Virus record (IMG/VR): IMGVR_UViG_3300026521_000003 | Location: 62,001 to 126,000 of that record | DNA length: 64,000 nt | Direction: 5' to 3' (one strand) | In this document: positions 1 to 64,000 of the stretch, piece by piece | Layout of the letters: the number at the start of each line of letters is the position of its first letter | Position numbering within the stretch: the stretch's first letter is position 1 | Notes under the pieces: generated by a model | What the model saw: the letters and a program-made list of their open reading frames with translations, nothing else | The model's database searches: none | Told to the model about the DNA's origin: nothing | Program-made: the position numbers and the translations under genes

Positions 1-190
1 TTAATGTATTAAAGCTATTTTTAATTAAATATAATTTTCGATAAAATGGCAGATCCCATAATATATGATGGAATTCATAAATATCCTGATCACTACCTAA
101 TAATTTTAAAAATAATTCAGGTTTACTCGTTTTTAAAACTTGCATTATTATTTCAAATTGACTTATAGCGGGAATTTCTTGAAGTTTCAT
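1..190 (-). CDS. Hypothetical protein, runs off the window edge (MKLQEIPAISQFEIIMQVLKTSKPELFLKLL...)
   Basis: Not in the ORF track. ATG at 190-188 overlaps the TGA of the upstream ORF (ATGA coupling), and the frame stays open to position 1. Confidence 0.6.
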   Translation of the reverse strand, partial: MKLQEIPAISQFEIIMQVLKTSKPELFLKLLGSDQDIYEFHHILWDLPFYRKLYLIKNSFNTL

Positions 191-522
191 GAAAAAATCA
201 CTTTACCAGTTATACTTTTATTACTGATATTATTAATATTTCTCCATCGTTTGAGTTTTTCAAATTCATTAGGTATAACATTAACAATAGTTTCCATAAC
301 CCTTGTCGATGTACCAAACATAGCTTTCTCCTTTTTTGGATTCGCTCTAGGTATTTTTGACATATTGAGATCATTTAATCCTATTTTTTGTCGCATTAAA
401 TCATATGATCTAACAGATTCAAAATAATTAAGGATTGACTGCGCATATAATAATTCTTTCTTTAAATATTTAATCCTTTGCTGATACCATATCCATTGTT
501 TTATTCTTTTAATATCAACCAT
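187..522 (-). CDS. Hypothetical protein (111 aa)
   Basis: Part of a tightly packed minus-strand run of small genes; no recognisable motif. Confidence 0.6.
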   Translation of the reverse strand: MVDIKRIKQWIWYQQRIKYLKKELLYAQSILNYFESVRSYDLMRQKIGLNDLNMSKIPRANPKKEKAMFGTSTRVMETIVNVIPNEFEKLKRWRNINNISNKSITGKVIFS

Positions 523-794
523 TTTTTAAACCCACCCCTTTTTTTAAGCTTATTAATCCTTGCAGACTCTATTTCATCTCTATAAATACCTTGAAATTCA
601 GCCATAGCATATATAATCTCAATAACATCAGCATACTCTTCAATATCATTAAAAGCTGTTTCGGAAAGCTCTTCTAATTCTTCATATATTTTATCTTTCA
701 AAAAAATAAATTTTTCTGAAATATCTTCAGCAATATATAGTCGATTAGTATCGATAATAGATTCGTATTTATCTCTAATTAATTTACTCATCAT
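501..794 (-). CDS. MazG-like / phosphoribosyl-ATP pyrophosphohydrolase-like nucleoside triphosphate pyrophosphohydrolase
   Basis: KLIRDK N-terminus, acidic EELEEL and EEYADVIEII helices (ExxE...ExxD), and C-terminal R..K...RGGF are typical of this small all-alpha NTP-PPase family. Confidence 0.8.
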   Translation of the reverse strand: MMSKLIRDKYESIIDTNRLYIAEDISEKFIFLKDKIYEELEELSETAFNDIEEYADVIEIIYAMAEFQGIYRDEIESARINKLKKRGGFKKWLILKE

Positions 795-984
795 TCACCC
801 TTATAAATTTTTGTTGAAATTCTTCAATAGTCCTAATATATGGATTATGAGTTTTCACAAACATTTCAATATAACCACCTGCTGGAACCCATATATTATC
901 AACTTAAATCGAACAAAAAAATTGAGGCTTATACTTTTTTTTATTTTTATAATGCATATAAGGTATGTTTAGTTCTATATTCAA
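784..984 (-). pseudogene. DUF1653-like small gene interrupted by one in-frame TAA
   Basis: TTG at 984-982 behind GGGGAG. Reads MNIELNIPYMHYKNKKKYKPQFFCSI*VDNIWVPAGGYIEMFVKTHNPYIRTIEEFQQKFIRVNDE*, with the internal TAA at 906-904. It exactly fills the gap and overlaps both neighbours. Confidence 0.55.
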
Positions 985-1238
985 AGTTGCTCCCCTGTCA
1001 TATCAGCAACATATATAAGTAGATTTAACGTAGATTTACCACTTATAGGATTTACATCAGTAGAAATTTTTAATGTATCAACAATATCAATTGCTAACCA
1101 TTTATTTTTCTTATCTTTCTCAGATAATGTATTTCGTACTTCCGAACTAATAACTTGTTCTAAATCATCTAACATATCTATATCTATTGATACGTTTATA
1201 GCTTTCCATTTTCTATTTTTCCTATACATAGTCACCAT
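981..1238 (-). CDS. Hypothetical protein (85 aa), possible ribbon-helix-helix N-terminus
   Basis: AGGGT RBS. KAINVSIDIDMLDDLEQVI weakly resembles an RHH strand-helix. Confidence 0.55.
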   Translation of the reverse strand: MVTMYRKNRKWKAINVSIDIDMLDDLEQVISSEVRNTLSEKDKKNKWLAIDIVDTLKISTDVNPISGKSTLNLLIYVADMTGEQL

Positions 1239-1247
1239 ACTATAACC

Positions 1248-1478
1248 CTATTCTTGAATTAATAGATGATCAATTTGTATTTTTAAATCTTCCATCTTTT
1301 TCATAGTTAATTCTTTAGTTTTAGAATCCCATACACCCCATAAATGCGACGGTGATGATTTGACTATCCGATCTGATGTTTTAAATACATACTTATAAAC
1401 TCTTTCTTCTGGTTTAAATTCAATATCTAATATTGGTAGGGTCTTAAAGATTCTACCATCATCTAATTTAGTAATCAT
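1248..1478 (-). CDS. Small stand-alone Hint/intein-like fragment (76 aa)
   Basis: VYKYVFKTSDRIVKSSPSHLWGVWD...TMKKMEDLKIQIDHLL resembles intein block B and the following LkvGD strand. There is no block A Cys/Ser and no C-terminal His-Asn. Confidence 0.45.
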   Translation of the reverse strand: MITKLDDGRIFKTLPILDIEFKPEERVYKYVFKTSDRIVKSSPSHLWGVWDSKTKELTMKKMEDLKIQIDHLLIQE

Positions 1479-1903
1479 AATACACTTTCAATGAATGAAG
1501 GACAATCAATACTTATTTTTTTATATAAATCATCGTGTATATTTAAAATATCATTCATTTTCTTAATAATGTCATCCGACACATATAAAAAATATTTTTC
1601 AGCATCATCACGAGTTTTAAAAAATTTAATACCTTTTGAATTTGCTTCCCATCTAGATAATTTAGTTCCATCTTTCATTATAAGTGTTAAACGTGTTATA
1701 GAATCATCACCATGCCAATATCTTCGATCGCCTATTTCGATAGAAACTTCTTGAGGTTCAATATAATCAACATCCACATGTTGTTTTTCATCACCTGCAT
1801 ATTTCTCGATTCTTATCCCAGAAACCCAAAACCGCTTATTCTCTTTTTTCATAGCTGAACGCAAAACAGTTTTTGGAGAAACTTGTGTGATTACTCTTGA
1901 CAT
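1475..1903 (-). CDS. Hypothetical protein (142 aa)
   Basis: Overlaps the next gene by 4 nt; no motif recognised. Confidence 0.65.
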   Translation of the reverse strand: MSRVITQVSPKTVLRSAMKKENKRFWVSGIRIEKYAGDEKQHVDVDYIEPQEVSIEIGDRRYWHGDDSITRLTLIMKDGTKLSRWEANSKGIKFFKTRDDAEKYFLYVSDDIIKKMNDILNIHDDLYKKISIDCPSFIESVL

Positions 1904-1905
1904 TA

Positions 1906-2115
1906 TTAATTACCGTTATTATAATCATATAATTTTTTTGCACCATAAGCTAAAGCCACAGAAATACCACCATCAAATATCCCTGCTATTAGCATAGCTG
2001 CTCCACCTGCACCAAGCCAATAAGTTTCTTCTTGTTTTAATGCACTTTTAAAATCAATTTTTGAACTTTTTGATTTATTTTTCATTCTTTCATACGCATT
2101 TGTTCGTTTTTTCAT
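1906..2115 (-). CDS. Small membrane protein (69 aa)
   Basis: Basic N-terminus followed by the hydrophobic Gly/Ala-rich segment WLGAGGAAMLIAGIFDGGISVALAYGA. Confidence 0.6.
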   Translation of the reverse strand: MKKRTNAYERMKNKSKSSKIDFKSALKQEETYWLGAGGAAMLIAGIFDGGISVALAYGAKKLYDYNNGN

Positions 2116-2172
2116 ATTTAGACCTTTTTGAAATTATTTCTAAATTATATATTGATTTATCTTAGAATAATC

Positions 2173-2358
2173 TTAATTCTTCCAACCAGATATTTTTGAT
2201 TTACCATCCAAAACATTAATAACATCTTCGACCTTCTGTGCTATTTTTATAATATCTCTTTTTTCAATCACTTTCTTTGATAATGTTCTGTCGACTAACT
2301 TAGATGTAAATTCAATCCATGCTTCTAATTGTTTTTTTAATATCTCTTCCTGATTCAT
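2173..2358 (-). CDS. Hypothetical protein (61 aa)
   Basis: GAGG RBS upstream; first gene of the small-gene run. Confidence 0.55.
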   Translation of the reverse strand: MNQEEILKKQLEAWIEFTSKLVDRTLSKKVIEKRDIIKIAQKVEDVINVLDGKSKISGWKN

Positions 2359-2565
2359 TTATCGATACCTCTTAAAATTTTTCCTAAGATCACATTTATT
2401 TTAAACATTTCATTTCGGAGATATTCTTTATTTTGAACAATATTAATTTGGGAAAAGTCAATAGATTTTAAGTTTTGTAAGATTTTTTGGAGGTTAATTT
2501 TTATATTCTGTTGGTCCATATAAAATAATCCCTTTTTTTAGAGATTATTTTACATTTTTTTATTT

Positions 2566-4836
2566 TTAGTAACCTTGAATTACATATCTTATTTGTTCAG
2601 CATCGCCACTAGCTAACGAAATTTTTACAGTATTAACATCAATAACTTCCGTTACTACTAGATCGAATCTCCATACCGATTCAGATGCATCATATACTTG
2701 TACTGAAACATCAACAAATTCAGTATTTAAATTATGAGCGACAGTATAAGTGTCTGCCGCATCTTCTTCTGCTACTTCACCTTTAACATAACGATTTTCA
2801 ATATCATTGATTTTAGTATTTACTAAAGATGCAATATTATCAAGTGTATTCTTTAGTGTATCGGCATTTAATTCGATTGTTGGATTAACTATATTTGTAT
2901 CAGATTCTGTATATCCATCATACCCAACATAATTTGTACCATTACCAGAAGTTGTAGCAATCAAATTATCATAATTTGTTTTAATAGCACTATCTAAAAT
3001 ATTATCCGAATCATACAATGAAGTAGCTGATGTTATATATGTTGCATTGGAATTTGATGTATAAGTATCATCCGATATTCCTGCAGCGATATTAATATTG
3101 TCAATTCTTGTAGATAAAGCGTCGTCATTGTTAAATCTAGTAGTACTTTCATCATCAATAGCAGTCTGTAAATTTGTTTCTGCAGTAGTTGCTCTTGTTA
3201 CTTCACTATTTAAATTAGCATCAACTTCATTAATAGCATTTACTAATGTATCTTGTGCATCAGTTGTTAGATCTGATAAATCACCTATTTTACCATCAAC
3301 TTGAGATTCGATATTAGTAACTCGTATATCGATAGACGATATTGAATCCTCATTAGTTTTAATTGAGGTATCTAATAATACTGTAGCATTATGTACACTT
3401 GTTGCTGATGAAATATAATTTGTCAACGCTTCAACAACATACGTACCATCATCATTTAAACCTGCACCAGTTTCAACTCTATCAATTTCCGATTGTATTG
3501 CTGAATCAGCATTAATTCGGTTGGATACTTCACCATCTATATTAGAATCAACTTCATTAATAGCATTTACTAATGTATCTTGTGCATCAGTTGTTAGATC
3601 TGATAAATCACCTATTTTACTATCGATTTGAGTTTCTAAGTCCGTAATACGAGAATCTAATGATGCATCTGCATCACTTCTTGTTGTGGCTTCAGTATCA
3701 ATATTAGACTGCAAATTATCATCAGCATTAGTTCTATTTGTAATTTCTGTTGATAGATCCGATGATATAGTGTCTATGTCTGCACGTAATATATTATCAG
3801 CGGTATCAACATAATCCTCAGTTGCTACTTTTTTAAGGCTACCATCTGATTGAATTTCAACTTGATCAAGAGTTTCATTCCATTGTAATATTGTTGTTAA
3901 TCCTTCATTTCCTCTATCAACTTCAATACCTGCATTTTCAGTTGGATCCACATCACCAATACCATCATTTAATGTTATAATGTTATCAGCAACTTTTAAT
4001 GTTTCTGTTTCAATAGTGGTAGTTGTTCCACTTACTGTAAGATCACCCTGTATTATTAAATTATTAGAAAATGTTGTTTCTGCTGTTACAACTTGGGAGT
4101 CTGAAGATGTTTTATTTAAATAATTAGTTGATAAATCATCTACTATGTTTGAAATAGCAGTTGTATTAATATCTGTATTTGCATCTACTTCATTAATTGC
4201 AGCAACTAAGTTGGTCGTATCATCGGTAGTAAGTGCCGATATATCGCCTTCTACTGATGTTGCTCTAGACATTTCCGTATTAATACTTGCTGTATTAATA
4301 TCTGTATTTGCATCTACTTCATTAATTGCAGTAACTAAATTTGTTTTATCAGTTGTAGTTAATGTCGCTAAATCACCTTCTACTGATATTGCTCTAGATA
4401 TTTCAGTATTAATACTTGCTGTATTAATATCTGTATTTGCATCTACTTCATTAATTGCAGTAACTAAGTTGGTCGTATCATCCGTAGTAAGTGCTGATAT
4501 ATCCCCTTCTGTTGCTGTTGCTCTAGATATTTCAGAATCAATATTTGTTTGTAATGTTGTATCTGCAGAAGTTCTATCTACTATTTCTTGTTCTATAGCT
4601 TCAGTATTTGCTTCTACATCAGCACTATTATCGATACCGATAGGTTTAATTTCAACGTTTGTTCCATCAGCATCTAAAAAACCACCTTTAAATGTTTTAT
4701 CCGTATTATTAAACCATAAACGACCAACAGATTCAACACCATTTAATGTTGGATCTGATGTTAAACTTTCAAGTACTAAATTTGAAAATTTACTATTTTT
4801 AGCTAGTTCAGGATTATGTAATTTTATTTTAGCCAT
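2566..4836 (-). CDS. Tail fibre/whisker-like virion protein with internal LTT..NLVxAINEV repeats (756 aa)
   Basis: GGAG RBS. GRLWFN head, GDLTVSG..DNIITLN..NAGIEVDRG segment, five AINEVD repeats and a HNLNT C-terminal module. Paralogue of 53304-54626. Confidence 0.7.
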   Translation of the reverse strand: MAKIKLHNPELAKNSKFSNLVLESLTSDPTLNGVESVGRLWFNNTDKTFKGGFLDADGTNVEIKPIGIDNSADVEANTEAIEQEIVDRTSADTTLQTNIDSEISRATATEGDISALTTDDTTNLVTAINEVDANTDINTASINTEISRAISVEGDLATLTTTDKTNLVTAINEVDANTDINTASINTEMSRATSVEGDISALTTDDTTNLVAAINEVDANTDINTTAISNIVDDLSTNYLNKTSSDSQVVTAETTFSNNLIIQGDLTVSGTTTTIETETLKVADNIITLNDGIGDVDPTENAGIEVDRGNEGLTTILQWNETLDQVEIQSDGSLKKVATEDYVDTADNILRADIDTISSDLSTEITNRTNADDNLQSNIDTEATTRSDADASLDSRITDLETQIDSKIGDLSDLTTDAQDTLVNAINEVDSNIDGEVSNRINADSAIQSEIDRVETGAGLNDDGTYVVEALTNYISSATSVHNATVLLDTSIKTNEDSISSIDIRVTNIESQVDGKIGDLSDLTTDAQDTLVNAINEVDANLNSEVTRATTAETNLQTAIDDESTTRFNNDDALSTRIDNINIAAGISDDTYTSNSNATYITSATSLYDSDNILDSAIKTNYDNLIATTSGNGTNYVGYDGYTESDTNIVNPTIELNADTLKNTLDNIASLVNTKINDIENRYVKGEVAEEDAADTYTVAHNLNTEFVDVSVQVYDASESVWRFDLVVTEVIDVNTVKISLASGDAEQIRYVIQGY
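3220..3620. repeat. 74-bp identical direct repeat pair (3220-3293 and 3547-3620) within the fibre gene
   Basis: Both copies encode KIGDLSDLTTDAQDTLVNAINEVD; offset 327 bp, in frame. Confidence 0.9.
4162..4536. repeat. Three tandem 129-bp (43-aa) repeats within the fibre gene
   Basis: tgtattaatatctgtatttgcatctacttcattaattgcag recurs at 4162, 4291 and 4420. Confidence 0.9.
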
Positions 4837-4864
4837 TTTTAAATTTCTCCATTATAATTTATTA

Positions 4865-5311
4865 TTATTTATTAAGATGAAGAAATTTATCAATATTATA
4901 ATTTAATACTTCTACTGGTGTCATTTCCATTTTTATAGATTCAATCACATTATCATTACTATCAACAATAAAAAAAGCTGGAGTACCTTTTATATCATAA
5001 TTTGATGATAAATAGTCAAACATAGAAATATTTTTATTCCATACGTCCGAAATATCTTTATTCCAATCAATTTCAATATTATTTAAAGGTTGCCCAGATA
5101 ATAATTGATAGTATGCATTTAATGGATTTTTTGATTTAAATATTACTTGTATTGCTAATTCATCCATAGGACTAAATGGCGCCAATAGCAACTTACGAGT
5201 TAATGGAATTTTATCACAATCATTATTTTTTTGTAATTCTCTACAAACCGAACAATTCGGATTAGTTACAACTAATAATGACAAATCGGTTTTTTTATCT
5301 ATTATAATCAT
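4865..5311 (-). CDS. Thioredoxin-fold oxidoreductase (DsbC/DsbG-like pattern, no signal peptide)
   Basis: VVTNPNCSVC (CxxC) and IKGTPAFFIVD (cis-Pro loop). Start moved to ATG 5311 behind a GGGG RBS. Directly downstream of nrdA. Confidence 0.7.
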   Translation of the reverse strand: MIIIDKKTDLSLLVVTNPNCSVCRELQKNNDCDKIPLTRKLLLAPFSPMDELAIQVIFKSKNPLNAYYQLLSGQPLNNIEIDWNKDISDVWNKNISMFDYLSSNYDIKGTPAFFIVDSNDNVIESIKMEMTPVEVLNYNIDKFLHLNK

Positions 5312-5369
5312 AGTTATTCCCCCTATACTTTTCAATTATTTATAATTTCTATATAGGGAAATAGATATT

Positions 5370-7766
5370 TTATCCACTACAACTAATACATTCTTCTTTT
5401 TCAGAAACATCAGATGAATTTTTTTGGACACTTCTAATATAATAAACCGTTTTCATATCACGTTCCCACGCATACATTAATGTTTCATACATATATTTGG
5501 CATTTACTTCTGGTAAATTTAAATTAAATATCAATTCCATAGATATTCCCGTATCTGTCCATTTTTGTATTATAGAGATTATACGTACTACGTCTTTTTG
5601 TGGGATATTTTTAAATTCTTGATAAAACCACATTTTATCCTTAATAAATGGGGGCATTATTGGTACTGCACCTTTAGAATTTTTATCAACATAAAATTTA
5701 CTAAAAATTGGCAATACCGATGCCGAACACCCTTGCACCAACGATGAACTTGTATTTGGAGCAATCATATGTAGATGTGAATTTCTTATACCGTATTTCT
5801 CAAGTCTATCAAAAGTGTTCATCCATCTTTCTGGATTATCTGTATTTTCTTTATACCATTGTCTATCTCTACCTAAAATTAATCCTTTAGACCACTCCGA
5901 ACCATCATATTTTGGATATTTTCCTCTTTCTTTAGCTAAATTGATCGATGCATTAATAGTATAGTAAGCTATGTTCTCAAATAGTTTATCAACAACTTCA
6001 TCAGATTTAGTATATGCAATATTGCGTTTAGCTAAATAATCAGCTAATCCCATAGAACCAACACCAATAGTTCTATATACATTATTATGAATTTCACCTT
6101 CTTTAATAGGAACATCAGTAAAATCTATAGCATTATCCAATAATCTTACTGCTGTTTCACAAGCACTATGTAAATCAGCTTCATCTTCTATATTAGCAAG
6201 ATTAATACTATTCAAATTACAAGTATGTACTAACCCAGCTTCAGTTTCTCTTATAATTTTAAATTTACCATTTTCTTCTTCAATTTTATTCTCAATTACC
6301 TTAGATGGTCTAAAATTTGAATACGATTCTTGACATAAATTACCATTACCAATCATTCCATCATGTTTATTTGGATTAGCTCTATTCATAGCATCTTTAA
6401 AAGTTAAATAAGGCATACCCGTTTCAACTTGAGTCTTCATTATAGTTTTAAATAATTCTCTTGCTTTTGTACGTCTAACTAATTTTAATACTTTATATTC
6501 ATCCTCTCTTCCAGAAATTAAGCCTCTATAAGTAGTATCAAACTCCTCATCATATAATTCAGTTAAATCAATATTAGCCTCTTGACCAATTTTTAAAATC
6601 ATCTTTTCAATCTTTCTATAAACTTTTTCAAACGATTCACCCCAAGATTCTGCTAAATCAACATTAAGTTTTTTCTTAATTTCATAAGGATCAACCATAA
6701 ACCAATCTTGGTTCTTTTTATTTCTACGCATAAATTCATCAGGGATAACAACTTGTGGAAAAATATCAAATGCTTTTGTTCGTTGATCACCATTTTCCGT
6801 TTGAAGTTCTAAAAAATCCTCAATATCCATATGCCATATATCCAATGCAACAGTACAAGCCCCAGCTCTTTTCCCTTGTTGATTAACGGCTACAACAGTA
6901 TCATTAACATTTCTAATCCAAGGTACAACACCACCAGATGCATTTGGCATTTGTCCAATCCATGAACCTTTACAACGAATTCTGGAAACGTTTAAACCAA
7001 CTCCTCCACCATTCTTAGATATTTCAGCAATTTGATCGATAACATAATAAATGCTATCTCTTGAATCATCCATTGCTGCAATAAAACAACTCGATAAATT
7101 ACCGAATGGTTTTCTTAAATTCATAAGCATAGGTGTAGCCAGAGATAATTTTCGTTGTGCTAATTTTTCATACGTATCTTTAATTCTATCTAACCTTAAT
7201 TCTTTTGGTTGGTTTTTTTCAATTAATAATGCAGCAGTTAAAAATGCTTCTTGAGGTAATTCCCATGGTTTAGATCCCCGTGTTAATAAATATCTGTTTA
7301 TCATTAAATTTGCACCAGCATAATCAAATGACATATCATAATTAACATTAAGAAATTTACCAATAATTTTAATCTCCGATTCATCATAATAATCTAATAT
7401 TGATGACTCATACAAATTCTCTTTTATAGATTGTTTAATATGTTTTAAATAACTATCATATCCGAATGTTTCATAACCTTTTTCAAACTTCACATCTTTA
7501 TATAGATCCATAAGTTTTAGTCTTGCTGCTAAAATTCTCCAATCTGGTTCATCAATAGAAGTTAGTTGTAACGCAGTATCAATCAAATTTTCCTGTATTT
7601 CTTTAGTCGTCATATTGTTACGAAATCTCATATGGATATTCGATTCTAATTCAATAGGATTCACATTTAACCCATCAGCAGCCCATTCAATAACCTGTCT
7701 TATTTTTGTTATATCTAATGGGGTAATATCTCCATTTCTCTTTACTATTTTATAATGTTTAGCCAT
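5370..7766 (-). CDS. nrdA: Ribonucleotide reductase class I alpha subunit with N-terminal ATP cone
   Basis: IVKRNG ATP cone, LATPMLMN, LSSCF, GGGVG, NLCQE (thiyl Cys), CNLNSINL, APNTSSS, KTVYY and C-terminal CxxC. Confidence 0.97.
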   Translation of the reverse strand: MAKHYKIVKRNGDITPLDITKIRQVIEWAADGLNVNPIELESNIHMRFRNNMTTKEIQENLIDTALQLTSIDEPDWRILAARLKLMDLYKDVKFEKGYETFGYDSYLKHIKQSIKENLYESSILDYYDESEIKIIGKFLNVNYDMSFDYAGANLMINRYLLTRGSKPWELPQEAFLTAALLIEKNQPKELRLDRIKDTYEKLAQRKLSLATPMLMNLRKPFGNLSSCFIAAMDDSRDSIYYVIDQIAEISKNGGGVGLNVSRIRCKGSWIGQMPNASGGVVPWIRNVNDTVVAVNQQGKRAGACTVALDIWHMDIEDFLELQTENGDQRTKAFDIFPQVVIPDEFMRRNKKNQDWFMVDPYEIKKKLNVDLAESWGESFEKVYRKIEKMILKIGQEANIDLTELYDEEFDTTYRGLISGREDEYKVLKLVRRTKARELFKTIMKTQVETGMPYLTFKDAMNRANPNKHDGMIGNGNLCQESYSNFRPSKVIENKIEEENGKFKIIRETEAGLVHTCNLNSINLANIEDEADLHSACETAVRLLDNAIDFTDVPIKEGEIHNNVYRTIGVGSMGLADYLAKRNIAYTKSDEVVDKLFENIAYYTINASINLAKERGKYPKYDGSEWSKGLILGRDRQWYKENTDNPERWMNTFDRLEKYGIRNSHLHMIAPNTSSSLVQGCSASVLPIFSKFYVDKNSKGAVPIMPPFIKDKMWFYQEFKNIPQKDVVRIISIIQKWTDTGISMELIFNLNLPEVNAKYMYETLMYAWERDMKTVYYIRSVQKNSSDVSEKEECISCSG

Positions 7767-7929
7767 TCTTGAAATCCCTTTTAAACTTGTTATTTGTATA
7801 ATATATTGGATATATTTATAGTGTTAGTTTATACTAATTTATGAAAATTTTACAATATTTTTTTCTTTTTTAATTTATCATATTTTAGGGAATAAATAAA
7901 GAAAATATAATAAAAAAAGGATTACTTAT

Positions 7930-9396
7930 ATGGCTTATGATAGTTCTGGATTTGCAGGCGACATACACACAGCAGTAGGAAAATCTGATGTAGTAATGAT
8001 GCATTATGAATTAAAAATCGGTACTATTGACAATAAGGGTGATTTAACATTACTAGCCGATACTTATTCTTATAAAAAGGGCACGTCATTATCTGAAATA
8101 AAATGGGGGTTTGTTAATTCCGGTTCATTTGGCGATAAAACTGATGCGAATATAACATTTACTCTACATGATATTGCAGGTGAAACATTTCAAAATTTTA
8201 TGAAATTGCAAACGGGATCATATTGGATTTATTTTAAAGGTCCTGATTCAACAGGTGCTCTTTGGTCTGGTGATGCTGCGATTTACGTACCTGATAGAGA
8301 AGGTTGTTCTGTTGAATTTTCACCAACTCAAGGTTTCACATACACTTTTACAGGTAAACCTATGTTGATGCATGCTAGATCTGAATACGTTACAAATACT
8401 GAAGAAATAGAAGTTAATGGGTGGACTGAACCAGGTACAAATTTTATGCAATTTTTATCAGAACTTGAAACTGAATGGAATACTGCAGCAAAAAATCATA
8501 ATAAGTGTAATGCAAAAACAATCAAACTTAATTTTGGTAATCCAACAAATAAATTATGGTTGACTCCAATACACAGAACTGAAAAAACAGAAGAAAATGT
8601 AAGAACTATTGAACCATATAAGATTGGTGCAGGTAAAACTATATCTGATGCTATTATAGATTTTTTTAACATTATATTCTTAAATGAAAAAGGCGTAAAA
8701 AATGATAAGCCTACCATTGAAGTGAATTTTGAAAAAACTGAAGGTGATATTATTCATATCGATGTTAAAATTTGGGGCTTAGAAGATGAAAAAAGTGTAA
8801 TTAGCACAGATAAAATTTGTATTGGAACAGATGATAACTGTAACGGCTCTAGATTTAGAGGACAACTAGTTGGTATGGATTTTAAACCTCTTTTATCATT
8901 ATTAGCAACTCAAGTAATCGATAAAGAACTTGAAAATACAGGAACTGGAAAAGGTGCTGCTGAAACAACCGGACAATGTTTACCAGAAAAAAATACACCT
9001 ATTGAAGGACAAACACATACTCAAGTAACTGGAGCTAATAATCCTCATGAGTTTGCAGCTGATGGATCATGGGCAGGTATAGATACTCTTTTAAATAAAC
9101 TAAAATTTCCAAAGTTTGTAATTGAAGTTGAATTGCCATATTCATATGGTTTTACACCTATAATTCACGGAGGATTATTAAAAGATGCTATTGAGGGATC
9201 AACTGGAGGGGGAATACATATTATGCAAGGAACACAACTTGATTTCTTCTGGTATACTTCCCCAGATTGCAATAAATTAGAGCTAGTAAAAGGGATTTCA
9301 AATAAATATCGTATTTCAACAGTAACACATACAATAGGTTTAAATGGTAATTCAACTCAAATTAAATTATCACACTTATATTTTGCAAATCAGTAG
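7930..9396 (+). CDS. Putative baseplate hub protein (gp27/gpD-like)
   Basis: C-terminal KYRISTVTHTIGLNGNSTQIKL matches the hub-protein terminal strand pattern. Directly upstream of the gp5-like gene. Confidence 0.45.
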   Translation: MAYDSSGFAGDIHTAVGKSDVVMMHYELKIGTIDNKGDLTLLADTYSYKKGTSLSEIKWGFVNSGSFGDKTDANITFTLHDIAGETFQNFMKLQTGSYWIYFKGPDSTGALWSGDAAIYVPDREGCSVEFSPTQGFTYTFTGKPMLMHARSEYVTNTEEIEVNGWTEPGTNFMQFLSELETEWNTAAKNHNKCNAKTIKLNFGNPTNKLWLTPIHRTEKTEENVRTIEPYKIGAGKTISDAIIDFFNIIFLNEKGVKNDKPTIEVNFEKTEGDIIHIDVKIWGLEDEKSVISTDKICIGTDDNCNGSRFRGQLVGMDFKPLLSLLATQVIDKELENTGTGKGAAETTGQCLPEKNTPIEGQTHTQVTGANNPHEFAADGSWAGIDTLLNKLKFPKFVIEVELPYSYGFTPIIHGGLLKDAIEGSTGGGIHIMQGTQLDFFWYTSPDCNKLELVKGISNKYRISTVTHTIGLNGNSTQIKLSHLYFANQ

Positions 9397-9421
9397 AATT
9401 TTATAATAAATGGAGAAATAA

Positions 9422-11338
9422 ATGAGCACATTCGATGAAAATGGTAGAAGAGAAATAAATCGACTTAGAAATGTCGATGGGAATGGCGTTTTTGGAATTG
9501 CAAAAGTAATTGGTCGTGCTGATCATACTAATCAAGGTCGTATCAGAATTGATGTTGAGGCATTGAAAAGAAACGTTGAAGATTCAGAACAAGTACATAC
9601 TGATGCGAAAAATAAAGAGATAGAACGATATAAATGGGCTGAACTATTATCCCCAATAAGAGGTGAAGGTCATGGTGTATATTGTGTTCCAGAATATGGT
9701 GATTATGTATTTTATACATATATTAATAAATTATATATTATATTAGGCTCTATTAATAGTCCTAGTTTAAATTTTCCTGGAACTAATATTCCAGTTGAAG
9801 CTCAAAATATGCAAAATAACTCATTAGAATATAATTCATCCCATTGGCCTAATTTAACAACTCGAGGACTACATTTAGCAAAGCCAGTTTTAGGTGATGT
9901 TTTCCAACCTGCTTCTTTTTTACATAGATGGAGAAAAAATGACCATTTAATATATAATACAACAAAAATACATGATAAATGGGGATCAACAGCAAAATTA
10001 GTTGAACATAGGTCTGCCGAAAATAACTTTTTACAGATGGTAGATATAGGAAATCACAGTATTTCACCTGGTACAGCTGGAAGAAATCATAAAAAATATT
10101 CACCTGTTCGACAAACAGATTATAGAGATTTATGGGAAGGATTTAATATAAATAAAGAATTTTGGACTCAGAGAACTGATAAACCACCTTTATCACACGA
10201 GTCACAATATATTAAATTAGCAACAAATGGACATGATTATCATGAAGAACCACACCCTGATACTGGAGCTGATCTACCAGATAAAGTACGTGGAGAAATT
10301 CGGTTAGATGATAGAATGACTGATGGTACACATGAAACTTCAAAAACATATTGCCCAATTTATCAAACTTTAAAAGTGGCAAAAGGCGATGAACGATATG
10401 TGAATGATAAAATTCCAAAAGTGCCATGGATTGCTGGAGCACCATTTAGAAAAAAACTTAAAAAATGGATCGAAGATACTGGAGATAAATATGATCCAGA
10501 GAATCAGCATTTTAACGTTGGGCATTATTTAACTTTATCTAACACAATTTATAAACGAAGAGCAATGTTATCTACAAAAAAAGGACATCAATTAGTTATG
10601 TCTGATATTGATTTTGATGAAAAAGTTCTATTGAATTCATATAGAGGCAAACACATCTATATGGAAGATGGTTTACCCGATCTTTATGATGCTATGTGGT
10701 TTGCTTCACAAAAACACCATATGTTATTTGTCGATCACATGCAAACACCATATTTAATTGATGATATGGGGGAAGAAAGACATCGATTGTTGGATCCAAA
10801 TCAAATCGATTTTTCTTCATATCAGTTAATTCAAACTGAAGCATATCAAAAAATTTGGCTTGCTGATAGCCCATTATGTCCAAGGATTCATGCTCACACT
10901 ACTTCTGGTCATGAATTATTATTATTGGATCATGATCAAGGAACTATTGGACATATGCAAGCATCAAATAAAGGTAAGATACAATTAACTACAAATGATA
11001 AAATGATGCAAATCACTATGGATGTTGAAAATGGTGATATTACTATCCAGAATCACAATCTTGCAGGTAAAGGTGCTGGTGGTAAACCATTAACTGGGGA
11101 TATTAGTATCTATGCAGCAAATAATCTTTTATTACATGCTGATAATATGATTCAAATGAGAGCAAATTTAGGTTATGATATTCAATCATCAAGTGGTTCA
11201 TATAATGTAGTAGCATGCGGTATTTCACATTCTACACCTTGTGGAGCTCCAACTATACCAGAAGTAATAAGACCGTCAGTTTTAACAGATATTGATGTAA
11301 CAGAAGGTGCATTAATAAATAAATTTGATCCAAGTTAA
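9422..11338 (+). CDS. Baseplate central spike protein (gp5/VgrG-like OB fold)
   Basis: IAKVIGRADHTNQGRIRI...WAELLSP..G.GHGVYCVPEYGDYV is the gp5/gpV OB-fold signature. C-terminal GH.LL..D repeats follow. Confidence 0.75.
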   Translation: MSTFDENGRREINRLRNVDGNGVFGIAKVIGRADHTNQGRIRIDVEALKRNVEDSEQVHTDAKNKEIERYKWAELLSPIRGEGHGVYCVPEYGDYVFYTYINKLYIILGSINSPSLNFPGTNIPVEAQNMQNNSLEYNSSHWPNLTTRGLHLAKPVLGDVFQPASFLHRWRKNDHLIYNTTKIHDKWGSTAKLVEHRSAENNFLQMVDIGNHSISPGTAGRNHKKYSPVRQTDYRDLWEGFNINKEFWTQRTDKPPLSHESQYIKLATNGHDYHEEPHPDTGADLPDKVRGEIRLDDRMTDGTHETSKTYCPIYQTLKVAKGDERYVNDKIPKVPWIAGAPFRKKLKKWIEDTGDKYDPENQHFNVGHYLTLSNTIYKRRAMLSTKKGHQLVMSDIDFDEKVLLNSYRGKHIYMEDGLPDLYDAMWFASQKHHMLFVDHMQTPYLIDDMGEERHRLLDPNQIDFSSYQLIQTEAYQKIWLADSPLCPRIHAHTTSGHELLLLDHDQGTIGHMQASNKGKIQLTTNDKMMQITMDVENGDITIQNHNLAGKGAGGKPLTGDISIYAANNLLLHADNMIQMRANLGYDIQSSSGSYNVVACGISHSTPCGAPTIPEVIRPSVLTDIDVTEGALINKFDPS

Positions 11339-11352
11339 GAAAGGAGTTAAAA

Positions 11353-11775
11353 ATGGCTGCAAATCCAATCGATATGAGTCCAGCACCACCACAAGCTAAT
11401 AATAATCATAGAATTATTCAATTACCACAGGATTTTGGTGATGGTGGCGGACAAAGAACACAAATCATTACTATGCAAGGACATGAAATAATTATGCTAG
11501 ATACTCCAAGTGGTATGAGTAAAATTCAAATAACTACGAGTGATGGTTCACAACAATTAATCTTAGATGAAATGAATAAAACATTTTATATTGGTGTTGC
11601 TGATGCAGATACAAAAATAGTAATTGAAAGTGATGCTAAAATTGAAATACGTTCTAGACAAGATATTTTTGTAGATGCACCAAATATAAACTTTAATTGT
11701 GAAGACTTTGATGTTCAAAAAGACCAACAACCTTCACACCCACCAACAACACCAAAAGATATGGGCTATGAATAA
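11353..11775 (+). CDS. Spike C-terminal (beta-helix)-like protein, gp5-related (140 aa)
   Basis: QGHEIIMLDTPSGMSKIQITTSDG resembles the gp5/VgrG GH..e.DDtpg.erI motif; AAGGAG RBS. Confidence 0.55.
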   Translation: MAANPIDMSPAPPQANNNHRIIQLPQDFGDGGGQRTQIITMQGHEIIMLDTPSGMSKIQITTSDGSQQLILDEMNKTFYIGVADADTKIVIESDAKIEIRSRQDIFVDAPNINFNCEDFDVQKDQQPSHPPTTPKDMGYE

Positions 11776-12637
11776 TTTAGAAATTTTAATTACTCAATTA
11801 TTAGAAAATGATGAATTTGCTATGATACCATTTAATAAAAATATTAATAATGAACTAAAATTTTATTTTGATTTTTTTATTAATTTAAAAACAGATTTAT
11901 TATTACGTAATTTATTAAAATATCAAAATCATAATAATTTTGATAAAGCTTTAAAAATAATAATCCATTATAAAGATAAAGTTACAGATAATAATATTAT
12001 ATTAGATTTTAAAACTTTTTTAATAATTAAAGATATATTTACAAAAAATAAACAATTTGAATATGAGTGCACTTTCTATAAAGAAATAACCAATCAAGTA
12101 CTAAATAATAAAATATTATCTATTGACGATAAGTTATTAACTTTTATATATGATAACGATATTGATAGATATATAGATTTAACATTAAAATTAAATATAG
12201 ATAATGCTATAAACAAAATTTTTGAAAAAGATAATTATAAAATATTTGATTGGTTAAATAAACATCCTAATAAATTTCTCGAATTAAAAAAATTAAACCA
12301 ACCCTATTTTATTCTTACCAACATGAATACTAGATTAGATATAAATGATGAAACATTAAAATATTTCTTTGAAGTTGCTCCAACCGACTTATCTTTATAT
12401 AAAAATTTACGCCAAAATTTATCATTAGAAATCATATACAAATATAGCAAAAATAAAGTTTCAGATGAATTTATTTTTGAACTTGTTGAAACTTTCGATG
12501 ATATAATTTTTATTTTAAACTTAAATAATTTAAAACTAAATACTCTAAATTCCTTTATGAATAAGATTAAAAATGATTTCCCATACATTTATACCAATCT
12601 CAATTCTTTATTACTTATGAAAAAGGAAATTCTCTAA
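11768..12637 (+). CDS. Hypothetical protein (about 289 aa)
   Basis: Start moved to ATG 11768, which overlaps the upstream stop. Asn/Lys/Ile-rich helical protein; no motif. Confidence 0.6.
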   Translation: MNNLEILITQLLENDEFAMIPFNKNINNELKFYFDFFINLKTDLLLRNLLKYQNHNNFDKALKIIIHYKDKVTDNNIILDFKTFLIIKDIFTKNKQFEYECTFYKEITNQVLNNKILSIDDKLLTFIYDNDIDRYIDLTLKLNIDNAINKIFEKDNYKIFDWLNKHPNKFLELKKLNQPYFILTNMNTRLDINDETLKYFFEVAPTDLSLYKNLRQNLSLEIIYKYSKNKVSDEFIFELVETFDDIIFILNLNNLKLNTLNSFMNKIKNDFPYIYTNLNSLLLMKKEIL

Positions 12638-12675
12638 TAAATAAATAAAAAATATATTAGAGATGGAGAAATGAT

Positions 12676-15600
12676 ATGGGTTTAATCGTTAAACACGCAG
12701 ATGGGAGCGAATTCCTTAATATTGCGAATAAAACATATGATGATGTATCAACAAGTTTAAAATTGCCAGGTAAAGGTGTTTTAAACTGGGGTGAGGCATA
12801 TGTAAACAATTTTGTACACTTACTAGAAAATTTTGCTAGTTCAATTGAACCACAAAACCCACAAGTTGGTCAAATATGGTATAATACTGGTTCAGGTGTT
12901 TTATCAGTTTATACAATAGGACAAGAATGGGAAATAATTAATAAAGATACAGATATTGAAGCTAAATTTGATGCTTTAGTTACTGAATTACAAGAAAGTA
13001 ATGCAGGGACTATACCACCAACAGATGTGTCTATTGGTACTACTTGGTTTGATACAAATGTAAATGTATTAAAAGTTTTTAATGGTACTGAATGGGTTTC
13101 ATTTGGTTTTAATTCAATAGCATCTTTTATTCAACCTAGTGATAGTGAAGCATCAGATTTATGGTATGATAAGAATATTAATAATCTTAAAGTTTATGAT
13201 GGTTCACAATTCCAAAGATTAATCTCAACTATTGAAAGTACGAATCAACCAACTAATTCGCCGGTTGGTCAATTTTGGACAAATACCACAACAGGTCAAA
13301 TATTTATATATAAACAAGAACCATCTACTGGTGAATATTATTGGCAAGAATTAGGTGCAGAAATTGTTACTGAAGGTGATATTTTACCAACTATTGCTAA
13401 AACTGGTGCATTACATATAACCCGTACAACTTTTTCAAATATCCTATATATTAATAAAGGTACTAAAACTTCACCTGTATGGGTTGAAATTCCAGAATTT
13501 GGTGGTGCTATAAAATCTGTAAATGAACCAGTTGATGCTAAAGATGGTATGTTTTGGTTAGATGGTAATGATGTATTAAAAATTAGAAAATCTGGAGTAT
13601 GGACTGATATTGATCAGACAGCAATTTCATATATTTCTGAAACAATGCCAACTGATGCTAAAGATGGTATGGTATGGTTTGACACTTCAACTGGCTCTAT
13701 GAAAATTAAAGTTGGTAGTAATTGGGAAGCTGTACAAGATACAGGTTTAATTGAATACGGTGTAGCGCCAATTTCACCAAAAGAAGGACAATTATGGTTC
13801 GACAATACAAGATCCGAACTAAAGATTTTTAATGGTACTTCGTGGACGGTTGTTAATAATTCAAGCACTATTGTAAGTTACCAAACACCATTGGATGCTA
13901 CTGCCGGGCAATTATGGTTAGATACTACAAGTTCAGAATTAAAAGTTATGAAAGATGGGAGATGGGCATCTTTACCAGAAAATGCTAGAGCACACTTAAC
14001 AATTCCTGCTAGTCCTAAAAATGGTGACATGGCTTATGTTAATAATGCATTAAAAATCTATGATGGTTCTGATTGGAAAGATATTAATATAAATATTGAT
14101 AATAGTACAACAGGTGATGATGTATCAATTAATTATGATGAAATCTCACATGAAATAGTTATAGTTTCAGATGGTATTACAACAAGAGTACCTCTAGCAG
14201 TTAGTAGAGATGTTATTGTTGAAAATGTTGGTATAACATCTGATGTTGTTGAAGTTATACATCCAGATATAAGTGAAGGTGAAAGAAGAATTATTGATAT
14301 TCAAAAAGTTAATCTAAATAGATCATTTTTTGTTTTTAGAAATGGTAGATTTACAGATGATTATTATACAGATTCTCAAGATTTAATTCTTAATAGTGCT
14401 GCGGGTGATGATGAAATTGATATTTTACAATTTAATGGTGATATTTCTATAAATTATTTAGTTAAAAAATTCAAATCAACTATTAATGGTAATTTTACTA
14501 TTGATAACTATACTAGAACATTAGAAGAGCAAGAAGAATATGATATTGTTAAAGCCGAATATGATGCTAAGTTAGTTGAATTAATAGCACAGTATGGTGA
14601 TAATAGTTCTGAAAGTGACTTAACTGATGCTGATTGGGCTATATTGGATGAAATTGAAAGTAGATTCCCTATTAAAACATCAAATCAAATAGCAGATTTA
14701 TCTTTAGGATCTATTATAGTATTTAAAGAAGGTATTTTTATACCTACAGACGATTTAACAATCAATGAATCAAATGAAAATAAGATTATTATACCTAATA
14801 CTAATGCAGGGGAAATTTATACAATCATACAGTTAATTGCTGGTAATGATTATAAATCATCATTCTTCAGTCGAGAAAACTCTTTTACTATTGGAGCAGT
14901 TGAAGATACAACAGAATCAACTCTAAATGTTGCGGGTAAAATGATGACAGATATGCTTCAAGCTGCTTCAAAAAATACTGCTGGATATGGTGAAGTTGAT
15001 GTCGATTATATTTTTAATGATACTGAAAAAACTGTTACTTTTAGTTTAATGGATATTGATGCAGATTATCATTTCTTCGTAACAAGAAATAATCTGTTTG
15101 TTTCTCCAGTAAATTATACAGTCAATACAACTAATAATACATTAACAATGCATGCTAATTCTTTAGATGAAATACGATTTTTTCAATTCTACTTACCACA
15201 TAATTATGTTCCTATTGAATTTAATTATAAAGAGGCTTTAGCTGCAAATGAAGGTTGGATAACAATAGAGTTAAATCAAGATTTTGACTTAAATAGCCCT
15301 TTATTAGTATATAGAAATGGTATGTTACAAGAATCAGCAAACATAAATATTATTACTCAAGAAACACTTGTCGATGATAATGGTATTACATATACTGTTG
15401 ATGGATTAAGAAAAGTACAAATTTTTGGAGATGCAGAAACAAACGATGAATCTATATCTGGAGTACAAATAGGTGATATAGTAACTGTTATGCAAGTTTC
15501 ACAACCAGAATTCTATAATATTTATTTAGAAGAATTTGGTGCTACAGTTGATGGGTTTAATATTTTTACGTTCAATGAAATAGATAGTCAAAAAGATATT

Positions 15601-16671
15601 TTAGTATATAGAAATGGTATGAAACTAGACGATACTAATTTCTATATCAATGATGACGGTAAATTAGTAGTTTCAGATTGTAATGGCCCAACAATCGATG
15701 AACTTGCTATTAATCCTAATGCTAAAGGGGATATTATTATAGTTTATCAATTCTTTACTAAAGATGTAATAGCTGAAGATGATTTAACATATACTAAAGA
15801 AATAATTACAGCAACAACAGACGGCTATGAATATTTCCAATTACAAAATACCGAATTTGTAGCAGATGAATTCCTTTTAGTATTTAAAAATGGTCAATTA
15901 ATTACAAGAAAACAGCCTGAATCCGAAGATACTAATCAAACTCAAATAAATACATATAAAGTATTTGCTGAAAGAGTTTATAACAATACAGTACCGGCAT
16001 TAGATATTAATGGTGATCCAATTTATGATAGTGAAGGTAATCCAGTATTAAATGTTGATCCAGAAGATTATACAGATATTATGGCATTTAGCTTAGATAA
16101 TGTTGTAGCAGGTGAAGAGATAGTAATATATGAATTCAACAAAAAAGTTACTAATGTAAATAATTTATCTAGTGAAAATCATTATGAAATTCTTCCTAAA
16201 AATAATATTCAAAGAATTTATACGTCTAAGTTTGACCAATTATCGAACCTAACAATGGTATTTCAAGATGGTTTAATTATCGATAGAAAAGTAGATAGTA
16301 ACGGTAATGACAATGTTAGAATTGATGGAATGTTTAGAATATTAGATCAATATGCCGTAGATAATATTACAAAATCAATAATTGTTAATGATTGGAAAGT
16401 TGGTGGTAAGTTGAGAATCCAACAATTTACAGCACAATCAACTGATATAAAAACAATCACATTAAGTGTAACAATTTTAGCAGATGGAACATATGATGTA
16501 TTTTTACCGAATAATGAAACATATACTCCTAATGCTGGAGCAATTGAAGTTTATGTTGATAGACAAATTCAATGGACTGGTGAGGACTATCAAGAAGTTG
16601 CTAACAATAGAATAATGTTTACTAGACAACTTATGAAAGATCAAGTTGTAAAAATGATCATAAGAAAATAG
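12676..16671 (+). CDS. Large modular tail fibre/baseplate-attached virion protein (1331 aa)
   Basis: N-terminal GKG..NWGE..NNFVHLLENFA..P.NPQVGQIWYNT domain, about 8 P..GQ.W.DT...LK...G..W repeats, then about 8 (L/I)VxRNG beta-sandwich repeats. Confidence 0.7.
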   Translation: MGLIVKHADGSEFLNIANKTYDDVSTSLKLPGKGVLNWGEAYVNNFVHLLENFASSIEPQNPQVGQIWYNTGSGVLSVYTIGQEWEIINKDTDIEAKFDALVTELQESNAGTIPPTDVSIGTTWFDTNVNVLKVFNGTEWVSFGFNSIASFIQPSDSEASDLWYDKNINNLKVYDGSQFQRLISTIESTNQPTNSPVGQFWTNTTTGQIFIYKQEPSTGEYYWQELGAEIVTEGDILPTIAKTGALHITRTTFSNILYINKGTKTSPVWVEIPEFGGAIKSVNEPVDAKDGMFWLDGNDVLKIRKSGVWTDIDQTAISYISETMPTDAKDGMVWFDTSTGSMKIKVGSNWEAVQDTGLIEYGVAPISPKEGQLWFDNTRSELKIFNGTSWTVVNNSSTIVSYQTPLDATAGQLWLDTTSSELKVMKDGRWASLPENARAHLTIPASPKNGDMAYVNNALKIYDGSDWKDININIDNSTTGDDVSINYDEISHEIVIVSDGITTRVPLAVSRDVIVENVGITSDVVEVIHPDISEGERRIIDIQKVNLNRSFFVFRNGRFTDDYYTDSQDLILNSAAGDDEIDILQFNGDISINYLVKKFKSTINGNFTIDNYTRTLEEQEEYDIVKAEYDAKLVELIAQYGDNSSESDLTDADWAILDEIESRFPIKTSNQIADLSLGSIIVFKEGIFIPTDDLTINESNENKIIIPNTNAGEIYTIIQLIAGNDYKSSFFSRENSFTIGAVEDTTESTLNVAGKMMTDMLQAASKNTAGYGEVDVDYIFNDTEKTVTFSLMDIDADYHFFVTRNNLFVSPVNYTVNTTNNTLTMHANSLDEIRFFQFYLPHNYVPIEFNYKEALAANEGWITIELNQDFDLNSPLLVYRNGMLQESANINIITQETLVDDNGITYTVDGLRKVQIFGDAETNDESISGVQIGDIVTVMQVSQPEFYNIYLEEFGATVDGFNIFTFNEIDSQKDILVYRNGMKLDDTNFYINDDGKLVVSDCNGPTIDELAINPNAKGDIIIVYQFFTKDVIAEDDLTYTKEIITATTDGYEYFQLQNTEFVADEFLLVFKNGQLITRKQPESEDTNQTQINTYKVFAERVYNNTVPALDINGDPIYDSEGNPVLNVDPEDYTDIMAFSLDNVVAGEEIVIYEFNKKVTNVNNLSSENHYEILPKNNIQRIYTSKFDQLSNLTMVFQDGLIIDRKVDSNGNDNVRIDGMFRILDQYAVDNITKSIIVNDWKVGGKLRIQQFTAQSTDIKTITLSVTILADGTYDVFLPNNETYTPNAGAIEVYVDRQIQWTGEDYQEVANNRIMFTRQLMKDQVVKMIIRK

Positions 16672-16684
16672 CTTTTTCTTATCA

Positions 16685-16714
16685 CTCCTTTGTATAAATA
16701 ATTATATAAAGGAG
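16685..16714 (+). promoter_or_regulatory. Late promoter TATAAATA (16693-16700) inside a 13-bp hairpin that sequesters the AAGGAG RBS of the next gene
   Basis: CTCCTTTGTATAA (16685-16697) pairs with TTATATAAAGGAG (16702-16714), with one G-U pair. Confidence 0.7.
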
Positions 16715-16724
16715 GATTTATTAC

Positions 16725-17381
16725 ATGAGTAAATATTTTAATAACACAGAGTCATTATCTACTTCCATTTCAGACATTTCAGAAGAAAATAATTCGATTA
16801 TACCCACGCATATACAACAAATAGATAATGATGGAAAGGCCAATCTTCAATCAAAATTAAATAATTCACTTGATGATGAAATAAAAAAAGTTGCATCTCA
16901 ATCTGCAATTATAGATGATAGTATGGACGAACTTAAAAAGGTTACAGACTCATATGCTGAAATCGAAAATGCTTTAAAAAAATTTAAACCCTTAGAGTTA
17001 TTTGAACGCTTAAATCAAATAACGTTTTTAATGATTGAAATGAGAAACAGATTGGATGCTATTGAGAATCATTTAAGACTCGATGAAGAAAAACCTCTAA
17101 AATCACCGATTGAACAATTTAATGAGACTTCTAATAATGACGATCTTATGGATCCAAAAGTTGCTAAAGAACAATTAAACAGCATACAAAAAGGGAATAT
17201 CCCAACTATACCTAATGAGAATTATATTGAGAATGGTGTAAATTTAGAAGAAATGTTTCCTGGTAAACCAGATGAAGCATATCAAGCAGCATATAAAAGT
17301 TTAGCTGAAAATCAAGATAAATTAAATACTCAAACTGTCTCAAAATCTCCAAAAGGAGGAATTCAAGGCATTAGATTTTAA
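16725..17381 (+). CDS. Hypothetical coiled-coil protein (218 aa)
   Basis: Strong AAGGAGG RBS and own late promoter; no family recognised. Confidence 0.75.
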   Translation: MSKYFNNTESLSTSISDISEENNSIIPTHIQQIDNDGKANLQSKLNNSLDDEIKKVASQSAIIDDSMDELKKVTDSYAEIENALKKFKPLELFERLNQITFLMIEMRNRLDAIENHLRLDEEKPLKSPIEQFNETSNNDDLMDPKVAKEQLNSIQKGNIPTIPNENYIENGVNLEEMFPGKPDEAYQAAYKSLAENQDKLNTQTVSKSPKGGIQGIRF

Positions 17382-17383
17382 AT

Positions 17384-18025
17384 TTACCACCCTTGAATAG
17401 TTTGGGAACCATCATCACCCCAAGTTTTAGTCCATAATCCAGATGCAGAATTGTAACTCCAACCTGTTGGGTCTGGTGTTACTAATTTTTCCTTTTGTGA
17501 AAAACTTTCAGTACCACGAAATGACATAGGAAATATCATAATTTTATGACTGTCTAGATACGACTTCATTGTTTCTTCTATTTCATAATTAAGGGTTACT
17601 AAATAATCTATTTTTTTTAAAAAGTCTTCCTTTTTATTTAAACTAGGATAAATGGATTTAATATTTAATTTTTCTTGTTTTAATTTTTTTATATCATTAA
17701 ATTCTTCTCTAGTTGTTACATAATGAAAATCTCTAGAAGGAAATAACGGTGTCATATATTCTAATAAACGTTTATTATATGGTAAAAAAGCAAATTGGTC
17801 AGATATAGGACTATTAAATAAAACTGTTAATGTGCGTTCTATTTCTCGTTTTAATGCATATATCATATCATCTGATAATTCTAAATCATCATTAGCAATA
17901 ACCCCAATATTTAAATTATTAACTTGAACAGATTTCTTTGCAGGATTTACATCTTTATTTTTTTCTATATTTAAATTATTATCAGATCTACTAGTTATTT
18001 TGTATATTAAATCTTTATAGTTCAT
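17384..18025 (-). CDS. Hypothetical late protein (213 aa)
   Basis: AAGG RBS; TATAAATA at 18052-18045 upstream. Confidence 0.7.
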   Translation of the reverse strand: MNYKDLIYKITSRSDNNLNIEKNKDVNPAKKSVQVNNLNIGVIANDDLELSDDMIYALKREIERTLTVLFNSPISDQFAFLPYNKRLLEYMTPLFPSRDFHYVTTREEFNDIKKLKQEKLNIKSIYPSLNKKEDFLKKIDYLVTLNYEIEETMKSYLDSHKIMIFPMSFRGTESFSQKEKLVTPDPTGWSYNSASGLWTKTWGDDGSQTIQGW

Positions 18026-18044
18026 ATAGTAATCCTTTTTTCTT

Positions 18045-18052
18045 TATTTATA
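18045..18052 (-). promoter_or_regulatory. T4-type late promoter TATAAATA
   Basis: Exact consensus about 20 bp upstream of the start at 18025. Confidence 0.55.
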
Positions 18053-18126
18053 CTTTATTAATCTTTTTTTATAAAATATTTATTTTGTTGAATAAATAAG
18101 ATTAAATTAAATAGGAGTTTCGACAT

Positions 18127-18828
18127 ATGCAACTTAAAGAACTAAAAGCTATATATGAAGCTAGAGACCAAAATGAAAATAGACTCTTTAAATATTGTTC
18201 ATTTGAATGGATTTTAGATTTACTAAAAGATGGTCAAGTATATTCATATGATAAATCATTAAGAGATCAAAGAAAAGGTATTGTTGATGGTAAAAATTGG
18301 ATAGCATTAACAACTAAACGTAGTTCAACAATTAACCAATATTTAGAAGAATATGGAACTATTGAAGTAACATTTGATAAAGAGTTATTAAAAAAAAGTA
18401 ATGAAATATTTACAGTTAGATATTCTACTGAATGGTTAGATAAAAGACCAAGCATTTTATCATTTATAACAAAAGGTAAATATAAAAGTTCTAAAGATTA
18501 TTTTAGGGAAAATTATAAAAATATAAACTGGAATAATACCGATAATTTTTCATTAAAATTCTTTGACGATTATATGGATAATGGTGTACTGGATATTGAT
18601 TTAATTTTATCTGAAATGTCTGTTGCAGAAATTGAGGATTATATATATGATACCAATTATATACCTTTTGAGAATTATATAAATTCTTTAGGTACTGAGG
18701 ATGAATTAGTTATTGTAGACTCACCTTTAACCTTAGTTAATGATGCAATTTTACAAATTGTTGTTCCAAGACGTTATAAAGAAAAAATAAAAGAATACGA
18801 AATAGAATATAAAATACGGTATGAATAA
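18127..18828 (+). CDS. Hypothetical protein with possible ADP-ribosyltransferase-like fold (233 aa)
   Basis: RLFKY..FEWILDLLKDG, WIALTT, YGTIEVTFD and TEDELV follow the ART strand order. The N-terminal IYEA resembles a prohead-protease site. Confidence 0.35.
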   Translation: MQLKELKAIYEARDQNENRLFKYCSFEWILDLLKDGQVYSYDKSLRDQRKGIVDGKNWIALTTKRSSTINQYLEEYGTIEVTFDKELLKKSNEIFTVRYSTEWLDKRPSILSFITKGKYKSSKDYFRENYKNINWNNTDNFSLKFFDDYMDNGVLDIDLILSEMSVAEIEDYIYDTNYIPFENYINSLGTEDELVIVDSPLTLVNDAILQIVVPRRYKEKIKEYEIEYKIRYE

Positions 18829-18832
18829 TTTT

Positions 18833-19387
18833 TTAAACTACAGCTGATTTAACACTTGAAAAATAATCAGTTGTATTTTCATTTGATGCTGTTACTGCAG
18901 CACTAGTTAAAATGTTTGTACCACTATCTGTAGCATTTTGTCCTGTTGTTGCAGAAACAACTCCTGCTCCAAGTGATGAACTTATTATAGCTTGACCACT
19001 TGAATCTGGCTCCATTCCAAGTGCACCACCAATAGCATTTGTTGTTGCCCCTATTCCATCACCTAATGTTGATGAAATAGTTCCTATACCTTTATCTAAT
19101 CCCGATCCTATAAAATTTCCTGTTTCCGATATTGAAGGTCCAGCTAGAGACATACCCAAATCAGCAACAGCATTTAATAAGGCGTTGTTACCAGACCCAC
19201 AAGGATCATTATTAGCGTCTCCAGAACCTTGTCCACCGCCAGCACCACTAGGACAAGGTTCTGAACCTAAAAGATTACTCATAGCAGAATCAGCAGTATT
19301 ACCTAATATTCCGGTTATAGCTGAACTTGTCCCGCTTGTTAATGATACTGATGCTAAGGGGGATAAAACGTTGTCCAGATCAAACAT
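18833..19387 (-). CDS. Gly/Ser/Ala-rich hypothetical protein (184 aa)
   Basis: AAGG RBS; low-complexity glycine-rich composition like tail-associated proteins. Confidence 0.6.
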   Translation of the reverse strand: MFDLDNVLSPLASVSLTSGTSSAITGILGNTADSAMSNLLGSEPCPSGAGGGQGSGDANNDPCGSGNNALLNAVADLGMSLAGPSISETGNFIGSGLDKGIGTISSTLGDGIGATTNAIGGALGMEPDSSGQAIISSSLGAGVVSATTGQNATDSGTNILTSAAVTASNENTTDYFSSVKSAVV

Positions 19388-19426
19388 AATTATTCCTTTT
19401 TATATTTATTTATTAAAAATCTAATT

Positions 19427-21031
19427 TTATCTCCAAATAGGACTGTTCCCCTTTTTTAATACCCTAGGAGATGAACCTTGAATAACATTAAACTTTTCTA
19501 CTTTAAATACTGCTTGTACGGTATATACAGTTTCATCACCTTCATCATCTGCTGCATCAAAATCAAAACTACTTAATACCGCATTTTCAAATTTATATTC
19601 TAAATGTTTATTTGTCTCAACACTCAAATCATATATAGAGAATACAGGTATTAATATTGAATCTCTTAAAAGAAAAGTACCAGTATTACCAACTGATTTA
19701 TGATCCCATACATCACCAGCAAAATACGAATATAGGGTTGAAACTGTTTTATGATCGACATCATCCCAAAATGTAACACTAACATCACCAATGTTATATT
19801 TTACTGGATACTGTCGTTTAACATTGAATCGGATTTGTTCAATACTCTCTATATCAACTTTAGGTCTATCTATGGTTTTAACCATCCAATCTAAATCTGA
19901 TAATTTTGAGGGAAATTCACCCATATAAGCATGTTTATTTTTTGGTTGTATATGCTGTGAGATTATTTTTTCTAACTCACCATCAGTATTAGCCATTTTT
20001 GCATCAAATTTTAGATATGCCCCTTCATTTTCAGATTTTAATTTATTTGCTGAATCTCTGTAAATTTGATCCAAAATAAGATCTTCGGCGGTTTTCTTTT
20101 TTAATTCTTCTATCTTATGTGTTGTATCATATAATTGGGTGGCAGCATTTTGTTTTTCTCTAATACTTGCATTAGGATCATTAACAATTTTATTTAAATC
20201 AGCTATACGTTTCTTTTCAGCATCTATCTTTGCTTGAATAGCCGCACGTTTTTTTGCTATTTCAGCATTCTCTTTATCTTTTTCAATGTTTTCAGCATTC
20301 GTTTTTAAATTTGATTCATCTTGTTCTTTTGCAACTTCAACAGCATCTACCATATCTTTATAAATTTCCGGGAAATCTTCAGCTAATTGTTCTTTTATTT
20401 TTTCTTCATTCTTTAATGATTCTGAATAAATATCTTCACTTTTCGATACATCATTTTCAAGAGCCGACAGTTCATTTTCTGCAGTTTCAATATCTTTATC
20501 ATAATCTTCTATACCATCTTCTAAATTTCCGTTTTCCGTTGTTAAATCTCCATTTTCTGTTGTTAAATCTCCATTTTCTGTTGCTAATGTAGAATTCTCC
20601 GATTCTAATGCTTTTCTCTCCGCTACAACTTTCTCATATGCTTCATTTGCTGCCGCTACTTCTTCTGGAGATTTTGAATTATCAATAGCAACATTATATA
20701 ATTCCTCTTCTCGAACTTTTAAATCGACTATAGCTTTATTATTTGCTTCTATTTTATCATTATTTGCTTCTATTTTATCATTATTTGCTTCTATTTTATC
20801 ATTATTTGCTTCTATTTTATTTTTAGCTATCTGTTTTTTGTTTTCCAATTTGCTAATATCGTTCTTTTTTTGTTGTAAATTATTATTTGCATCCATAACA
20901 TCTTGTTTGGCTTGAGATGTTTTTTTACAAGCATCATCATATGAAGGACTTTTTGCTCTGATGGCATTTTTTGCTTTTAAGGCATTATTAGTTGGTAATG
21001 GTTTTGATGGTGCAGTTGTAATAGTACTCAT
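19427..21031 (-). CDS. Tail-tube (gp19/gp48/gp54 family) paralogue with a long N-terminal coiled coil (534 aa)
   Basis: The C-terminal 170 aa (WMVKTIDRPKV..YPVKYNIGDVSVTFWDD..YKFENAVLSSFDFD..VQAVFKVE) follow the tube-protein pattern. The N-terminus is heptad-rich. Confidence 0.6.
   Translation of the reverse strand: MSTITTAPSKPLPTNNALKAKNAIRAKSPSYDDACKKTSQAKQDVMDANNNLQQKKNDISKLENKKQIAKNKIEANNDKIEANNDKIEANNDKIEANNKAIVDLKVREEELYNVAIDNSKSPEEVAAANEAYEKVVAERKALESENSTLATENGDLTTENGDLTTENGNLEDGIEDYDKDIETAENELSALENDVSKSEDIYSESLKNEEKIKEQLAEDFPEIYKDMVDAVEVAKEQDESNLKTNAENIEKDKENAEIAKKRAAIQAKIDAEKKRIADLNKIVNDPNASIREKQNAATQLYDTTHKIEELKKKTAEDLILDQIYRDSANKLKSENEGAYLKFDAKMANTDGELEKIISQHIQPKNKHAYMGEFPSKLSDLDWMVKTIDRPKVDIESIEQIRFNVKRQYPVKYNIGDVSVTFWDDVDHKTVSTLYSYFAGDVWDHKSVGNTGTFLLRDSILIPVFSIYDLSVETNKHLEYKFENAVLSSFDFDAADDEGDETVYTVQAVFKVEKFNVIQGSSPRVLKKGNSPIWR
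20538..20583. repeat. 21-bp tandem repeat, about 2.2 copies (TTENGDL heptad)
   Basis: gttgttaaatctccattttct at 20538 and 20559, plus a partial copy. Confidence 0.85.
20739..20820. repeat. 21-bp tandem repeat, about 3.9 copies (KIEANND heptad)
   Basis: ttatttgcttctattttatca at 20739, 20760 and 20781, with a partial copy at 20802. Confidence 0.92.
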
Positions 21032-21033
21032 TT

Positions 21034-21720
21034 TTAAGAATCCTTTTTATTAAATTGATATTCATATTCATACATTCGATCAAGCATAGGGTTTTCTTCT
21101 ACAATAGGTATAAAATTATAATCAAATTGAACATCGTTTATATATCTATAATCAATTATATACTGCATTATTGCTCTCATTTCTTCTGGAGCTTGTTCAA
21201 CTATTAAATTAAAAATCTCATAATTTCTGGTCCACTTAATATTATAATATAGTTCTTTATCTAAAAATTCATTATTAAAAATTTCTTCAAATAATGAGTC
21301 TAATACAATATCATCTTCATTTTCAAGAAATATAGTGAAAATTTCTATATATTTAATATAATTTAGTTGATCAAATTTAAAAAGACCACCTAAATATTTT
21401 CTTTTATCAGTTATTATTTTATTAATATTATTTATTTTTCTTTTATAGTCATCTATTTCTTTTTTTATACGTAAATAATTCTCATCTTTTTCTAAAAGTT
21501 TATATTGAGATAAAACTATTTTATCTGGAATTATAGTTTTGTCATTTATTTTCATTTGCTCATATAAAAATAAATCATGGAAAAAATCTTTTTTAATTGT
21601 TAATACTTGATCATTCAATGTATTATATTTGAATTCTAATGTTTCTAATTCAGTAATATAGGGTGACAAAGCATCATATATATTATCTAATAGAAAATCT
21701 TCTTTATTATAAACTTGCAT
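21034..21720 (-). CDS. Hypothetical late protein (about 228 aa)
   Basis: AAGGAG RBS; TATAAATA at 21749-21742. Confidence 0.7.
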   Translation of the reverse strand: MQVYNKEDFLLDNIYDALSPYITELETLEFKYNTLNDQVLTIKKDFFHDLFLYEQMKINDKTIIPDKIVLSQYKLLEKDENYLRIKKEIDDYKRKINNINKIITDKRKYLGGLFKFDQLNYIKYIEIFTIFLENEDDIVLDSLFEEIFNNEFLDKELYYNIKWTRNYEIFNLIVEQAPEEMRAIMQYIIDYRYINDVQFDYNFIPIVEENPMLDRMYEYEYQFNKKDS

Positions 21721-21741
21721 CAATTACTCCTTATAATGATT

Positions 21742-21749
21742 TATTTATA
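21742..21749 (-). promoter_or_regulatory. T4-type late promoter TATAAATA
   Basis: Exact consensus about 20 bp upstream of the start. Confidence 0.55.
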
Positions 21750-21807
21750 CCAAATAATAAGATTATAATATGAAAAGTTAATTTTGCAGCAATATAGGGT
21801 ATGGAGT

Positions 21808-21836
21808 TTTTATAGAAGGTATAACCTTCTATAAAA
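21808..21836 (-). terminator. Probable intrinsic terminator hairpin
   Basis: TTTTATAGAAGGT / ACCTTCTATAAAA 13-bp stem just after the stop at 21867. Confidence 0.6.
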
Positions 21837-21866
21837 TAAGTTCTAGTGGATATGAATAGTTAAAAA

Positions 21867-22394
21867 TTAAGAAACAGTAATCTCTACTTGATAAGTAAAT
21901 GAAAGTGTTCTATTTTCAGTTTTAGTAATACCATCAAATGTGATATGTGTTAATTTTTTATTTGATATATCAAATAAACCTAATTCATTAAATTTAACAC
22001 CATTAGCTTCTGTTGAACTGATAGTAGCATTAACTTCAATAATTTTTGAATTTGGTTCAATTATATTATTAGCATCATCTGTAATGTCTAAAACTTTGAT
22101 ACCATTCCCAGATCCAACTACATCTTCTGAATGTGCCGCTTCAAATAATGTGTCGGTAGATACATCTGGAGTTTTTTCATTACCATCTACATCTTCTCCA
22201 CCAGATCCAAATCTGATAGTTGCTATTCTATATGCATCAGCATTAGTTACATCACCATGAACCGCTCCAAATGCTAATGTTCTAACAAAGTTATCTAATT
22301 TAATTTTATTTCTTTTTTCAACAACTAAATCTAAGCCATCAAATACTTTTAATGTACCAATTACACTCGGTGTTGACATTTCTTTCATACTCAT
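21867..22394 (-). CDS. Tail-collar/baseplate fibre-attachment-like protein (about 175 aa)
   Basis: IATIRFGSGG and FNELGLFD..LTHITF...KT..RTLSFTYQV match the gpH-N/DUF3751-like pattern. Start moved to ATG 22394 behind AAGGGG, with TATAAATA at 22440-22433. Confidence 0.6.
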   Translation of the reverse strand: MSMKEMSTPSVIGTLKVFDGLDLVVEKRNKIKLDNFVRTLAFGAVHGDVTNADAYRIATIRFGSGGEDVDGNEKTPDVSTDTLFEAAHSEDVVGSGNGIKVLDITDDANNIIEPNSKIIEVNATISSTEANGVKFNELGLFDISNKKLTHITFDGITKTENRTLSFTYQVEITVS

Positions 22395-22485
22395 TTTGGT
22401 TCCCCTTGAACAATTTTTTATTTGTTTTATTTTATTTATATTCAAATACCTTTTTTTATTTTAAAAAAGATTTTTTTATTAAGTT

Positions 22486-25400
22486 TTAAAGATATACATT
22501 AGGATTTTCAGCGTAAGTTCCTTGTATTTTATCAATAATTCCAACTTCTGTATAATCCCCAAATATCAATTCAACTATTGATGAAGTATTATCCTTAATA
22601 ACAGTCATTGATTTAGCTATAGAACCGTCAGTTTGTTCTTTATATAAATCTATTTTTGTTTTATAATCAGTATCTAAAGACATATATTCATCAAATCTAA
22701 ATAAAGCACTTGTTAATATATCATTATTTATATCTATATCTATTTTTTCATACATACGATATTTAAAAATTGATGCAATAATCTGATTAATATTTGGATC
22801 TAAAATATCTATACTTTCTAATCTATATTTATCATTATAACTAAATAGGTGATTCTTAACTAAATCATCAAATTCATAAGATAACTTCATTTGTTCAGCT
22901 CTTATTTTCGTTTGTAATTTTTTATTATCTAATATTAAATAACTAGAATTAATATTATCAAGAACATTTATATTTAATGATTCGTAAAATCCACTCATAT
23001 ATTGATAATAATCAAAACCAGAAATATCTTGTATTGATATATTTAAGGTATCTTTAAAATAATAATCAAAACCAACAATTAAATTATCATAAACACCGGT
23101 TGTAATTTGAGATAAATCATCACCTTGTTGATCATATTCAAATTCATTATATGGTATTTCGTCATGAGGAATTTGCCCAACCCAAGTCTCATAAGGAACA
23201 TTATAACCAAAAGATTCCCATTCTTTATAATCCCATATATAATCATAATAACCAACCCCATACATAAGATTATCAGAATTATTAATTGAAATAATATCTT
23301 TTGTATTTATTCTTTCTTGTTTAAGAGATATGTCTAACATATCATCAGGATATACTGTTAGTGTATCTCGGATAAAAAATTCACTTATAACATTTAAATC
23401 ATCGAATAAACCTGAGGTTACACTATTATCTATTGAATAATCATCATAATATTCCATCCCAACATCATCTTTTTCATGTATTACATTATCTACACCATAT
23501 CTGTTCACAGTCCATTTTCTAGAAATATATAATTGTTCATCTCTAAAAATAGATATATCTAATTGATCACTAAATATCATACCATATTTTAAACGTTCAT
23601 AAGTTCTTACCGATGCAATATTTCCCCGTGGATCATTTACAACACTATATTGGAATATTTCATTCATTTGAACATCAATATCTGATGGGTTATCGGCAGA
23701 TTCATCAACACTCAACCTGTTCAATACAAATCCTCTTATTTTATCTGTAAACCATTTACCCTTCCCATATGATATTTGTTCATTATCGGATTGAACAGTT
23801 AAAGAATCTGTAAAAATTTTATTATCATTTAAATATAATTTATCACTTAGAGTTACAGATACATTATCATCTAAATTTAAAGTACGGTATTCATCAATAA
23901 GAAGAGTATCTTTAATTTTAGTATTAATACTATCATCATAAAAAATATTAGTGTCATAAATTTCTACTAAACTATCCGAAAATATAATATTAGATTTTTC
24001 TTCTTCTAAATTAAATTTAGTTAGCAACCAATCTGATAAACTCACTTTAAATATTGTTTCACTTATTTTAACATCTTCAAAACCATAATCAAGATAATCA
24101 ACCATTTGAACATTCATATAATTATCTCTTAACTTGTAACCATACCATACAGTATCAAAAATTGATATGTTAGTTATAGTGTCAATATTTTCTTTTCTAA
24201 TAATACTATTATCATGATTTTGAATATATAAGTTATCTTTAAAACCAAATTCAATAATTTTTAACTCATCAGTCATTGATATATTTGTACCTATTTCATC
24301 TATTTCTATTTCTTCATCAATTAAAATTTTCTCAGTAAATGTTATCAATGCATTTGAATCGTATAATAAATTCATAGAATCAAGTCTTAAATATTCTCTA
24401 AGTTCTGCGGTTATATCGAATTCTTCAGATATACCATGGAACATATGCGGTACTTCATCATGACCAAATTTATCAAATTCTTGCCATATCCAGGGTTTTT
24501 TAACTATATTGATATAACTGGTTATTGAATCTATAATATTTACAGATATACTATCCTGAATGTTATTTGATATATCTTGCATTAAATAATCATATAAAGT
24601 AAGATAAGTATTATCATAAAATGTATCCGTCATAGTAAAAATTAAACTATCATCTAATTTTGATGTAATTGAACGTTCTATCGATTCATCAGTATATCCC
24701 ATCTGACCATATAAATCATGATATTCTGATAATCGCTTGCCATCAAATTCATAATCTAATGCAATATCTTCTAAAATAGTTTTCTCTGTTTGTGAAATAA
24801 CCAATGAATCAGTATATATTTTATTAGACAAAACATCAATAAGTTTATCGTTTAGTGATACTGTCATTCCATCTATAATAAATTTACTTTGATGCCCATA
24901 ATATAATCGATCCAATAAAGATATTTCTTGTTTTTCTAAAGCTATTTGATTAATAATATCATAATTATTTTCATTTAATAAAATATTAGTTTTTTCAATC
25001 ATATTAAAATATGTTTTAAGATTCTCTATTAACCTAGCTCTTAAATTATTATCTTTATATTTTAGTAATACAAAATTATCCTCTTCAATTTTTATTGATC
25101 TTAAATAATCTCTATCAAATTTAGTCATTCCTCTTTCTATTTTCATTTTATTTTTAGTATCAATAGATATACTATCACTAATTTCTAATTTAAATAAGTT
25201 ATCTCGCTCTGTATTTGCAGCATTAGTTCCAAAAATACTAACTATTGATATATCATTAATAATACTTGCATATTTATCTAAAGAAACTATATACTCTCTA
25301 AAGTCATATTTGATATGTCTATTAATTAATGAATCAGTAATTTTATTAGCAAAATATTCTTCAGAAATATTATCATTATCAATATGTGAATATATTTCAC

Positions 25401-28400
25401 TTCTTAAATTTTCATCAATTATATCAATAGTATAAAAATCTAATAGATTTATACGAATTATATCCTTGCTAAAAATGTGTATATCATATAATAAAGAATC
25501 TCTAACTCTTGCATTATGCATATCTGAACCAGGTTGATTAGCTCTATAAAATTTTTGTGAAATTAAATCACCGTATGGATCTATTGGTAACATTCGCATA
25601 AACCCGAAATCTACACGTATAACACCCAATGCATCGATTAATAAAGAATCTACCATATTCGCAATTCTATCTAGATCAGCAGAGTTATGATAAAATTCAT
25701 CGTATGCAAACTCATTATGTCCTGGTATAAATGTTCCATTTTCAGTTATAAATGATTCCCTTTGTCGTCCTGCCCAAATATGTATTTCTGTATGGATTGT
25801 ATCTATTGGACATATCTGAACATTTTCACTTTCCACTATATCTAATTTAGCAATAAATTTATCTTTTAATGAAATATCACTCATATCTAATATTTCCGTT
25901 TCAAACCCTTGTTCTAATAGTGAATCATAGACCATAGTACTTATATCCTGACCTAATATTGTAGGATTACTTTGATGATAATATTCATCAATAGCAAATT
26001 CGTCATGCCCAGGAATATCAAGTACATCATAAAGAATACCTATATCAGTCCAAATAGAGTCTAATATAGCTACATTTAACTGTTCATAAAACTCATGTAA
26101 AATAGTTTGATGCATTAAATCTTTCATACCGATTAATGTTGTTTGATCTTCAGGCCCAGAATATTCATCTAAACCGTATAAATCCATAGGTAGTTGTTCC
26201 ATATCATAAAAGCGAATATTAAATTCCGTATCAATATCAATCAAATAATCTTCTATAACATTTGTTTCTGCAATATCATCAATATTATTCATAATATCAA
26301 TAGTAGGTATATAATCTATAAAATGTGATTCAACAACATTATCTTGTTCAAAAATATTTTGTTTAATATGAAAATAATCATCAATATAAGTGTCGACTAC
26401 TTTCTCAAATTCATTTTCAGGTATGCATTCCCACCATAAATTTGCTAAATTAGGTGGAGTATATATAGATTCAGGTCTCTGTTTCCAAATTTCTTTATTT
26501 AGAACGTACCAATCATCATCTATACCATACGTTTCATCATCCATAGCCATTAAATCATGCCCACCAACTTTTACACTTCTATCATAATCATATGGTATTT
26601 CATCATGAGCTCCACATAGTTTTAACCCTTCAGATGGAAATATTACATCAATTCTAGATGATATTATAGAACGATCTAGTGTCTGTATTCTAATCTTTTC
26701 ACTAAATGCAGAAATAATATCTATAATATTTCTATCTTCAACTAAAACATCTGCTTCTTTAGAAACTGCTTCTGCTGATGAACTTTCCATAATTTTAATA
26801 GTAAATATAATTTTATCTAAAACAGTATGAAAAGGTAAGAATTCATCAAATAAATCTTGGACTATTTTCTCATAAATATCATAAGTCGCATCACCTTTAC
26901 TGTCTTTTATATTAATAGCCATAGACAAATCCAACATTGAAGAAGCAATTACATCTTCTGTAAATAATGCTAATATCTTAGTTATTAAATCATAACGTTT
27001 AATATTGAATAAGTAATCAAAATAATGTTCTACTGGTTGTTTAATACTATCTAAATATGTCAATTCTTCAAAATCGGTTATTTCAAGATTAATAAATGAG
27101 TTATATACTAAATTTGAATCAATTATCATTTTATAAATTTCATCTGTGTTACTACCCAAATCTGCAAGAAGAGTATGTTCTTTTATTTTATTATATTCCA
27201 CAGATAAATTCGGGTGATCAAATTGCTTTAATTCATAATATATTACATTTTTAAATTCTTCAACGGTCTTTACATCATTCATAAGAATATAATTTGGTAA
27301 AAACCTCTCAACAAACCATCGAATTATAACTAAATTAACACTTAATAAATCAAATCCCTGTTCAATAGATAATCGATTTAATACATCTAATACCTCAAAT
27401 AAATAATCTACGGGTTTATTTAGTTCATATTTAATATTATCTTCATATTCATTGTAATTATCAGAAAAACTAACATATGAATTAGTAACCATACTATAAT
27501 CTAGCAATCTATAATCTTTTTTAGAAAAAACACCATCGTCAATAATAGGGCGGATTAATAATAATGGTTCTTTCCAATCAACAGACATTTTAATAAATTC
27601 ATTTATATTTAGAATATCATATTTAAATGGTTTTTCAAAATGCACATGATTATTTTCTTGAATATCATTCCAATCTGAATAATTTATAATCGGTTTATAG
27701 GTTTCAATAGTATCTTTTTTTATCTTTTCTAATTCATCCGTAAAAATATAAAATAACCGTTCTTTGTCATATTGATTAAATGTCATCATTGAAACTTCAG
27801 ACACAATATCATTATCGGCATTTTCTTTTATAAAATCAACGATAACTTTTAAATTATTCTCTATCCACACATTATGAATTAAATAATAATCGAATTGTTC
27901 TAGTAAATAATCATCTTCAAGATATTTTCTTATATATGCTATTAATATATTGTGTATATTATTCGTATCTAATGAAAAATGCTCATAATTATTATTTTTA
28001 AAAATATCAATCAAATCATCATATGAACCAGAAATTAATTTCGTCTCCATTAGGTCCGCAACTAATTCTTTTAACGTATCAACAATATAGATTGAAGATG
28101 GTAATATAGTTGAAACTCTAGCCCATTCAGATATAAATTTATTACGTTGAACCATATAAACTGGTGAAACATTTATATCATTCGATATAGCTTTTAAATT
28201 TGACTTTAAATATGATTCTAACCCTTTTAAAGATGAAGTATTAGTTTTAAACATTAAATATGGTTCTTCTTCTAAATTTTGAGTTTTTGCATTATCAATA
28301 TCTATATCTAATTGCTCACCTAATAAATTATGCTCTTGTGTATTATTATTTTTATCTTGGCCTCTTCCTAACATATATACATTATCAGGAATCATCATCG

Positions 28401-30996
28401 ATGAATAAATATTTTCTCTTCCAAAAAATTGGCTATTAGAATTTTGAGGTAATACATTCCCAGCATAAAAAATTGAATTTGCAGTCATACCCCTATCTCT
28501 ATGAATGTAATTAACAAATTCAGTCTCTTCTATTTCTAACTCAATAGTTATCAAATTATCATATATAAAAAATAATTTTTCTTCTTTCGAATCAAAATAA
28601 ACTGAATTATTTACTTTTTTATCAATATAAAGTTCATCATTTAAATTAATATCAATATACATATCCATTATTTTTAATCGTGGAATACCAGTCAAACTAT
28701 CTACGTATATTATTTTATCATAGCCTATTACATCATCATTACTTGCTATATATAAATTTTTAATTTTAAATCTCTTTTCATTTATTTCGATTATAAAAAT
28801 CATCTCAAAACTATCAAAATAAACACTATTAAGTATAGGTTTATTAATAGTCATTGGAGAGACAGCTTCTATTTCATCATATTCTTCTGTAATTGGATTT
28901 TTTAAATAAATTTTTTTATTAGCAAAAACGAATCCTTCTTCACATAACTCCTGGCCACAATAGATAATTTTATTTTTAATATTATCAAAGTTGAGATTGT
29001 CAATATTTAGACCTCTATTTAATCCATCATTTAACGGAACTATTAATTGTCTATTACAATAATTAAATATAATCAAATTACGTTCTTGATCATAATTAAA
29101 TTTATTTAAAAAAATAAGATTCTGATAAAATGGAATTTTTTTAATATTATCAATCATTGTTAGATATGGTATAGTATTACGACTTTTATATTCGTCAAGT
29201 GTAATTTTATCAATAACCTCAATCACATTTTCATTATAAGGATTAAGAATATTTGTATAATTATAACGTTCAAAAGTTTTTTTATATACTTTACCATTAT
29301 CCATAAATACGTTTTTTCTAATATTATTATTAAAGTCATTTATCTCAAAATTAGAATAGTAATTGACTTCAAATTCATCATACATAACATCATCTATCAA
29401 TACGTATTCCATTATAGTATGAAATCTAAAATTTATACTATTATTTAAATCATTAAAAAAATCTACGTATATTTTAGGTTCATAAACATAATTATAAGTA
29501 TTAAAACCAATAATTAAGTTTTCGTTTTCAATTATTAGTTGGTGTGATGATTCATCTATACCGAATATTTCATATGTTCGAATATATCTCTCTTCTTGTT
29601 CTTCTATACCAACTTTCACTTTAAATGCAACGTTTAATTTCTCATGAAATCCAGAATTATTATACTTGTAAATTGTAAAATTATCTAGAAATCCCGTAGT
29701 TTGCATCGTTAAATTATTATGTTCTTTTTCTTCAAATATTACACCAATTATATCCGTTTCAATTCTAATATCTTCTATAATATGATTGATTGATAATCCA
29801 TTCAAATCACAAATAATATAATCGCTTACTATAATTTTATAATACATAGTTGTATCATCAAAATAATTTTTTATAGAATAACCGTATAATTCTTCACCAT
29901 CTAATGGTACTATTCTTTCATAAATACGCTCGTTGTTTATATACAATTTAAACGTCGATTCATCAACTTGTAAATTTTTATCTAAATAAAAATAAATTTC
30001 TAAATTATTATCTTCTTCATTTAAAAAATAAGTAAGGTTATCACTATCAAGATTAATAGTCTGATTAGTAAATACATCTTCTCTAATAAGTTTCGTTTGA
30101 CTTTTTTCTAATGCATATCCCATACCATTATTATCTACTAATACACCTTGATATTCTTTATATTTTTCGACTATCGATGATATTTCCAATGAAAATATAG
30201 CTATTAAATCAATTATATTATTAATTACAAAGTTCTCATAAGAGATTTTTTCTTTTCCAGAAAAAACATACTTAGCAATTTTTTTATCATATGAAATATA
30301 ATCTTCTAAATACATAACTAAAGCACTATTCGCAAAAATTATTTCGTTATCAAACGTTCTAATATTTAAAAATGAACTTAATGAACTAGCTATATTATCA
30401 ATAATCTGTTGGATAGAATAGTCATTCTGCTTAGATAATTCTGTTAAAATTATATCAAATTCATCAATTAATTGCTTGTATTTATCTACTATTATTTTAT
30501 AATGTTCATATGTACTTTTATAAACTTTCTTTTTATATATCTCTGGCGTCTCTAAATATTTTTTATAATTTTCATCATATAATTCTTTGTTTATATTATA
30601 TGTATCTTGAAATTTAAAATATAATGAACAAATAGGTTGTAAGAAATTATACTCTTCTATAGCAAAATAAAAAAATATAAAATCTTTAATATCATCAAGT
30701 GTTTGTACTAAATCTTTTTTTGAATAGCGTTCTAGTTTTATTTTTTCTTGACTATCATTCATATAAACATGAAATGCTCTAGAATCAATATTATAAGGTA
30801 TTCTAAATTGAGGTAAGAATTTATTTTTATAATATATATCTTTATTTAATAATTCACCAACAGTATATGAATTTTCATGTTCTATATTTATATCACGTAC
30901 TTTTTCAAATAATAGAGGGTTTAAGACATTATAAATAAATTTTGAATCTTCTTTTTCTAGAATTTCTCTAGGTAATGATTTTAATAGATTTGGCAT
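22486..30996 (-). CDS. Giant baseplate wedge-associated protein, gp7-like position (2836 aa)
   Basis: Uninterrupted 8.5-kb ORF directly after gp6. LFDEFLPFHTVL segment and repeated GHDE..DE motifs. Function inferred mainly from synteny. Confidence 0.55.
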   Translation of the reverse strand: MPNLLKSLPREILEKEDSKFIYNVLNPLLFEKVRDINIEHENSYTVGELLNKDIYYKNKFLPQFRIPYNIDSRAFHVYMNDSQEKIKLERYSKKDLVQTLDDIKDFIFFYFAIEEYNFLQPICSLYFKFQDTYNINKELYDENYKKYLETPEIYKKKVYKSTYEHYKIIVDKYKQLIDEFDIILTELSKQNDYSIQQIIDNIASSLSSFLNIRTFDNEIIFANSALVMYLEDYISYDKKIAKYVFSGKEKISYENFVINNIIDLIAIFSLEISSIVEKYKEYQGVLVDNNGMGYALEKSQTKLIREDVFTNQTINLDSDNLTYFLNEEDNNLEIYFYLDKNLQVDESTFKLYINNERIYERIVPLDGEELYGYSIKNYFDDTTMYYKIIVSDYIICDLNGLSINHIIEDIRIETDIIGVIFEEKEHNNLTMQTTGFLDNFTIYKYNNSGFHEKLNVAFKVKVGIEEQEERYIRTYEIFGIDESSHQLIIENENLIIGFNTYNYVYEPKIYVDFFNDLNNSINFRFHTIMEYVLIDDVMYDEFEVNYYSNFEINDFNNNIRKNVFMDNGKVYKKTFERYNYTNILNPYNENVIEVIDKITLDEYKSRNTIPYLTMIDNIKKIPFYQNLIFLNKFNYDQERNLIIFNYCNRQLIVPLNDGLNRGLNIDNLNFDNIKNKIIYCGQELCEEGFVFANKKIYLKNPITEEYDEIEAVSPMTINKPILNSVYFDSFEMIFIIEINEKRFKIKNLYIASNDDVIGYDKIIYVDSLTGIPRLKIMDMYIDINLNDELYIDKKVNNSVYFDSKEEKLFFIYDNLITIELEIEETEFVNYIHRDRGMTANSIFYAGNVLPQNSNSQFFGRENIYSSMMIPDNVYMLGRGQDKNNNTQEHNLLGEQLDIDIDNAKTQNLEEEPYLMFKTNTSSLKGLESYLKSNLKAISNDINVSPVYMVQRNKFISEWARVSTILPSSIYIVDTLKELVADLMETKLISGSYDDLIDIFKNNNYEHFSLDTNNIHNILIAYIRKYLEDDYLLEQFDYYLIHNVWIENNLKVIVDFIKENADNDIVSEVSMMTFNQYDKERLFYIFTDELEKIKKDTIETYKPIINYSDWNDIQENNHVHFEKPFKYDILNINEFIKMSVDWKEPLLLIRPIIDDGVFSKKDYRLLDYSMVTNSYVSFSDNYNEYEDNIKYELNKPVDYLFEVLDVLNRLSIEQGFDLLSVNLVIIRWFVERFLPNYILMNDVKTVEEFKNVIYYELKQFDHPNLSVEYNKIKEHTLLADLGSNTDEIYKMIIDSNLVYNSFINLEITDFEELTYLDSIKQPVEHYFDYLFNIKRYDLITKILALFTEDVIASSMLDLSMAINIKDSKGDATYDIYEKIVQDLFDEFLPFHTVLDKIIFTIKIMESSSAEAVSKEADVLVEDRNIIDIISAFSEKIRIQTLDRSIISSRIDVIFPSEGLKLCGAHDEIPYDYDRSVKVGGHDLMAMDDETYGIDDDWYVLNKEIWKQRPESIYTPPNLANLWWECIPENEFEKVVDTYIDDYFHIKQNIFEQDNVVESHFIDYIPTIDIMNNIDDIAETNVIEDYLIDIDTEFNIRFYDMEQLPMDLYGLDEYSGPEDQTTLIGMKDLMHQTILHEFYEQLNVAILDSIWTDIGILYDVLDIPGHDEFAIDEYYHQSNPTILGQDISTMVYDSLLEQGFETEILDMSDISLKDKFIAKLDIVESENVQICPIDTIHTEIHIWAGRQRESFITENGTFIPGHNEFAYDEFYHNSADLDRIANMVDSLLIDALGVIRVDFGFMRMLPIDPYGDLISQKFYRANQPGSDMHNARVRDSLLYDIHIFSKDIIRINLLDFYTIDIIDENLRSEIYSHIDNDNISEEYFANKITDSLINRHIKYDFREYIVSLDKYASIINDISIVSIFGTNAANTERDNLFKLEISDSISIDTKNKMKIERGMTKFDRDYLRSIKIEEDNFVLLKYKDNNLRARLIENLKTYFNMIEKTNILLNENNYDIINQIALEKQEISLLDRLYYGHQSKFIIDGMTVSLNDKLIDVLSNKIYTDSLVISQTEKTILEDIALDYEFDGKRLSEYHDLYGQMGYTDESIERSITSKLDDSLIFTMTDTFYDNTYLTLYDYLMQDISNNIQDSISVNIIDSITSYINIVKKPWIWQEFDKFGHDEVPHMFHGISEEFDITAELREYLRLDSMNLLYDSNALITFTEKILIDEEIEIDEIGTNISMTDELKIIEFGFKDNLYIQNHDNSIIRKENIDTITNISIFDTVWYGYKLRDNYMNVQMVDYLDYGFEDVKISETIFKVSLSDWLLTKFNLEEEKSNIIFSDSLVEIYDTNIFYDDSINTKIKDTLLIDEYRTLNLDDNVSVTLSDKLYLNDNKIFTDSLTVQSDNEQISYGKGKWFTDKIRGFVLNRLSVDESADNPSDIDVQMNEIFQYSVVNDPRGNIASVRTYERLKYGMIFSDQLDISIFRDEQLYISRKWTVNRYGVDNVIHEKDDVGMEYYDDYSIDNSVTSGLFDDLNVISEFFIRDTLTVYPDDMLDISLKQERINTKDIISINNSDNLMYGVGYYDYIWDYKEWESFGYNVPYETWVGQIPHDEIPYNEFEYDQQGDDLSQITTGVYDNLIVGFDYYFKDTLNISIQDISGFDYYQYMSGFYESLNINVLDNINSSYLILDNKKLQTKIRAEQMKLSYEFDDLVKNHLFSYNDKYRLESIDILDPNINQIIASIFKYRMYEKIDIDINNDILTSALFRFDEYMSLDTDYKTKIDLYKEQTDGSIAKSMTVIKDNTSSIVELIFGDYTEVGIIDKIQGTYAENPNVYL

Positions 30997-31005
30997 TTAT
31001 TTTCC

Positions 31006-33693
31006 TTATGAAACTATATCAATGGTTCTTGATGGTTTTCTTGTATTATTTATAATTTTATGTTTCTCAACAATTTGTGTAAAAACTATTTTATCTTTTA
31101 AAATATCTAATGTTGATGATGGGGTTATTTGTTCACCATTATCATTATCAATCATCTCTATATGTTGTACTTCCTCAACATTACTATGAATCCATTCAAT
31201 TAATCTAGATAAATAAAAGTGTTTACCTAATGGAATATTACTAATATCAAAGAAACTATCAATCACTACATCAATCTTAGACTTTAATAATTCATTTGTT
31301 ATTGAAAATGTATGAGATTTAAAAATTTTCATAGCAATTTCAATTTCAAAAATATTTGAATTATAAACTTGAACTATATCAGAAATCATTTTTCGCTGAT
31401 TGATATTATTAATCAAATTATTAATTTCAGAACTCGTTAAAGGCTCATATAAATCAATATTCTTTTTTAAATCTTTTTTTATTGCAGTAACGTATATCTC
31501 AACTATATTCGATTTACTAGGATTAATAAATATATCATCTGATTTATAATGTGTCCAAACGTATGATAAATTTATTTCTGGTAAATATATATTTTTTGTC
31601 TTATATAGTAAAGTCATTGAATATAATGTGTCAATCGATGTTAAATTAATGTCAACTATATCAATATCATCAAATAACTTATTTAATGATAATAGAATAT
31701 TAACCTTATTATCATCTAAATAGTTTTCTAAGTCATCTTTTGGCATTGCATCAAATATAAAATATAAATATTTATTTGTATTTGATTTAAATACTATATT
31801 TTTAATAGAATAATCAAACATCAAAATATTATTTAATGTATTTTCATTAATAATACTTAATATATCATTTTCATTAACTTTTTTATTAATCAATTTAATA
31901 ATAGTACCTTTGCTTTTCCTTTCCGTAAACTCAGATGGATAACGATACCAAAGATTTGCTGGAATACTATCTATATCAAAAATTTCAAAATAATATTCTT
32001 TACTATTTTCTATAAATTTAATACTATCAAATTTGTCGGCTACTGATGGTTCGGTAAAATATGCTGTTGGAGTAATTATAAAAATCTCATCATCAAAACC
32101 ATCTTCAACTAATTTAAATACAGAAATATCCATTTTCTCTATATTAAAGAATATATCTATGAATTCATTAGTCATTCTAGCACTATTTTTACCGATGTAA
32201 CTACGCAAAATAACCGTAGAATATTTAACTCTAGGATGTAACATTCCCGCAGTCTCATAGTCTGATGCTGTTACAAATCGATCTTGAATACTTCTTAACT
32301 TTCTGGCCATATATTTGATTTGTTCATCACTTTCTGCAGACATACCATCTTTAGCACTAAATCTATCCATAACATCTAAACTTAATGATGAAATTTGTGT
32401 TTGTTCAATATAACTATCATAATATTCTACATCTAAACTTATAGCTGGCATTTTTGCATTCACTACATTCATAATTTCATCACTATTATTAAAGTTTTTT
32501 CTATAAAATAATAATGTTTTTGCAGCAGGTAAAAGAATTTCAGAATTTTTGCCATCACCAAATAATAATTCTATATGTCCATCTGGAGTATTATTTACTT
32601 CATAAGCATATTTGTGAGTATGATTATTTAAATTATCTACCTCATAATAAGTTCTTAATAAATTATCTTGAGCATCATATTGACGTACTAATGTCTTATC
32701 ATTAAATATATTTTCTTCATATGAAATCATCTTAAAGTTTTTTATAGATTTTGTTACTTCTATTGGTCTAGTAAATGTACCACCTTGAATCGCAGGAATA
32801 TACATAAATACATTTTTATCTAAAATATTATAACCTTTATCATATCGCAATGTAAATTCAAATCCAACCTCATTAAATGGAGCATATAATGCGTCTTCAT
32901 TATAAGATAGTGCGTCTTCTGTATTTTCACTATTAAAATATGTAACACTATCAAATAATAAACTTTGGAGCTCAAATGGTTTATCCTGACCCATATATTC
33001 TGGATATATGTTAGTATTTGGTTTATATCTCATTTGAAATTTATCTATAAAAATTGATCTTTCAAAATATTCAAAATTATCTTCTACTATACGTTTTACT
33101 TTAATATTTTCAGTTTCTTTAAAATCAGATAACTTATCAAATATATTATCTAATGTATTCATAAAATCTTCGGCTGTTACATTTTTTAACAAATAATCTA
33201 ATTTATATTGAAAATATCTACTTACTGTAAATTCGATAGGAATAAAGGTTATGTCATTAGTCTTTGAAAGTATATCATTTACTGATCCAACATTTTTAAC
33301 CTTATTTAGAATCTGTGCTCCAGATGCACCATTTGAAAGGTCTATTTTTAATATTGAAATTGAAGGTTTAATTCTAGCATATTTGTAACCTAGCATATCT
33401 GCAATTTTAATTATATTTTTTCTTTCTTTGGCAGAAGATAGATATACTTCATTCATATTAGTATCCATACGATATGCCATCATTTCACCATAAAAAGCAA
33501 ATAATTCAATTAACATCATAACATAATCAGACCTAAAATAATCATTATAATTTGGATAAGTTTGTTCAATATAATCTTGAAGTGTTTGTCTAATAGAATG
33601 AAAATCATATTCCTCAAAATTATAATTTTCAATAAGATTAGTGAATTCCGTAGATAATTGTTTAACTTCTCTTTCAAAAGTTTTTACTGCCAT
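31006..33693 (-). CDS. gp6: Baseplate wedge subunit gp6-like
   Basis: YDFHSIRQTLQDYI..YNDYFRSD..MLIELFAFYGEMMAYRMD...EVYLSSAKERKNIIKIADMLGY and DRFVTASDYE. Start moved to ATG 33693 (GAGG RBS). Confidence 0.9.
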   Translation of the reverse strand: MAVKTFEREVKQLSTEFTNLIENYNFEEYDFHSIRQTLQDYIEQTYPNYNDYFRSDYVMMLIELFAFYGEMMAYRMDTNMNEVYLSSAKERKNIIKIADMLGYKYARIKPSISILKIDLSNGASGAQILNKVKNVGSVNDILSKTNDITFIPIEFTVSRYFQYKLDYLLKNVTAEDFMNTLDNIFDKLSDFKETENIKVKRIVEDNFEYFERSIFIDKFQMRYKPNTNIYPEYMGQDKPFELQSLLFDSVTYFNSENTEDALSYNEDALYAPFNEVGFEFTLRYDKGYNILDKNVFMYIPAIQGGTFTRPIEVTKSIKNFKMISYEENIFNDKTLVRQYDAQDNLLRTYYEVDNLNNHTHKYAYEVNNTPDGHIELLFGDGKNSEILLPAAKTLLFYRKNFNNSDEIMNVVNAKMPAISLDVEYYDSYIEQTQISSLSLDVMDRFSAKDGMSAESDEQIKYMARKLRSIQDRFVTASDYETAGMLHPRVKYSTVILRSYIGKNSARMTNEFIDIFFNIEKMDISVFKLVEDGFDDEIFIITPTAYFTEPSVADKFDSIKFIENSKEYYFEIFDIDSIPANLWYRYPSEFTERKSKGTIIKLINKKVNENDILSIINENTLNNILMFDYSIKNIVFKSNTNKYLYFIFDAMPKDDLENYLDDNKVNILLSLNKLFDDIDIVDINLTSIDTLYSMTLLYKTKNIYLPEINLSYVWTHYKSDDIFINPSKSNIVEIYVTAIKKDLKKNIDLYEPLTSSEINNLINNINQRKMISDIVQVYNSNIFEIEIAMKIFKSHTFSITNELLKSKIDVVIDSFFDISNIPLGKHFYLSRLIEWIHSNVEEVQHIEMIDNDNGEQITPSSTLDILKDKIVFTQIVEKHKIINNTRKPSRTIDIVS

Positions 33694-33812
33694 ATTAACC
33701 TCTTTTTTCCTATTTCCTTTATTTATTCTATTTTTAAACAATTTTTTATTAAAACATTAAAACCAACCATTTATTTAAATAAATAAAGAAAATATGAAAA
33801 AATGGAGATATT

Positions 33813-34268
33813 ATGTCATCAGGAAGCTGGAAACAGGGAAAATATACACCGACAAACCCAGATAAATATAAAGGGTCATTACCGATTATTTTTAGAAGTA
33901 GTTGGGAAAGAAGAGTTTTTTATTTCTTAGATCATCACCCATCTGTTATATCTTGGGGGAGCGAAAGTATAATTATACCATACATTTATCAAGTTGATAA
34001 TAAACAACATAGATATTATATAGATGTCGATTTTATAATTAATGATAAAGATGGGAATCAAAAAAGATATATAATAGAAATTAAACCACATGATCAAACA
34101 ATCCCTCCAAAACCACCAAAGAAAAAATCAGCAAAAGCAATGCAAAGATACAATCAACAAGTTTTGGCTTTTCAAAAAAATCAAGATAAATGGATGGCGG
34201 CTGAAATTTGGGCTAAAAAAAATGGATATATTTTTAGTATTTGGACAGAAAAAACATTAGGATTATAA
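33813..34268 (+). CDS. gp4: Head completion nuclease, T4 gp4-like (TnsA-type PD-(D/E)xK)
   Basis: QGKYTPTNPDKYKG, FRSSWE, WGSE..IPY, RYYID, IEIKP..QT.PPK and NQDKW.AA. Confidence 0.92.
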   Translation: MSSGSWKQGKYTPTNPDKYKGSLPIIFRSSWERRVFYFLDHHPSVISWGSESIIIPYIYQVDNKQHRYYIDVDFIINDKDGNQKRYIIEIKPHDQTIPPKPPKKKSAKAMQRYNQQVLAFQKNQDKWMAAEIWAKKNGYIFSIWTEKTLGL

Positions 34269-34281
34269 ACTTTGCGAACAT

Positions 34282-34316
34282 AAAAAAAGCCAATAATTAA
34301 AAAATAATTATTGGCT
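34282..34316 (-). terminator. Intrinsic terminator of the major capsid gene (also between convergent genes)
   Basis: 12-bp stem AGCCAATAATTA/TAATTATTGGCT followed by a U-tract on the minus strand. Confidence 0.8.
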
Positions 34317-34344
34317 ATTATATACTTAAATATTAATTTAGGAA

Positions 34345-35568
34345 TTAACCTAAATTAACACTTACTTTACCATAGTATGCATCAGCACCCATCATATTGT
34401 CGGCGATACCATATCTAGTACTTAACATTACTCTAGGCATAAATGAGTTACCATCTAAAATTGTTGGAGATACTTCTAATGGTACATATGGCATATAAAC
34501 AATACCAGTATCAGTTTCAGTATTACCTTTATAACCCATTAAAATATCATCAGTTGTTCTAATAATATCAGTAAATACTTTAAATCTACCCTCGATTGTT
34601 CCAGCTAAACCGATGTTTGTTGGATCAACATAAGAACTTGCTGTTGGAGCAAAGTTGAATGATTTAAGAGTTTGAAGAATTGTTAAAACATTAGGATTAA
34701 CGATCATCCAGTTTGCTGCACCTCTTCTAGTTCTTACAGCAATTTGATTAGAAACTTCTAATACTTTAGTGTACATAGCTTGATATTTTTCAGCCATTGA
34801 GTTTGTTCCTGAAACATTAGCATAATCATAATTTGCTGTATAACCTACTTTTGATTCGATTGTTTGTAATAATTCTCTATCAATATCATTAGCAATTGTT
34901 TGTGCAAGTGCTGTAATCATTTCTTTTTCAATATTGATACCTAATGAAGCTTGAGCATCTTGTGCTGCTTCTAATGACCATTGTGCTGCTAGTTTTCTTG
35001 TTTTAGCAGTTACAGTAGTTTGAGTGAATTTTAAAGTTGTTTCTTTAAACTCATTATAAGTTGGGTTAGCAACTGTATTAAGAGTCATTTTTTCACCATC
35101 TTCAGTAGTCATTTTACTTGCATACTGATTAACACCGGCTACATATGATACTTCTGCTCCAGCAGGGTATGTTACTTTCGTATCATCAACAGTTGCTTTT
35201 GGAGCATCTGGATCATTTTGTACTAATGCATTATATCTAGCTGCTTCAGCATTAGCTGTATTAGCATCACCTAAATCAATTACTGAATCAGATGCATAAA
35301 CATATTTAAGAGACATACAGATACCTGTTCTCTCTTTAAGTGGTTGAACACCAACTAATTGATCTGCAACAACATTTGTCATCACTCTTCTTGCCAAAGG
35401 CATAATTAATTTTGGAACTGATTTAATAGCTCCACTAAAAGTAGCTTCATTTAAAGTTTCAGCATAATTCGCTTCATTTTCTAAGATTACTCTCATAGAA
35501 TCTTTTTTGTGTTCAGCTACACCTTCTAATAATGATTCTACTAACATTTTTGGTTGTACTTGTGCCAT
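34345..35568 (-). CDS. gp23: Major capsid protein, T4 gp23-like (407 aa)
   Basis: LARRV..N.VA..LVGVQP, VTAKTRKLAAQWSLEAAQD, EIDRE-like NDIDRELL, RRGAANW and YMPYVPL...FMPRVMLSTRYG. Confidence 0.97.
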   Translation of the reverse strand: MAQVQPKMLVESLLEGVAEHKKDSMRVILENEANYAETLNEATFSGAIKSVPKLIMPLARRVMTNVVADQLVGVQPLKERTGICMSLKYVYASDSVIDLGDANTANAEAARYNALVQNDPDAPKATVDDTKVTYPAGAEVSYVAGVNQYASKMTTEDGEKMTLNTVANPTYNEFKETTLKFTQTTVTAKTRKLAAQWSLEAAQDAQASLGINIEKEMITALAQTIANDIDRELLQTIESKVGYTANYDYANVSGTNSMAEKYQAMYTKVLEVSNQIAVRTRRGAANWMIVNPNVLTILQTLKSFNFAPTASSYVDPTNIGLAGTIEGRFKVFTDIIRTTDDILMGYKGNTETDTGIVYMPYVPLEVSPTILDGNSFMPRVMLSTRYGIADNMMGADAYYGKVSVNLG

Positions 35569-35615
35569 TTTAATTTCTCCTTAAAAAGAACTTCTGTTTT
35601 TTATTATTTCATTTT

Positions 35616-35623
35616 TATTTATA
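35616..35623 (-). promoter_or_regulatory. T4-type late promoter of the major capsid gene
   Basis: TATAAATA 48 bp upstream of the ATG. Confidence 0.7.
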
Positions 35624-35681
35624 TCGATATTTTAAAAAATATCATTTTTTAAAAGATTTTAACCTTATTTTAATAAGATTT

Positions 35682-36911
35682 CTATCTAATTCCTGCCAAT
35701 GACATTAAATTTGTCAATTCATCTGATGTTTTTGTTTCTATATCACCTGAGCTTATTGAAGTTTGTACTGATTCAACAATTACTTCTTCTTCAATTTCTT
35801 GTTCAACATTTTTAATAATTTCATCTTTTGAAAAACCTGCATTAAAAGTATCTACAACTGATTCCATTAAACTATCAATTTGTGTCTCAAGTTTATCAGA
35901 CTCAATATTTTCAGCTAATTTTTCTAAAGCTTCTTTTTTATCATCAGTTAAGATTGATCCTTTCGATTCAACAATAACTTTTTTCTTTAAAGTTTCAATT
36001 TCCATTTGTGATTCTTCTAATCTCGCATGTTCTTTCTTCAACATATCTTTATATTGTTCAACTTTTGCTTCAGTTTCTTTTTTCATTTCAAGAATTTCTT
36101 CTGCTACTTCTTCATCAATATCCCAATATTGTTTAACAATACCTTTGATTGATTCTAATAATTCTCTACCTTGAACTTCTTTCATGATAGATTCTTTATC
36201 AGCTTTAACTTCAGCTAATTCTTGTTCTAAGAAAATCTCTGTTGATGTAACTAAATTTTCTTTTATAGCTTCGATTCTTTCATCAGCTTCAGCTTTCATT
36301 CTTTCTTCTGTTTCTCTTACAGCTTCTTCTACTCTATCAATAGATTCAGATTCAACTAATTCAGATTCAACTTCTTCTAAATTATTTTCTAATTCATTAA
36401 TTGTTTCAACTAATTCCTTATTTAATAATTCTGCTTCTTCTAATGATTCTTCTAATTCAGTAATAATAGATGTACTACTCTCCATAGCAATTTCAAATGT
36501 ATTATTAAATTTTTCCTTTGCTATATCAAATGCAGCCTCATATTTTGCTTCTAATTCTTCAGTTAATTTTGCTTCTGCTTCTTCTAAATCACTTTCAGAA
36601 ATATTTATAAACGGCTTCGATTCTAATTCTTCAATAGTATCTTCAAGATTTTCTATTTCTTCTTTTGCTGCTTCAGCAACACTTTTAGCTTCATCTAATT
36701 TTGTTTTATAAGATTCTTCTAATGTTTTAAAAGTTTCTTCAAATTTAGTTTTAGCAGCTTCAAAATTTTCTTTAGCTTTAGCTTCAACTTCAGCTCTTAC
36801 CGCTTCTTCTCTTGCTGCAATTGCTTCTGTTAAAGATACTTCTAAAGTTTCTTTTACTTCATCTGTTAAAACATTATTTTCTAATAATGGTTTTAGGATT
36901 TCTGTCATCAT
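35682..36911 (-). CDS. gp22: Prohead core scaffolding protein, gp22-like
   Basis: Highly acidic coiled coil with many (I/L)xE motifs, located between protease and capsid genes. Confidence 0.85.
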   Translation of the reverse strand: MMTEILKPLLENNVLTDEVKETLEVSLTEAIAAREEAVRAEVEAKAKENFEAAKTKFEETFKTLEESYKTKLDEAKSVAEAAKEEIENLEDTIEELESKPFINISESDLEEAEAKLTEELEAKYEAAFDIAKEKFNNTFEIAMESSTSIITELEESLEEAELLNKELVETINELENNLEEVESELVESESIDRVEEAVRETEERMKAEADERIEAIKENLVTSTEIFLEQELAEVKADKESIMKEVQGRELLESIKGIVKQYWDIDEEVAEEILEMKKETEAKVEQYKDMLKKEHARLEESQMEIETLKKKVIVESKGSILTDDKKEALEKLAENIESDKLETQIDSLMESVVDTFNAGFSKDEIIKNVEQEIEEEVIVESVQTSISSGDIETKTSDELTNLMSLAGIR

Positions 36912-36939
36912 AGTCTAACTCCTGTTCAAGCTTTTTCTT

Positions 36940-37578
36940 TTATTTATTTTTATTTATTACAGAATTCAAAAACTTCTGAATTTCTTTAGTAAAATATTTT
37001 TGAGCTGCTTCATCTTCAACAACAGCCTCACTCAACGAAACAATTTTTGGATCATTGTAAATTATATCTAATGATTCTTGTAAACTATTTGGAAATGCTT
37101 CAGGAGCACTCGGTGTAGCTACAATATCCACAGTAATTAAATTAAATGATTCTACTAATGTAATCCCATCTTCATGTTTTGTTGAACCAGAACCTCTAGA
37201 TGATACACCTAGTTTAATTCCTTCTTTCAATAAAGCTTTAACGATTTCACCCTTTGGTGTATCTAAAATTTTAGCTCTTCCAATTACATCATTTCCATTC
37301 CATTTAAAACTCTCAATAACATGAGATACATTATTAAGATTTACTGTAAGTGCTTCAGGGTGTTCTAATTCACCTAAAACAGTATATCCTTTTGACATTT
37401 TATCTTGAATTTTAGATACCGCCTCAGTTAAAACAGATTTAGGATAAATCCTACCATTACCATTTTTAGCTTCAGATTGCATAAAAATACCTTCCAAATA
37501 CCAATTTTTACCATCACTTTTTGATTCTTGCAAATTAGCTACATTTGGTGCTAATGACTCAATTAATAAATCAGCCAT
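36940..37578 (-). CDS. gp21: Prohead protease, T4 gp21-like
   Basis: YLEGIFMQSE.KNGNGRIYP, LGELEHP, VSHVI, GVSSRGSGS and DIVATPSAPEA. Confidence 0.96.
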   Translation of the reverse strand: MADLLIESLAPNVANLQESKSDGKNWYLEGIFMQSEAKNGNGRIYPKSVLTEAVSKIQDKMSKGYTVLGELEHPEALTVNLNNVSHVIESFKWNGNDVIGRAKILDTPKGEIVKALLKEGIKLGVSSRGSGSTKHEDGITLVESFNLITVDIVATPSAPEAFPNSLQESLDIIYNDPKIVSLSEAVVEDEAAQKYFTKEIQKFLNSVINKNK

Positions 37579-37580
37579 AA

Positions 37581-37796
37581 TTACTCCTCATTATATGAAT
37601 CTTTAGATTCATCTAATTCTTTCTTTAATTCTGCTTCTTCATCATTAGGATTTTTATATGCACTACCAAATACCTCTTCATTTGAAAGATATTTTTTTCC
37701 GGCCATATATTCAGCTAAAGATGTTTTTAATGCTTCTCTAGCACCATCAAAATCTTCACTTTCGATTGCATCAACCATTTTTCTAATATTTGACAT
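37581..37796 (-). CDS. Small prohead core protein (gp67/gp68-like position)
   Basis: MVDAIESEDFDGAREAL pattern; strong AAGGAG RBS; directly upstream of gp21. Confidence 0.55.
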   Translation of the reverse strand: MSNIRKMVDAIESEDFDGAREALKTSLAEYMAGKKYLSNEEVFGSAYKNPNDEEAELKKELDESKDSYNEE

Positions 37797-37822
37797 GTCT
37801 TAATCTCCTTACAATTTTTTAA

Positions 37823-37842
37823 AATTTTTTGCGCAAAAAATT
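37823..37842. promoter_or_regulatory. Perfect 20-bp palindrome AATTTTTTGCGCAAAAAATT in the leader of the prohead operon
   Basis: Self-complementary; lies between an AATAAATA promoter variant (37861-37854) and the RBS. Confidence 0.45.
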
Positions 37843-37973
37843 GTTTTCATTAGTATTTATTACAATTAAATCTTTTTTTATATATTTTATATAATTCACA
37901 GGAATATATTACATATCATGTTAATATTTTGATTTTGATTTTTAATAGGATTTTGTTGATGAAAATTGGGGAT

Positions 37974-37997
37974 TATCTGGAGAAAATTCTCCAGATA
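37974..37997 (-). terminator. Probable terminator after the tail tube gene
   Basis: TATCTGGAGA/TCTCCAGATA 10-bp stem 20 bp downstream of the stop. Confidence 0.65.
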
Positions 37998-38017
37998 GAA
38001 TTATTTAAGAATTATTT

Positions 38018-38707
38018 TTATTTTTGTGAGAATGCATTAGATGTAGTAGCATTTGAATCATCAGTACCATCATCCACAGCAGTACCATAACTAAATGAAG
38101 GCATCCAAGTAGTAAAGTTAGCATATCTAATACCTAAGTTTACAGATGAAAGTCCAGCATCATCTGAATAATCTAAAGTACCAAAATCACAAGTCATTAC
38201 TACACACTTGTGATAATACCATGCCATTAATGCCGTACCATCACCACTTAGCTCTTCCGCAGTCATATTGAAAAAATATGCTGCTGCAGATTTAGCATGA
38301 TAATTTGTATCAAAGTTTGCTTGTTTTTGTAATTGTGTTTGAGCTGCTCTTGAAACTGCTCCATCTAATGAGTCATCTAACTCAACTGTTGCTTGATCTT
38401 GAGTTTTTCTACCAGCAAAATAAACTTTTGAATTTAGCTTAGGTACTTCAATCTCAGCAAATGTAACATTAGGTTTTGTTATTGTTTTAACATGATGTCC
38501 TACAGCTCTAAATACACCAAATTTAACTCTAAATCTATGCATTAATTTTACTTCAACATCCTCTACATTATGGGCTCCATCACCACCAACATTAAATGCT
38601 GCTGATCCAAATTCATTTCCACCAGTAGCTTTAGAATCTGCAAATGCATCTGCTGCTGCCGCAGAAGTTGCTACTGCAGTTCCATTATCTCCATTATACC
38701 ATGCCAT
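38018..38707 (-). CDS. gp19: Tail tube protein, gp19-like
   Basis: HRFRVKF, VKTITKPNVTFAEIE, VYFAGR, TVELDDS, FGTLDYS and GIRYAN. Strong RBS and late promoter. Confidence 0.88.
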   Translation of the reverse strand: MAWYNGDNGTAVATSAAAADAFADSKATGGNEFGSAAFNVGGDGAHNVEDVEVKLMHRFRVKFGVFRAVGHHVKTITKPNVTFAEIEVPKLNSKVYFAGRKTQDQATVELDDSLDGAVSRAAQTQLQKQANFDTNYHAKSAAAYFFNMTAEELSGDGTALMAWYYHKCVVMTCDFGTLDYSDDAGLSSVNLGIRYANFTTWMPSFSYGTAVDDGTDDSNATTSNAFSQK

Positions 38708-38749
38708 AATTATATCTCCTTTATGAGTTATTTTTCTATTTCTTTTAAT

Positions 38750-38757
38750 TATTTATA
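38750..38757 (-). promoter_or_regulatory. T4-type late promoter of the tail tube gene
   Basis: TATAAATA 43 bp upstream of the ATG. Confidence 0.65.
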
Positions 38758-38791
38758 TCAAAATAATTTTTCTTTTAATTTAGAAATAGGT

Positions 38792-40273
38792 TTATTCACC
38801 ACCTTCAATTTGGGTTTGAATTTTTGACCATTTTTTAAGTTGTGTAATATTTTCTTGAACTTCTTCTTCTGACCAACCAAGTACTTTCTTTTGTAAATAT
38901 GTAGGTGCAAATTGTTCCATAGGAAAACCCGTAAAAACTGATTGTCTCTGAATCATTTTTTCTAATTCTTGATTTTCAGCAACATTAATTGACTCTCTCC
39001 ATTTCATATTTAATTGATCTGATGAAATATTAATTCCTCGTTCTTTAAGAAACTCAATAAACAATGATTTGAATGACCATAAAAATTGTTCCCTAATTTC
39101 TGTAAGCCATTTACCAAACCTCGCTTCTTCCGCTAAAGCACTTCCAACTTTACCATCATTCCAAGTAGGTTGATTTTCTAAATTGAAATATGAACTTGGA
39201 ACTCTCATACCTGCTATAAGTTTTTTATAAAAATAATTTACATCTGCTATTTCACCAAGATTCGATGCACCAGGAAGAGTTTCAACTCTCGAACCTCTAC
39301 CGTCTGCTCTTTGAGCAAAGAAATAATCTTCTTGCATTGACAACGGATTAAATGATGATGCTATACCTAATTCTTTTGATTCTTGTGATGCGGCAGTTCT
39401 TCGTCTTTTAATTTCTTCTTTAGTTTGAGTAACAACTTTTTCAGCAATTTTAGCTGGAGCTTTACCAACATCAATATAGAAAACTCTTCTTTCTGGCGCT
39501 CTAACAATTCTGTAAATAATTAATGAATCTTCTAACAATGAAACTTTTTTCCAATATGGGAATATACTTTCTAAATAACTTTCACCAAATGGAAAAAATT
39601 TAGAATTTTGCCCCTTATTCATAAATCTAACCATTGAAGATGATGGTATTATATAAAATTCTTCTCCCTCTTTAACTGCTATACCGGCAGTTTTATCTTC
39701 TGATGCTTTTGCTAAATTTTGATATTTTAAAAATTGTAAATAACTACCCATTTGTGCAGAATCAATTTTTGTTTTTGCAATATAATAATTTAATGGTTCA
39801 ATACCAACTTCATCATATTCAATAAAGTCAATATCCTTGTTTTCTATTCTTCTTAAACCTGCAATTCTATTGTCTTTATTTTTAACAACAAAATAAAATG
39901 AATCACCATATTTTAAAGATTGTCTTACTGCAAATGGTAATATTTCTTTTAATTTTAAAGTATCAGTAAATTGACTTATAGCTTTAGATAATACATTTTC
40001 TGGAACTTTATCATCAGTATCAAATAGGAATGGAGAATTAGCTATCGGTTCAAACATAAATATTTCTGTTGAAATTATATCTAATGCTAAATGAATTTCT
40101 GGGTAGCGATCCATTTCTTCATATGTTTCATATCGTTCTAAACGTTTTCCACTTTGCTCTACAAATTGAGTGAACGCTTCCATATATGACATCCACATAG
40201 GAGTTGGAGATTCATTTAACAATGTATCGTCCTCATTTAAATAATGATTTAATTGTTCATTTAATATTTCCAT
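38792..40273 (-). CDS. gp20: Portal protein, T4 gp20-like
   Basis: YEEMDRYPEI, LLEDSLIIYRIVRAPERRVFYIDVG, EDYFF..R..GRGSRVETLPG and EEARFGK. Confidence 0.97.
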   Translation of the reverse strand: MEILNEQLNHYLNEDDTLLNESPTPMWMSYMEAFTQFVEQSGKRLERYETYEEMDRYPEIHLALDIISTEIFMFEPIANSPFLFDTDDKVPENVLSKAISQFTDTLKLKEILPFAVRQSLKYGDSFYFVVKNKDNRIAGLRRIENKDIDFIEYDEVGIEPLNYYIAKTKIDSAQMGSYLQFLKYQNLAKASEDKTAGIAVKEGEEFYIIPSSSMVRFMNKGQNSKFFPFGESYLESIFPYWKKVSLLEDSLIIYRIVRAPERRVFYIDVGKAPAKIAEKVVTQTKEEIKRRRTAASQESKELGIASSFNPLSMQEDYFFAQRADGRGSRVETLPGASNLGEIADVNYFYKKLIAGMRVPSSYFNLENQPTWNDGKVGSALAEEARFGKWLTEIREQFLWSFKSLFIEFLKERGINISSDQLNMKWRESINVAENQELEKMIQRQSVFTGFPMEQFAPTYLQKKVLGWSEEEVQENITQLKKWSKIQTQIEGGE

Positions 40274-40302
40274 CTGATACCCTTTTATACTTTAATTATT
40301 CT

Positions 40303-40310
40303 TATTTATA
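40303..40310 (-). promoter_or_regulatory. T4-type late promoter of the portal gene
   Basis: TATAAATA 30 bp upstream of the ATG. Confidence 0.6.
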
Positions 40311-40339
40311 TATATTTTTTCATAAATTACAAACATTCA

Positions 40340-43300
40340 TTATCTATATTGAGCTTTACTTATATCTCTTTGACGTATATTATCACTAGAATCAACATCA
40401 CGTTTATATGATTTTTGGGCTATTTTATTCTGTTTTGTAAATTCTTTTGATGTATTATTCAGATGACCTAGTTGTTGATTTTGAACTTGTAACATTTGTT
40501 CTAATAATTTTTCAACGTTTACTAAAGTGGTTGTTTCAGCGTTTTCATTATTTATTGTTGTTGAACTACTAGAACTATTATAATTTTGAGTTGAAACATT
40601 ATTTAGTTTTGGACTTGTACTAATACCAGATGTACCAGTCCCAGATATAATTCCTGATGTTGGTTTTGATGTTTCAGATGAACTAGAATTCATTACTAAT
40701 TGATCAAATATAGATACCAATGATTCTGGTATTACTTTCTCATTAGTATGAACAATACCTGCTGCACCTTTCATACCGGTTAAAGTTTCTAATACTGGAT
40801 CTGGTGTTGATGGTGTTTTCCCTCCTTCTGCAAATCCAAAAAAATCACCGACGGATGATGCAACTGAAGAAACTGCACCTCCAATTCCACCAGATTCTCC
40901 ACCAAAAAGACTATTTGCTGCAGAAGATATACCACCCAATAATCCTCCACCAGATTCTCCACCACCTAATAGCCCTCCTAGTGCACCACTAAGACCGTCC
41001 ATAATACCACCAAAGTCAAATGAACCTAATGCATCAGTTAAACCTTCCCCCATACTTCCAGTAATACTATTAAATGTTTCAGTTATACTACCATCACCAT
41101 CAAATGCATCCATAACAGAATCCAAAGGACCACCTTCTACTGTAAATGATGTGAATGTATTAGATAGATTACTTGTTAAAGAGCTAGTTACATTTGTTAG
41201 AGCTTCACCAATACTAGTATCACCATTTAGGACTCCAGCTATGTTTGTAGATACTAAATCACCGGCACTAGATAAACTAGATGTAATCCCTCCTAACGCA
41301 TTGGTTAATGTATTAGGTAATACATTTGTTAAAGAGCTAGTTACATTTGTTAGAGCTTCACCAATACTAGTATCACCATTTAGGACTCCAGCTATGTTTG
41401 TATTTAAAGAAGTTCCTACTTCTTTAATACTTGAACCAACATTTTGTACTATATTTTGAACTGAAGTAGGTAACAATGATGTTACATTTTGTGCTAAATT
41501 TTGTAATGATTGAGATGCAGTTCCACCAATATTTGTTAATGCTTCAGTTATTGTACTCTTTCCAGTAAAAATATTAGTTATGCCATCTACAACACTTTTA
41601 CCAATATCAACTTGTCCACCAAAAAATGATGTAGCCGTCGCACCTAAACCTGTTGCCAAGACACCTAATTTATCTTTAAGTATATTTTTAACATCATCAA
41701 GACTATTCACCATAGCATTTGCTTGCTTATCATCAATACCTTCTTTTGTTGTCTTTTTAACTTGTTCATCTGCTATTTGTTTTTGTTTTGATATAATTTC
41801 TTTTTGATTATTACGTTCTTTTATTTCTGTTAATTTATTACTAGTTTCAGACGATTTATTAGGTATTATTTTATCATAAGCATTACTAACTGCACCCTTA
41901 ACAGAATCAACCGGTGTACTAATAAACCCTTTAATACTTTCTGTAATTTTACTAAAAACATTGGTCTCTGTTTTTTTAGATTCTTTTTTAGTTGTTTTTT
42001 TATTATTTGATGTTGAGAAATCCAATAATTTATAAAATGATTCAACAGTATTTGCAGGTATAACAAATTCTCCAGGACCATGTACTCCAGCAATACCATT
42101 AGGTTCTGCTGAACCGGTTGGATCTATTAATTGTGTTAATGCTTTATTTGCTGCATCACCAGTATATCCACCTTTTGCTTTTGCTTCTACTTTTATAGTT
42201 TTTGCATCCGCACCATTTTCAAGTGCTTTAATAAGTCTGTCTAACTCATCCTCATATTTACCTTCCAGTCCCGATTCAGACCGCATAGCTTTTAATTCTT
42301 TTAAACCTATTTCCCCAGAATTTAAACCCTCTTGAACTTTAGTAGTATTTAGGGTGTTATATCCATAATCATCAACCCAATATCCTTTCTTTTCAAGATC
42401 GGCAGATGATTTTTCTTCTTCAGAATCTGGACCCATACCAGGAATCATTCCAAGAAGCCAATTTATAGCATCACTTATAGGTTTTGTTACAACATCATAT
42501 AAACCACTAAATATTTTTTTACCCGCATCTACAATACCATTAAACATATTTTTAAACATATCTAAAAGACTCATATCGGGATCTGTAAAATATGCTACAA
42601 CAGCTTTAAATGGTGCAGTAACTAAATCTATAAACCCACTAAAAATATTTTTAACTCCATCTACAATACCTTGAAATGTTGCTTTTATATCAGTACCGAA
42701 AATACCATCAACATAATCAATTATAAATTTAAATGGGGCTGTTACTAAATCAGTAAAACCATTAAATAATGATATTACTCCATTTTTTACACCATCAAAT
42801 ATCTGTTTTACAGCATCTATGAATGATAAATCGCCGGAAATCCATGCAGAAATAGCCAAAAATGGAGCTTTAACTATATCAATAAATCCACCCAAAATAC
42901 CAGAAACGGCATTTACTATATTATTAAAATAACCTTTTATTGCATCTATAAATGAATTAAAAACAGCTGTAAATTTGGTTCCAAAATAATCATCAACTAA
43001 TCCAAATACCCAATCAAAAGGTTTTCGTACTAGATCAACAATTCCATTTAAAGCACCAATAATAGCATTCTTAACATTAGTAAAAATATCCTTTACCATA
43101 GTATCAAATGATATTTCACCTTTGAAAAATGACATTATCGATTTAAAAGGTGCAGTTATAAGTTCATAAAATGTACCAAAGATATTTTTAATTGCTGTAA
43201 ATGAATTTCTAAATGTACCAAGCATATCTGTACCAAAAATACTATCAACCATACCCAATACAGCTTTTAATGGTATTGTAATTATATCAAGAAATCCATC

Positions 43301-46300
43301 AAAAATTGTTTTGATACCTTCACCAATTTTACTAAAATTACCAGTAAAAATTCCAGTAATAATTTGGAAAAAACCATTAATATATTTAAATATACCTTTA
43401 AAAACATCACCAACAACACTTAATAATGGTTGTATTTTATTAAAAATCCATCCAACTACTTCACCGATTTTAGAAAAGAATGCACCTAACGCATTACCTA
43501 ATTCATTAAATGTAGCAGTAATACCCATTTCATCCATCTTTTTACCTAACCATGAGAAAGCCTCTGCTACTTTATGAGCTACTACTTGTCCATCCAACAT
43601 ACCAAATGATAATGCTTCTAGTGCTCCTCCTACAGCTGATGCGGATTTTTGAGTTAAAGAAGCTCTAGCTTCTAATTTATTACCGTATTCATCTTCCCAT
43701 TGACCATTAACAAAAACTGCTTTTCCTGTTTTTGATAATGATTCAGCATATTTTTTCCCCTCTTTGGTATTTTTTGTTAATAATTTTTTTTGAGGCTCTA
43801 AATCTTTTCCAAACCATTCGGCAGCTTTACCCCAACCTTCCATTCCACCTTGGAGTGCTTTCATTGCCGCTCCAGCAAGAAAGGCAGGACCCATCATACT
43901 TTTTAAACCACCACCTAAAGTCTTCAATCCACCAGAAACAGTTTTTTTAAACCCTGTCCATTTTTTTCCTGCTTTTTGCCAAAAATTACCATCAGGTTCT
44001 AATACTGTCGCAGCATTATTTGTGTCTTTACCCTTAGCAAATGAGGTTTTAATATTTTTAAAAGTATTACCAATACTCAACCCGACATTAGAAAAAACGT
44101 CTTTTATTTTTCCAAATCCAGCTGATAACGATTCTTTAAATCCCCCAAAAATATTTGATAATCCAGAAACAGCTCCTTTTCCTGCTTTACCAATAAACCC
44201 TATTGTTTTTTTAGTAGCACTACCTATATTTGATGCTATTGTTTTTAAAGTATTAGGGAAATTCATTAAACTTTTTGTAAATTTACCTATACCTATTGCT
44301 ATACCTTTTGTGACATTCCATCCAGCAATACCTATTAAATTGGCAGTTTTCATTATACCGGATCCAAGTTTTGATATAGTATTGTCAATTAAATCAAATG
44401 CTCCAGAACTTTTTAATAGTTTTGCTAAAAATAATCCTCCCATAACCATTGATATAGTTTCAATATTTTCAGTTAAAAATGATAATGCTTTATTTAAATA
44501 AGGGAGTACGTCATTAACTAATTCCATTGTTTTATTTTGAAATGCATATAATGCTGCTGTTGCTTTTTGTTCCACTCTATCTCTAGTATTTTCAACACCC
44601 GTACTGTTAGCTTTTATCTGATTTTGTAAATAATTTGGATCTTCAATCGTTTTTTTAACATCATTATGAGTTAAAGCACTACCGTCTTTTTTTGTTAAAC
44701 CTGACATAGTTAATTTTTTACCATCTTTAGCCAATTTGATTTGTTCTTTTATTAAATCGGCATTGGAAATTTTAAAAGCATCTCTTTGATATTCTGCATA
44801 CTTTTTAGGATCATTCTTTTTTAATTCCGCAAGTTGAGATTCACTCATCTTAGAAATAAGCATCATTTGTTTTTTGGTTTCTTCTGCATTTTGATCATTT
44901 GCTATAAGTTGGTCTAACATCTTATTATAACCATCTTTATTAGTAGCACCCATTGAAACTAATAGTTTATCTAAATCAGCAGTTGATTTTTCTCCTTTTG
45001 AACGTGCTATAAATTCTTTCGTCCCCTCTTTTTGTGCAGCTATTGTTGCAGCAACACCTTGTTGGTTTATTTTGTTTGCTACTTCAGAATCTTTAGCCCA
45101 TTCTTTACTTTGTTGTAACATTTGGAATTTCGCTTTCTCACTTGCTGTTGCTGTACCATCATTAACTTTTTTAGCTAAATCAGCATACATAACTTGTTGT
45201 GCTTGAACATTAACTTGTTGCATCTGTAAAAATAATTTTTTATCTTTTTCACTTAATCCTTCAAATCCTACAAGCGATGCTTTAGCTGCTAAATCATTTG
45301 CTTCTTTTTGATTCATACCAATAGTATCTAACCCCTGTTTTAAGAAGTCAGCACCCTTTCCACCCATTTGATTCATCATATTCATATCTTTAATAGAATC
45401 AGCAATTGCTTCTGGGTCTGCAGCAATATTAGATACCTTCTCTAAAGTAGCTTTTATGTATTCTTCTGAAAAACCAGCTTGTTTCATACCAGATGCCATA
45501 CCACCCATTGTTTTTTCTATTTCTTTAGCAATATCAGCATTCATACCTTTTGTTATTAATTTTGAATTTTCATGTATAGCTTTAATTTGTTCAAGAGCGT
45601 ACTTATTACTAACACCCATTGTTTTTGCTAAAGCCGAAGTTTGAGCAGCTAAGTCATCCATCATACCTGCTGGAGATTGACCTTCTAAGACAGTTTTTAG
45701 TGAGTTAAGAGCTTCCATCTGATTTTCAGCATACTCTTTACCCATTGTACGTTCTGATAATCTTTGTTTAACTGCAACTTTTTCCATCTCTACACGATTA
45801 TTATTTAAGGAAACATTAAATGTAGTTTGTAAGCTATCAGACAAGGCTTTTAATCCAGCTGGATCTATCAATGAATTAATATGCATATTTTGGAGATCCG
45901 ATACTAGATTACCACTACTACTACCCATCTCTCTAGATATATTTAACTGGTCATGATACATACCTATAGCTTTTGTAGCCATTGCCATTGCAGCTCCTAA
46001 TGCTGCTACAGGTGCACCAACACTACTAATCATTCTTATAAAATCATTTCCAACATTTCTAACTTCACCAAATGATTTCATTCCGTCACCAACATTATCA
46101 AATGCAGATGATAAATGTCCAGCAGCATCACTTACTTTATCTAATTGATTAGAAAAGCCTTGCGCTCCTTGAGATAAAATATCAAATTTAGATTTTGATT
46201 TTTGTACCGCTTCATCTAATTTTTTTTGAGATTTTGATTCATTTTTAGTATTTTGTTTGTCTACTTTTTTTTTAGTTTTACCTTTTATTGCAGGACCCAA

Positions 46301-47032
46301 TTCATTTATAACTTTAGCGTTTTCTTCTTGTAACTTTATAACTGTCGATAATGAATCTTGAGTTGATTTTAGATTTTCTGAAGCTTCTATAATTTCAGAT
46401 TTATCGGCTCCATCAGCAACTAAACGTTCTATTAATTTAGTTTGTCGTTTAGTTTCTAATTCCAATCTATTTTGCTCAGCTATCAAATCATCACTCAAAT
46501 CATCTATACTATCTATAAATGATGTAGTGTCACCATTAAAAGTAATATTACTACCATCTACATTATAAATATTTTCAATATTTTCTTTCAAACCATCATC
46601 AATCAAACTATCAAGTGTAAATGAATTGTCCCCTAATGATATATTATTTGTAGTTTCTGTTTTTTCTTTAGGTTTACCTAAATTTGCAACATAAGAACCC
46701 AGCATTTCTTTTGCTTCATTACTATTTGAATTTTTACGTTCTTCAGCAAGCTCTTTAATAAATTCAGCAAATTTTTCATCATCTTGATCATTTGCAAAAT
46801 CATGGGTAACTGAATTTAATTCTTTTTTTAACTCATCAGCAAAATTTTCTTCAATCTGATTCAGTCTATTAATAATTTCACTTGGATTAATATCATCATT
46901 AAGAAAATCATCTCGTAAATTTATTTTTTCGCTTGACTGCCCTGATAATTTTTCAACAAGAGTATAGAGCTTCGACATTTTCTCTGATACATTTTTATAA
47001 TCAATTATTTGACTACCTTTATTAAATTCCAT
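40340..47032 (-). CDS. Tape measure protein (2230 aa)
   Basis: Long Ala/Gly/Lys-rich helical protein with periodic F/W repeats, hydrophobic stretches and two (FA)xGG...VHxxExVIP motifs typical of tape measure C-termini. Confidence 0.88.
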   Translation of the reverse strand: MEFNKGSQIIDYKNVSEKMSKLYTLVEKLSGQSSEKINLRDDFLNDDINPSEIINRLNQIEENFADELKKELNSVTHDFANDQDDEKFAEFIKELAEERKNSNSNEAKEMLGSYVANLGKPKEKTETTNNISLGDNSFTLDSLIDDGLKENIENIYNVDGSNITFNGDTTSFIDSIDDLSDDLIAEQNRLELETKRQTKLIERLVADGADKSEIIEASENLKSTQDSLSTVIKLQEENAKVINELGPAIKGKTKKKVDKQNTKNESKSQKKLDEAVQKSKSKFDILSQGAQGFSNQLDKVSDAAGHLSSAFDNVGDGMKSFGEVRNVGNDFIRMISSVGAPVAALGAAMAMATKAIGMYHDQLNISREMGSSSGNLVSDLQNMHINSLIDPAGLKALSDSLQTTFNVSLNNNRVEMEKVAVKQRLSERTMGKEYAENQMEALNSLKTVLEGQSPAGMMDDLAAQTSALAKTMGVSNKYALEQIKAIHENSKLITKGMNADIAKEIEKTMGGMASGMKQAGFSEEYIKATLEKVSNIAADPEAIADSIKDMNMMNQMGGKGADFLKQGLDTIGMNQKEANDLAAKASLVGFEGLSEKDKKLFLQMQQVNVQAQQVMYADLAKKVNDGTATASEKAKFQMLQQSKEWAKDSEVANKINQQGVAATIAAQKEGTKEFIARSKGEKSTADLDKLLVSMGATNKDGYNKMLDQLIANDQNAEETKKQMMLISKMSESQLAELKKNDPKKYAEYQRDAFKISNADLIKEQIKLAKDGKKLTMSGLTKKDGSALTHNDVKKTIEDPNYLQNQIKANSTGVENTRDRVEQKATAALYAFQNKTMELVNDVLPYLNKALSFLTENIETISMVMGGLFLAKLLKSSGAFDLIDNTISKLGSGIMKTANLIGIAGWNVTKGIAIGIGKFTKSLMNFPNTLKTIASNIGSATKKTIGFIGKAGKGAVSGLSNIFGGFKESLSAGFGKIKDVFSNVGLSIGNTFKNIKTSFAKGKDTNNAATVLEPDGNFWQKAGKKWTGFKKTVSGGLKTLGGGLKSMMGPAFLAGAAMKALQGGMEGWGKAAEWFGKDLEPQKKLLTKNTKEGKKYAESLSKTGKAVFVNGQWEDEYGNKLEARASLTQKSASAVGGALEALSFGMLDGQVVAHKVAEAFSWLGKKMDEMGITATFNELGNALGAFFSKIGEVVGWIFNKIQPLLSVVGDVFKGIFKYINGFFQIITGIFTGNFSKIGEGIKTIFDGFLDIITIPLKAVLGMVDSIFGTDMLGTFRNSFTAIKNIFGTFYELITAPFKSIMSFFKGEISFDTMVKDIFTNVKNAIIGALNGIVDLVRKPFDWVFGLVDDYFGTKFTAVFNSFIDAIKGYFNNIVNAVSGILGGFIDIVKAPFLAISAWISGDLSFIDAVKQIFDGVKNGVISLFNGFTDLVTAPFKFIIDYVDGIFGTDIKATFQGIVDGVKNIFSGFIDLVTAPFKAVVAYFTDPDMSLLDMFKNMFNGIVDAGKKIFSGLYDVVTKPISDAINWLLGMIPGMGPDSEEEKSSADLEKKGYWVDDYGYNTLNTTKVQEGLNSGEIGLKELKAMRSESGLEGKYEDELDRLIKALENGADAKTIKVEAKAKGGYTGDAANKALTQLIDPTGSAEPNGIAGVHGPGEFVIPANTVESFYKLLDFSTSNNKKTTKKESKKTETNVFSKITESIKGFISTPVDSVKGAVSNAYDKIIPNKSSETSNKLTEIKERNNQKEIISKQKQIADEQVKKTTKEGIDDKQANAMVNSLDDVKNILKDKLGVLATGLGATATSFFGGQVDIGKSVVDGITNIFTGKSTITEALTNIGGTASQSLQNLAQNVTSLLPTSVQNIVQNVGSSIKEVGTSLNTNIAGVLNGDTSIGEALTNVTSSLTNVLPNTLTNALGGITSSLSSAGDLVSTNIAGVLNGDTSIGEALTNVTSSLTSNLSNTFTSFTVEGGPLDSVMDAFDGDGSITETFNSITGSMGEGLTDALGSFDFGGIMDGLSGALGGLLGGGESGGGLLGGISSAANSLFGGESGGIGGAVSSVASSVGDFFGFAEGGKTPSTPDPVLETLTGMKGAAGIVHTNEKVIPESLVSIFDQLVMNSSSSETSKPTSGIISGTGTSGISTSPKLNNVSTQNYNSSSSSTTINNENAETTTLVNVEKLLEQMLQVQNQQLGHLNNTSKEFTKQNKIAQKSYKRDVDSSDNIRQRDISKAQYR
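41173..41402. repeat. 77-bp identical direct repeat pair in the tape measure gene (41173-41249 and 41326-41402)
   Basis: Both encode NIAGVLNGDTSIGEALTNVTSSLT; offset 153 bp, in frame. Confidence 0.92.
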
Positions 47033-47033
47033 A

Positions 47034-47516
47034 TTATTTTAATAACTCCATTCTTAATGATTCTATGGATTCACTTATAATATCATCATCTAAATCTCGT
47101 AATGATGGATTATTTCTTAAAAGTCTTACAATATTAGCTTTATTCCATAATTTATTATTTCTTCTATTCATTCGCATATTTCTTTTTTCTGAAAATACAT
47201 CAAAAGGTATATCAATATAATTTAAAGTATCTTTATAAAATCGGACGAAAGTAAAATCAATATTACATCCTTTTGCAGCTTTTTTTTCTGCTTCATCAAG
47301 AATTTTTTTAATTTTTGAAATGTTTCGCATAAAAACATATTTAAAAAATGATCTATATGAAGTATGTCCTTTATAATAATAAATAGACATTAATTCATAT
47401 TCAATTTTGTTTAGTTTTGACTTTATTAAACATGATTTAACTTCTTTACCATATGAATCATCAGATCCATTATTTCGTTTTTTTAATAGTGATGATAAAC
47501 TTCCGAATAAACTCAT
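47034..47516 (-). CDS. Hypothetical protein (160 aa)
   Basis: AAAGGA RBS; abuts the tape measure gene. Confidence 0.65.
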   Translation of the reverse strand: MSLFGSLSSLLKKRNNGSDDSYGKEVKSCLIKSKLNKIEYELMSIYYYKGHTSYRSFFKYVFMRNISKIKKILDEAEKKAAKGCNIDFTFVRFYKDTLNYIDIPFDVFSEKRNMRMNRRNNKLWNKANIVRLLRNNPSLRDLDDDIISESIESLRMELLK

Positions 47517-47577
47517 AAAAAATCCTTTTATTTAATATAACTATTTATTCATTTTTTTTATTTTTTCTTTAAATTAA

Positions 47578-48249
47578 CTATTTTTGTAATCGGATATTAC
47601 GTTTATCAATTTCTAAATAACTTAACCATCGTTTATAAGAAACTTCTTCAATAACTTTTATTTCTTCAGCTTTATAATTTCTATACGCTAATGAAAGTTC
47701 CGGAATAATTTTTCTAACCATTTCAAATGTTAAAATTGGCATTTTTCCACTTTTTATTCGTGGACCATTAATTTTCAAAATCTGTTTAACAAAAAATTCA
47801 CGAAATACTGGTATTAAATAATGTAAATTAATAGCATTAAAATTTTGAAATTTACTATCATAGGAATTTAGAAAAATTACTAATGGAAACGGATCATGTT
47901 GATAATTTTTATATTTTATCTGGTACATTTGTCCTAATTTTATTCCTCGTACAATTTTAATATGATCGGTCTTCCAAACAGCACTATCTTTATAATCAGT
48001 AACTAGATCTAATATCGAATCTAATAATAATTTTGTATTATTTTTATATTTTCTTTTTAGTATCTCATATTCTTTTAAATCATATTTTGTTTTATATGAA
48101 AAATAATTCATGAACTGATCTCTAATATCTGGGGTCATATTTTTTAAAAATTTATAATGTAGTGGAAGAGTTTTGTCTGTAGTAGATAATAATTTATCAA
48201 ATATTTTTTTAAGTTTTCTATCAATTTTTGGTTTAATTCTTACTATCAT
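47578..48249 (-). CDS. gp2: DNA end protector protein, T4 gp2-like
   Basis: GQMYQIKY...DPFPLVIFL...FNAINLHYL and AYRNY segments; late promoter at 48275-48268. Confidence 0.75.
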   Translation of the reverse strand: MIVRIKPKIDRKLKKIFDKLLSTTDKTLPLHYKFLKNMTPDIRDQFMNYFSYKTKYDLKEYEILKRKYKNNTKLLLDSILDLVTDYKDSAVWKTDHIKIVRGIKLGQMYQIKYKNYQHDPFPLVIFLNSYDSKFQNFNAINLHYLIPVFREFFVKQILKINGPRIKSGKMPILTFEMVRKIIPELSLAYRNYKAEEIKVIEEVSYKRWLSYLEIDKRNIRLQK

Positions 48250-48292
48250 AAATATACCTTTTATTTTTATTTATAATAGTAAGAATTAAAAG

Positions 48293-48322
48293 TTAATAGG
48301 GTTAAATAAGTAACCCTATTAA
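48293..48322 (-). terminator. Probable terminator hairpin
   Basis: TTAATAGGGTTA/TAACCCTATTAA 12-bp stem 6 bp after the stop at 48328. Confidence 0.65.
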
Positions 48323-48327
48323 AAATA

Positions 48328-49359
48328 TTATTTTAGTATTTTACTACTAGCCTTCATATGTTTACCTTTGTTTCTCATATGTTTAAGAATACCAGGTATT
48401 AAAACAAATTGTAAATATTCATCTGAATATGCTTTACCAGTAGCTTGTTTATGAGCTTTTGCAGCTTTCTTAACATGCTTTCTTAATTTACCATTTAATT
48501 TATCCATAGATAAATCTTTGATATCTTCACCACCATGTAGTTTTGGATTTTTCAAATAGTATTTTTTTGCTTCTTTAGCTTTTTTCTGTGCACATTGAAT
48601 ATCACCCGGTTTACATCTAGTAAGTTTTTTCTCAATTAAAACAGTTGCTTCTTTTGCTTTTCTTAATAATTCAGCACCCGCTTCGTCTTCTGCTTCTGCT
48701 AATATTTCATCATTAACTTGTGCCATTTCTTCTAATAAATCTTCAGTATCTTCATAATCATCTAAAAATTCCATTAATGATTCACCTTCATAATCTTCAG
48801 AATCAAAGTCAATCACACCTTCATTTATAGCTTCTTCTAATTTATTAGAAATTTCTTCTACCGTTTCTACTAAATCCATAGTTTCAACAGAATCATCAAT
48901 ATCTAAATCTTTTGCAGCTTCAACAATATCAAATACCATTTCAGCTGGTAATTTTTCAACTGTTTCTTCACCTAACATCTCTGTTAATTTATTTGTTACA
49001 ATCGATAAAAGAGTTACTGATGCCGTTTCATCTTCTTCTAAAAATTCTATATCAATATTTTCAATATTTTCTAATGCTTCTTCAATTATTAATTCTGGTT
49101 TAGATGCATTTTTTCTAGCAGATTCTAAAATAATATTTAAAATTTTTGAACCATCAACTGTTTCAGATATAATTTTAGCATTTTCATCTGTTTGCGTTTC
49201 TACAAATTCAACTAAGTAATCTAAATGATGTACTATATCAAATTCTATTTCGCTCCCCTCTTCTAAAATTGTTTCAATAAGATCCAATTTAGATTCAGAT
49301 AATGTTCCTAACTTTGACTCAATGTCTTCAACGATTTCAACGATCTCAACAAACTTCAT
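48328..49359 (-). CDS. Putative prohead core / internal head protein: acidic (I/L/V)xE-rich N-terminus and basic C-terminus (343 aa)
   Basis: Dense LxE/IxE motifs over the first 240 aa, then a Lys-rich tail; late promoter TATAAATA at 49400-49393. Confidence 0.55.
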   Translation of the reverse strand: MKFVEIVEIVEDIESKLGTLSESKLDLIETILEEGSEIEFDIVHHLDYLVEFVETQTDENAKIISETVDGSKILNIILESARKNASKPELIIEEALENIENIDIEFLEEDETASVTLLSIVTNKLTEMLGEETVEKLPAEMVFDIVEAAKDLDIDDSVETMDLVETVEEISNKLEEAINEGVIDFDSEDYEGESLMEFLDDYEDTEDLLEEMAQVNDEILAEAEDEAGAELLRKAKEATVLIEKKLTRCKPGDIQCAQKKAKEAKKYYLKNPKLHGGEDIKDLSMDKLNGKLRKHVKKAAKAHKQATGKAYSDEYLQFVLIPGILKHMRNKGKHMKASSKILK

Positions 49360-49509
49360 ATTTCTTTCTCCTATTTTCGGTTAATCTATTTTTATTTATA
49401 CACTACTAACCATATTTTTTATTTATTTATTACTTTTTTTTAAAAATCGTAGTTTTTTACTAATAAATAAAATAAATCTATAAAATATAGAGAAATAAGG
49501 AGATCTTTT

Positions 49510-50292
49510 ATGAGTGCGATTAATCCACTATTGCAAAGTCAAGAACCAACGTATTATGATACGGAATTACCATCACATGGTATCCCATATGAAAATATCG
49601 ATAATATTTTTGAACCAGGAACTATCCATGATGGTATTGTTCAAGTTAGACCATTAACTACCAAAGACGAACTTATTTGGACGGATCAAAAATTAGTTGA
49701 GGATTTAAAAGCCCCAATAATTATTTTAAAGAATACAGTTTTGGGTTTAAAGAATCCAGAGTTATTAATTCGAGCTGATGTTGAAGCATTATTACTCCAA
49801 GCAAGAGTTTTAACATATGGTAAAATGACAAAAGTTAGTTGGACCTGTTCAGAGTGTTCAAATACTAATGAAATTACGGTAGACTATACAAAATTACCTA
49901 TTAAAAAATTAAATTCGTTCGATGAGCTTATGTTAAAATTTAAAAATTATGAAATATTTATGATTCCTATTATATTTAAAGAAGCAGTTGAAATACAAAA
50001 AGTTAATGATAATGATATTTCCGAGCAATTAGATAAAATCGTTAGTTGTATTCAACGAGTAAATGTGATCGATCAATCAGGTGAAAAACAAACCGTTCAA
50101 GATAAACAATTTATAGCTCAATGGGTAGAACAAGTTAATCCTAAAGATTTTAAATTTATTATAGACCATTTTACTGAAGTTAATAAAATTGGTACTGTAT
50201 TAGATTTAGATGTTAAATGTGCACATTGTGCATATAAAGAGAAAACTGATGTAGTGGTGGATATAACCAATTTTTTCTCCGAAGAGGATTGA
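49510..50292 (+). CDS. Baseplate hub assembly / tail assembly chaperone, gp26-like
   Basis: YDTELPSHG, VRPLTTKDE, D.EALLLQARVLTYG, and two CxxC pairs (CSEC, CAHC). Confidence 0.8.
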   Translation: MSAINPLLQSQEPTYYDTELPSHGIPYENIDNIFEPGTIHDGIVQVRPLTTKDELIWTDQKLVEDLKAPIIILKNTVLGLKNPELLIRADVEALLLQARVLTYGKMTKVSWTCSECSNTNEITVDYTKLPIKKLNSFDELMLKFKNYEIFMIPIIFKEAVEIQKVNDNDISEQLDKIVSCIQRVNVIDQSGEKQTVQDKQFIAQWVEQVNPKDFKFIIDHFTEVNKIGTVLDLDVKCAHCAYKEKTDVVVDITNFFSEED

Positions 50293-50327
50293 AAAATTTC
50301 ACAGAACGTGATGTTATACCAATCCTC
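50256..50327 (+). promoter_or_regulatory. Candidate -1 programmed ribosomal frameshift signal
   Basis: GGTGG at 50256-50260; slippery T_TTT_TTC at 50271-50277 in the reading frame; 8-bp stem GAGGATTG (50284-50291) / CAATCCTC (50320-50327) starting 6 nt downstream. Confidence 0.65.
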
Positions 50328-50507
50328 AAATCTTTAAAAACTCAACAAGATAATATTTTATTTGAAATTTGGGCTCTAAATTATCATATGAGTACTCAAC
50401 GTAGTGAAACTATGTTGATGACACCCGATGAACGAAAATTTTGGATTGAAGAGTTAATTAAACAACGTGAAAAAGAAAATGAAGAAATTAAAAAATCTTC
50501 TAAATAG
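50289..50507 (+). CDS. gp51-like / chaperone-extension ORF, probably expressed as a -1 frameshift fusion
   Basis: EIWALNYHM....E.M.MTPDERKFWIEELIKQ.EKE pattern. Only a TTG start with no properly spaced RBS; it is the -1 frame of the upstream ORF. Confidence 0.7.
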   Translation: MKNFTERDVIPILKSLKTQQDNILFEIWALNYHMSTQRSETMLMTPDERKFWIEELIKQREKENEEIKKSSK

Positions 50508-50509
50508 TA

Positions 50510-50535
50510 CAACCAAAGAAATTAATCTTTGGTTG
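50510..50535. terminator. Terminator hairpin between convergent genes
   Basis: CAACCAAAGA/TCTTTGGTTG 10-bp stem between stops at 50507 and 50550. Confidence 0.7.
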
Positions 50536-50549
50536 GTTTATTAATCAAT

Positions 50550-53117
50550 TTAGCTAACTGATATAGGAATTATTAGGTGTTCCATATAAGGACTTGGTTT
50601 AATTGCAACTAAAGCATTAAGTTTAGATTGTGCTAATACAATCGGAGGATTATATTCTTCTGTTACACTTGCTTCTGCTTCTGCTAAACAACTATTAACA
50701 ACATATGTATTTAAATATGATTGGAAATCACTTTGAATTCTATCCCATAATGCAGGAATACTTAAATCAAATAAGTAATTTTTACCAGCCATTGTTAAAT
50801 CTCTTACAATTTGCTCAATCATAAGCATTGTTCCTACTTTTTGCATAGGTGATGTTTTACTATAAGTTGTTTTTTGACCCATAATATGAATACCTGTTGT
50901 TAATCCTTTAGTTATCGGATTTATACCCATTCCATAAAGTCTATCTCTCATTACTTGTGATAATTTAATATCTTTAGAAACAGCTACAGCATCATAGATA
51001 ACACCTCTTACTGTTCCTGCAGGGGCATCACAAATTTTACCATTTTTCTGCGTTAATGCCATTGATTGTAATGCAGAACCACTTGGTGGTACAGCTACAA
51101 CTTTTTTAGTCATAGTATCTAATTTCATAACCCATGGGTAATAAATAGACTCAAATTTAGAATTGTGATTACCACTAGTTCTCCAATTAATAACTGCTTG
51201 TGCTGTTAAATTTGGAGTATCAATAATACAATGAAAATCTCTTCTATTTTCAGCTAATGAAACCATTTCACCACTAACAGCACCATATTGTGAAAAATAA
51301 GGACATGCTAATGCTTTATAAGCAAATTCTTCAAAGTTTTGAACAGCCCATACCCCTGTTTGATGTGCAACAGATCCAGCAATATATGGTATCAATTTTT
51401 CATCATTTTTATAATCATCTTCTGTAAACATATCAGCTCCACCCATAAGTGGCATAGGAAGTTCAGCTCCAGTATCAGGATCAATATCATTAACTGGGTA
51501 TGTTAAGCTATTTGTTGGATCAACTGGAGTAGCAATACTAATAAGTACATTTTTAAATGTTAGTTGATCAGCTTTATATGATGCTGAAACACCATTTTCA
51601 ATTTCAACTATATCTGAACCACGCTCTTCATAGATATGAATATTAACTTCATCAATAGAAACATCATAATCAACAGAAACTTGATAATTATTACCCCATT
51701 CACCTGGTGAAATAGCATCAACTCTAAATGCTTGGTTAGCTGGATCTTTCTTAATATTATTCATTTTTTCAATAATTTCAGCAAGTTTTTCAGCTGCATT
51801 AGCAAATTGTACAGTAACATTATAATTTCTACCAGTACCTTCTATTGCAGGTAATGTAGCAGGACCATCGGAAACTCGTGGACAATCTTTCTTAAATAAT
51901 TCACCTAATAAGAAAACATCTTCATCTGAATTTAAGAAATAATTGTGTGTTTCAACATCTCCACCTAAAGGCATAACATAATTTCTAATTTCACCAGCTG
52001 TAAAATCTCTTTCTACACCATCAACATCTCTTAATGTGATGATTGTTGAATCACCAAGCGCCATATTGATTATTACAGGATATGCTGTTGCGTATGCTAC
52101 AGATCCATTAGAACAATCTACATTATTATAAGTACCCCAATCTATTAATTTATCTGAATATACTACTTGCTTCATAGTATCTAATGTTAATCCTGAAAGT
52201 ACCAAAATACCATTATCACGCACATATTTTTGTATATTTAGTGGTAATTGAACATATTCATTTTTTGCCATTGTATAGTTATCTGATTCTTCTCTAAATT
52301 CTGCTCTAGCTGCATCATATTTTTTGAAACCAGCTAAATTAAATATTGGAGCCCAAGCTGATTCTATAGCATTTGATCCACCAGCAAAATTTACTGTAGC
52401 TTTTAATTTTTCAATTAAAATAGTTGATGTAAATGGTTCTCTCTCAAATATAAACATAAAGTCTTCAGTTTCATTTCCATTTACTAGTTCATTAAATTGT
52501 TTAACACATTCATCAGATACTGGATCATATAAATATTCACCAAAATGATTAACTTGGTCTGCATCATCAATAGCAGTATATACTCTTTGTGTTGCAAAAT
52601 CTACATTAAATCTATTTTTTCCTGGAACAGGAATAAATTCTGGGTATGGACTTGTTTCAGTTTCAGCCCATTCTTCAGGAGTTAATGGATTCTTCATTTC
52701 TATAAGAACCTGCATTGTAACTACACCATCAAAATTTATAGGATTTATATCTTGAAAAACAGCTCTTAATGAATTCCCAAACTCACCACTTGTTTTATAT
52801 CTAATTGTTAATAATGGCTTAGCATCTCTAGCCTTAATTGTTGTTTCAGCAAAACCTGGAGTATCAGCTCCTGCTCTAATTATCCATGCACTAGAACCTT
52901 GTTTAAAAAATTCATAAGCTGCAAACATTCCATATTGTTTTTTTGAAAGATCTGCTTCTCCAAAAATTTGTAAAGCCTCTTGAGCTGAACCACATAGATA
53001 CGGTTGATTAACCGGACCTTTACTTGCAAATGTTACGATTGTTGGAATAAATGATGAATCTCCACCAGGATATGATGGGGAATTATCAATTAATTTTGTT
53101 TCTACACCTACTAACAT
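50550..53117 (-). CDS. gp18: Tail sheath protein, gp18-like (855 aa)
   Basis: KGPVNQPYL, AISPGEWGN, ENRRDFHCIIDTP, YYPWVMKLD, VAVPPSG, APAGTVRG, LY..GINPI, GQKT and IKPSPYMEHLII. Confidence 0.95.
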   Translation of the reverse strand: MLVGVETKLIDNSPSYPGGDSSFIPTIVTFASKGPVNQPYLCGSAQEALQIFGEADLSKKQYGMFAAYEFFKQGSSAWIIRAGADTPGFAETTIKARDAKPLLTIRYKTSGEFGNSLRAVFQDINPINFDGVVTMQVLIEMKNPLTPEEWAETETSPYPEFIPVPGKNRFNVDFATQRVYTAIDDADQVNHFGEYLYDPVSDECVKQFNELVNGNETEDFMFIFEREPFTSTILIEKLKATVNFAGGSNAIESAWAPIFNLAGFKKYDAARAEFREESDNYTMAKNEYVQLPLNIQKYVRDNGILVLSGLTLDTMKQVVYSDKLIDWGTYNNVDCSNGSVAYATAYPVIINMALGDSTIITLRDVDGVERDFTAGEIRNYVMPLGGDVETHNYFLNSDEDVFLLGELFKKDCPRVSDGPATLPAIEGTGRNYNVTVQFANAAEKLAEIIEKMNNIKKDPANQAFRVDAISPGEWGNNYQVSVDYDVSIDEVNIHIYEERGSDIVEIENGVSASYKADQLTFKNVLISIATPVDPTNSLTYPVNDIDPDTGAELPMPLMGGADMFTEDDYKNDEKLIPYIAGSVAHQTGVWAVQNFEEFAYKALACPYFSQYGAVSGEMVSLAENRRDFHCIIDTPNLTAQAVINWRTSGNHNSKFESIYYPWVMKLDTMTKKVVAVPPSGSALQSMALTQKNGKICDAPAGTVRGVIYDAVAVSKDIKLSQVMRDRLYGMGINPITKGLTTGIHIMGQKTTYSKTSPMQKVGTMLMIEQIVRDLTMAGKNYLFDLSIPALWDRIQSDFQSYLNTYVVNSCLAEAEASVTEEYNPPIVLAQSKLNALVAIKPSPYMEHLIIPISVS

Positions 53118-53167
53118 ATATTTCTCCTTATTTTAAAGATTAAAATCTTTTTATTTTATTTCAATTT

Positions 53168-53175
53168 TATTTATA
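53168..53175 (-). promoter_or_regulatory. T4-type late promoter of the sheath gene
   Basis: TATAAATA about 50 bp upstream of the ATG. Confidence 0.6.
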
Positions 53176-53253
53176 TAATGTGAGGAAAAATATACCGATT
53201 TATAAATTTATTTTTTTGAGAAAAAGTTTTATGTTATAAATAGTGAGTTTGGA

Positions 53254-53291
53254 TAAAAAATCTAGATTAATTATTAAAAAATCTAGATTTT
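53254..53291. repeat. 15-bp direct repeat TAAAAAATCTAGATT x2 (21-bp period), which also forms a 12-bp hairpin; probable terminator or operator
   Basis: Copies at 53254-53268 and 53275-53289, each containing the palindrome AATCTAGATT, just after the stop at 53304. Confidence 0.5.
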
Positions 53292-53303
53292 AATTTATTT
53301 ATT

Positions 53304-54626
53304 TTATGTTATTATTAAGTCTGTTGTTTGGTCTATATCAAAACCTTCAATAGTACTAATCATATATCTTATTTTTGTAGATTCTGAGGTTTCAATCAAT
53401 ATAGTATTTTCATCAATCACTTCAATAGGTAACGTATCAAAAAACCATGAATCGTTATCTTCTCGTTGAATTCTAACATCAACATATACAGTTCCTAAAT
53501 TATGCGAAATTTGAAATGATGTTCCTGCTGTGGTTGTTTCACCAACTCTTACATTATTAACCCTATTAAAAGAATCATGATCAATTTTCTGAACAATATT
53601 ATCAACAACATTATCTAATTTTCCTGCATCTAGTTTATACGAATATTTCAATGCTTCTGTTTCTGTAACACCATCATTAATAGATATTATATAATTTATA
53701 CCCTCATAACCATCATAACCTATCCAAGATGCACCAGACTTATCTAATATTTTTCTACCTAAAGTATATGAATCTATTATTTGATGTAATTCATATGATG
53801 GTGTAGCCGATTCATAATTCCATATCGAAATATTAGCTGTTGCTTCTTTTAATGTTTCGTTGGTTGATGTATCGGTTGATTCTACCCATTTAATCAAATC
53901 AACAACACCTTCAGATCCACGATTAACAGCTATACCGGCATTCATATCAACGTCGACACCATCAACTATTGTCGATGCTAATCGTGGATCTTCTGTTGTT
54001 AAATTACTATTTAAAATAATTATATTATCAGCTATGGTCATATTTTCAGCAGCAATATCTACTTTTGTAGTTTGTCCACCCACAGTCAAGTCACCAGATA
54101 TAATCATATTACCATCAACTGACACATCACTAATAATACTAGTAGTAGCATAAGATAGGGTTAATTCATTATTTGTATGATCGGCAATAATTTTATCAAT
54201 GATACCATCATTTATTGTAAATGAATCCGTTGCAAGTATTGTTATAGTAGCAGTATTAAATTGAACATCCATACCATTATATTCAAACGACTCATTCAAT
54301 TTATCAATATTTAATAATTTTGATAAATCACTTTTTATAATCGATATACTATTTTTAAATTCTATCTTAGATATAATATTTTGAATCCTAGTATCAGTCT
54401 TTGATAAGAATTCATCAATATATATTTCACCATTATTAATATTTACAAATTTAAATACTTCATTATCTGTGTTATACCATATTCTACCAGTTTCTGGTAT
54501 AATAGGGGTAGTATTAGATGAGTCATTTATGGCTAACTCACCATTATTATCAAGTTTTTCAATAACTGCATTAGATAAAAATGAATTACTTGCTATTATT
54601 GGGTTGTGTAATTTGCTATGAATCAT
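53304..54626 (-). CDS. Fibre-like virion protein, paralogue of 2566-4836 (about 440 aa)
   Basis: Shared KLHNP..N, GRIWYN, GDLTV..DNIIILN..NAGI.V.RG, GYDGY and HNLGT..VDV modules; late promoter at 54655-54648. Confidence 0.72.
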   Translation of the reverse strand: MIHSKLHNPIIASNSFLSNAVIEKLDNNGELAINDSSNTTPIIPETGRIWYNTDNEVFKFVNINNGEIYIDEFLSKTDTRIQNIISKIEFKNSISIIKSDLSKLLNIDKLNESFEYNGMDVQFNTATITILATDSFTINDGIIDKIIADHTNNELTLSYATTSIISDVSVDGNMIISGDLTVGGQTTKVDIAAENMTIADNIIILNSNLTTEDPRLASTIVDGVDVDMNAGIAVNRGSEGVVDLIKWVESTDTSTNETLKEATANISIWNYESATPSYELHQIIDSYTLGRKILDKSGASWIGYDGYEGINYIISINDGVTETEALKYSYKLDAGKLDNVVDNIVQKIDHDSFNRVNNVRVGETTTAGTSFQISHNLGTVYVDVRIQREDNDSWFFDTLPIEVIDENTILIETSESTKIRYMISTIEGFDIDQTTDLIIT

Positions 54627-54667
54627 CAATCTAACCTCTTTTTCATTTATTTATATCTTTGAATCTA

Positions 54668-55063
54668 TTATTCAAAATAAATAAATATATAACCAGATAC
54701 AGGATCAATGAATTCCACTATTATTTCATTTTCATCTATTATAGATACCGAACTATTAATCATACTATTTAAATTACTATCAAAAATATTATAGTTGAAA
54801 AAGATAGTATCTTTATTGTGACGTATATTTATAGTATATACCTCTTCAAATGCAAATTTAAAACTATGTTGAGAAATACTTTCATCAATATATTCATTAA
54901 GACCATCTTGTAATGTTATATCGGTTAGAAAAATTTGGATTTCATTATCTCTCCAAGATTTAAATACTTTTTCAGTAGTATTATACCATACAAAACCATT
55001 TTCTTGAACTACTGGATCAAATTCTAACTGTTCTACTTTATTAATATTAAATGGGAATTTCAT
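54668..55063 (-). CDS. Minimal member of the same fibre family (131 aa)
   Basis: GFVWYNTTEKVFK head joined almost directly to the IRHNKDT..IIDENEIIVEF terminal module. Confidence 0.62.
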   Translation of the reverse strand: MKFPFNINKVEQLEFDPVVQENGFVWYNTTEKVFKSWRDNEIQIFLTDITLQDGLNEYIDESISQHSFKFAFEEVYTINIRHNKDTIFFNYNIFDSNLNSMINSSVSIIDENEIIVEFIDPVSGYIFIYFE

Positions 55064-55072
55064 CTTTACTCC

Positions 55073-56035
55073 TTAAATTATACGAACATTTATAATAGCT
55101 TTATATCGTTTATCTGCTAAAAAATTAAATTGAATATATAAATTATTTTCTTCAACAGATATAGGATTTATTAAATTATTAGTATCAATATCTATAATTT
55201 CAATAGAGGAAATTGTTTTAAAATTTTTAGGGATACGTAAATATGGTTTGGGTTTATCAATATTAATATACCAAGTAGAATAATAATCACCAATAGAACC
55301 ACCGTGCTTCCATATCGTTAATAAATCATTATTTTTAACTCTATATACTAATCCATCGATTGTTAAAATATTATTAATTATTGAAAATTCATTATTTTTT
55401 AATAATATACCATTTAAATCCACAGATAAACTATTGATATTTGTACCTTCAAGAATACTTTCAATATCAAATTGTGTTTGACCAGATGTTGTATAAATTT
55501 CATTTTTTTTATTTATTTTAGGGTTACTTATTCTATCTTTCGGATGAAATACAAATATATATAAATCAATTATATTTGATTCTTTTAAAATTATTTTTTT
55601 TGAATCAAAAGGATCTATAATAAATTTAACTTCATTCATATCTTGATCATATATCATAATATTATCAATAGTAAAATTAAAAATTGATTCATCTAAGGTA
55701 AATTCTAATTCATCTAAATTGAATTTGATAAAAACTTGTACATCAAAAGTTTTATCAAATTCTGTTTGTACCCAATTATCACCTAGCCATCGATATATCA
55801 TATGATCATTTTGATTAAACCATGTTTGTCCAATTATGGGATTTATTGGTTGATACATACCATAAAAATTTTGAACTACTCTAATATAATTTTCGTTTAA
55901 TTCATCAGCTATATCAATTAAGTTACGACCAAATAAATGTAATGAAAATTTATCATGGTCGATTGTATTAGGGTTTATCCAAGTTATATCTTCCCCATTT
56001 ATATCCGAAATTAATTGTGTGTTATTATCACCCAT
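55073..56035 (-). CDS. Virion structural protein, paralogue of the N-terminus of 12676-16671 (320 aa)
   Basis: LFGRN...LNENYIRVVQNFY...P.NPIIGQTWFN domain and one VDLNG repeat. Confidence 0.65.
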   Translation of the reverse strand: MGDNNTQLISDINGEDITWINPNTIDHDKFSLHLFGRNLIDIADELNENYIRVVQNFYGMYQPINPIIGQTWFNQNDHMIYRWLGDNWVQTEFDKTFDVQVFIKFNLDELEFTLDESIFNFTIDNIMIYDQDMNEVKFIIDPFDSKKIILKESNIIDLYIFVFHPKDRISNPKINKKNEIYTTSGQTQFDIESILEGTNINSLSVDLNGILLKNNEFSIINNILTIDGLVYRVKNNDLLTIWKHGGSIGDYYSTWYINIDKPKPYLRIPKNFKTISSIEIIDIDTNNLINPISVEENNLYIQFNFLADKRYKAIINVRII

Positions 56036-56052
56036 ATATTACCTCTACATTT

Positions 56053-57360
56053 TTACAAATATGAATATTCAATCTCAGAAATTATTTCATTTGTTTCAAT
56101 AATTTTGAACTGTCCACCCATATCTTTAAATTTATTTATCTTATTTATAGTTGATTCAATTGTTTCACTAATATTAGATTTATTAATAGGTGAATATAAT
56201 AAATATTGATTCGAGATAGAAACAATAGGCTGACCTTCAAAATTTTCCATAACTAAGACTTTATGTTTATTTGATTTTGGAATATCCAATGTCGATATAA
56301 TTTCTTTAAATAGATTATCAACAACAATCATATTCTCAATTTCTAAATTTTCAGATTTAAGATTACGTATAATTGTTTCTAAATATTTTTCTTCATTCTT
56401 AATTTCAGTTCCAAAAATTTTTGCTTGTTCTAATCTCTTTTTTGCTAAAGAGCGATATTTCATTTCAATAGGGGATAATTCAATTGCAGGTAGTTCTTCA
56501 TTAGAAATAATTTTTGTATCTAAATCATACGGTATATTATCGGTATAATCAACAAGTATTGATTTTTGTGATTCAAGTTTAAATTTAACAGCAACAACTT
56601 CAAGTTTTTTATCTATTCGTTCTTTAATAACCTCATAAGTTACTTTAATATCCGATTTATCATTAACTTCTTGTACGGCTTTTTTCAATATATCTCTGTT
56701 AAAATTAGCCCATTTTTGTAAAGATGGTTTATTAACAATATCAACATTTAAAATAGCTTTTAATATATTTATCTCTATACGTTTTTCATAAGACCCAACA
56801 TAATCTTTTAAAAGTTCATATAATAGTTTTGAATATTTCGATTTTAATCCCACTTGAATCTGTAATGAAAATTTAGTATAATAATTTTTTATATTTAAAA
56901 ACATTATTAATAATTCTGGTTCTATCCAGACTTTAACTCTTTTACTTGTAGTTTGTTTATCCTTTGACCAAGCTATTTTTCTTAGAAAATGAAATAATAT
57001 CGATTCTTGAGTTTTATTTTTATGTAATACATTTGTTAAAACTTGTATTTTGGATATTTCATGTAAATTTTTTATTATTTCATTATAATACCCATTTTTA
57101 TATTTACCCAGTACATCCGAAATCGACTGCAAATTAATTTCAAAATGATTTAGTGACGCCCATTCATAAATCTCTTCTTCTGTTAATTCTTGCTGCAACA
57201 TAATATCAGAAATAAAGAAAAACATAGTCCCAATTAAATCAACTTGAATTGGTGTTAAAACAGCAAATTCTTCTTTTATAAAATCTTTGTAATATAAAAC
57301 TTGACATAATTCTGATGGTTTTCTTAATTCTAAATTTTTTGTTACTTCTTTTTTACTCAT
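56053..57360 (-). CDS. repB: Plasmid-type replication initiator protein (Rep_3 / RepB family, tandem winged helix)
   Basis: LKSKYSKLLYELLKDY...I.INILKAILN...WANFNRDILKKAVQEVNDKSDIKVTYE is the Rep_3 WH2 signature. Start moved to ATG 57360, 8 nt behind AAGG. Confidence 0.85.
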   Translation of the reverse strand: MSKKEVTKNLELRKPSELCQVLYYKDFIKEEFAVLTPIQVDLIGTMFFFISDIMLQQELTEEEIYEWASLNHFEINLQSISDVLGKYKNGYYNEIIKNLHEISKIQVLTNVLHKNKTQESILFHFLRKIAWSKDKQTTSKRVKVWIEPELLIMFLNIKNYYTKFSLQIQVGLKSKYSKLLYELLKDYVGSYEKRIEINILKAILNVDIVNKPSLQKWANFNRDILKKAVQEVNDKSDIKVTYEVIKERIDKKLEVVAVKFKLESQKSILVDYTDNIPYDLDTKIISNEELPAIELSPIEMKYRSLAKKRLEQAKIFGTEIKNEEKYLETIIRNLKSENLEIENMIVVDNLFKEIISTLDIPKSNKHKVLVMENFEGQPIVSISNQYLLYSPINKSNISETIESTINKINKFKDMGGQFKIIETNEIISEIEYSYL

Positions 57361-57410
57361 ATGTTCAACCTTATTTTTTTTGTATTTATTAGATTTTACA
57401 ATCACAATTA

Positions 57411-57939
57411 AAATTACACAATCTAATCACAGTTTTTTATAGTTTATTTAATATTTTTAAATTTTATACCTATATTTATATGACATTTTATTTTAATTTT
57501 AAATTACACAATCTAATCACAGTTTTTTCTTTTTGGTTCTTAATATATTAAATTATATCAAAAATAACTCAAAAAATAATTCTTAGTTAAATTTAATGTA
57601 GTTTATAGCTATTTTTCAGAAGAAAAAAACTTAAAAAAAAAATCTTAGTTATGGCATTTTTTATTTTATTTATATTTTTATATAATTTATTCTTATATAT
57701 TGAACTCATTAATAGTCAATAAAATATATAATAAACTATATTTTAACTAAAAAATATTTTTTGAGTTATCTAAAAAACTAAAAATAAATACGTAAGTTAA
57801 AATTTAAAAATTTAACTAAGAATTATTTTTTGAGTTAAAAAATGGGTTTTTTGCCGCATTTTAAGACTATAAAAATAAGGTGTTTTTTTTGGTTCACAAT
57901 CTAATCACGAAAACTACACAATCTAATCACAGTTTTTTT
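57411..57939. repeat. Iteron-like family A: CACAATCTAATCAC core x4 (57417, 57507, 57895, 57917)
   Basis: Three copies extend to about 28 bp (AAA(T/C)TACACAATCTAATCACAGTTTTTT). The last pair has a 22-bp period. All are in the same orientation, upstream of rep. Confidence 0.88.
57565..57837. repeat. Family B: 25-bp TAACT-N15-AGTTA sites x5, including a perfect 30-bp inverted repeat (57565-57594 / 57808-57837)
   Basis: Copies start at 57565, 57627 (21/25 identity), 57744 (23/25, inverted), 57775 (arms only) and 57813 (perfect, inverted). Confidence 0.85.
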
Positions 57940-58157
57940 CAAGGGTCACTGGGTAACACTATATTTTCTCGTGCAAAACTAGGACTGTACAAAATACAAA
58001 TAGAATAAAGGATAGATAAATAGCCTTCGGCATGAAATAGATTGGTTGATCTAAATCATCTTTATTTAATCTGATTCATCTTTACACACTACCTATTAAA
58101 ATTCCTATTAAAATTAATTGTATAATTAAAACAAAATTATTAAATTAAAGGTAATTT

Positions 58158-59213
58158 ATGTCAAAGAAAATCACAATGAGTACAGATTGGCATTTTGGTA
58201 AATCAAATGGAAGGTTTGACAATATTATTTTAAATGGTATTATTGAACAATGTAATTATGCAAAAGATAATAATATCAAAGTTATGATTAATCTTGGTGA
58301 TACATTAGATGTAAAGCAATCAATTACTACTAGTACTATGAATTATTTAGCTAAAGCATTCCAGTTAATAAATGAAACATTCGATAAAGTTTATGTATTG
58401 GTTGGTAATCATGATATGTCCAAAAAAACTTATAATAATGATGGACATAATTTACATATCTTTTCTGGTTATAGTAATATTGAGGTTATTGACACTCCAA
58501 AAATAATTTCAATATTCGATTCAGATTTTTATTTTATGCCTTATTTCCCAAATGATTATCTCAAAAATCATACTTTTGAAAAAGCTAGATATTTGTGTGC
58601 TCATATTGAAGTACAAGGATTTATGTTAAATCAATTTGTTAAAGCTGAAGATGGTTTGAATATGCAGGCTATAACAAATATATATGACAATGTTTTTTTA
58701 GGTCATTTTCATAAGCGACAATCTAGAGGGAATGTATCATATATTGGTAATATGTGTAGATTTTTTTATGGTGAAAATGATGAAGAGCGTGGTTGGACTA
58801 TCTTAGATGTTGAAAATAATGATTATGAATTTGTTGAATACCAACACCCTAAAATGTATAAATTTAAATTATCAACATTAATGAATTTAGATGAAGATTT
58901 AAATGATATATTTGAACCAGGTGATAATCTTAAACTGGTTATTGATAAACAATTAAAATATTCTGAATTAGAGGAGTTTAAATCAAAACTAATTTTGGAT
59001 TATAAAATTAATGATTTAGTATTAGACGACCAGTTTTATGCATTTGATATTGATGAAATAGATGATGAAGATGAAATAGATGATAATGTTACAGATTTAG
59101 ACCCTAGTTATATGGATTATCTATTAACAGAAATGGGGAAGATTATCACAGACGATAATGCCATAGAAGCATTAGAATATCTTAGAGAAAAATCTAAAGA
59201 TTATCAGGAATAA
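58158..59213 (+). CDS. gp47: Recombination endonuclease subunit, gp47/Mre11/SbcD-like
   Basis: Calcineurin-like phosphoesterase motifs DWHFG, GDTLD, GNHD, HIE and GHFH. Confidence 0.95.
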   Translation: MSKKITMSTDWHFGKSNGRFDNIILNGIIEQCNYAKDNNIKVMINLGDTLDVKQSITTSTMNYLAKAFQLINETFDKVYVLVGNHDMSKKTYNNDGHNLHIFSGYSNIEVIDTPKIISIFDSDFYFMPYFPNDYLKNHTFEKARYLCAHIEVQGFMLNQFVKAEDGLNMQAITNIYDNVFLGHFHKRQSRGNVSYIGNMCRFFYGENDEERGWTILDVENNDYEFVEYQHPKMYKFKLSTLMNLDEDLNDIFEPGDNLKLVIDKQLKYSELEEFKSKLILDYKINDLVLDDQFYAFDIDEIDDEDEIDDNVTDLDPSYMDYLLTEMGKIITDDNAIEALEYLREKSKDYQE

Positions 59214-59285
59214 AAGCCTAATAAAATATGGTTTTAAAATCCTATTAATGTAAAATATGTATAAAGATAAAAAAATGGAAGATAA

Positions 59286-61127
59286 ATGAAGATTAAATTT
59301 CGTAAAATTGAAATACAAAATTTTTATAGTTATGGTGATAAACAGGAAGTAGACTTAGATCAATTTAAAAGTACAGTTGTTTTAATAGATGGTATAGATA
59401 AAGATACAGAGGGATCAAAAATTGGTTCTGGTAAATCATCATTCCTTGCAGCAATAACATATGCATTATTTGGTGAAACCGTTTCAAATGTAAAAGCTAA
59501 TGAGATAGTAAATTATATAAAAGGTAAAAATGCATTAGTTGTTTTAATATTTGAAATGAATAATACTCTTTTTAAAATTGAAAGGGGTAGAAAACCAAAT
59601 ATATTAAATATCTATCAAGAAATTGATAGAGATGAAAATGATGATATTCAATGGGAAAATATATCAAGAGCTGATATAAAAGATAATGATAAACTTATTG
59701 TTTCATTAATAAAAATCAATTTTGAAACATTTTTACAAACATCATTATTTTCTGTAGCTTCAGAGCATAATAAACCTTTTTTAAATATGACTCCATCAAA
59801 TCAAAAAAAAGTTCTTGAAAATATTTTTAATTTTGATTTATTTAATAATATGATTAATGAGATAAAAGATGATGTTCGTGACAAACAAGTTATTAGAGCT
59901 GAATTAGAATCTTCATTAAGAGAAGTTCAAATCTCAAATGAACAAATAGAATCACAAATAGAAAGACTGAAGGAATCTTCAGATAAATTTGAAAAACGTA
60001 GAAATAAACGTATTAAAGAACTTGAAGAAAGTATAGTTTTTTATAATAATATTGATATTGAAGAAGAAAAAGATAAATTTGCATTTATAGATGAGTTAAA
60101 AGAACATAAAACTAATATTACTTCAACTATTTCGGAATTGAAAATTGAGTTAAAAGATATTCAAACTGAATTATCGAGAGTTGATAGGGAAATCGAATTG
60201 TTAGTCAATGATTATCAATCAGAAGAAGATAATAATAAGAGTTTAAGAGGTAATATTTGTCCAACTTGTCATCAAGATTGGGAAGATCCAGATGCAATAA
60301 TAGCAAGTGATAATAAATTAAAAAAAATAGGTTCTGAAATAATTTCTTTTGAGAAAAGCTTAAATGAATTTGAGGTAGTTGAACAAAAAATTCTAAAAAA
60401 GATTAAAGATAAAAAAAGTATTTTGTTTGAAATTAAAGAAGCTATAGATGAAGTAGAAACACAAATTGATAAAAAAGAATTGGATAATATTGATATTATA
60501 TTATCTAATATTAAGAAAGAACTAAAAAATGAAATAAATCAAGAAAACCATTATCTTATGGAAATAGAAGCAAATAAATCACTACTTCGAGAAATAGATA
60601 CGGAAACATTAGACAAAGTTGATAGTTGGATTCAAAATATTAAAGCATTTATTAAATTATCTGAGGATCCTAAGACAAGAGGGAAATTTTTAAGAAAATT
60701 TATAAAACAATCTAATGAAATTTTACGAGGGTTTAAAAAATTAATACCGGATTATAATATTCATATTCAATTCAATCCTGACTTTACCATTAGAGTTATG
60801 AAGTTAGGTAAAGAAGTTAATCCTGCATCTTTATCAAATGGTGAAAAGAGGATTGGAAATATAATGATAATGATGGCATTAATGAAAGTATTTAAACTTA
60901 AAAATAACGTTGAATTTAATGCTATTTTTATGGATGAAGTACTTGATAGTGGTATTAATGGTGCCTTATTAGAAAGTGTTTACACTTTTATAAAAAATGT
61001 AGCAAAAGAAGAACAAATGAGAGTTTATTTAATTTCACATAGAGAGGAAATTAAAGAAAAAGTTAAAGAAGTTATAATGGTTACAAAATCAAGAGGCATA
61101 TCAACTATTGAAATAAATCCTATGTGA
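59286..61127 (+). CDS. gp46: Recombination ATPase subunit, gp46/Rad50/SbcC-like
   Basis: Walker A GSGKSS, coiled coil with CPTC zinc hook, signature LSNGEKR, Walker B IFMDE and ISH. Confidence 0.96.
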   Translation: MKIKFRKIEIQNFYSYGDKQEVDLDQFKSTVVLIDGIDKDTEGSKIGSGKSSFLAAITYALFGETVSNVKANEIVNYIKGKNALVVLIFEMNNTLFKIERGRKPNILNIYQEIDRDENDDIQWENISRADIKDNDKLIVSLIKINFETFLQTSLFSVASEHNKPFLNMTPSNQKKVLENIFNFDLFNNMINEIKDDVRDKQVIRAELESSLREVQISNEQIESQIERLKESSDKFEKRRNKRIKELEESIVFYNNIDIEEEKDKFAFIDELKEHKTNITSTISELKIELKDIQTELSRVDREIELLVNDYQSEEDNNKSLRGNICPTCHQDWEDPDAIIASDNKLKKIGSEIISFEKSLNEFEVVEQKILKKIKDKKSILFEIKEAIDEVETQIDKKELDNIDIILSNIKKELKNEINQENHYLMEIEANKSLLREIDTETLDKVDSWIQNIKAFIKLSEDPKTRGKFLRKFIKQSNEILRGFKKLIPDYNIHIQFNPDFTIRVMKLGKEVNPASLSNGEKRIGNIMIMMALMKVFKLKNNVEFNAIFMDEVLDSGINGALLESVYTFIKNVAKEEQMRVYLISHREEIKEKVKEVIMVTKSRGISTIEINPM

Positions 61128-61160
61128 TTTATTGTAAAATAAGTATGAGAAGGATATAAA

Positions 61161-61811
61161 ATGAAATTTTCAGATCTAGATTTAGATATACCTTCTAAAT
61201 TGTCAAATGATATTAGGTATAAATTTATAAGAGCATCGGTTAAAAATAATGGGAATTATCAACCTCATCCAGCAGGTATATATCTATATAAGAATATTCC
61301 TCAATTTAATAAAATTGCTGTAAATGATTATAAATTTATGGAAGATAATAATTATCAAAAAATTGATATTTTGAATAATACATTTTTAGATAATATTACA
61401 AATGATGAAATGGACAAATTTATAGATTTAATTGAAATGGAAGAAATTGATTGGAAAAAGCTTTATACATATGATGAACCTTATCAACTTAGTAAATATC
61501 CATCAATATTAAAAGAATTTCAAGTTTCATCAGTATTTGATATTGCAATGGTTTTATCTATAATAAGACCTGGATCAATTAAAAAATATGATGCTTTAAA
61601 AAAAGCTATGAAAACAAAAAAAAAGATTAGTAAAGATATAAAGTATTATGATATTTTAAAAGACACGTATGGAGTTCCAATTTTTAATGAACAATATAAA
61701 GAGATAGGTATTGATGATGGTGTGTATAGATATAAAAAACCACACGCTATCGGTTATGCCTATGTATTGTTGATTGATTTTTTAAAAAAAAGTCATAAAA
61801 TTAAGGAATAA
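61161..61811 (+). CDS. dnaE: Minimal DNA polymerase III alpha (DnaE) catalytic-core protein (216 aa)
   Basis: SDLDLD, HPAGI, KIDILN, YQL, IIRPG, LKDTYGV..FNEQ and YKKPHAIGYA occur in DnaE order. Confidence 0.78.
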   Translation: MKFSDLDLDIPSKLSNDIRYKFIRASVKNNGNYQPHPAGIYLYKNIPQFNKIAVNDYKFMEDNNYQKIDILNNTFLDNITNDEMDKFIDLIEMEEIDWKKLYTYDEPYQLSKYPSILKEFQVSSVFDIAMVLSIIRPGSIKKYDALKKAMKTKKKISKDIKYYDILKDTYGVPIFNEQYKEIGIDDGVYRYKKPHAIGYAYVLLIDFLKKSHKIKE

Positions 61812-61845
61812 TTATAGAAAAAAAGATTTTTTGGGTCTTTTTACA

Positions 61846-61853
61846 TATAAATA
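61846..61853 (+). promoter_or_regulatory. T4-type late promoter TATAAATA upstream of HU
   Basis: Exact consensus 60 bp upstream of the ATG at 61913. Confidence 0.45.
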
Positions 61854-61912
61854 AAAATGAATTATAAAAATAAGATTATTATCTTATTTAAATCAAAAAA
61901 AAGGAAGTTAAT

Positions 61913-62197
61913 ATGACAAAAGCAGATATGGTAGTTCAACTACAAGAAATTATTGGTGAAGAAAAAGTTTCAAAAGCAGAATGTGAAAGAATCTGGAATG
62001 GTTTAATCGAAATTATTGCAGAAGAGGTAAAAGATGGTGGTGAAGTAAAATTTGGTTCACTATTTAAAGTTTATAAAAAACATAAAAATGCTAGAAAAGT
62101 AAGAAATCCGAGAACTGGCGAAACTTTCATGAAAGAAGCTAGAGATGAACTAGGATGTAAAGTTATGAGAGAAGGTAAATACCTTATTCAAGACTAG
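61913..62197 (+). CDS. hup: HU/IHF-family DNA-binding protein
   Basis: MTKADMV, EVKFGSLFKV and ARKVRNPRTGE arm motif. Confidence 0.92.
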   Translation: MTKADMVVQLQEIIGEEKVSKAECERIWNGLIEIIAEEVKDGGEVKFGSLFKVYKKHKNARKVRNPRTGETFMKEARDELGCKVMREGKYLIQD

Positions 62198-62205
62198 GAA
62201 TTAAC

Positions 62206-62547
62206 ATGAATGTTAAAGTTGGTGGACCAAATTCGGAAATAGAAGCTGAAGCCAAAAAAAAACTTATTACTGAGAAAAGGATTAAAGAAATCCTTTCTCA
62301 AAATCCTTCAAAACACGATTTAGAATCACTTAAAGTTAAAATACGGGAATTACTACAATTCTATGAACGTATAATTAAATCTATCAATCAAACTATACGT
62401 ATGGTAAAATCAAAAACGCAGATGTCTTATTTAGAACAAAAGAATTATATTCAATCACAAGAGAAAGAATTATCACAGGCTAAACGTGAAAAAAGTAGAT
62501 TAAGAAAATATTTAAAAATATTGAATGAAAAGTTAGATTTAATATAA
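62206..62547 (+). CDS. Hypothetical basic coiled-coil protein (113 aa)
   Basis: AGGA RBS; no motif. Confidence 0.6.
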   Translation: MNVKVGGPNSEIEAEAKKKLITEKRIKEILSQNPSKHDLESLKVKIRELLQFYERIIKSINQTIRMVKSKTQMSYLEQKNYIQSQEKELSQAKREKSRLRKYLKILNEKLDLI

Positions 62548-62550
62548 ATA
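62543..62550 (+). promoter_or_regulatory. T4-type late promoter for the neck gene cluster
   Basis: TATAAATA 20 bp upstream of the ATG at 62571. Confidence 0.6.
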
Positions 62551-62570
62551 AAAAGAAAAAGGAATTTTTT

Positions 62571-62918
62571 ATGGCATATGAATATACAAGTATAACACCA
62601 GGGATATTTAGTTTCACTATCCCTGGTGAAAATAAAACAGTAAAATTATTTACAGGTGATAAAATTATTGTTAAAAAACAACTCACAGGTACATACCTCA
62701 AAATGTTTATTTTTAATGGAGAAGTTCCAGATGCTGATGAAGTAAAATCTAAAAAAACTAATCCGAAAGCAAAAGTAGCAGATAAAATAACATCTGTTGT
62801 TGAAACTGAAGAAATTCAATCAAATGATAATATAGATATTGAACTTAGTGATAATATTAAAGATGTTGAAGAAAAACCAACTCCTAAAAGAAGAGGGAGA
62901 AAGAAAAAAGAATCATAG
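62571..62918 (+). CDS. Hypothetical protein upstream of the neck gene (115 aa)
   Basis: AAGGA RBS; basic PKRRGRKKK tail. Confidence 0.7.
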   Translation: MAYEYTSITPGIFSFTIPGENKTVKLFTGDKIIVKKQLTGTYLKMFIFNGEVPDADEVKSKKTNPKAKVADKITSVVETEEIQSNDNIDIELSDNIKDVEEKPTPKRRGRKKKES

Positions 62919-62939
62919 TGGCTCTTTATTAAAAATATT

Positions 62940-63614
62940 ATGACAAAAGATTTCTTAAAACAATATATATTATCTATGTTAGGAGCATCACAAACTGATG
63001 TTGAATTATCTGATGAAGATTTAGATATGTCGATATATCATGCTATAAATTATTATGGACATAATTCATCTGAGGCATGGAATGAAGAATGGGTAGTTAT
63101 ACCACTAAAAGCGGGTGAAAATTATCATGAAATAGATGATTCAATAGATTTCATTATAAGTATGAATGCTATGGCTGGACAACAAGGAGTATCATTAATC
63201 CCAGAAACTGTCGGTAAGGCTTATGAAAATGCTATGTTAGCTATGAATAATCAAGATAACGATTTACAACGAGTAATTAATCCTGTATCCACAAGGATAT
63301 TATACAGAGATAATAAAAGATTTATACAAACAGATTTTGCCCCGACATCGGATTTGAATGTAGCTGCAAAAGTTATGAGATATAAAGATTTAGCACCAAT
63401 ATATTCTGATCCTTGGGTACAAAAATATGCTTTAGCTCAAGCAAAATTTACACTAGGCAATATTCGTAGTAAATATTCTAGTGTATCTGCACCTCAGGAT
63501 ATGTCAATGAATGGTTCAGATTTAATTTCACAAGCTCAAACAGAAATTGAAAAATTAGAGCAAGAGTTATTTGATAAATCAGTTATTATGAATGGTGGTA
63601 TTTATATCGGCTAG
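62940..63614 (+). CDS. gp13: Neck protein, gp13-like
   Basis: LKQYILSMLGA...VELSDEDL, WVQKYALAQAKFTLG.IRSKY...P....NG.DL..QAQTEIEKLEQEL. Confidence 0.9.
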   Translation: MTKDFLKQYILSMLGASQTDVELSDEDLDMSIYHAINYYGHNSSEAWNEEWVVIPLKAGENYHEIDDSIDFIISMNAMAGQQGVSLIPETVGKAYENAMLAMNNQDNDLQRVINPVSTRILYRDNKRFIQTDFAPTSDLNVAAKVMRYKDLAPIYSDPWVQKYALAQAKFTLGNIRSKYSSVSAPQDMSMNGSDLISQAQTEIEKLEQELFDKSVIMNGGIYIG

Positions 63615-63669
63615 TTTATAAATTTATTGAATAATGAATAAATATATATGAAATAATGGAGATAAATTT

Positions 63670-64000
63670 ATGACTAGAACTGATTTTTTAAATGAAATAT
63701 TACCTACATCATATACTATAAAAGGTTCATTATCTGAATCGGGACCAAATTCTAGAAAGGTATATAATAATAAACCTAAAGATGTATCTTTTATTAAACG
63801 TATTGCAAGAGAAAAAATACATCTTGATGGTGCACCGATCTTATATTTTCCAATTGACCCAACTTCAAATGATTTATTACAGTCTTTAGATTTCGATAAT
63901 AGTTTAAAAGATCATACTCATCTAACATTAGGAAAACCATTAGAAATGGTTGCAACATGGACACCACAAGAATACCAAAACGATTTATCTAAATGGGGAG
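63670..64000 (+). CDS. Neck/head-closure protein gp14-like, runs off the window edge
   Basis: Not in the ORF track. GGAG RBS; open frame MTRTDFLNEILP...REKIHLDGAPILYFP...DLSKWG directly after gp13. Confidence 0.65.
   Translation, partial: MTRTDFLNEILPTSYTIKGSLSESGPNSRKVYNNKPKDVSFIKRIAREKIHLDGAPILYFPIDPTSNDLLQSLDFDNSLKDHTHLTLGKPLEMVATWTPQEYQNDLSKWG

Follow-up and report, generated by a model that had tools for sequence, protein, structure and literature searches.

In this study, we report that a tail-assembly gene of a deep-sea giant phage very probably makes a short and a long protein from one message by a programmed -1 ribosomal frameshift, although no protein, ribosome-profiling or reporter evidence exists for any member of the family. 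The gene was found in a stretch of 64,000 nucleotides (hereafter the window; positions 62,001 to 126,000 of IMG/VR record IMGVR_UViG_3300026521_000003), and its product belongs to the T4 gp26/gp51 family (Pfam PF12322). The same unannotated signal was present in all 138 complete related loci, whereas phage T4 makes the equivalent pair (gp26 and gp51) from two separate genes. No report of a frameshift in gp26 or gp51 genes was found in the literature, subscription-only papers being outside the search and the PRFect paper being also checked, nor was any database record found that reports it.

Organization of the locus

All the sequence features listed in the original prediction, which proposed a -1 frameshift fusing a gp26-like and a gp51-like ORF, were present. 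The annotation of the locus is provided in Table 1. ORF1 ends in AAT TTT TTC TCC GAA GAG GAT TGA, and its slippery heptamer is in the X_XXY_YYZ register. The -1 frame is closed by TGA at 50247-50249 and is open from 50250 to the stop at 50505-50507. The predicted products are of 260 aa and 256+76 = 332 aa (...NFF then LRRGLK...), respectively. The unit has one Shine-Dalgarno sequence and no terminator between ORF1 and ORF2, while a terminator-like hairpin lies after ORF2 (two such sites were found, against 0.3 expected from shuffles).

Table 1. Features of the two-ORF unit and of its surroundings (positions in the window).
Position	Strand	Feature	Remarks
49497..49502	+	Shine-Dalgarno AAGGAG of ORF1	7 nt before the ATG
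49510..50292	+	ORF1, hub-assembly protein of the T4 gp26/gp51 family	260 aa, short zero-frame product; two CxxC pairs (C113/C116, C237/C240)
50256..50260	+	SD-like GGTGG	10 nt upstream of the heptamer; possible clade-specific stimulator
50271..50277	+	Slippery heptamer T_TTT_TTC	AAT TTT TTC = N254 F255 F256
50278..50283	+	Spacer between heptamer and stem	6 nt
50284..50327	+	Predicted stimulatory hairpin	8-bp stem, GAGGATTG (50284-50291) with CAATCCTC (50320-50327); 28-nt loop holding a small inner tcac/gtga helix (50299-50302 with 50308-50311)
50277..50507	+	-1 frame extension	76 codons plus stop (LRRGLKNF...KKSSK); C-terminal module of the predicted 332-aa long product
50289..50291	+	TTG, nominal start of the 72-aa ORF2	Inside the stem, abutting GAGGA; probably not used
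50290..50292	+	Zero-frame stop TGA of ORF1	4 codons after the heptamer
50510..50535	.	Bidirectional terminator-like hairpin (10 bp)	Ends the two-ORF unit, between it and the convergent sheath gene
50550..53117	-	Tail sheath gene (855 aa)	Convergent with the unit; phrog_23, E = 3.3e-45
40340..47032	-	Tape measure protein gene (2230 aa)	2.5 kb away; phrog_1272, E = 3.8e-24, plus ten further tape-measure PHROGs
38018..38707		Tail tube gene	

ORF1 matched PF12322 (E = 1.6e-20; 74.2 bits against a gathering cut-off of 24.5), with residues 40-256 aligned to profile positions 10-218 of 219, and phrog_150 (E = 3.3e-25, profile positions 13-232 of 282), which confirms that the description of this ORF as gp26-like was right. 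Its four cysteines were nearly invariant among relatives. The AF2 model of ORF1 had a mean pLDDT of 85, and only the last 4 residues, after the FF motif, were disordered. The model of the extension had a mean pLDDT of 90.7, with a predicted helical hairpin (H10-38, H42-46, H50-75). By contrast, ORF2 alone gave only a sub-threshold DUF6760 hit (E = 0.025, in 2 of 18 members) and weak PHROG hits, which were considered noise. A DNA search of the locus against GenBank phages gave nothing, and only protein-level relatives at 21-23% identity were found there. PDB sequence and fold searches of both domains gave nothing significant, and Rfam had no match at the site.

It must be noted that a heptamer alone is unremarkable in this window, whose G+C content is 27%. 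There were 300 in-frame X_XXY_YYZ sites in ORFs of at least 100 codons, of which 14 lay within 15 codons of a stop. However, only the one described here leads into a -1 frame that runs far past the stop (71 codons; the next best were 24 and 16, in spurious ORFs). In addition, the sequence is not an assembly error, since DNA contigs from two other samples were identical over 49300-50700 and a metatranscriptome contig spanned 50200-50700 with no difference.

Conservation of the frameshift signal

The comparative evidence for a real -1 programmed ribosomal frameshift is strong. An in-frame T_TTT_TT(C/T/A) was located 1-12 codons before the stop in 138 of 138 complete loci, which formed 28 clusters at 60% identity and included Rak2-like jumbo phages, T4-like cyanophages and Aeh1. 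The one apparent exception, related locus L018, is a tandem duplicate whose second copy carries the cassette. Among the 28 cluster representatives the heptamer was TTTTTTC in 26 and TTTTTTT in 2. Interestingly, the preceding codon always ended in T (AAT, GAT, AGT, TCT, GCT, CAT, ACT), whether it encoded N, D, H, S (both TCT and AGT), A or T. The joint probability of this codon choice under each gene's own codon usage was about 10^-11.6, so that the heptamer is conserved at the nucleotide level beyond what the protein requires.

The -1 frame was open for 58-79 codons from the site in all loci, while the +1 frame closed after 1-29 codons. In at least 11 jumbo-phage loci and in many cyanophage loci there was no ATG, GTG or TTG before codon 20-37, yet the peptide was conserved from the first codon after the slip site, and the module could be aligned from that codon across all jumbo clades. 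The TTG of the window was replaced by TTA in the close relatives L050 and L051 and by CTG in L006, and in those loci the first possible start was at codon 20-34.

A hairpin 5-7 nt downstream of the heptamer recurred with different sequences, and the spacer was of 5-7 nt in nearly all clades. That of the window had an MFE of -16.0 kcal/mol (z = -3.3), and in 14 close relatives 92.9% of cells were paired, against 30-60% in slid registers. Covariation in the window's own clade is nevertheless thin, with one compensatory pair, and the stem arms are also constrained by two reading frames. An 11-bp stem of the same geometry in a sister clade had 87.7% of cells paired and 5 compensatory pairs, and 0 of 500 shuffles reached its score. 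XacN1, Atu_ph07 (z = -7) and S-WAM1 (z = -6.3) also fold, whereas several Rak2-like loci fold weakly downstream, with z between -1.5 and +1. The mean z was -2.4, and 17 of the 28 clusters were below -2. With respect to the SD-like GGTGG, it was confined to the window's clade, where it also encodes Val-Val, and was absent at this position in the other jumbo-phage clades. Cyanophage and Aeh1 genes have GAGG/AGGA at -14 to -12, where it also encodes conserved E/R-G-L. Tested as a general stimulator, the upstream SD-like element is not conserved.

In attention to these data, we consider it very probable that ORF1 and ORF2 form one recoded gene. In this model, most ribosomes translate ORF1 to its TGA and make a 260-aa zinc-ribbon protein, while a fraction of them pause with the tRNA-Phe pair on UUU-UUC, held by the hairpin, slip one base back on U_UUU_UUC and continue in the -1 frame, appending the 76-residue module. 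The two products would share their N-terminal 256 residues and be made in a fixed ratio. The slip itself, its efficiency and the chaperone role of the products in this phage are inferred. No C-terminal fusion was found among the 150 best of 4348 family representatives or among 54 close homologues, which fits a need for both forms.

Relationship with T4 gp26 and gp51

Both T4 gp26 (E = 8.8e-64) and T4 gp51 (E = 3.9e-52, residues 1-201) matched PF12322, and they are paralogues (BLASTP E = 2e-6). After the position of the FF motif, gp51 carries a C-terminal module of ~49 residues that hit phrog_634. The cyanophage and Aeh1 extensions hit phrog_634 at 1.9e-30 and 1.1e-13, respectively, as well as the C-terminal part of phrog_150, and the cyanophage extension profile aligned to gp51 residues 207-247 at E = 1.6e-4. 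T4 gp51 is thus a natural in-frame version of the long product, its module being collinear with the cyanophage and Aeh1 extension. For the extension of the window, however, similarity to the gp51-type module is only marginal. The hhalign comparison gave E = 0.11 in the expected register, with a shared M-x-P-x-E-R motif, and only the window clade exceeded all 693 decoys, and narrowly (8.3-10 bits against a best decoy of 8.1). The extension profile against whole T4 gp51 aligned to the wrong region (residues 30-64) with a probability of 2.6-3.6%, and Foldseek found the 57-aa PX29 protein at E = 1.4. The designation of ORF2 as gp51-like may be right in a refined sense: it would correspond only to the last ~50 residues of gp51, the N-terminal 200 residues of which are a paralogue of gp26, and the whole trans-frame product would therefore be the gp51 counterpart.

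T4 and its close relatives make the equivalent pair from two paralogous genes without recoding, gene 26 giving the short form and gene 51 the long form with the module fused in frame. Both products are hub-assembly chaperones that act next to the tape measure protein gp29. T4 gp26 keeps the FF motif but with non-slippery codons (GAG TTC TTT), and is followed by gene 25. T4 gene 26 also makes a second product (26') by internal initiation. The extension of the window is longer (76 aa) than the gp51 module. In the tree, T-even gp26 and gp51 grouped together apart from all frameshift-type genes (support 96/94).

If the slip is real, a core gene of T4-like cyanophages, Aeh1-like phages and Rak2-like jumbo phages is mis-annotated, in a family with 4348 representative clusters; in database records the extension is missing, truncated or called a separate small ORF. 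T4 gp26 and gp51 would then become the two-gene equivalent of a one-gene recoded pair, which suggests why both are needed for hub assembly and predicts that their ratio matters, and the family would be a clean natural example of recoding and gene duplication as interchangeable ways of making an N-coterminal protein pair. More tentatively, the PF12322 pair could be the T4-type and jumbo-phage counterpart of the G/GT tape-measure chaperones, with -1 frameshifting from one gene as the ancestral and by far the commonest solution and with recoding replaced by gene duplication in the T-even lineage. This possibility, which the data do not exclude but which we do not consider established, would also mean that a recoded gene is mis-annotated in many hundreds or more of phage genomes.

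Alternative explanations

Transcriptional slippage, in which RNA polymerase adds one U in the T6 run, would give exactly the same fusion without any shift of the ribosome. The site is indeed a homopolymer run (T6, or T7 in XacN1 and in the group of related locus L147), which the conserved preceding T also lengthens. Nevertheless, this explanation is unlikely. The run appears short in comparison with bacterial slippage sites, which would usually be of 9 or more; the last position is C in 26 of 28 clusters although TTT would keep Phe and lengthen the run; and the conserved element is an RNA hairpin with the geometry of ribosomal frameshift stimulators. DNA and metatranscriptome contigs showed only T6, but this point is weak because contigs hide minor variants.

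It is likewise improbable that these are two ordinary genes, with ORF2 translated from its TTG or by termination-reinitiation coupling and the heptamer being a by-product of a conserved Phe-Phe motif in an AT-rich genome. In agreement with this view, the TTG overlaps the stop, an ATG overlaps or follows the stop in some lineages (121Q TAATG, Atu_ph07 ATGA, many cyanophages at codon 4-5), where separate initiation could therefore also occur, and the small ORF is annotated separately as 121Q gp595 and XacN1 ORF316. Moreover, Pseudomonas phage Cygsa01 has no heptamer and its module has its own ATG, and T4 gp26 shows that the FF motif is conserved for protein reasons. Against it, the TTG is lost in close relatives and lacks spacing for an SD, many loci have no early start codon although the peptide before it is conserved, and in XacN1 the -1 frame is open and conserved for 19 codons ahead of the annotated ATG. 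Codon choice at and before FF is also constrained beyond the needs of the protein, whereas T4 keeps FF with TTC TTT. Finally, that ORF2 is an unexpressed leftover, as the lack of a significant family hit might suggest, is very unlikely and already contradicted by the conservation of the module in length and sequence across 28 clusters. In addition, the module is confidently predicted to fold and may correspond to part of an essential T4 protein, gp51.

Comparison with known frameshift systems

Programmed -1 frameshifting in tail genes is well known for the lambda G/GT-type tail assembly chaperones, as well as P2 E/E+E' and Mu gp41/42 (Xu, Hendrix and Duda 2004). As in that system, the predicted slip takes place on an X_XXY_YYZ heptamer a few codons before the stop of a small tail-morphogenesis gene near the tape measure gene, the two predicted products share the N-terminus, the long one carries an extra C-terminal module, and no in-frame fusions were found among close relatives. 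The T4 counterparts are assembly factors, with gp51 being absent from the virion (PMC3004832), and one GenBank record names a gp51 homologue 'tape measure protein assembly chaperone', which is only indirect evidence for such a role. The link to G/GT made in the original prediction is, however, one of mechanism and logic, and homology is not shown. The Pfam hits of 23 members comprised only PF12322 and zinc ribbons, with no tail assembly chaperone family among them, no PDB sequence hit was obtained, and the best fold match to the HK97 chaperone 2ob9 had E = 1.5, TM 0.48 and probability 0.23; this match and the 'tail assembly chaperone' entries found in BFVD are leads only. Furthermore, the protein is larger (260 aa) and has four conserved cysteines, a strong conserved downstream hairpin is present, and the gene is not located between the tube and tape measure genes in the same orientation but is a lone two-ORF unit on the opposite strand, between the sheath gene and a block that ends with the tape measure gene.

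With respect to the E. coli dnaX -1 frameshift, the window has a heptamer, a hairpin 6 nt downstream and an SD-like GGTGG 10 nt upstream, the latter not conserved outside the window's clade. In dnaX the shifted frame ends almost at once and gives the shorter product, while here the shift gives the longer predicted product.

Sequence features of the locus

The sequence features proposed in the original prediction, namely a slippery heptamer near the end of ORF1, an open −1 frame continuing into the next ORF, a downstream stem with a small inner helix and an upstream Shine-Dalgarno-like element, were all found in the sequence, and their coordinates are provided in the table below together with those of other loci examined. 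ORF1 is preceded by AAGGAG and ends AAT TTT TTC TCC GAA GAG GAT TGA, with the heptamer in the X_XXY_YYZ register. The −1 frame is closed by a TGA shortly before the heptamer, but it then runs open and contains the 72-aa ORF2. The two arms of the stem are GAGGATTG and CAATCCTC; the stem begins 6 nt after the heptamer and its 28-nt loop holds the small tcac/gtga helix (MFE −16.0 kcal/mol, z = −3.3). A GGTGG sequence lies 10 nt upstream of the heptamer. In addition, a bidirectional terminator-like hairpin follows ORF2, while none separates the two ORFs.

It must be noted that a heptamer alone means little in this window, given its G+C content of 27%; 300 in-frame heptamers were found in long ORFs. 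However, of the 14 located near a stop codon, only this one opens into a long −1 frame, which extends 71 codons past the stop. The sequence is not an assembly artefact, as DNA contigs of two other samples are identical and a metatranscriptome contig spans positions 50200–50700 without a difference.

Coordinates of the features of the locus and of related loci
Feature	Location	Strand	Remarks
Tape measure protein gene	window 40340-47032	-	2230 aa
Acidic protein gene	window 48328-49359	-	343 aa; no family hit
Intergenic region	window 49360-49509		150 nt, AT-rich
ORF1	window 49510-50292		260 aa
TGA closing the -1 frame	window 50247-50249
T_TTT_TTC heptamer	window 50271-50277		in frame
Stem	window 50284-50291 with 50320-50327		8 bp
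TTG of the 72-aa ORF	window 50289		in the -1 frame
Stop of the -1 frame	window 50505-50507
Terminator-like hairpin	window 50510-50535		bidirectional
Tail sheath gene	window 50550-53117	opposite to ORF1
-1 extension, cyanophage S-WAM1	L059:1369-1563		missing from the GenBank annotation
-1 extension, Aeromonas phage Aeh1	L060:1405-1578		missing from the GenBank annotation
-1 extension, Atu_ph07	L003:3822-4049		only the last 40 codons annotated
Tandem PF12322 paralogues	L018:1474-3219		viral contig
Hub gene and module, Pseudomonas phage Cygsa01	L062:472-1382		phiW-14-like
Genes 51 and 26, RB16	L153:1501-2794		tandem, one strand
Sister-clade hairpin	L011:2321-2375
T4 gene 26'	L046:3803-4090		C-terminal 95 residues of gene 26

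Gene identity and genomic context

ORF1 belongs to Pfam PF12322 (E = 1.6e-20) and to PHROG 150 'baseplate hub', in which it matches profile positions 13–232 of 282 and so stops short of the last ~50 positions. It has two conserved CxxC pairs and is predicted to fold confidently (pLDDT 85), with only the four residues after the FF motif being disordered. In contrast, ORF2 showed no significant family hit.

The neighboring genes on the other strand encode the tail sheath, a gp2-like DNA end protector, the tape measure protein, and the portal, tail tube, prohead protease and major head protein. The tape measure protein is very long, with internal repeats of about 70 residues in its C-terminal third and Gly-rich tracts near residue 2000. 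Divergently transcribed from the hub gene is a gene for an extremely acidic protein, with a long Glu/Asp/Ile/Leu-rich N-terminal part and a basic C-terminal tail, and the intergenic region between them presumably holds both promoters, although sigma-70-like matches were not enriched in the scanned region 49300–50700. The window is part of a 289,880-bp viral contig from a hydrothermal-vent metagenome. Near-identical DNA occurs in hydrothermal-vent and epibiont metagenomes, and parts of it in metatranscriptome libraries of vent and biofilm samples. Its nearest named relatives, at 21–23% identity, are the Rak2-like jumbo phages XacN1, 121Q/PBECO4 and Atu_ph07.

Comparative analysis of the candidate frameshift site

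We collected 146 loci encoding PF12322 genes outside the T-even group, comprising three GenBank jumbo phages, viral and metagenome contigs related to the window, and cyanophage S-WAM1 and Aeromonas phage Aeh1 with 87 viral contigs related to them. All 138 loci that are complete at the 3′ end share an in-frame T_TTT_TT(C/T/A) located 1–12 codons before the stop, a −1 frame open for 58–79 codons from that site, and a closed +1 frame. The other eight loci are cut by contig ends. The one apparent exception, the viral contig L018, is a tandem duplication: its first copy ends AAT TTC TTC TTA TAA, with neither slippery site nor extension, while the second has GAT TTT TTC and the open −1 frame.

The loci form 28 clusters at 60% identity, and among their representatives the heptamer is TTTTTTC in 26 and TTTTTTT in 2. 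The preceding codon is AAT, GAT, AGT, TCT, GCT, CAT or ACT. Interestingly, it always ends in T, even for Ser in both codon families and for Ala and Thr. Under each gene's own codon usage the joint probability is about 10^-11.6, which must be considered an upper bound on the significance because the clusters are related. T4 gp26 keeps the Phe-Phe motif but with GAG TTC TTT, which cannot slip, and is followed by gene 25.

With respect to the RNA structure, the 8-bp stem of the window is paired in 92.9% of cells in 14 close relatives, against 30–60% in slid registers, with one compensatory change (GAGGACTG with CAGTCCTC in the close relative L006). A sister clade has an 11-bp stem of unrelated sequence (GCCTAATTAG with CTAATTAGGC) and the same geometry, with a 5-nt spacer and a 28-nt loop. 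In this clade 87.7% of cells are paired, five pairs show compensatory changes, and none of 500 shuffles reaches the covariation score. In L011, both arms of the sister-clade hairpin are the same self-complementary decamer, CCTAATTAGG, so that each arm could pair with the other or fold on itself, and each encodes Leu-Ile-Arg in the −1 frame. MFE folds place a hairpin 5–7 nt after the heptamer in XacN1, Atu_ph07 (z = −7.0), S-WAM1 (z = −6.3), Aeh1, the loci L035 and L039 of our collection, and others. Over the 28 clusters the mean z is −2.4 and 17 are below −2, although several Rak2-like loci fold weakly. The Shine-Dalgarno-like element indicated in the original prediction is not general; it occurs in the window clade, and as GAGG/AGGA in cyanophage and Aeh1 genes, where it also encodes conserved residues. 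No matching family was found in Rfam.

Relationship to T4 gp26 and gp51

T4 gp51 (249 aa) is itself a PF12322 protein (E = 3.9e-52, residues 1–201); it covers PHROG 150 to its end, and its C-terminal part hits PHROG 634 'baseplate hub assembly catalyst'. T4 gp26 is also PF12322 (E = 8.8e-64) and ends at PHROG 150 position 235, and the two T4 proteins are paralogues (BLASTP E = 2e-6). The −1 extensions of S-WAM1 and Aeh1, which are unannotated in their records, hit PHROG 634 (1.9e-30 and 1.1e-13, respectively) and the C-terminal part of PHROG 150. Moreover, the cyanophage extension profile aligns to gp51 residues 207–247 (E = 1.6e-4), collinear from the FF-equivalent junction. Therefore, T4 gp51 is a natural in-frame version of the predicted long product, and gp26 corresponds to the short one. 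It should be noted that T4 gene 26 is annotated with a second, internally initiated product (26'), so that even the T4 short form comes as two proteins, in this case sharing the C-terminus.

The link is weaker for the longer extension of the window itself. Alignment with hhalign against the cyanophage module gives E = 0.11, in the expected register and with a shared M-x-P-x-E-R ... L-I motif, and in a decoy test only the five peptides of the window clade beat all 693 decoys, at 8.3–10 bits against 8.1. The model of the extension, a predicted helical hairpin (pLDDT 90.7), found only sub-significant matches, among them the 57-aa protein of the Aeh1-like phage PX29. For the window, we consider homology of the module likely, but it rests mainly on position and architecture.

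Phylogeny of the hub domain

None of 54 close homologues, and none of the 150 best of 4348 family representatives, carries a C-terminal extension, as expected if both forms are needed. A maximum-likelihood tree of 32 hub domains was built with five T-even-like phages having both genes, 20 frameshift-type genes chosen to represent the clusters, Cygsa01 and the first L018 copy, all other loci being left out as near-duplicates. The T-even gp26 and gp51 fall together on one side of a well-supported branch (96/94), the gp51 sequences form a clade (98/99), and the Aeh1 frameshift gene is the nearest outsider (89/87). The tree is unrooted; unless the root lies on the T-even branch, the frameshift gene is the older state and the 26/51 pair arose by duplication. 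In this regard, RB16 still has genes 51 and 26 in tandem after genes 48 and 54, overlapping by 8 nt, in the place that the single Aeh1 gene, which also follows gene 54, occupies, whereas in T4 they are divergent. The tandem paralogues of L018 look like an independent, partial step towards the T4-like two-gene state.

Predicted mechanism and alternative explanations

The best explanation is canonical −1 programmed ribosomal frameshifting on U_UUU_UUC, stimulated by the downstream hairpin, which would give a 260-aa product and a 332-aa product that share 256 residues; the slip itself is inferred from the sequence signals and their conservation. Transcriptional slippage on the T run is the main mechanistic rival. 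The short run, the conserved C at position 7 and the downstream position of the conserved hairpin argue against it, although a minor edited fraction cannot be excluded from contig-level RNA data.

As for independent initiation of the extension, the −1 peptide is conserved from its first codon (R-x-[RS]-L-[LI] in most clades and LRRGL in the window clade), yet at least 11 jumbo-phage loci and many cyanophage loci have no ATG, GTG or TTG before codon 20–37. In close relatives of the window the TTG is TTA (L050 and L051) or CTG (L006), and in XacN1 the frame is open and conserved for 19 codons before the annotated ATG. Nevertheless, some lineages do have an ATG that overlaps the stop (121Q, Atu_ph07), and both 121Q and XacN1 list the extension as a separate small hypothetical protein. 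In Cygsa01 the hub gene ends AGC ATT TTC ACC TAA TG, without any X_XXY_YYZ heptamer, and the gp51-type module is a 57-aa ORF whose own ATG overlaps the stop, the −1 frame being nevertheless open for 37 codons upstream. Therefore, separate expression exists as an evolutionary alternative, and it cannot be excluded as an additional route in some phages.

Function and comparison with known systems

The function is inferred from T4, in which gp26 and gp51 are listed as hub assembly chaperones; gp51 is essential, absent from particles and of unknown mechanism, and the hub contains the tape measure protein gp29 (PMC3004832). One GenBank record names a gp51 homologue 'tape measure protein assembly chaperone'. 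No mention of a frameshift in gp26 or gp51 genes was found in full-text searches, subscription-only publications excluded, or in the PRFect paper and jumbo-phage genome and proteome papers checked, and the nine records inspected (T4 and eight other phages) annotate no joined CDS there.

The original prediction pointed out a resemblance to lambda G/GT, and the logic of the two systems does match. However, membership in the tail assembly chaperone families is not supported: there is no Pfam hit to such a family, the fold match to the HK97 chaperone has E = 1.5, and the gene order differs. While −1 frameshifting in a phage tail-assembly gene is well known, this gene family as a host for it, its breadth, and the reading of T4 gp26 and gp51 as the split equivalent appear to be new.

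What the first reader, a model, noticed from the sequence alone, without database searches (positions are those of the whole stretch)
56053..58157. Plasmid-type Rep_3 initiator with an adjacent iteron-like origin inside a T4-like virion genome
Seen: a roughly 436-aa ORF with the Rep_3 winged-helix signature, and four CACAATCTAATCAC repeats upstream of it. Two lie near the rep start; two have the 22-bp period typical of iterons. Known: Rep_3 plus iterons is the replicon of iteron plasmids, P1 and F, whereas T4-like phages are lytic and start replication at R-loops or by recombination. Inferred: either this is a phage-plasmid or carrier-state T4-like phage, or a plasmid replicon was co-opted as the lytic origin. 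The intact rep-plus-repeat pairing, next to gp47/gp46, mini-DnaE and HU, argues against a dead passenger. No partition or repressor gene is visible in this window.
Basis: partly seen in the sequence, partly recalled or inferred. Interest (0 to 1): 0.88.

Follow-up and report, generated by a model that had tools for sequence, protein, structure and literature searches.

The report
Plasmid-type replication origin in jumbo phage
An uncultured 290-kb T4-related phage carries a plasmid-style initiator gene (Rep_3) beside its own binding-site repeats and an easily melted AT-rich stretch; related giant phages keep the same module, so it is most likely a dedicated starting point for copying the phage genome, not a stray plasmid fragment.

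Summary
Window 56053-57360 (-) encodes a 435-aa protein with both Rep_3 winged-helix domains. Its predicted fold matches iteron-bound monomeric RepE. The 14-mer CACAATCTAATCAC occurs exactly four times, all in the 797-bp gap between rep and sbcD (gp47), where about 0.0007 copies are expected in the whole window.

Nine related lineages (Rep 50-96% identical, contigs up to 496 kb) share the synteny and the layout: a 22-bp tandem iteron pair, a very AT-rich core, then two iterons 90-102 bp apart next to rep. The iteron sequence changes from lineage to lineage along with Rep. A second, palindromic repeat in the core keeps its sequence.

The core holds the least stable DNA of the whole 64 kb. Rep is under strong purifying selection (dN/dS 0.05). 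The nearest plasmid Reps are only marginal hits, and no deposited phage matches.

One relative has an empty site here. It carries two other Rep/iteron modules elsewhere.

Best reading: a Rep-dependent phage origin, carried on a module that differs in position and number between genomes. The phage-plasmid idea has no support in this window, but it is not excluded.

It is a new variant of a known kind, of moderate to high interest.

The parts
56053..57360 (-). rep gene, 435 aa counted from the ATG at 57360 (stop codon included). An upstream in-frame GTG at 57405 would give 450 aa.
   Evidence: ORF list and sequence. Rep3_N and Rep3_C domains. PHROG 4402. 62 homologues. dN/dS 0.046 against the 96%-identical copy in L009.
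56806..57174 (-). WH1 (Rep3_N) domain. The Pfam match covers residues 78-200 of the 450-aa reading.
   Evidence: The model aligns to RepE54 with a target-normalised TM-score of 0.77-0.81.
56578..56763 (-). WH2 (Rep3_C) domain.
   Evidence: A profile search of the PDB gives R6K pi protein 2nra as best hit, E 2.3e-8.
56056..56577 (-). Clade-specific C-terminal extension: about 20 residues of poorly modelled linker, then a helical plus beta-sheet domain at residues about 283-435.
   Evidence: Modelled at pLDDT about 77-89. No significant PDB fold match. Only 4 representatives out of 1.84 billion match it; where the match position is informative it lies at the protein's C-terminal end.
57417..57430 (-). 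Iteron 1, nearest to rep. Read in the rep direction it is GTGATTAGATTGTG with an A6 tract 5' of it.
57507..57520 (-). Iteron 2, 90 bp from iteron 1.
57895..57908 (-). Iteron 3, one half of the distal tandem pair (22-bp period).
57917..57930 (-). Iteron 4, the other half of the distal tandem pair.
57385..57398 (+). Degenerate inverted partial iteron (10 of 14 positions) between iteron 1 and the rep start. It may be an operator half-site. It is not significant on its own.
   Evidence: It is kept in L009, but no consistent counterpart exists in the other lineages.
57541..57840 (.). Candidate DNA-unwinding region. This is the least stable 300-bp stretch of the 64-kb window (12% GC). The least stable 100 bp is 57661-57760 (8% GC).
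   Evidence: Nearest-neighbour stability scan.
57565..57594 (+). B palindrome copy 1 (TAACTCAAAAAATAATTCTTAGTTA type).
57628..57651 (+). B palindrome copy 2.
57742..57769 (-). B palindrome copy 3 (inverted).
57772..57799 (+). B palindrome copy 4 (weak, 79% match).
57808..57837 (-). B palindrome copy 5, a perfect 30-nt inverted repeat of copy 1.
   Evidence: repeat I1.
58046..58084 (.). Two 19-nt direct repeats on the sbcD side (C repeats). Possibly control sites for sbcD transcription.
   Evidence: repeat D8. L001 and L005 carry GATGGAAAT-type repeats in their own intergenic regions; whether these correspond to the window's C repeats was not tested.
58158..59213 (+). sbcD / gp47-type nuclease, transcribed divergently from rep. 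It marks one edge of the module.
55073..56035 (-). 320-aa conserved gene just downstream of rep, with only a weak 'virion structural protein' PHROG match (E 7.4e-05). It marks the other edge of the module.
   Evidence: It is 51% identical to the L066 protein that lies directly beside sbcD in the Rep-less relative.

Best explanation
This is a Rep-dependent replication origin of the phage genome itself, probably serving early theta-type initiation. Recombination-dependent replication would then follow, as in T4.

Shown: the gene encodes a Rep_3 two-winged-helix protein under purifying selection. Four identical direct repeats lie only beside it. Those repeats flank the most easily melted DNA of the window. 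The whole arrangement is conserved across a phage clade, while the repeat sequence changes together with Rep.

Inferred mechanism:
1. Rep monomers bind the four iterons, one winged helix per successive major groove. The conserved GTG...TTGTG blocks lie 11 bp apart.
2. The distal 22-bp pair and the two rep-proximal sites bracket a core of about 365 bp at 12-13% GC.
3. An accessory dimeric protein binds the conserved palindromes in that core. The nearby HU/IHF-family gene product and a host factor are candidates.
4. Bending and Rep loading melt the core.
5. Rep, perhaps through its clade-specific C-terminal domain, brings in a replicative helicase, either phage gp41/gp59-type or host DnaB.
6. 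The proximal iterons overlap the likely rep promoter and give autoregulation.

The module differs in position and number between genomes. One relative has an empty site here and two other Rep/iteron pairs elsewhere. Other relatives have two or three Rep paralogues.
For: Family and fold:
- Rep_3 domains above the curated cut-offs.
- PDB profile hit to R6K pi, 2.3e-8, and to RepE.
- The AlphaFold model (pLDDT 79.7) superposes on iteron-bound monomeric RepE54 with TM 0.77-0.81. The fit to dimeric RepE is only 0.39-0.40.

Repeats:
- Four exact 14-mers where about 0.0007 are expected, all in one orientation and confined to this gap.
- The same layout appears in 9 lineages: a 22-bp pair, a gap of about 290-400 bp (with a fifth iteron inside it in L001, L003 and L073), then two sites 90-102 bp apart. 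Each genome has its own iteron core, and its copies are identical or nearly identical to one another.
- Pairs with Rep identity of 96%, 84% and 66% differ at 0, 0 and 3 iteron positions. Pairs at 50-62% differ at 4-9 positions (Mantel r 0.63, p 0.001).
- Between the window and L009, dS is 0.49 and the intergenic region is 86% identical, yet all 56 iteron positions are unchanged.
- More distant phage Reps (30-43% identical) have classic tandem arrays of 3-4 iterons, mostly at about 31-32-bp and sometimes 22-bp spacing, just upstream of rep. One array core is almost the same as here, GATTAGATTGTG.

Origin features:
- The least stable 100-bp and 300-bp stretches of the 64 kb lie between the two iteron groups.
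- The locus is a point of transcriptional divergence and of a GC-skew sign change. T4 oriE, oriF and oriG are also at such points (PMC3016281).

Selection and ancestry:
- dN/dS is 0.046.
- No plasmid relative is closer than E 0.01.
Against: - There is no experimental evidence of binding or origin firing.
- GC skew follows gene strand throughout the window and also flips at 8 kb and 18-20 kb, so it is not independent evidence.
- The iterons are dispersed rather than a tandem array of 3-7, and there is no DnaA box.
- Promoter-like matches are no more frequent than in shuffled sequence.
- A related phage lacks the module at this site, so this position is not indispensable.
- The phage's helicase and loader genes could not be examined, because only 64 of 290 kb was available.
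Confidence: 0.68

Rival explanations
1. Plasmid-prophage or carrier-state replicon. The Rep/iteron unit would maintain the 290-kb genome as a low-copy plasmid in a non-lytic state (a P1-like lifestyle). The two separated iteron groups would act in copy-number control by handcuffing.
For: Rep_3 with iterons is the classic low-copy plasmid design (established knowledge; RepE and pi are the closest solved structures). The iterons are split into two groups. One relative lies on a 496-kb contig deposited within an NCBI genome assembly.
Against: No ParA/ParB, integrase, repressor or toxin-antitoxin domain was found in any of the 52 ORFs of at least 45 aa in the window's non-overlapping gene set. There is no hit to 72,556 plasmids at 1e-5. 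No relative was found in 185,579 species genomes. Every long contig that carries the family shows virion or phage genes. Relatives with two or three Rep/iteron pairs of different specificity fit multiple lytic origins better than plasmid maintenance. About 226 kb of the genome was not seen.
Confidence: 0.1
2. A Rep_3-derived DNA-binding regulator, not an initiator. The protein would bind the repeats to control the divergent rep and sbcD-sbcC promoters, or to organise DNA locally.
For: Rep_3 dimers are known autorepressors (RepE operator complex 2z9o). Two sites lie within 160 bp of the rep start, and the pair lies 228 bp upstream of sbcD. In L001 a 10/12 promoter match overlaps the proximal iteron.
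Against: The model fits monomeric, iteron-bound RepE far better than the dimer. The sites bracket the least stable DNA of the window. Distant relatives have textbook tandem iteron arrays. No inverted operator is consistently present.
Confidence: 0.1
3. A selfish replicon-like or homing-type cassette that persists in these genomes without serving phage replication.
For: The module is absent from the same site in a relative whose sbcD is 61% identical. Copy number and location vary. Some family members are fused to a T5orf172 domain.
Against: The module sits at a fixed syntenic position through Rep divergence down to about 50% identity. Selection on rep is strongly purifying and the iterons evolve in concert. 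Every long contig examined in this phage group has at least one such module. No nuclease domain is present in this copy.
Confidence: 0.08
4. Assembly artefact: a plasmid fragment mis-joined into a phage contig.
For: None found.
Against: The identical gene order sheath ... 320-aa gene, rep, ori, sbcD, sbcC appears in JGI, ENA, NCBI and Logan assemblies of different samples.
Confidence: 0.01

Closest known systems
Iteron plasmid replicons of the Rep_3 family (mini-F RepE/ori2, R6K pi/gamma ori, pPS10 and pSC101 RepA)
   Same: Two winged-helix domains (Pfam Rep3_N and Rep3_C). Fold of the monomeric, iteron-bound form. Direct repeats of about 20 bp in one orientation beside the gene, including a 22-bp phased pair. 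An adjacent AT-rich region that melts easily. Sites close to the rep promoter.
   Different: Sequence identity to plasmid Reps is below 20-28%. The protein has an extra C-terminal domain of about 150 aa that is unique to the clade. There are only four iterons, split into two groups that bracket the AT-rich core instead of lying on one side as a tandem array. There is no DnaA box. A second, conserved palindromic repeat fills the core. The host replicon is a 290-kb T4-related virion genome.
Bacteriophage lambda O protein / ori-lambda
   Same: A phage-encoded, origin-specific initiator that binds repeated sites next to an AT-rich region and recruits a helicase. It is used for early theta replication of a phage genome. 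This is the closest functional analogy.
   Different: Lambda O is not a Rep_3 protein, and its four iterons lie inside the O gene. Lambda is a 48-kb temperate siphovirus that relies entirely on the host replisome.
T4 oriE with its 12-nt iterons and RepEA/RepEB
   Same: A T4-type genome with direct repeats at an origin that lies at a point of transcriptional divergence and compositional shift (PMC3016281).
   Different: In T4 no protein has been linked to the iterons and no Rep_3 gene is known. Here a cognate Rep_3 gene sits beside the repeats and co-varies with them. Homology between the two systems was not tested.
P1 prophage plasmid replicon (RepA, incC/incA iterons)
   Same: A phage genome with a RepE-like initiator and two separated iteron groups.
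   Different: P1 also has parAB, immunity genes and a separate lytic replicon. None of these is seen in this window. P1 is not T4-related.

Membership tests
Rep_3 initiator family (Pfam PF01051 and PF21205) | N-terminal WH1 domain scoring above the Pfam gathering threshold | tested here: met
   41.9 bits against a cut-off of 22.4, E 1.7e-10.
Rep_3 initiator family (Pfam PF01051 and PF21205) | C-terminal WH2 domain scoring above the threshold | tested here: met
   36.8 bits against a cut-off of 21.1, E 4.8e-9. All 62 homologues carry at least one of the two domains in the precomputed annotation.
Rep_3 initiator family (Pfam PF01051 and PF21205) | Fold of RepE/pi: tandem winged helices in the monomer arrangement | tested here: met
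   Foldseek against RepE54-iteron complexes gives E 7e-10 and target TM 0.77-0.81. The profile search against pi protein 2nra gives 2.3e-8. This rests on a predicted model, not a solved structure.
Iteron-type origin (oriV of iteron plasmids) | At least three direct repeats of about 17-22 bp, in one orientation, adjacent to rep | tested here: met
   Four exact copies (14-nt core, 23-nt unit) in one orientation within 514 bp beside rep.
Iteron-type origin (oriV of iteron plasmids) | Tandem array with helical phasing (about 22 bp) | tested here: inconclusive
   Only one 22-bp pair is present, and the other two sites are 90 bp apart. This layout is itself conserved in 9 lineages. Distant relatives have regular arrays, mostly at 31-32 bp with some 22-bp steps.
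Iteron-type origin (oriV of iteron plasmids) | Iterons are specific to their own Rep and co-vary with it | tested here: met
   Each lineage has its own core sequence, with copies identical or nearly identical within a genome. Mantel r 0.63, p 0.001. Shared ancestry contributes to this correlation.
Iteron-type origin (oriV of iteron plasmids) | Adjacent AT-rich DNA-unwinding element | tested here: met
   The least stable 100-bp and 300-bp stretches of the 64-kb window lie between the iteron groups. Actual unwinding was not tested.
Iteron-type origin (oriV of iteron plasmids) | DnaA boxes in the origin (present in many but not all members) | tested here: not met
   No TTWTNCACA match between 57361 and 58157.
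Iteron-type origin (oriV of iteron plasmids) | Rep binds the iterons and the fragment replicates in a Rep-dependent way | not testable with these tools
   Needs EMSA or footprinting and a mini-replicon or marker-frequency assay.
Phage-plasmid (P1/N15/SSU5-like lifestyle) | Partition system and lysogeny control genes alongside the replicon | tested here: inconclusive
   None found in the 64-kb window.
T4-type (Straboviridae-like) phage | T4-type virion and recombination genes: gp23-like capsid, gp20 portal, gp21 protease, baseplate, sheath, gp46/47 | tested here: met
   PHROG 138, 213, 23, 100 and 77. Pfam Peptidase_S77 and T4_baseplate. The best cultured capsid relatives are Rak2-like jumbo phages, at only 32-34% identity.

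The most novel reading that the evidence does not exclude
A T4-related jumbo phage that can persist as a low-copy plasmid (phage-plasmid or carrier state). It would be maintained by this Rep_3/iteron replicon, with the split iteron groups providing handcuffing-type copy control. This lifestyle is not documented for the T4 superfamily.
Probability: 0.1. Interest if true: 0.85.

Novelty: new variant of a known kind. Interest (0 to 1): 0.6.

Why it matters
T4 is the textbook case of a phage that starts replication from R-loops and recombination intermediates without a dedicated origin-binding protein. The iterons at T4 oriE have never been assigned a binder (PMC3016281).

Here a whole clade of uncultured T4-related jumbo phages carries a recognisable initiator with matching sites, a defined unwinding region and accessory palindromes. 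Relatives carry up to three initiator genes, and both modules checked in one relative have their own iteron sequence.

If these modules work as read, three things follow:
- Origin choice in giant T4-type phages is programmed by plasmid-like modules that differ in position and number between genomes.
- The predicted origins can be checked directly by read-depth profiles.
- The set of natural Rep/iteron specificity pairs is useful for studying recognition by winged-helix initiators.

It also warns annotators that a 'plasmid replication initiation protein' call inside a large viral contig need not indicate a plasmid or a chimera.

Tried and rejected
- tblastn of Rep against 50,697 GenBank phages gave nothing, even at E <= 1. 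A distant family member (P0047) also gave nothing. No cultured relative can be named.
- PLSDB gave nothing at 1e-5. At E <= 1 there were only marginal RepB-family hits.
- Two scans of GTDB species genomes found nothing, so there is no host clue.
- GC skew was rejected as independent evidence because it tracks gene strand.
- Rfam found no RNA family in the gap. The terminator scan found none. The repeats are therefore not a known RNA element or a terminator array.
- DnaA boxes are absent.
- Sigma-70 promoter matches are no more frequent than chance. An 11/12 match pointing through the origin is kept only in the closest relative.
- An inverted half-iteron operator was looked for. A weak candidate appears only in some lineages.
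- The Rep C-terminal domain has no Pfam hit, no PDB fold match, and no homologues outside its own clade.
- An sbcD tree meant to decide whether the module was gained or lost came out unresolved at the base.
- Literature searches for Rep_3 or iterons in jumbo or T4-like phages found no prior description in the held library. That library is incomplete.
Full report
**What is there**

The window is part of a 289,880-bp viral contig, IMGVR_UViG_3300026521_000003. It has 27% GC.

The reported ORF lies on the minus strand. It is open from a GTG at 57405 (450 aa). The ATG at 57360, preceded by AAGG, gives 435 aa. It scores above the curated cut-offs for both Rep_3 domains: Rep3_N at 1.7e-10 and Rep3_C at 4.8e-9. 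It also matches PHROG 4402, 'replication initiation protein'.

A profile of 29 family members finds R6K pi protein as the best solved relative (2.3e-8), followed by RepE. An AlphaFold model (mean pLDDT 79.7) superposes on monomeric RepE54 bound to its iteron, with target-normalised TM 0.77-0.81. The fit to the dimeric operator complex is only 0.39-0.40.

Residues about 283-435 form an extra folded domain. It has no PDB match, and only four matches among 1.84 billion representatives, lying at the C-terminal end wherever the match position is informative.

**The repeats**

CACAATCTAATCAC occurs exactly at 57417, 57507, 57895 and 57917. There are no further copies in 64 kb, even with two mismatches. 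About 0.0007 exact copies are expected. The 17-mer occurs nowhere else in the 290-kb contig.

Read in the rep direction, the unit is an A6 tract, two bases, GTGATTAGATTGTG, then TA. The positions relative to the ATG are -570 and -548 (22-bp period), -160 and -70.

Between the two groups lies a core of about 365 bp at 12-13% GC. It contains the least stable 100-bp stretch (57661-57760, 8% GC) and the least stable 300-bp stretch of the entire window.

The core also holds five copies, in both orientations, of a second element of TAACTCAAAAAATAATTCTTAGTTA type. Its exact copies are confined to this gap.

The gap contains no Rfam family, no terminator and no DnaA box.

**Context**

To the left, on the minus strand, lie three conserved genes without confident annotation and then the tail sheath. 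Further left is a T4-type virion module: capsid PHROG 138, portal, S77 prohead protease and a T4 baseplate protein.

To the right, on the plus strand, lie sbcD/gp47, sbcC/gp46, a 216-aa protein with only a DNA_pol3_finger domain, and an HU-family gene.

The closest cultured capsids are those of Rak2-like jumbo phages, at 32-34% identity. No partition, integrase or repressor domain was found in the window.

**Comparative evidence**

A search found 62 homologues, many on contigs of 170-496 kb. In the 50-96% identity group, every locus examined has the same order: sheath, three genes, rep, a 0.8-1.1 kb gap, then sbcD and sbcC facing away. These loci come from independent JGI, ENA, NCBI and Logan assemblies. 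This rules out a chimeric join.

Each of nine lineages shows the same gap layout:
- a distal pair 22 bp apart;
- an AT-rich core with the palindromes;
- sometimes a fifth iteron in the middle;
- two proximal iterons 90-102 bp apart.

The iteron core differs by lineage. Examples are GTGATTCGTTTGTG, GTGTAAGTTTTGTG, GAGAAAACTTTGTG and GTGAAAGTTTTGTG. Within a genome the copies are identical or differ by 1-3 bases. The framework A-tract ... G(T/A)G ... TTGTG is constant.

Iteron difference tracks Rep divergence. It is 0, 0 and 3 mismatches at 96%, 84% and 66% Rep identity, and 4-9 mismatches at 50-62% (Mantel r 0.63, p 0.001). Shared descent contributes to that correlation. The stronger point is concerted change of all copies within each genome.

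Between the window and its 96% relative, dS is 0.49 and dN/dS is 0.046. The gap is 86% identical overall, yet all 56 iteron positions are unchanged. At 86% identity, the chance of that is about 2e-4 (my arithmetic).

The palindromes behave differently. Their sequence (AACTCAAA, a 7-nt spacer, TTTGAGTT) is recognisable in most lineages, though not in L016 and altered in L017. They are concentrated in this gap. This points to a binder whose specificity does not evolve with Rep.

**More distant relatives**

Reps at 30-43% identity sit in other T4-related contigs. Their neighbours include rIIB, a SegE-like nuclease and a topoisomerase. They have textbook tandem arrays of 3-4 iterons, mostly at 31-32-bp and sometimes 22-bp spacing, 125-250 bp upstream of rep. 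One of these arrays has almost the same core as here, GATTAGATTGTG.

Several of these genomes carry two or three Rep paralogues.

A 306-kb relative whose sbcD is 61% identical has an empty site. There the homologue of the 320-aa gene (51% identical) lies about 240 bp from sbcD. That genome has two other Rep genes elsewhere, each with its own iteron array. An sbcD tree does not resolve whether this reflects gain or loss. The module therefore differs in position and number between genomes of this phage group.

**Relation to plasmids and known phages**

No deposited phage matches, even at E <= 1. PLSDB gives only marginal RepB-family hits (E >= 0.01, 28% identity or less). Species genomes give nothing. 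BFVD has four Rep-like folds, the one with a name in the tables being from an uncultured phage.

This is therefore a deep, phage-borne branch of Rep_3 and not a recent plasmid capture.

A comparative review of 224 jumbo phages does not mention such initiators. Targeted searches found no description either. The T4 review notes 12-nt iterons at oriE 'reminiscent of' R6K, with no protein assigned. It also notes that oriE, oriF and oriG lie at points of transcriptional divergence and compositional shift. The locus here lies at such a point too, but skew follows gene strand throughout, so I do not count it as evidence.

**Mechanism**

Shown:
- a selected Rep_3 gene;
- private, concertedly evolving direct repeats beside it;
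- an extreme low-stability core between them;
- conservation of this design.

Inferred:
- Rep monomers occupy the four sites.
- An accessory dimeric protein occupies the palindromes. The HU-family product 4 kb away and a host factor are candidates.
- The core melts.
- Rep recruits a helicase, possibly through its extra C-terminal domain.
- The proximal sites, which overlap plausible promoter hexamers in some lineages, give autoregulation.
- Later replication would be recombination-driven, as in T4, using the adjacent gp46/47 homologues.

I put about 0.68 on a genuine phage origin, 0.10 on plasmid-state maintenance, 0.10 on a purely regulatory role, 0.08 on a selfish cassette and 0.01 on an artefact.

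**Verdict**

This is a new variant of a known kind: a Rep_3/iteron origin with a split-iteron design, extra palindromes and an extra Rep domain, serving T4-related jumbo phages. Interest is 0.6.

Noticed in passing
window 61161-61811 (+): A 216-aa protein that consists only of a DNA polymerase III alpha 'finger' domain (PF17657, 2.4e-8). It is conserved directly after sbcC in all related loci. A stand-alone DnaE fragment of unknown role.
   Followed up: partly
window 61913-62197 (+): An HU/IHF-family DNA-binding protein (PF00216, 7.9e-16), 4 kb from the origin. It is a candidate binder of the conserved palindromes, but this was not tested.
   Followed up: partly
window 22486-30996 (-) and 40340-47032 (-): Two giant ORFs of 2836 and 2230 aa inside the virion module, with no Pfam match.
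   Followed up: partly
window 33813-34268 (+): A lone plus-strand ORF with a TnsA-like endonuclease domain (PF08722, 6.5e-15), wedged beside the major capsid gene. It looks like a selfish nuclease insertion.
   Followed up: no
L066 3762-4000; L075; L079 (contig IMGVR_UViG_3300035665_000001, 306 kb): This relative has an empty site where the window has rep plus ori. It carries two other Rep_3 genes elsewhere, with different iteron arrays: TTCATTTTCTATTGGGA in 4 copies and TTATGTTTTCCGA in 3 copies.
   Followed up: yes
L007 3629-4810, 6001-7194, 12145-13194 (contig Ga0256837_1000002, 221 kb); L059; L060: Two or three Rep_3 paralogues are clustered near rIIB in another T4-related jumbo lineage. 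Some family members (P0053, P0058) are fused to a T5orf172 domain.
   Followed up: partly
protein P0061: A distant hit combines a DnaA N-terminal domain (PF11638) with Rep3_N and Rep3_C. This is a DnaA_N-Rep_3 fusion. A 2026 preprint seen reports plasmid-derived chromosomal initiators in Fusobacteriaceae; no link to this protein was checked.
   Followed up: no
window 58136-58164 (-): An 11/12 sigma-70-like promoter match overlaps the sbcD start and points through the origin towards rep. It is kept in the 96% relative (L009) but not in L001. It could drive transcription across the origin.
   Followed up: partly
window 48328-49359 (-): A 343-aa protein with weak similarity to a class I tRNA synthetase catalytic domain (PF01406, 5.6e-4, below the cut-off).
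   Followed up: no

What the first reader, a model, noticed from the sequence alone, without database searches (positions are those of the whole stretch)
57411..57939. Near-symmetric A-A-B-B-[AT core]-B'-B'-B'-A-A origin layout with a second binding-site family
Seen: besides the iterons there is a separate 25-bp family with palindromic arms (TAACT-N15-AGTTA). Two copies face one way (57565, 57627) and two the other (57744, 57813). A fifth copy (57775) keeps only the arms. The outer pair forms a perfect 30-bp inverted repeat around an A/T core. Inferred: a second dimeric protein binds these sites (partition/centromere factor, Rep dimer operator or host factor), or they extrude a cruciform that helps unwinding. 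Two interleaved repeat families point to a regulated origin.
Basis: partly seen in the sequence, partly recalled or inferred. Interest (0 to 1): 0.7.

Follow-up and report, generated by a model that had tools for sequence, protein, structure and literature searches.

The report
Second binding-site family in phage origin
The replication origin of an uncultivated deep-sea-vent giant phage carries, besides the usual initiator repeats, a real and evolutionarily conserved second set of 23-bp two-fold-symmetric protein-binding boxes around its easily melted centre, but which protein binds them is not settled.

Summary
Between a Rep3-family initiator gene (56053-57360, minus strand) and an sbcD-sbcC operon lie four direct iterons and five copies of a second box. 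Both families occur nowhere else in the 290-kb phage genome.

The boxes are not a chance product of AT-rich DNA. Nine Rep lineages (50-64% identical) keep the same layout, with near-identical spacings. The box is always a 23-bp frame: half-site nnnTCAA, a 9-bp A/T spacer, then TTGAnnn. The outer half-site bases change together within each genome (AACT, CCCT, CCAT, ACCG).

Hybrid boxes with non-complementary arms, and near-zero hairpin energies in the window, argue against a cruciform. The genome has no ParA or ParB, which argues against a centromere. The origin has no DnaA box and no canonical IHF consensus.

The box geometry equals the F-plasmid RepE dimer operator. Rep plus origin form a self-contained cassette that is absent at this site in a relative. 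Boxes occur only with Reps that carry a clade-specific C-terminal domain of unknown fold. My best guess (about 0.4) is that Rep itself binds them, as a dimer or through that domain. However, the half-sites do not track the iterons. A phage-encoded HU/IHF-like protein or another factor remains possible. This is a new variant of a known kind.

The parts
56053..57360 (-). rep: Rep3-family initiator, 435 aa. The ATG is at 57360; the ORF lister's GTG at 57405 is upstream of it. The protein has WH1+WH2 (about residues 20-266) plus a clade-specific C-terminal domain (about 298-435).
   Evidence: Pfam Rep3_N and Rep3_C match. The AlphaFold model matches RepE, Pi and RctB. The C-terminal domain modelled alone has pLDDT 88.8 and no fold match. 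It is the only Rep3 gene in the genome.
57393..57407 (-). Likely rep promoter: a -10 hexamer TAAAAT (57393-57398) directly preceded by a partial iteron half TTGTGATTG (57399-57407). The RBS AAGG is at 57369-57372.
   Evidence: All relatives have TATAAT at the homologous place, just after the last iteron and flanked by inverted iteron halves. This is inferred from sequence only.
57416..57432 (+). Iteron A1 (exact 17-mer).
   Evidence: The 28-bp interval around it (57411-57438) is 96% identical to L004 (27 of 28), while the neighbouring spacer is 63%.
57506..57522 (+). Iteron A2 (exact), 90 bp from A1.
57565..57589 (+). B box B1, half-sites AACTCAA / AACTAAG.
57627..57651 (+). B box B2, half-sites AACTTAA / AACTAAG.
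   Evidence: It is 100% conserved in L004.
57652..57743 (.). A/T core, the probable DNA unwinding element. The least stable 40-mer of the whole intergenic region lies at about 57662-57701 (97% A+T).
   Evidence: Nearest-neighbour stability profile. The sequence is only 68% conserved against L004, so composition is kept rather than sequence.
57744..57768 (-). B box B3.
57775..57799 (-). B box B4, degenerate (AACTTAC / AACTAAA).
   Evidence: Its position 38 bp from B5 matches the 38/39-bp spacing in all relatives. It is 100% conserved in L004.
57813..57837 (-). B box B5, identical to B1 over 30 bp.
   Evidence: It lies 72 bp from the iteron pair, as in six other lineages.
57863..57881 (+). Third conserved motif (..TATAAAAATAAGGT..), probably promoter-associated.
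   Evidence: Copies lie after the iteron pair and between the last two iterons in relatives. One also lies next to TATAAT in the origin-less relative L150.
57894..57932 (+). Iteron pair A3 (3 mismatches) and A4 (exact), 22 bp apart.
   Evidence: The 22-bp pair is present in eight of the nine lineages mapped; in L133 the scan matched only one copy.
57939..58045 (.). Conserved, G+C-richer block of unknown role, 94% identical to L004. It contains a short hairpin GCC-TTC-GGC at 58023-58031.
   Evidence: There is no Rfam match.
58118..58126 (+). Likely promoter of the sbcD operon (TTGTATAAT).
   Evidence: This is the same motif as at the rep promoters of relatives. It is an inference.
58158..61127 (+). 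sbcD-like (58158-59213) and sbcC-like (59286-61127) nuclease genes, divergent from rep.
61913..62197 (+). HU/IHF-family DNA-bending protein, 94 aa. It is a candidate accessory factor for the origin.
   Evidence: Pfam Bac_DNA_binding E = 8e-16. The best NCBIfam model is IHF-alpha, far below its cut-off. The protein is 85-100% conserved in relatives.

Best explanation
The stretch is the origin of a self-contained rep-ori cassette, made of the Rep3 initiator gene plus about 0.8 kb of sites, in an uncultivated jumbo myovirus from hydrothermal-vent metagenomes.

Rep monomers bind the four direct iterons. Each iteron has two GTG subsites 11 bp apart. The iterons sit as two outer pairs.

The B boxes are a second, separately maintained class of 23-bp dyad-symmetric protein-binding sites. 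Each has a half-site nnnTCAA, a 9-bp A/T spacer, and TTGAnnn. They form two inner clusters that bracket the A/T-rich unwinding core.

I think the most likely binder is the cassette's own initiator. It would act either as a RepE-like dimer, with its two WH2 domains on the inverted half-sites, or through its clade-specific C-terminal domain. Box occupancy would bend and organise the DNA around the core and tune initiation. In most relatives it would also block the rep leader.

Shown: the sites, their conservation, their geometry and their restriction to the origin. Inferred: the identity of the binder and the effect on initiation.
For: 1. The sites are real and under selection. They are unique in the 290-kb genome. 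Against the close relative L004, boxes are 84-100% conserved and spacers 63-78%.
2. Nine lineages share one layout: iteron pair (22 bp apart), 72 bp, B, 38/39 bp, B, core, B, 35/36 or 60-62 bp, B, iteron, 90-102 bp, iteron.
3. Across 100 half-sites, position 4 is T in 93%, position 6 is A in 100%, and the centre is 95% A/T. The outer bases change in concert within each genome.
4. The geometry equals the verified F repE operator, GTGACAA-N9-TTGTCAC: a 7-9-7 frame with CAA/TTG inner triplets and an A-rich spacer. The best structural match of the Rep model is the RepE dimer-operator complex 2z9o.
5. Cassette argument. In relative L150 the orthologues of the 320-aa gene (51% identical) and sbcD (61% identical) are adjacent, separated by 195 bp. 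There is no rep and there are no boxes. Rep is therefore the only protein that travels with the boxes.
6. Boxes occur in 9 of 9 lineages of the 420-450-aa Rep clade. They occur in 0 of 5 lineages of the 385-398-aa clade, which has tandem iterons only. The C-terminal-domain profile finds none of the short Reps.
7. Seven of the nine mapped lineages carry one box in the rep leader, downstream of the TATAAT. That is a place for feedback control.
8. Rep diverges at a rate comparable to the half-sites (50-64% identity), whereas the HU-like protein is 85-95% identical.
Against: - B half-sites are not an iteron half, as they are in F, and they do not co-vary with the iteron subsites. Mean matches were 1.98 of 6 within lineages and 1.93 across lineages, and 34% of permutations did as well.
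- Two positions always differ between the two site classes. The base before CAA is A in iterons and T in boxes. Position 2 is T in iterons and A or C in boxes.
- A classical iteron-derived inverted repeat already flanks the rep -10 in several relatives and partly in the window. A Rep-dimer operator of the usual kind therefore exists separately.
- Hybrid boxes with two different half-sites in a fixed polarity (L126, L133, L137) fit a homodimer poorly.
- The C-terminal domain has no recognisable DNA-binding fold.
- The Rep-clade correlation is a single evolutionary event.
- The one attempt to model Rep with box DNA was not folded by the tool.
Confidence: 0.4

Rival explanations
1. The boxes are bound by the phage-encoded HU/IHF-family homodimer (61913-62197), or by a host nucleoid protein. 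This protein bends the DNA on both sides of the A/T core and helps Rep open it, as IHF or HU do at pSC101, R6K and RK2.
For: - An HU/IHF-family gene lies 4 kb away in the operon that starts at the origin. It is syntenic in every relative examined.
- A homodimer fits a dyad site with an A/T-rich centre.
- The half-site core TCAA recalls the IHF core WATCAA.
- Identity between boxes extends to 30-35 bp, which is an IHF-like footprint.
- Iteron origins generally need Rep plus a nucleoid protein to open (PMC5043065).
- Arm-tip substitutions accompany changes of half-site type: R67K in both lineages with CATCAA half-sites, and N59G, M73T and R77K in the CCCT lineage.
Against: - The protein is 85-95% identical across lineages, and its arms are nearly invariant, while the outer half-site bases differ completely.
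- It is a core gene, present in L150 where the cassette is missing at this site.
- The origin has no match to WATCAANNNNTTR.
- The orientation and distance of TCAA from the dyad differ from IHF sites.
- HU/IHF proteins read the minor groove and are rarely this sequence-specific (established knowledge).
Confidence: 0.15
2. The boxes are bound by another dimeric factor, phage or host, that has not been identified. One example would be a regulator of the two divergent promoters (rep and the sbcD operon), with only an indirect effect on replication.
For: - The half-sites evolve independently of the iterons.
- Hybrid boxes suggest a binder with its own evolving or relaxed specificity.
- The boxes lie between two divergent promoters, and one lies in the rep leader of most relatives.
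Against: - No boxes occur anywhere else in the 290-kb genome or in the 21 kb held for two relatives. The factor would therefore have no autoregulatory site at its own gene.
- No other gene travels with the cassette.
- No conserved small ORF lies in the intergenic region.
- The neighbouring small proteins give no DNA-binding signal.
Confidence: 0.25
3. The boxes act as DNA structure. Hairpins or cruciforms extrude and help unwinding or priming, or the boxes act as RNA hairpins or terminators that insulate the origin.
For: In some relatives the boxes are strong palindromes followed by T runs. Examples are L128 at -11.2 kcal/mol and L140 at -10.0 kcal/mol, with z-scores of -4.3 and -6.3.
Against: - In the window the five boxes fold at 0 to -4.1 kcal/mol. 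Three are no better than shuffles.
- Hybrid boxes pair at only 4-5 of 8 arm positions, and G-T pairs do not rescue them.
- The 30-bp outer repeat has a 213-nt spacer and is not conserved in L004.
- No terminator-like sites were found.
- What is conserved is the half-site consensus and the 23-bp frame, not the pairing.
Confidence: 0.05
4. The boxes are a partition centromere for a plasmid-like prophage state.
For: Arrays of short palindromes near a plasmid-type rep gene resemble some centromeres.
Against: - The genome, estimated 87% complete, has no ParB_N or ParA (AAA_31) match.
- The boxes interleave with the iterons at fixed distances and bracket the A/T core.
Confidence: 0.03

Closest known systems
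F plasmid ori2/oriS with RepE (Rep3 family; also pSC101, R6K gamma, pPS10)
   Same: Both have a WH1-WH2 initiator next to directly repeated iterons and an A/T-rich region. Both have an inverted repeat bound by the dimeric initiator. The verified F operator, GTGACAA-N9-TTGTCAC, has the same 7-9-7 frame, the same CAA/TTG inner triplets and an A-rich spacer like the B box.
   Different: - F has one operator, at the promoter, built from the iteron's own half-site. Here there are 5-7 boxes inside the origin, and their half-sites differ systematically from the iterons.
- The iterons here are split into two outer pairs instead of one tandem array.
- There are no DnaA boxes.
- Rep here carries an extra C-terminal domain of about 140 aa.
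Vibrio cholerae chromosome 2 origin: RctB with 12-mers and 39-mers
   Same: An initiator with a RepE-like WH core plus extra domains recognises two unrelated site classes, one promoting and one restraining initiation (PMC5395669). RctB domains 2-3 are among the structural matches of the Rep model.
   Different: - The 39-mers bind monomers and number two or three. Here the sites are dyad-symmetric 23-mers in two clusters.
- The C-terminal domain here shows no similarity to any solved structure.
- No methylation sites are involved.
- Binding of Rep to the boxes has not been shown.
Bacteriophage lambda origin (O protein, O-some)
   Same: Both have several imperfect palindromes with an internal A tract, bound by dimers and lying next to an A/T-rich region that melts (PMC7466680, PMC5043065). 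The arm ATCCCTCAA of relative L128 equals the lambda arm.
   Different: - The lambda arms are 5 bp apart in a 19-bp site. Here TCCCTC and GAGGGA are 13 bp apart.
- The genome has no Phage_rep_O protein.
- The origin does not lie inside the initiator gene.
- A separate iteron family exists here.
IHF/HU sites of iteron origins (pSC101, R6K, RK2)
   Same: In both, a DNA-bending site lies between the initiator sites and the unwinding element. An HU/IHF-family gene is encoded nearby.
   Different: There is no IHF consensus. The sites are symmetric, multiple and lineage-specific in sequence.

Membership tests
Rep3 iteron-type theta origin | An adjacent initiator with Rep3_N (WH1) and Rep3_C (WH2) domains. 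| tested here: met
   Pfam E-values 1.7e-10 and 4.8e-9. The fold matches RepE and Pi at E about 1e-6.
Rep3 iteron-type theta origin | Three or more directly repeated sites of 17-22 bp next to rep. | tested here: met
   There are four copies, all direct, unique in the genome, and conserved in position in relatives.
Rep3 iteron-type theta origin | An A/T-rich unwinding element beside the initiator sites. | tested here: met
   The least stable 40-mer of the intergenic region lies at 57662-57701. This is a test of composition only; melting was not tested.
Rep3 iteron-type theta origin | DnaA boxes, present in many but not all members. | tested here: not met
   No TTATCCACA with up to 1 mismatch lies in 57364-58157.
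Rep3 iteron-type theta origin | The stretch supports autonomous replication that depends on Rep. | not testable with these tools
   Only indirect support: the genome-wide cumulative GC-skew minimum lies at this locus, but this is confounded by gene orientation.
Rep3 dimer operator (RepE type) | Two inverted half-sites about 16 bp centre to centre, with a 9-bp spacer. | tested here: met
   49 of the 50 boxes used from nine lineages are 23-bp 7-9-7 frames. The scan accepted 21-27 bp and found one further box, in L137, of 24 bp. The F operator has the same frame.
Rep3 dimer operator (RepE type) | The half-site is identical to the part of the iteron read by WH2. | tested here: not met
   There is no lineage-specific match, with 34% of permutations doing as well. 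Two positions differ consistently.
Rep3 dimer operator (RepE type) | The site overlaps the rep promoter. | tested here: not met
   The window has no box near the promoter. In seven relatives one box lies in the leader, downstream of the -10.
Lambda-type origin | An initiator of the Phage_rep_O family. | tested here: not met
   No match in the genome.
IHF binding site | A match to WATCAANNNNTTR with a flanking A tract. | tested here: not met
   None of the 20 matches in the window lies in the origin.
Partition centromere | Cognate ParA and ParB-type genes. | tested here: not met
   No ParB_N or AAA_31 match. The genome is 87% complete.
RctB-like dual-site initiator | A WH1-WH2 core plus an extra C-terminal domain. 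| tested here: met
   The models show this architecture. RctB is among the fold matches of the core.
RctB-like dual-site initiator | The extra domain binds the second site class. | not testable with these tools
   The complex prediction was not folded. The only evidence is co-occurrence of the domain and the boxes.

The most novel reading that the evidence does not exclude
The phage Rep has independently become a dual-specificity initiator like RctB. In this reading its clade-specific C-terminal domain, of a fold not seen in PDB or AlphaFold DB clusters, is a new sequence-specific DNA-binding module. It reads the B boxes and so gives the cassette a built-in second control circuit. The hybrid boxes would record the stepwise co-evolution of this domain and its sites.
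Probability: 0.2. Interest if true: 0.7.

Novelty: new variant of a known kind. Interest (0 to 1): 0.5.

Why it matters
Iteron origins are a textbook system, yet how initiator binding is turned into strand opening and copy control is still open.

This origin has two co-existing site classes at near-invariant spacings across at least nine natural variants. The half-sites have visibly re-specified (AACT, CCCT, CCAT, ACCG), and intermediate hybrid boxes survive. Together these form a ready-made natural mutagenesis series for asking what each site class does and who reads it.

The finding also documents a mobile rep-ori cassette in giant phages from hydrothermal vents. No cultured relative of this group carries the initiator. 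If Rep reads both classes, it would be a second, independent case of the RctB solution. If the phage HU-like protein does, it would be a rare sequence-specific member of that family.

Tried and rejected
- Complex prediction of two Rep chains with box DNA: the job was accepted but not folded, so it gives no evidence.
- Covariation of box half-sites with iteron subsites: none. The striking 10-of-12 matches in the window and in L128 are not general.
- HU-like protein as the specificity determinant: too conserved, and present without the cassette.
- Lambda O-like initiator, a second Rep3 gene, and ParA/ParB: all absent.
- DnaA boxes and the IHF consensus: absent from the origin.
- Hairpin, cruciform or terminator reading: rejected for the window.
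- Fold of the Rep C-terminal domain: no significant match in PDB or AlphaFold DB clusters. The Atlas gave only weak leads to C-terminal domains of Firmicute Rep proteins.
- A small ORF across iterons A3-A4 (39 aa): conserved only in the closest relative.
- Rfam search of the intergenic region: nothing found.
- Sigma-70 promoter scan: not enriched.
- Neighbouring small proteins of 113 and 115 aa: no informative family.
- Population variation from public runs: the same sequence in four runs, so no extra footprint information.
- GenBank phages: no DNA or protein match to Rep.
- A strict whole-genome pattern search in relatives' records was too narrow to be informative.

Full report
**What is there.** The window is bases 62001-126000 of a 289,880-bp IMG/VR virus record. 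The phage is an A/T-rich (about 27% G+C) myovirus-like jumbo phage, with a tail sheath gene at 50550-53117 and a baseplate hub gene at 49510-50292. Public runs that hold the sequence are hydrothermal-vent and epibiont metagenomes. Four runs from three studies assemble the stretch identically or with at most three differing letters and one single-base insertion, so it is not an assembly artefact. The finding lies in the 797-bp divergent intergenic region between two genes. One is a Rep3-family initiator gene at 56053-57360 on the minus strand, with Pfam Rep3_N and Rep3_C matches. The other is an sbcD-like gene at 58158 on the plus strand, followed by an sbcC-like gene, a Pol III alpha finger fragment and an HU/IHF-family gene.

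Three exact and one imperfect copy of ACACAATCTAATCACAG lie at 57416, 57506, 57894 and 57916, all on the + strand. Five copies of a second box lie at 57565, 57627 (+ sense) and 57744, 57775, 57813 (- sense). The outer pair forms a perfect 30-bp inverted repeat. TAACT-N15-AGTTA occurs three times in the window against 0.22 expected, and nowhere else in the genome. With up to 5 mismatches to the 25-mer consensus, only the four good copies are found in 290 kb, where random genomes give 0.43. The iterons are equally unique. The A/T core between B2 and B3 holds the least stable 40-mer of the intergenic region. The cumulative GC skew of the whole genome has its minimum in the 5-kb bin that contains the locus, although gene orientation switches there too.

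**Relatives.** A phage with a 96%-identical Rep (L004) gives a clean footprint. Iterons are 96-100% identical and boxes 84-100%, against 63-78% for spacers and 68% for the core. The four changes in B1 turn it into a copy of B2. Rep homologues of 50-64% identity sit in the same synteny in many metagenomic contigs. Their intergenic regions of 0.9-1.1 kb all contain both families. A map of eleven loci (nine distinct lineages) shows one architecture:
- an iteron pair 22 bp apart, matched in eight of the nine lineages (only one copy in L133);
- 72 bp to the first box (72 or 73 bp in seven of the nine lineages);
- 38/39 bp to the next box, and in some lineages 52 bp to a third;
- a central gap of 117-148 bp, with an extra iteron in three lineages;
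- two or three boxes 35/36 or 60-62 bp apart;
- an iteron, then 90-102 bp to the last iteron;
- in seven lineages, a further box 78-89 bp on, before rep.

The window, L004 and L127 lack that last box.

**Anatomy of the box.** In 49 of the 50 boxes used it is a 23-bp frame; the scan accepted 21-27 bp, and one further box in L137 is 24 bp. Over 100 half-sites, position 4 is T in 93%, position 5 is C in 80%, position 6 is A in 100% and position 7 is A in 87%. The central seven bases are 95% A/T. The outer four bases are uniform within a genome and differ between genomes:
- AACT in the window, L124, L125 and L127;
- CCCT in L128 and L138;
- CCAT or CAAT in L140;
- mixed boxes with two half-site types in a fixed polarity in L126 (AACTCAA with CCATCAA), L133 (AACTCAA with TCATCAA) and L137 (ACCGCAA with CACTCAA).

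In these hybrids only 4-5 of 8 arm positions are complementary. As single strands, the window's boxes fold at 0 to -4.1 kcal/mol. Three are no better than shuffles. The L126 hybrid folds at -0.1, while the L128 and L140 boxes reach -10 to -11 kcal/mol. What is conserved is therefore a half-site consensus at a fixed distance, not base pairing. This is the signature of a two-fold-symmetric protein site, not of a cruciform. The 30-bp perfect repeat of the window is one of several lineage-specific identities between boxes. L125 has a 34-bp one between two other boxes. These reflect homogenisation of boxes plus a few flanking bases.

**Who binds: tests that failed or excluded candidates.**
- The genome has no lambda-O-like protein, no second Rep3, no ParA and no ParB.
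- The origin has no DnaA box and no IHF consensus.
- Nothing else in the genome, or in the 21 kb held around two relatives' origins, carries a box. The binder therefore has no other target, not even at a distant gene of its own.
- No conserved small ORF and no Rfam family lie in the region.

**The HU/IHF-like protein.** This 94-aa protein (61913-62197; Pfam E = 8e-16; its best NCBIfam model is IHF-alpha, far below the cut-off) is syntenic in every relative examined. It is an obvious candidate, because iteron origins usually open with Rep plus HU or IHF (PMC5043065). However, it is 85-95% identical across lineages with unrelated outer half-site bases. It is also present in relative L150, where the orthologues of the 320-aa gene and sbcD are adjacent, 195 bp apart, with no rep, no iterons and no boxes. 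It may well bend this origin, but it is unlikely to be what reads the lineage-specific bases.

**Who binds: the case for Rep.** The L150 comparison shows that rep plus its sites form a cassette of about 2.1 kb. The 306-kb genome to which L150's type belongs carries two other Rep3 genes elsewhere. Rep is the only protein that moves with the boxes, and it diverges at a rate comparable to them.

The Rep model has a RepE-like WH1-WH2 core. Its best fold match is the RepE dimer on its operator, 2z9o, and RctB domains 2-3 also match. I checked the F operator in the F plasmid record. Immediately upstream of repE it reads GTGTGACAA, then nine bases (TCTAAAAAC), then TTGTCACAC. This is the same 7-9-7 frame as the B box, with CAA and TTG as inner triplets and an A-rich spacer.

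Rep also carries a C-terminal domain of about 140 aa. It is confidently modelled (pLDDT 88.8) and has no significant match in PDB or AlphaFold DB clusters. A profile of this domain finds it in all long Reps and in none of the 385-398-aa Reps of the sister clade. The origins of that sister clade, in five lineages, have only 3-4 tandem iterons plus an inverted iteron copy at the promoter, and no second family. An initiator that reads two site classes has a precedent in RctB of Vibrio chromosome 2 (PMC5395669).

**The case against Rep.** In F the operator arms are the iteron's own WH2 half. Here they are not. At a fixed register, box half-sites match the cognate iteron subsite no better than those of other lineages (1.98 against 1.93 of 6 positions, with 34% of permutations doing as well). 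Two positions differ in every lineage: the base before CAA is A in iterons and T in boxes, and position 2 is T in iterons and A or C in boxes. The two classes are therefore kept distinct.

Moreover, the rep promoter has its own classical arrangement. In all lineages a TATAAT (TAAAAT in the window, 57393-57398) follows the last iteron and is preceded by an iteron half-copy; in several relatives an inverted iteron half follows it as well. The leader box of most relatives lies downstream of that promoter.

The hybrid boxes also fit a simple homodimer poorly. The attempt to model two Rep chains on a box was not folded by the tool and counts for nothing.

**Verdict.** I am about 85% confident that the boxes are a genuine, selected, origin-specific class of dyad-symmetric protein sites that bracket the unwinding core. 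The binder is unresolved. I put about 0.4 on Rep (as a dimer or through the C-terminal domain), 0.15 on the HU/IHF-like protein or a host nucleoid protein, 0.25 on another factor, 0.05 on DNA or RNA structure and 0.03 on a centromere.

Mechanistically, the most economical picture is a nucleoprotein complex. Rep monomers occupy the two outer iteron pairs. Dimers occupy the inner boxes, whose A-tract centres favour bending. Together they fold the DNA around the A/T core and set the threshold for opening. In most relatives an extra box in the rep leader provides feedback.

No GenBank phage has this Rep. The closest described systems are F and pSC101-type Rep3 origins, the RctB two-site origin and the lambda O-some. 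The feature meets the defining tests of an iteron origin. It fails one defining test of a Rep-dimer operator and the defining tests of the lambda, IHF-site and centromere families. I rate it a new variant of a known kind.

Noticed in passing
window 57939-58045 (hairpin 58023-58031): A G+C-richer block is 94% identical to L004. It contains a short hairpin, GCC-TTC-GGC. In relatives the stem changes in a compensatory way: GGAC..GTCC in L124 and L125, and GACC..GGTC in L128. It has no Rfam match. It could be part of the sbcD leader, a small RNA or a priming signal.
   Followed up: partly
window 57863-57881; L125:2327-2349 and 2772-2794; L150:4095-4125: A third conserved motif (CACCTTATT... / ...AATAAGGTG, often palindromic) lies after the iteron pair and between the last two iterons. 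It also lies next to TATAAT in the relative that lacks the cassette. It is probably a phage promoter-associated element.
   Followed up: partly
window 58046-58115: Two short direct-repeat pairs lie just upstream of the sbcD promoter: a 19-nt pair at 58046 and 58066, and the 12-nt CCTATTAAAATT twice at 58092. Relatives carry a different tandem array there (..GATGGAAATCA.., L124:1954-2114).
   Followed up: no
L150:3954-4147; L155 and L159: The rep-ori cassette is missing at this position in a relative. That relative's type of genome (306 kb) has two other Rep3 genes at different places. The cassette therefore looks mobile within this phage group.
   Followed up: partly
L126, L133, L137 (boxes listed): Hybrid boxes have two different half-sites in a constant polarity. 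They look like intermediates in a change of binding specificity.
   Followed up: partly
window 61161-61811: A free-standing 216-aa ORF matches only the finger domain of DNA polymerase III alpha. It is conserved in all relatives. It may be a split or fragmentary polymerase gene.
   Followed up: no
window 61913-62197: A phage-encoded HU/IHF-family protein is 85-100% conserved across the group. phmmer finds no solved structure at E 0.001 or below.
   Followed up: partly
window 22486-30996 and 40340-47032: Two giant ORFs of 2836 and 2230 aa lie on the minus strand in the structural region. They were not examined.
   Followed up: no
window 57358-57405: The mechanical ORF starts at a GTG at 57405. 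The likely start is the ATG at 57360, which has an AAGG ribosome-binding site at 57369-57372. My early protein queries carried one extra N-terminal residue.
   Followed up: yes
window 57552-57560 (-): An extended -10-like TGATATAAT lies between B1 and iteron A2 and reads towards rep. In L004 the homologous spot has ATGTATAAT on the other strand. This may be a source of transcription into the origin.
   Followed up: no
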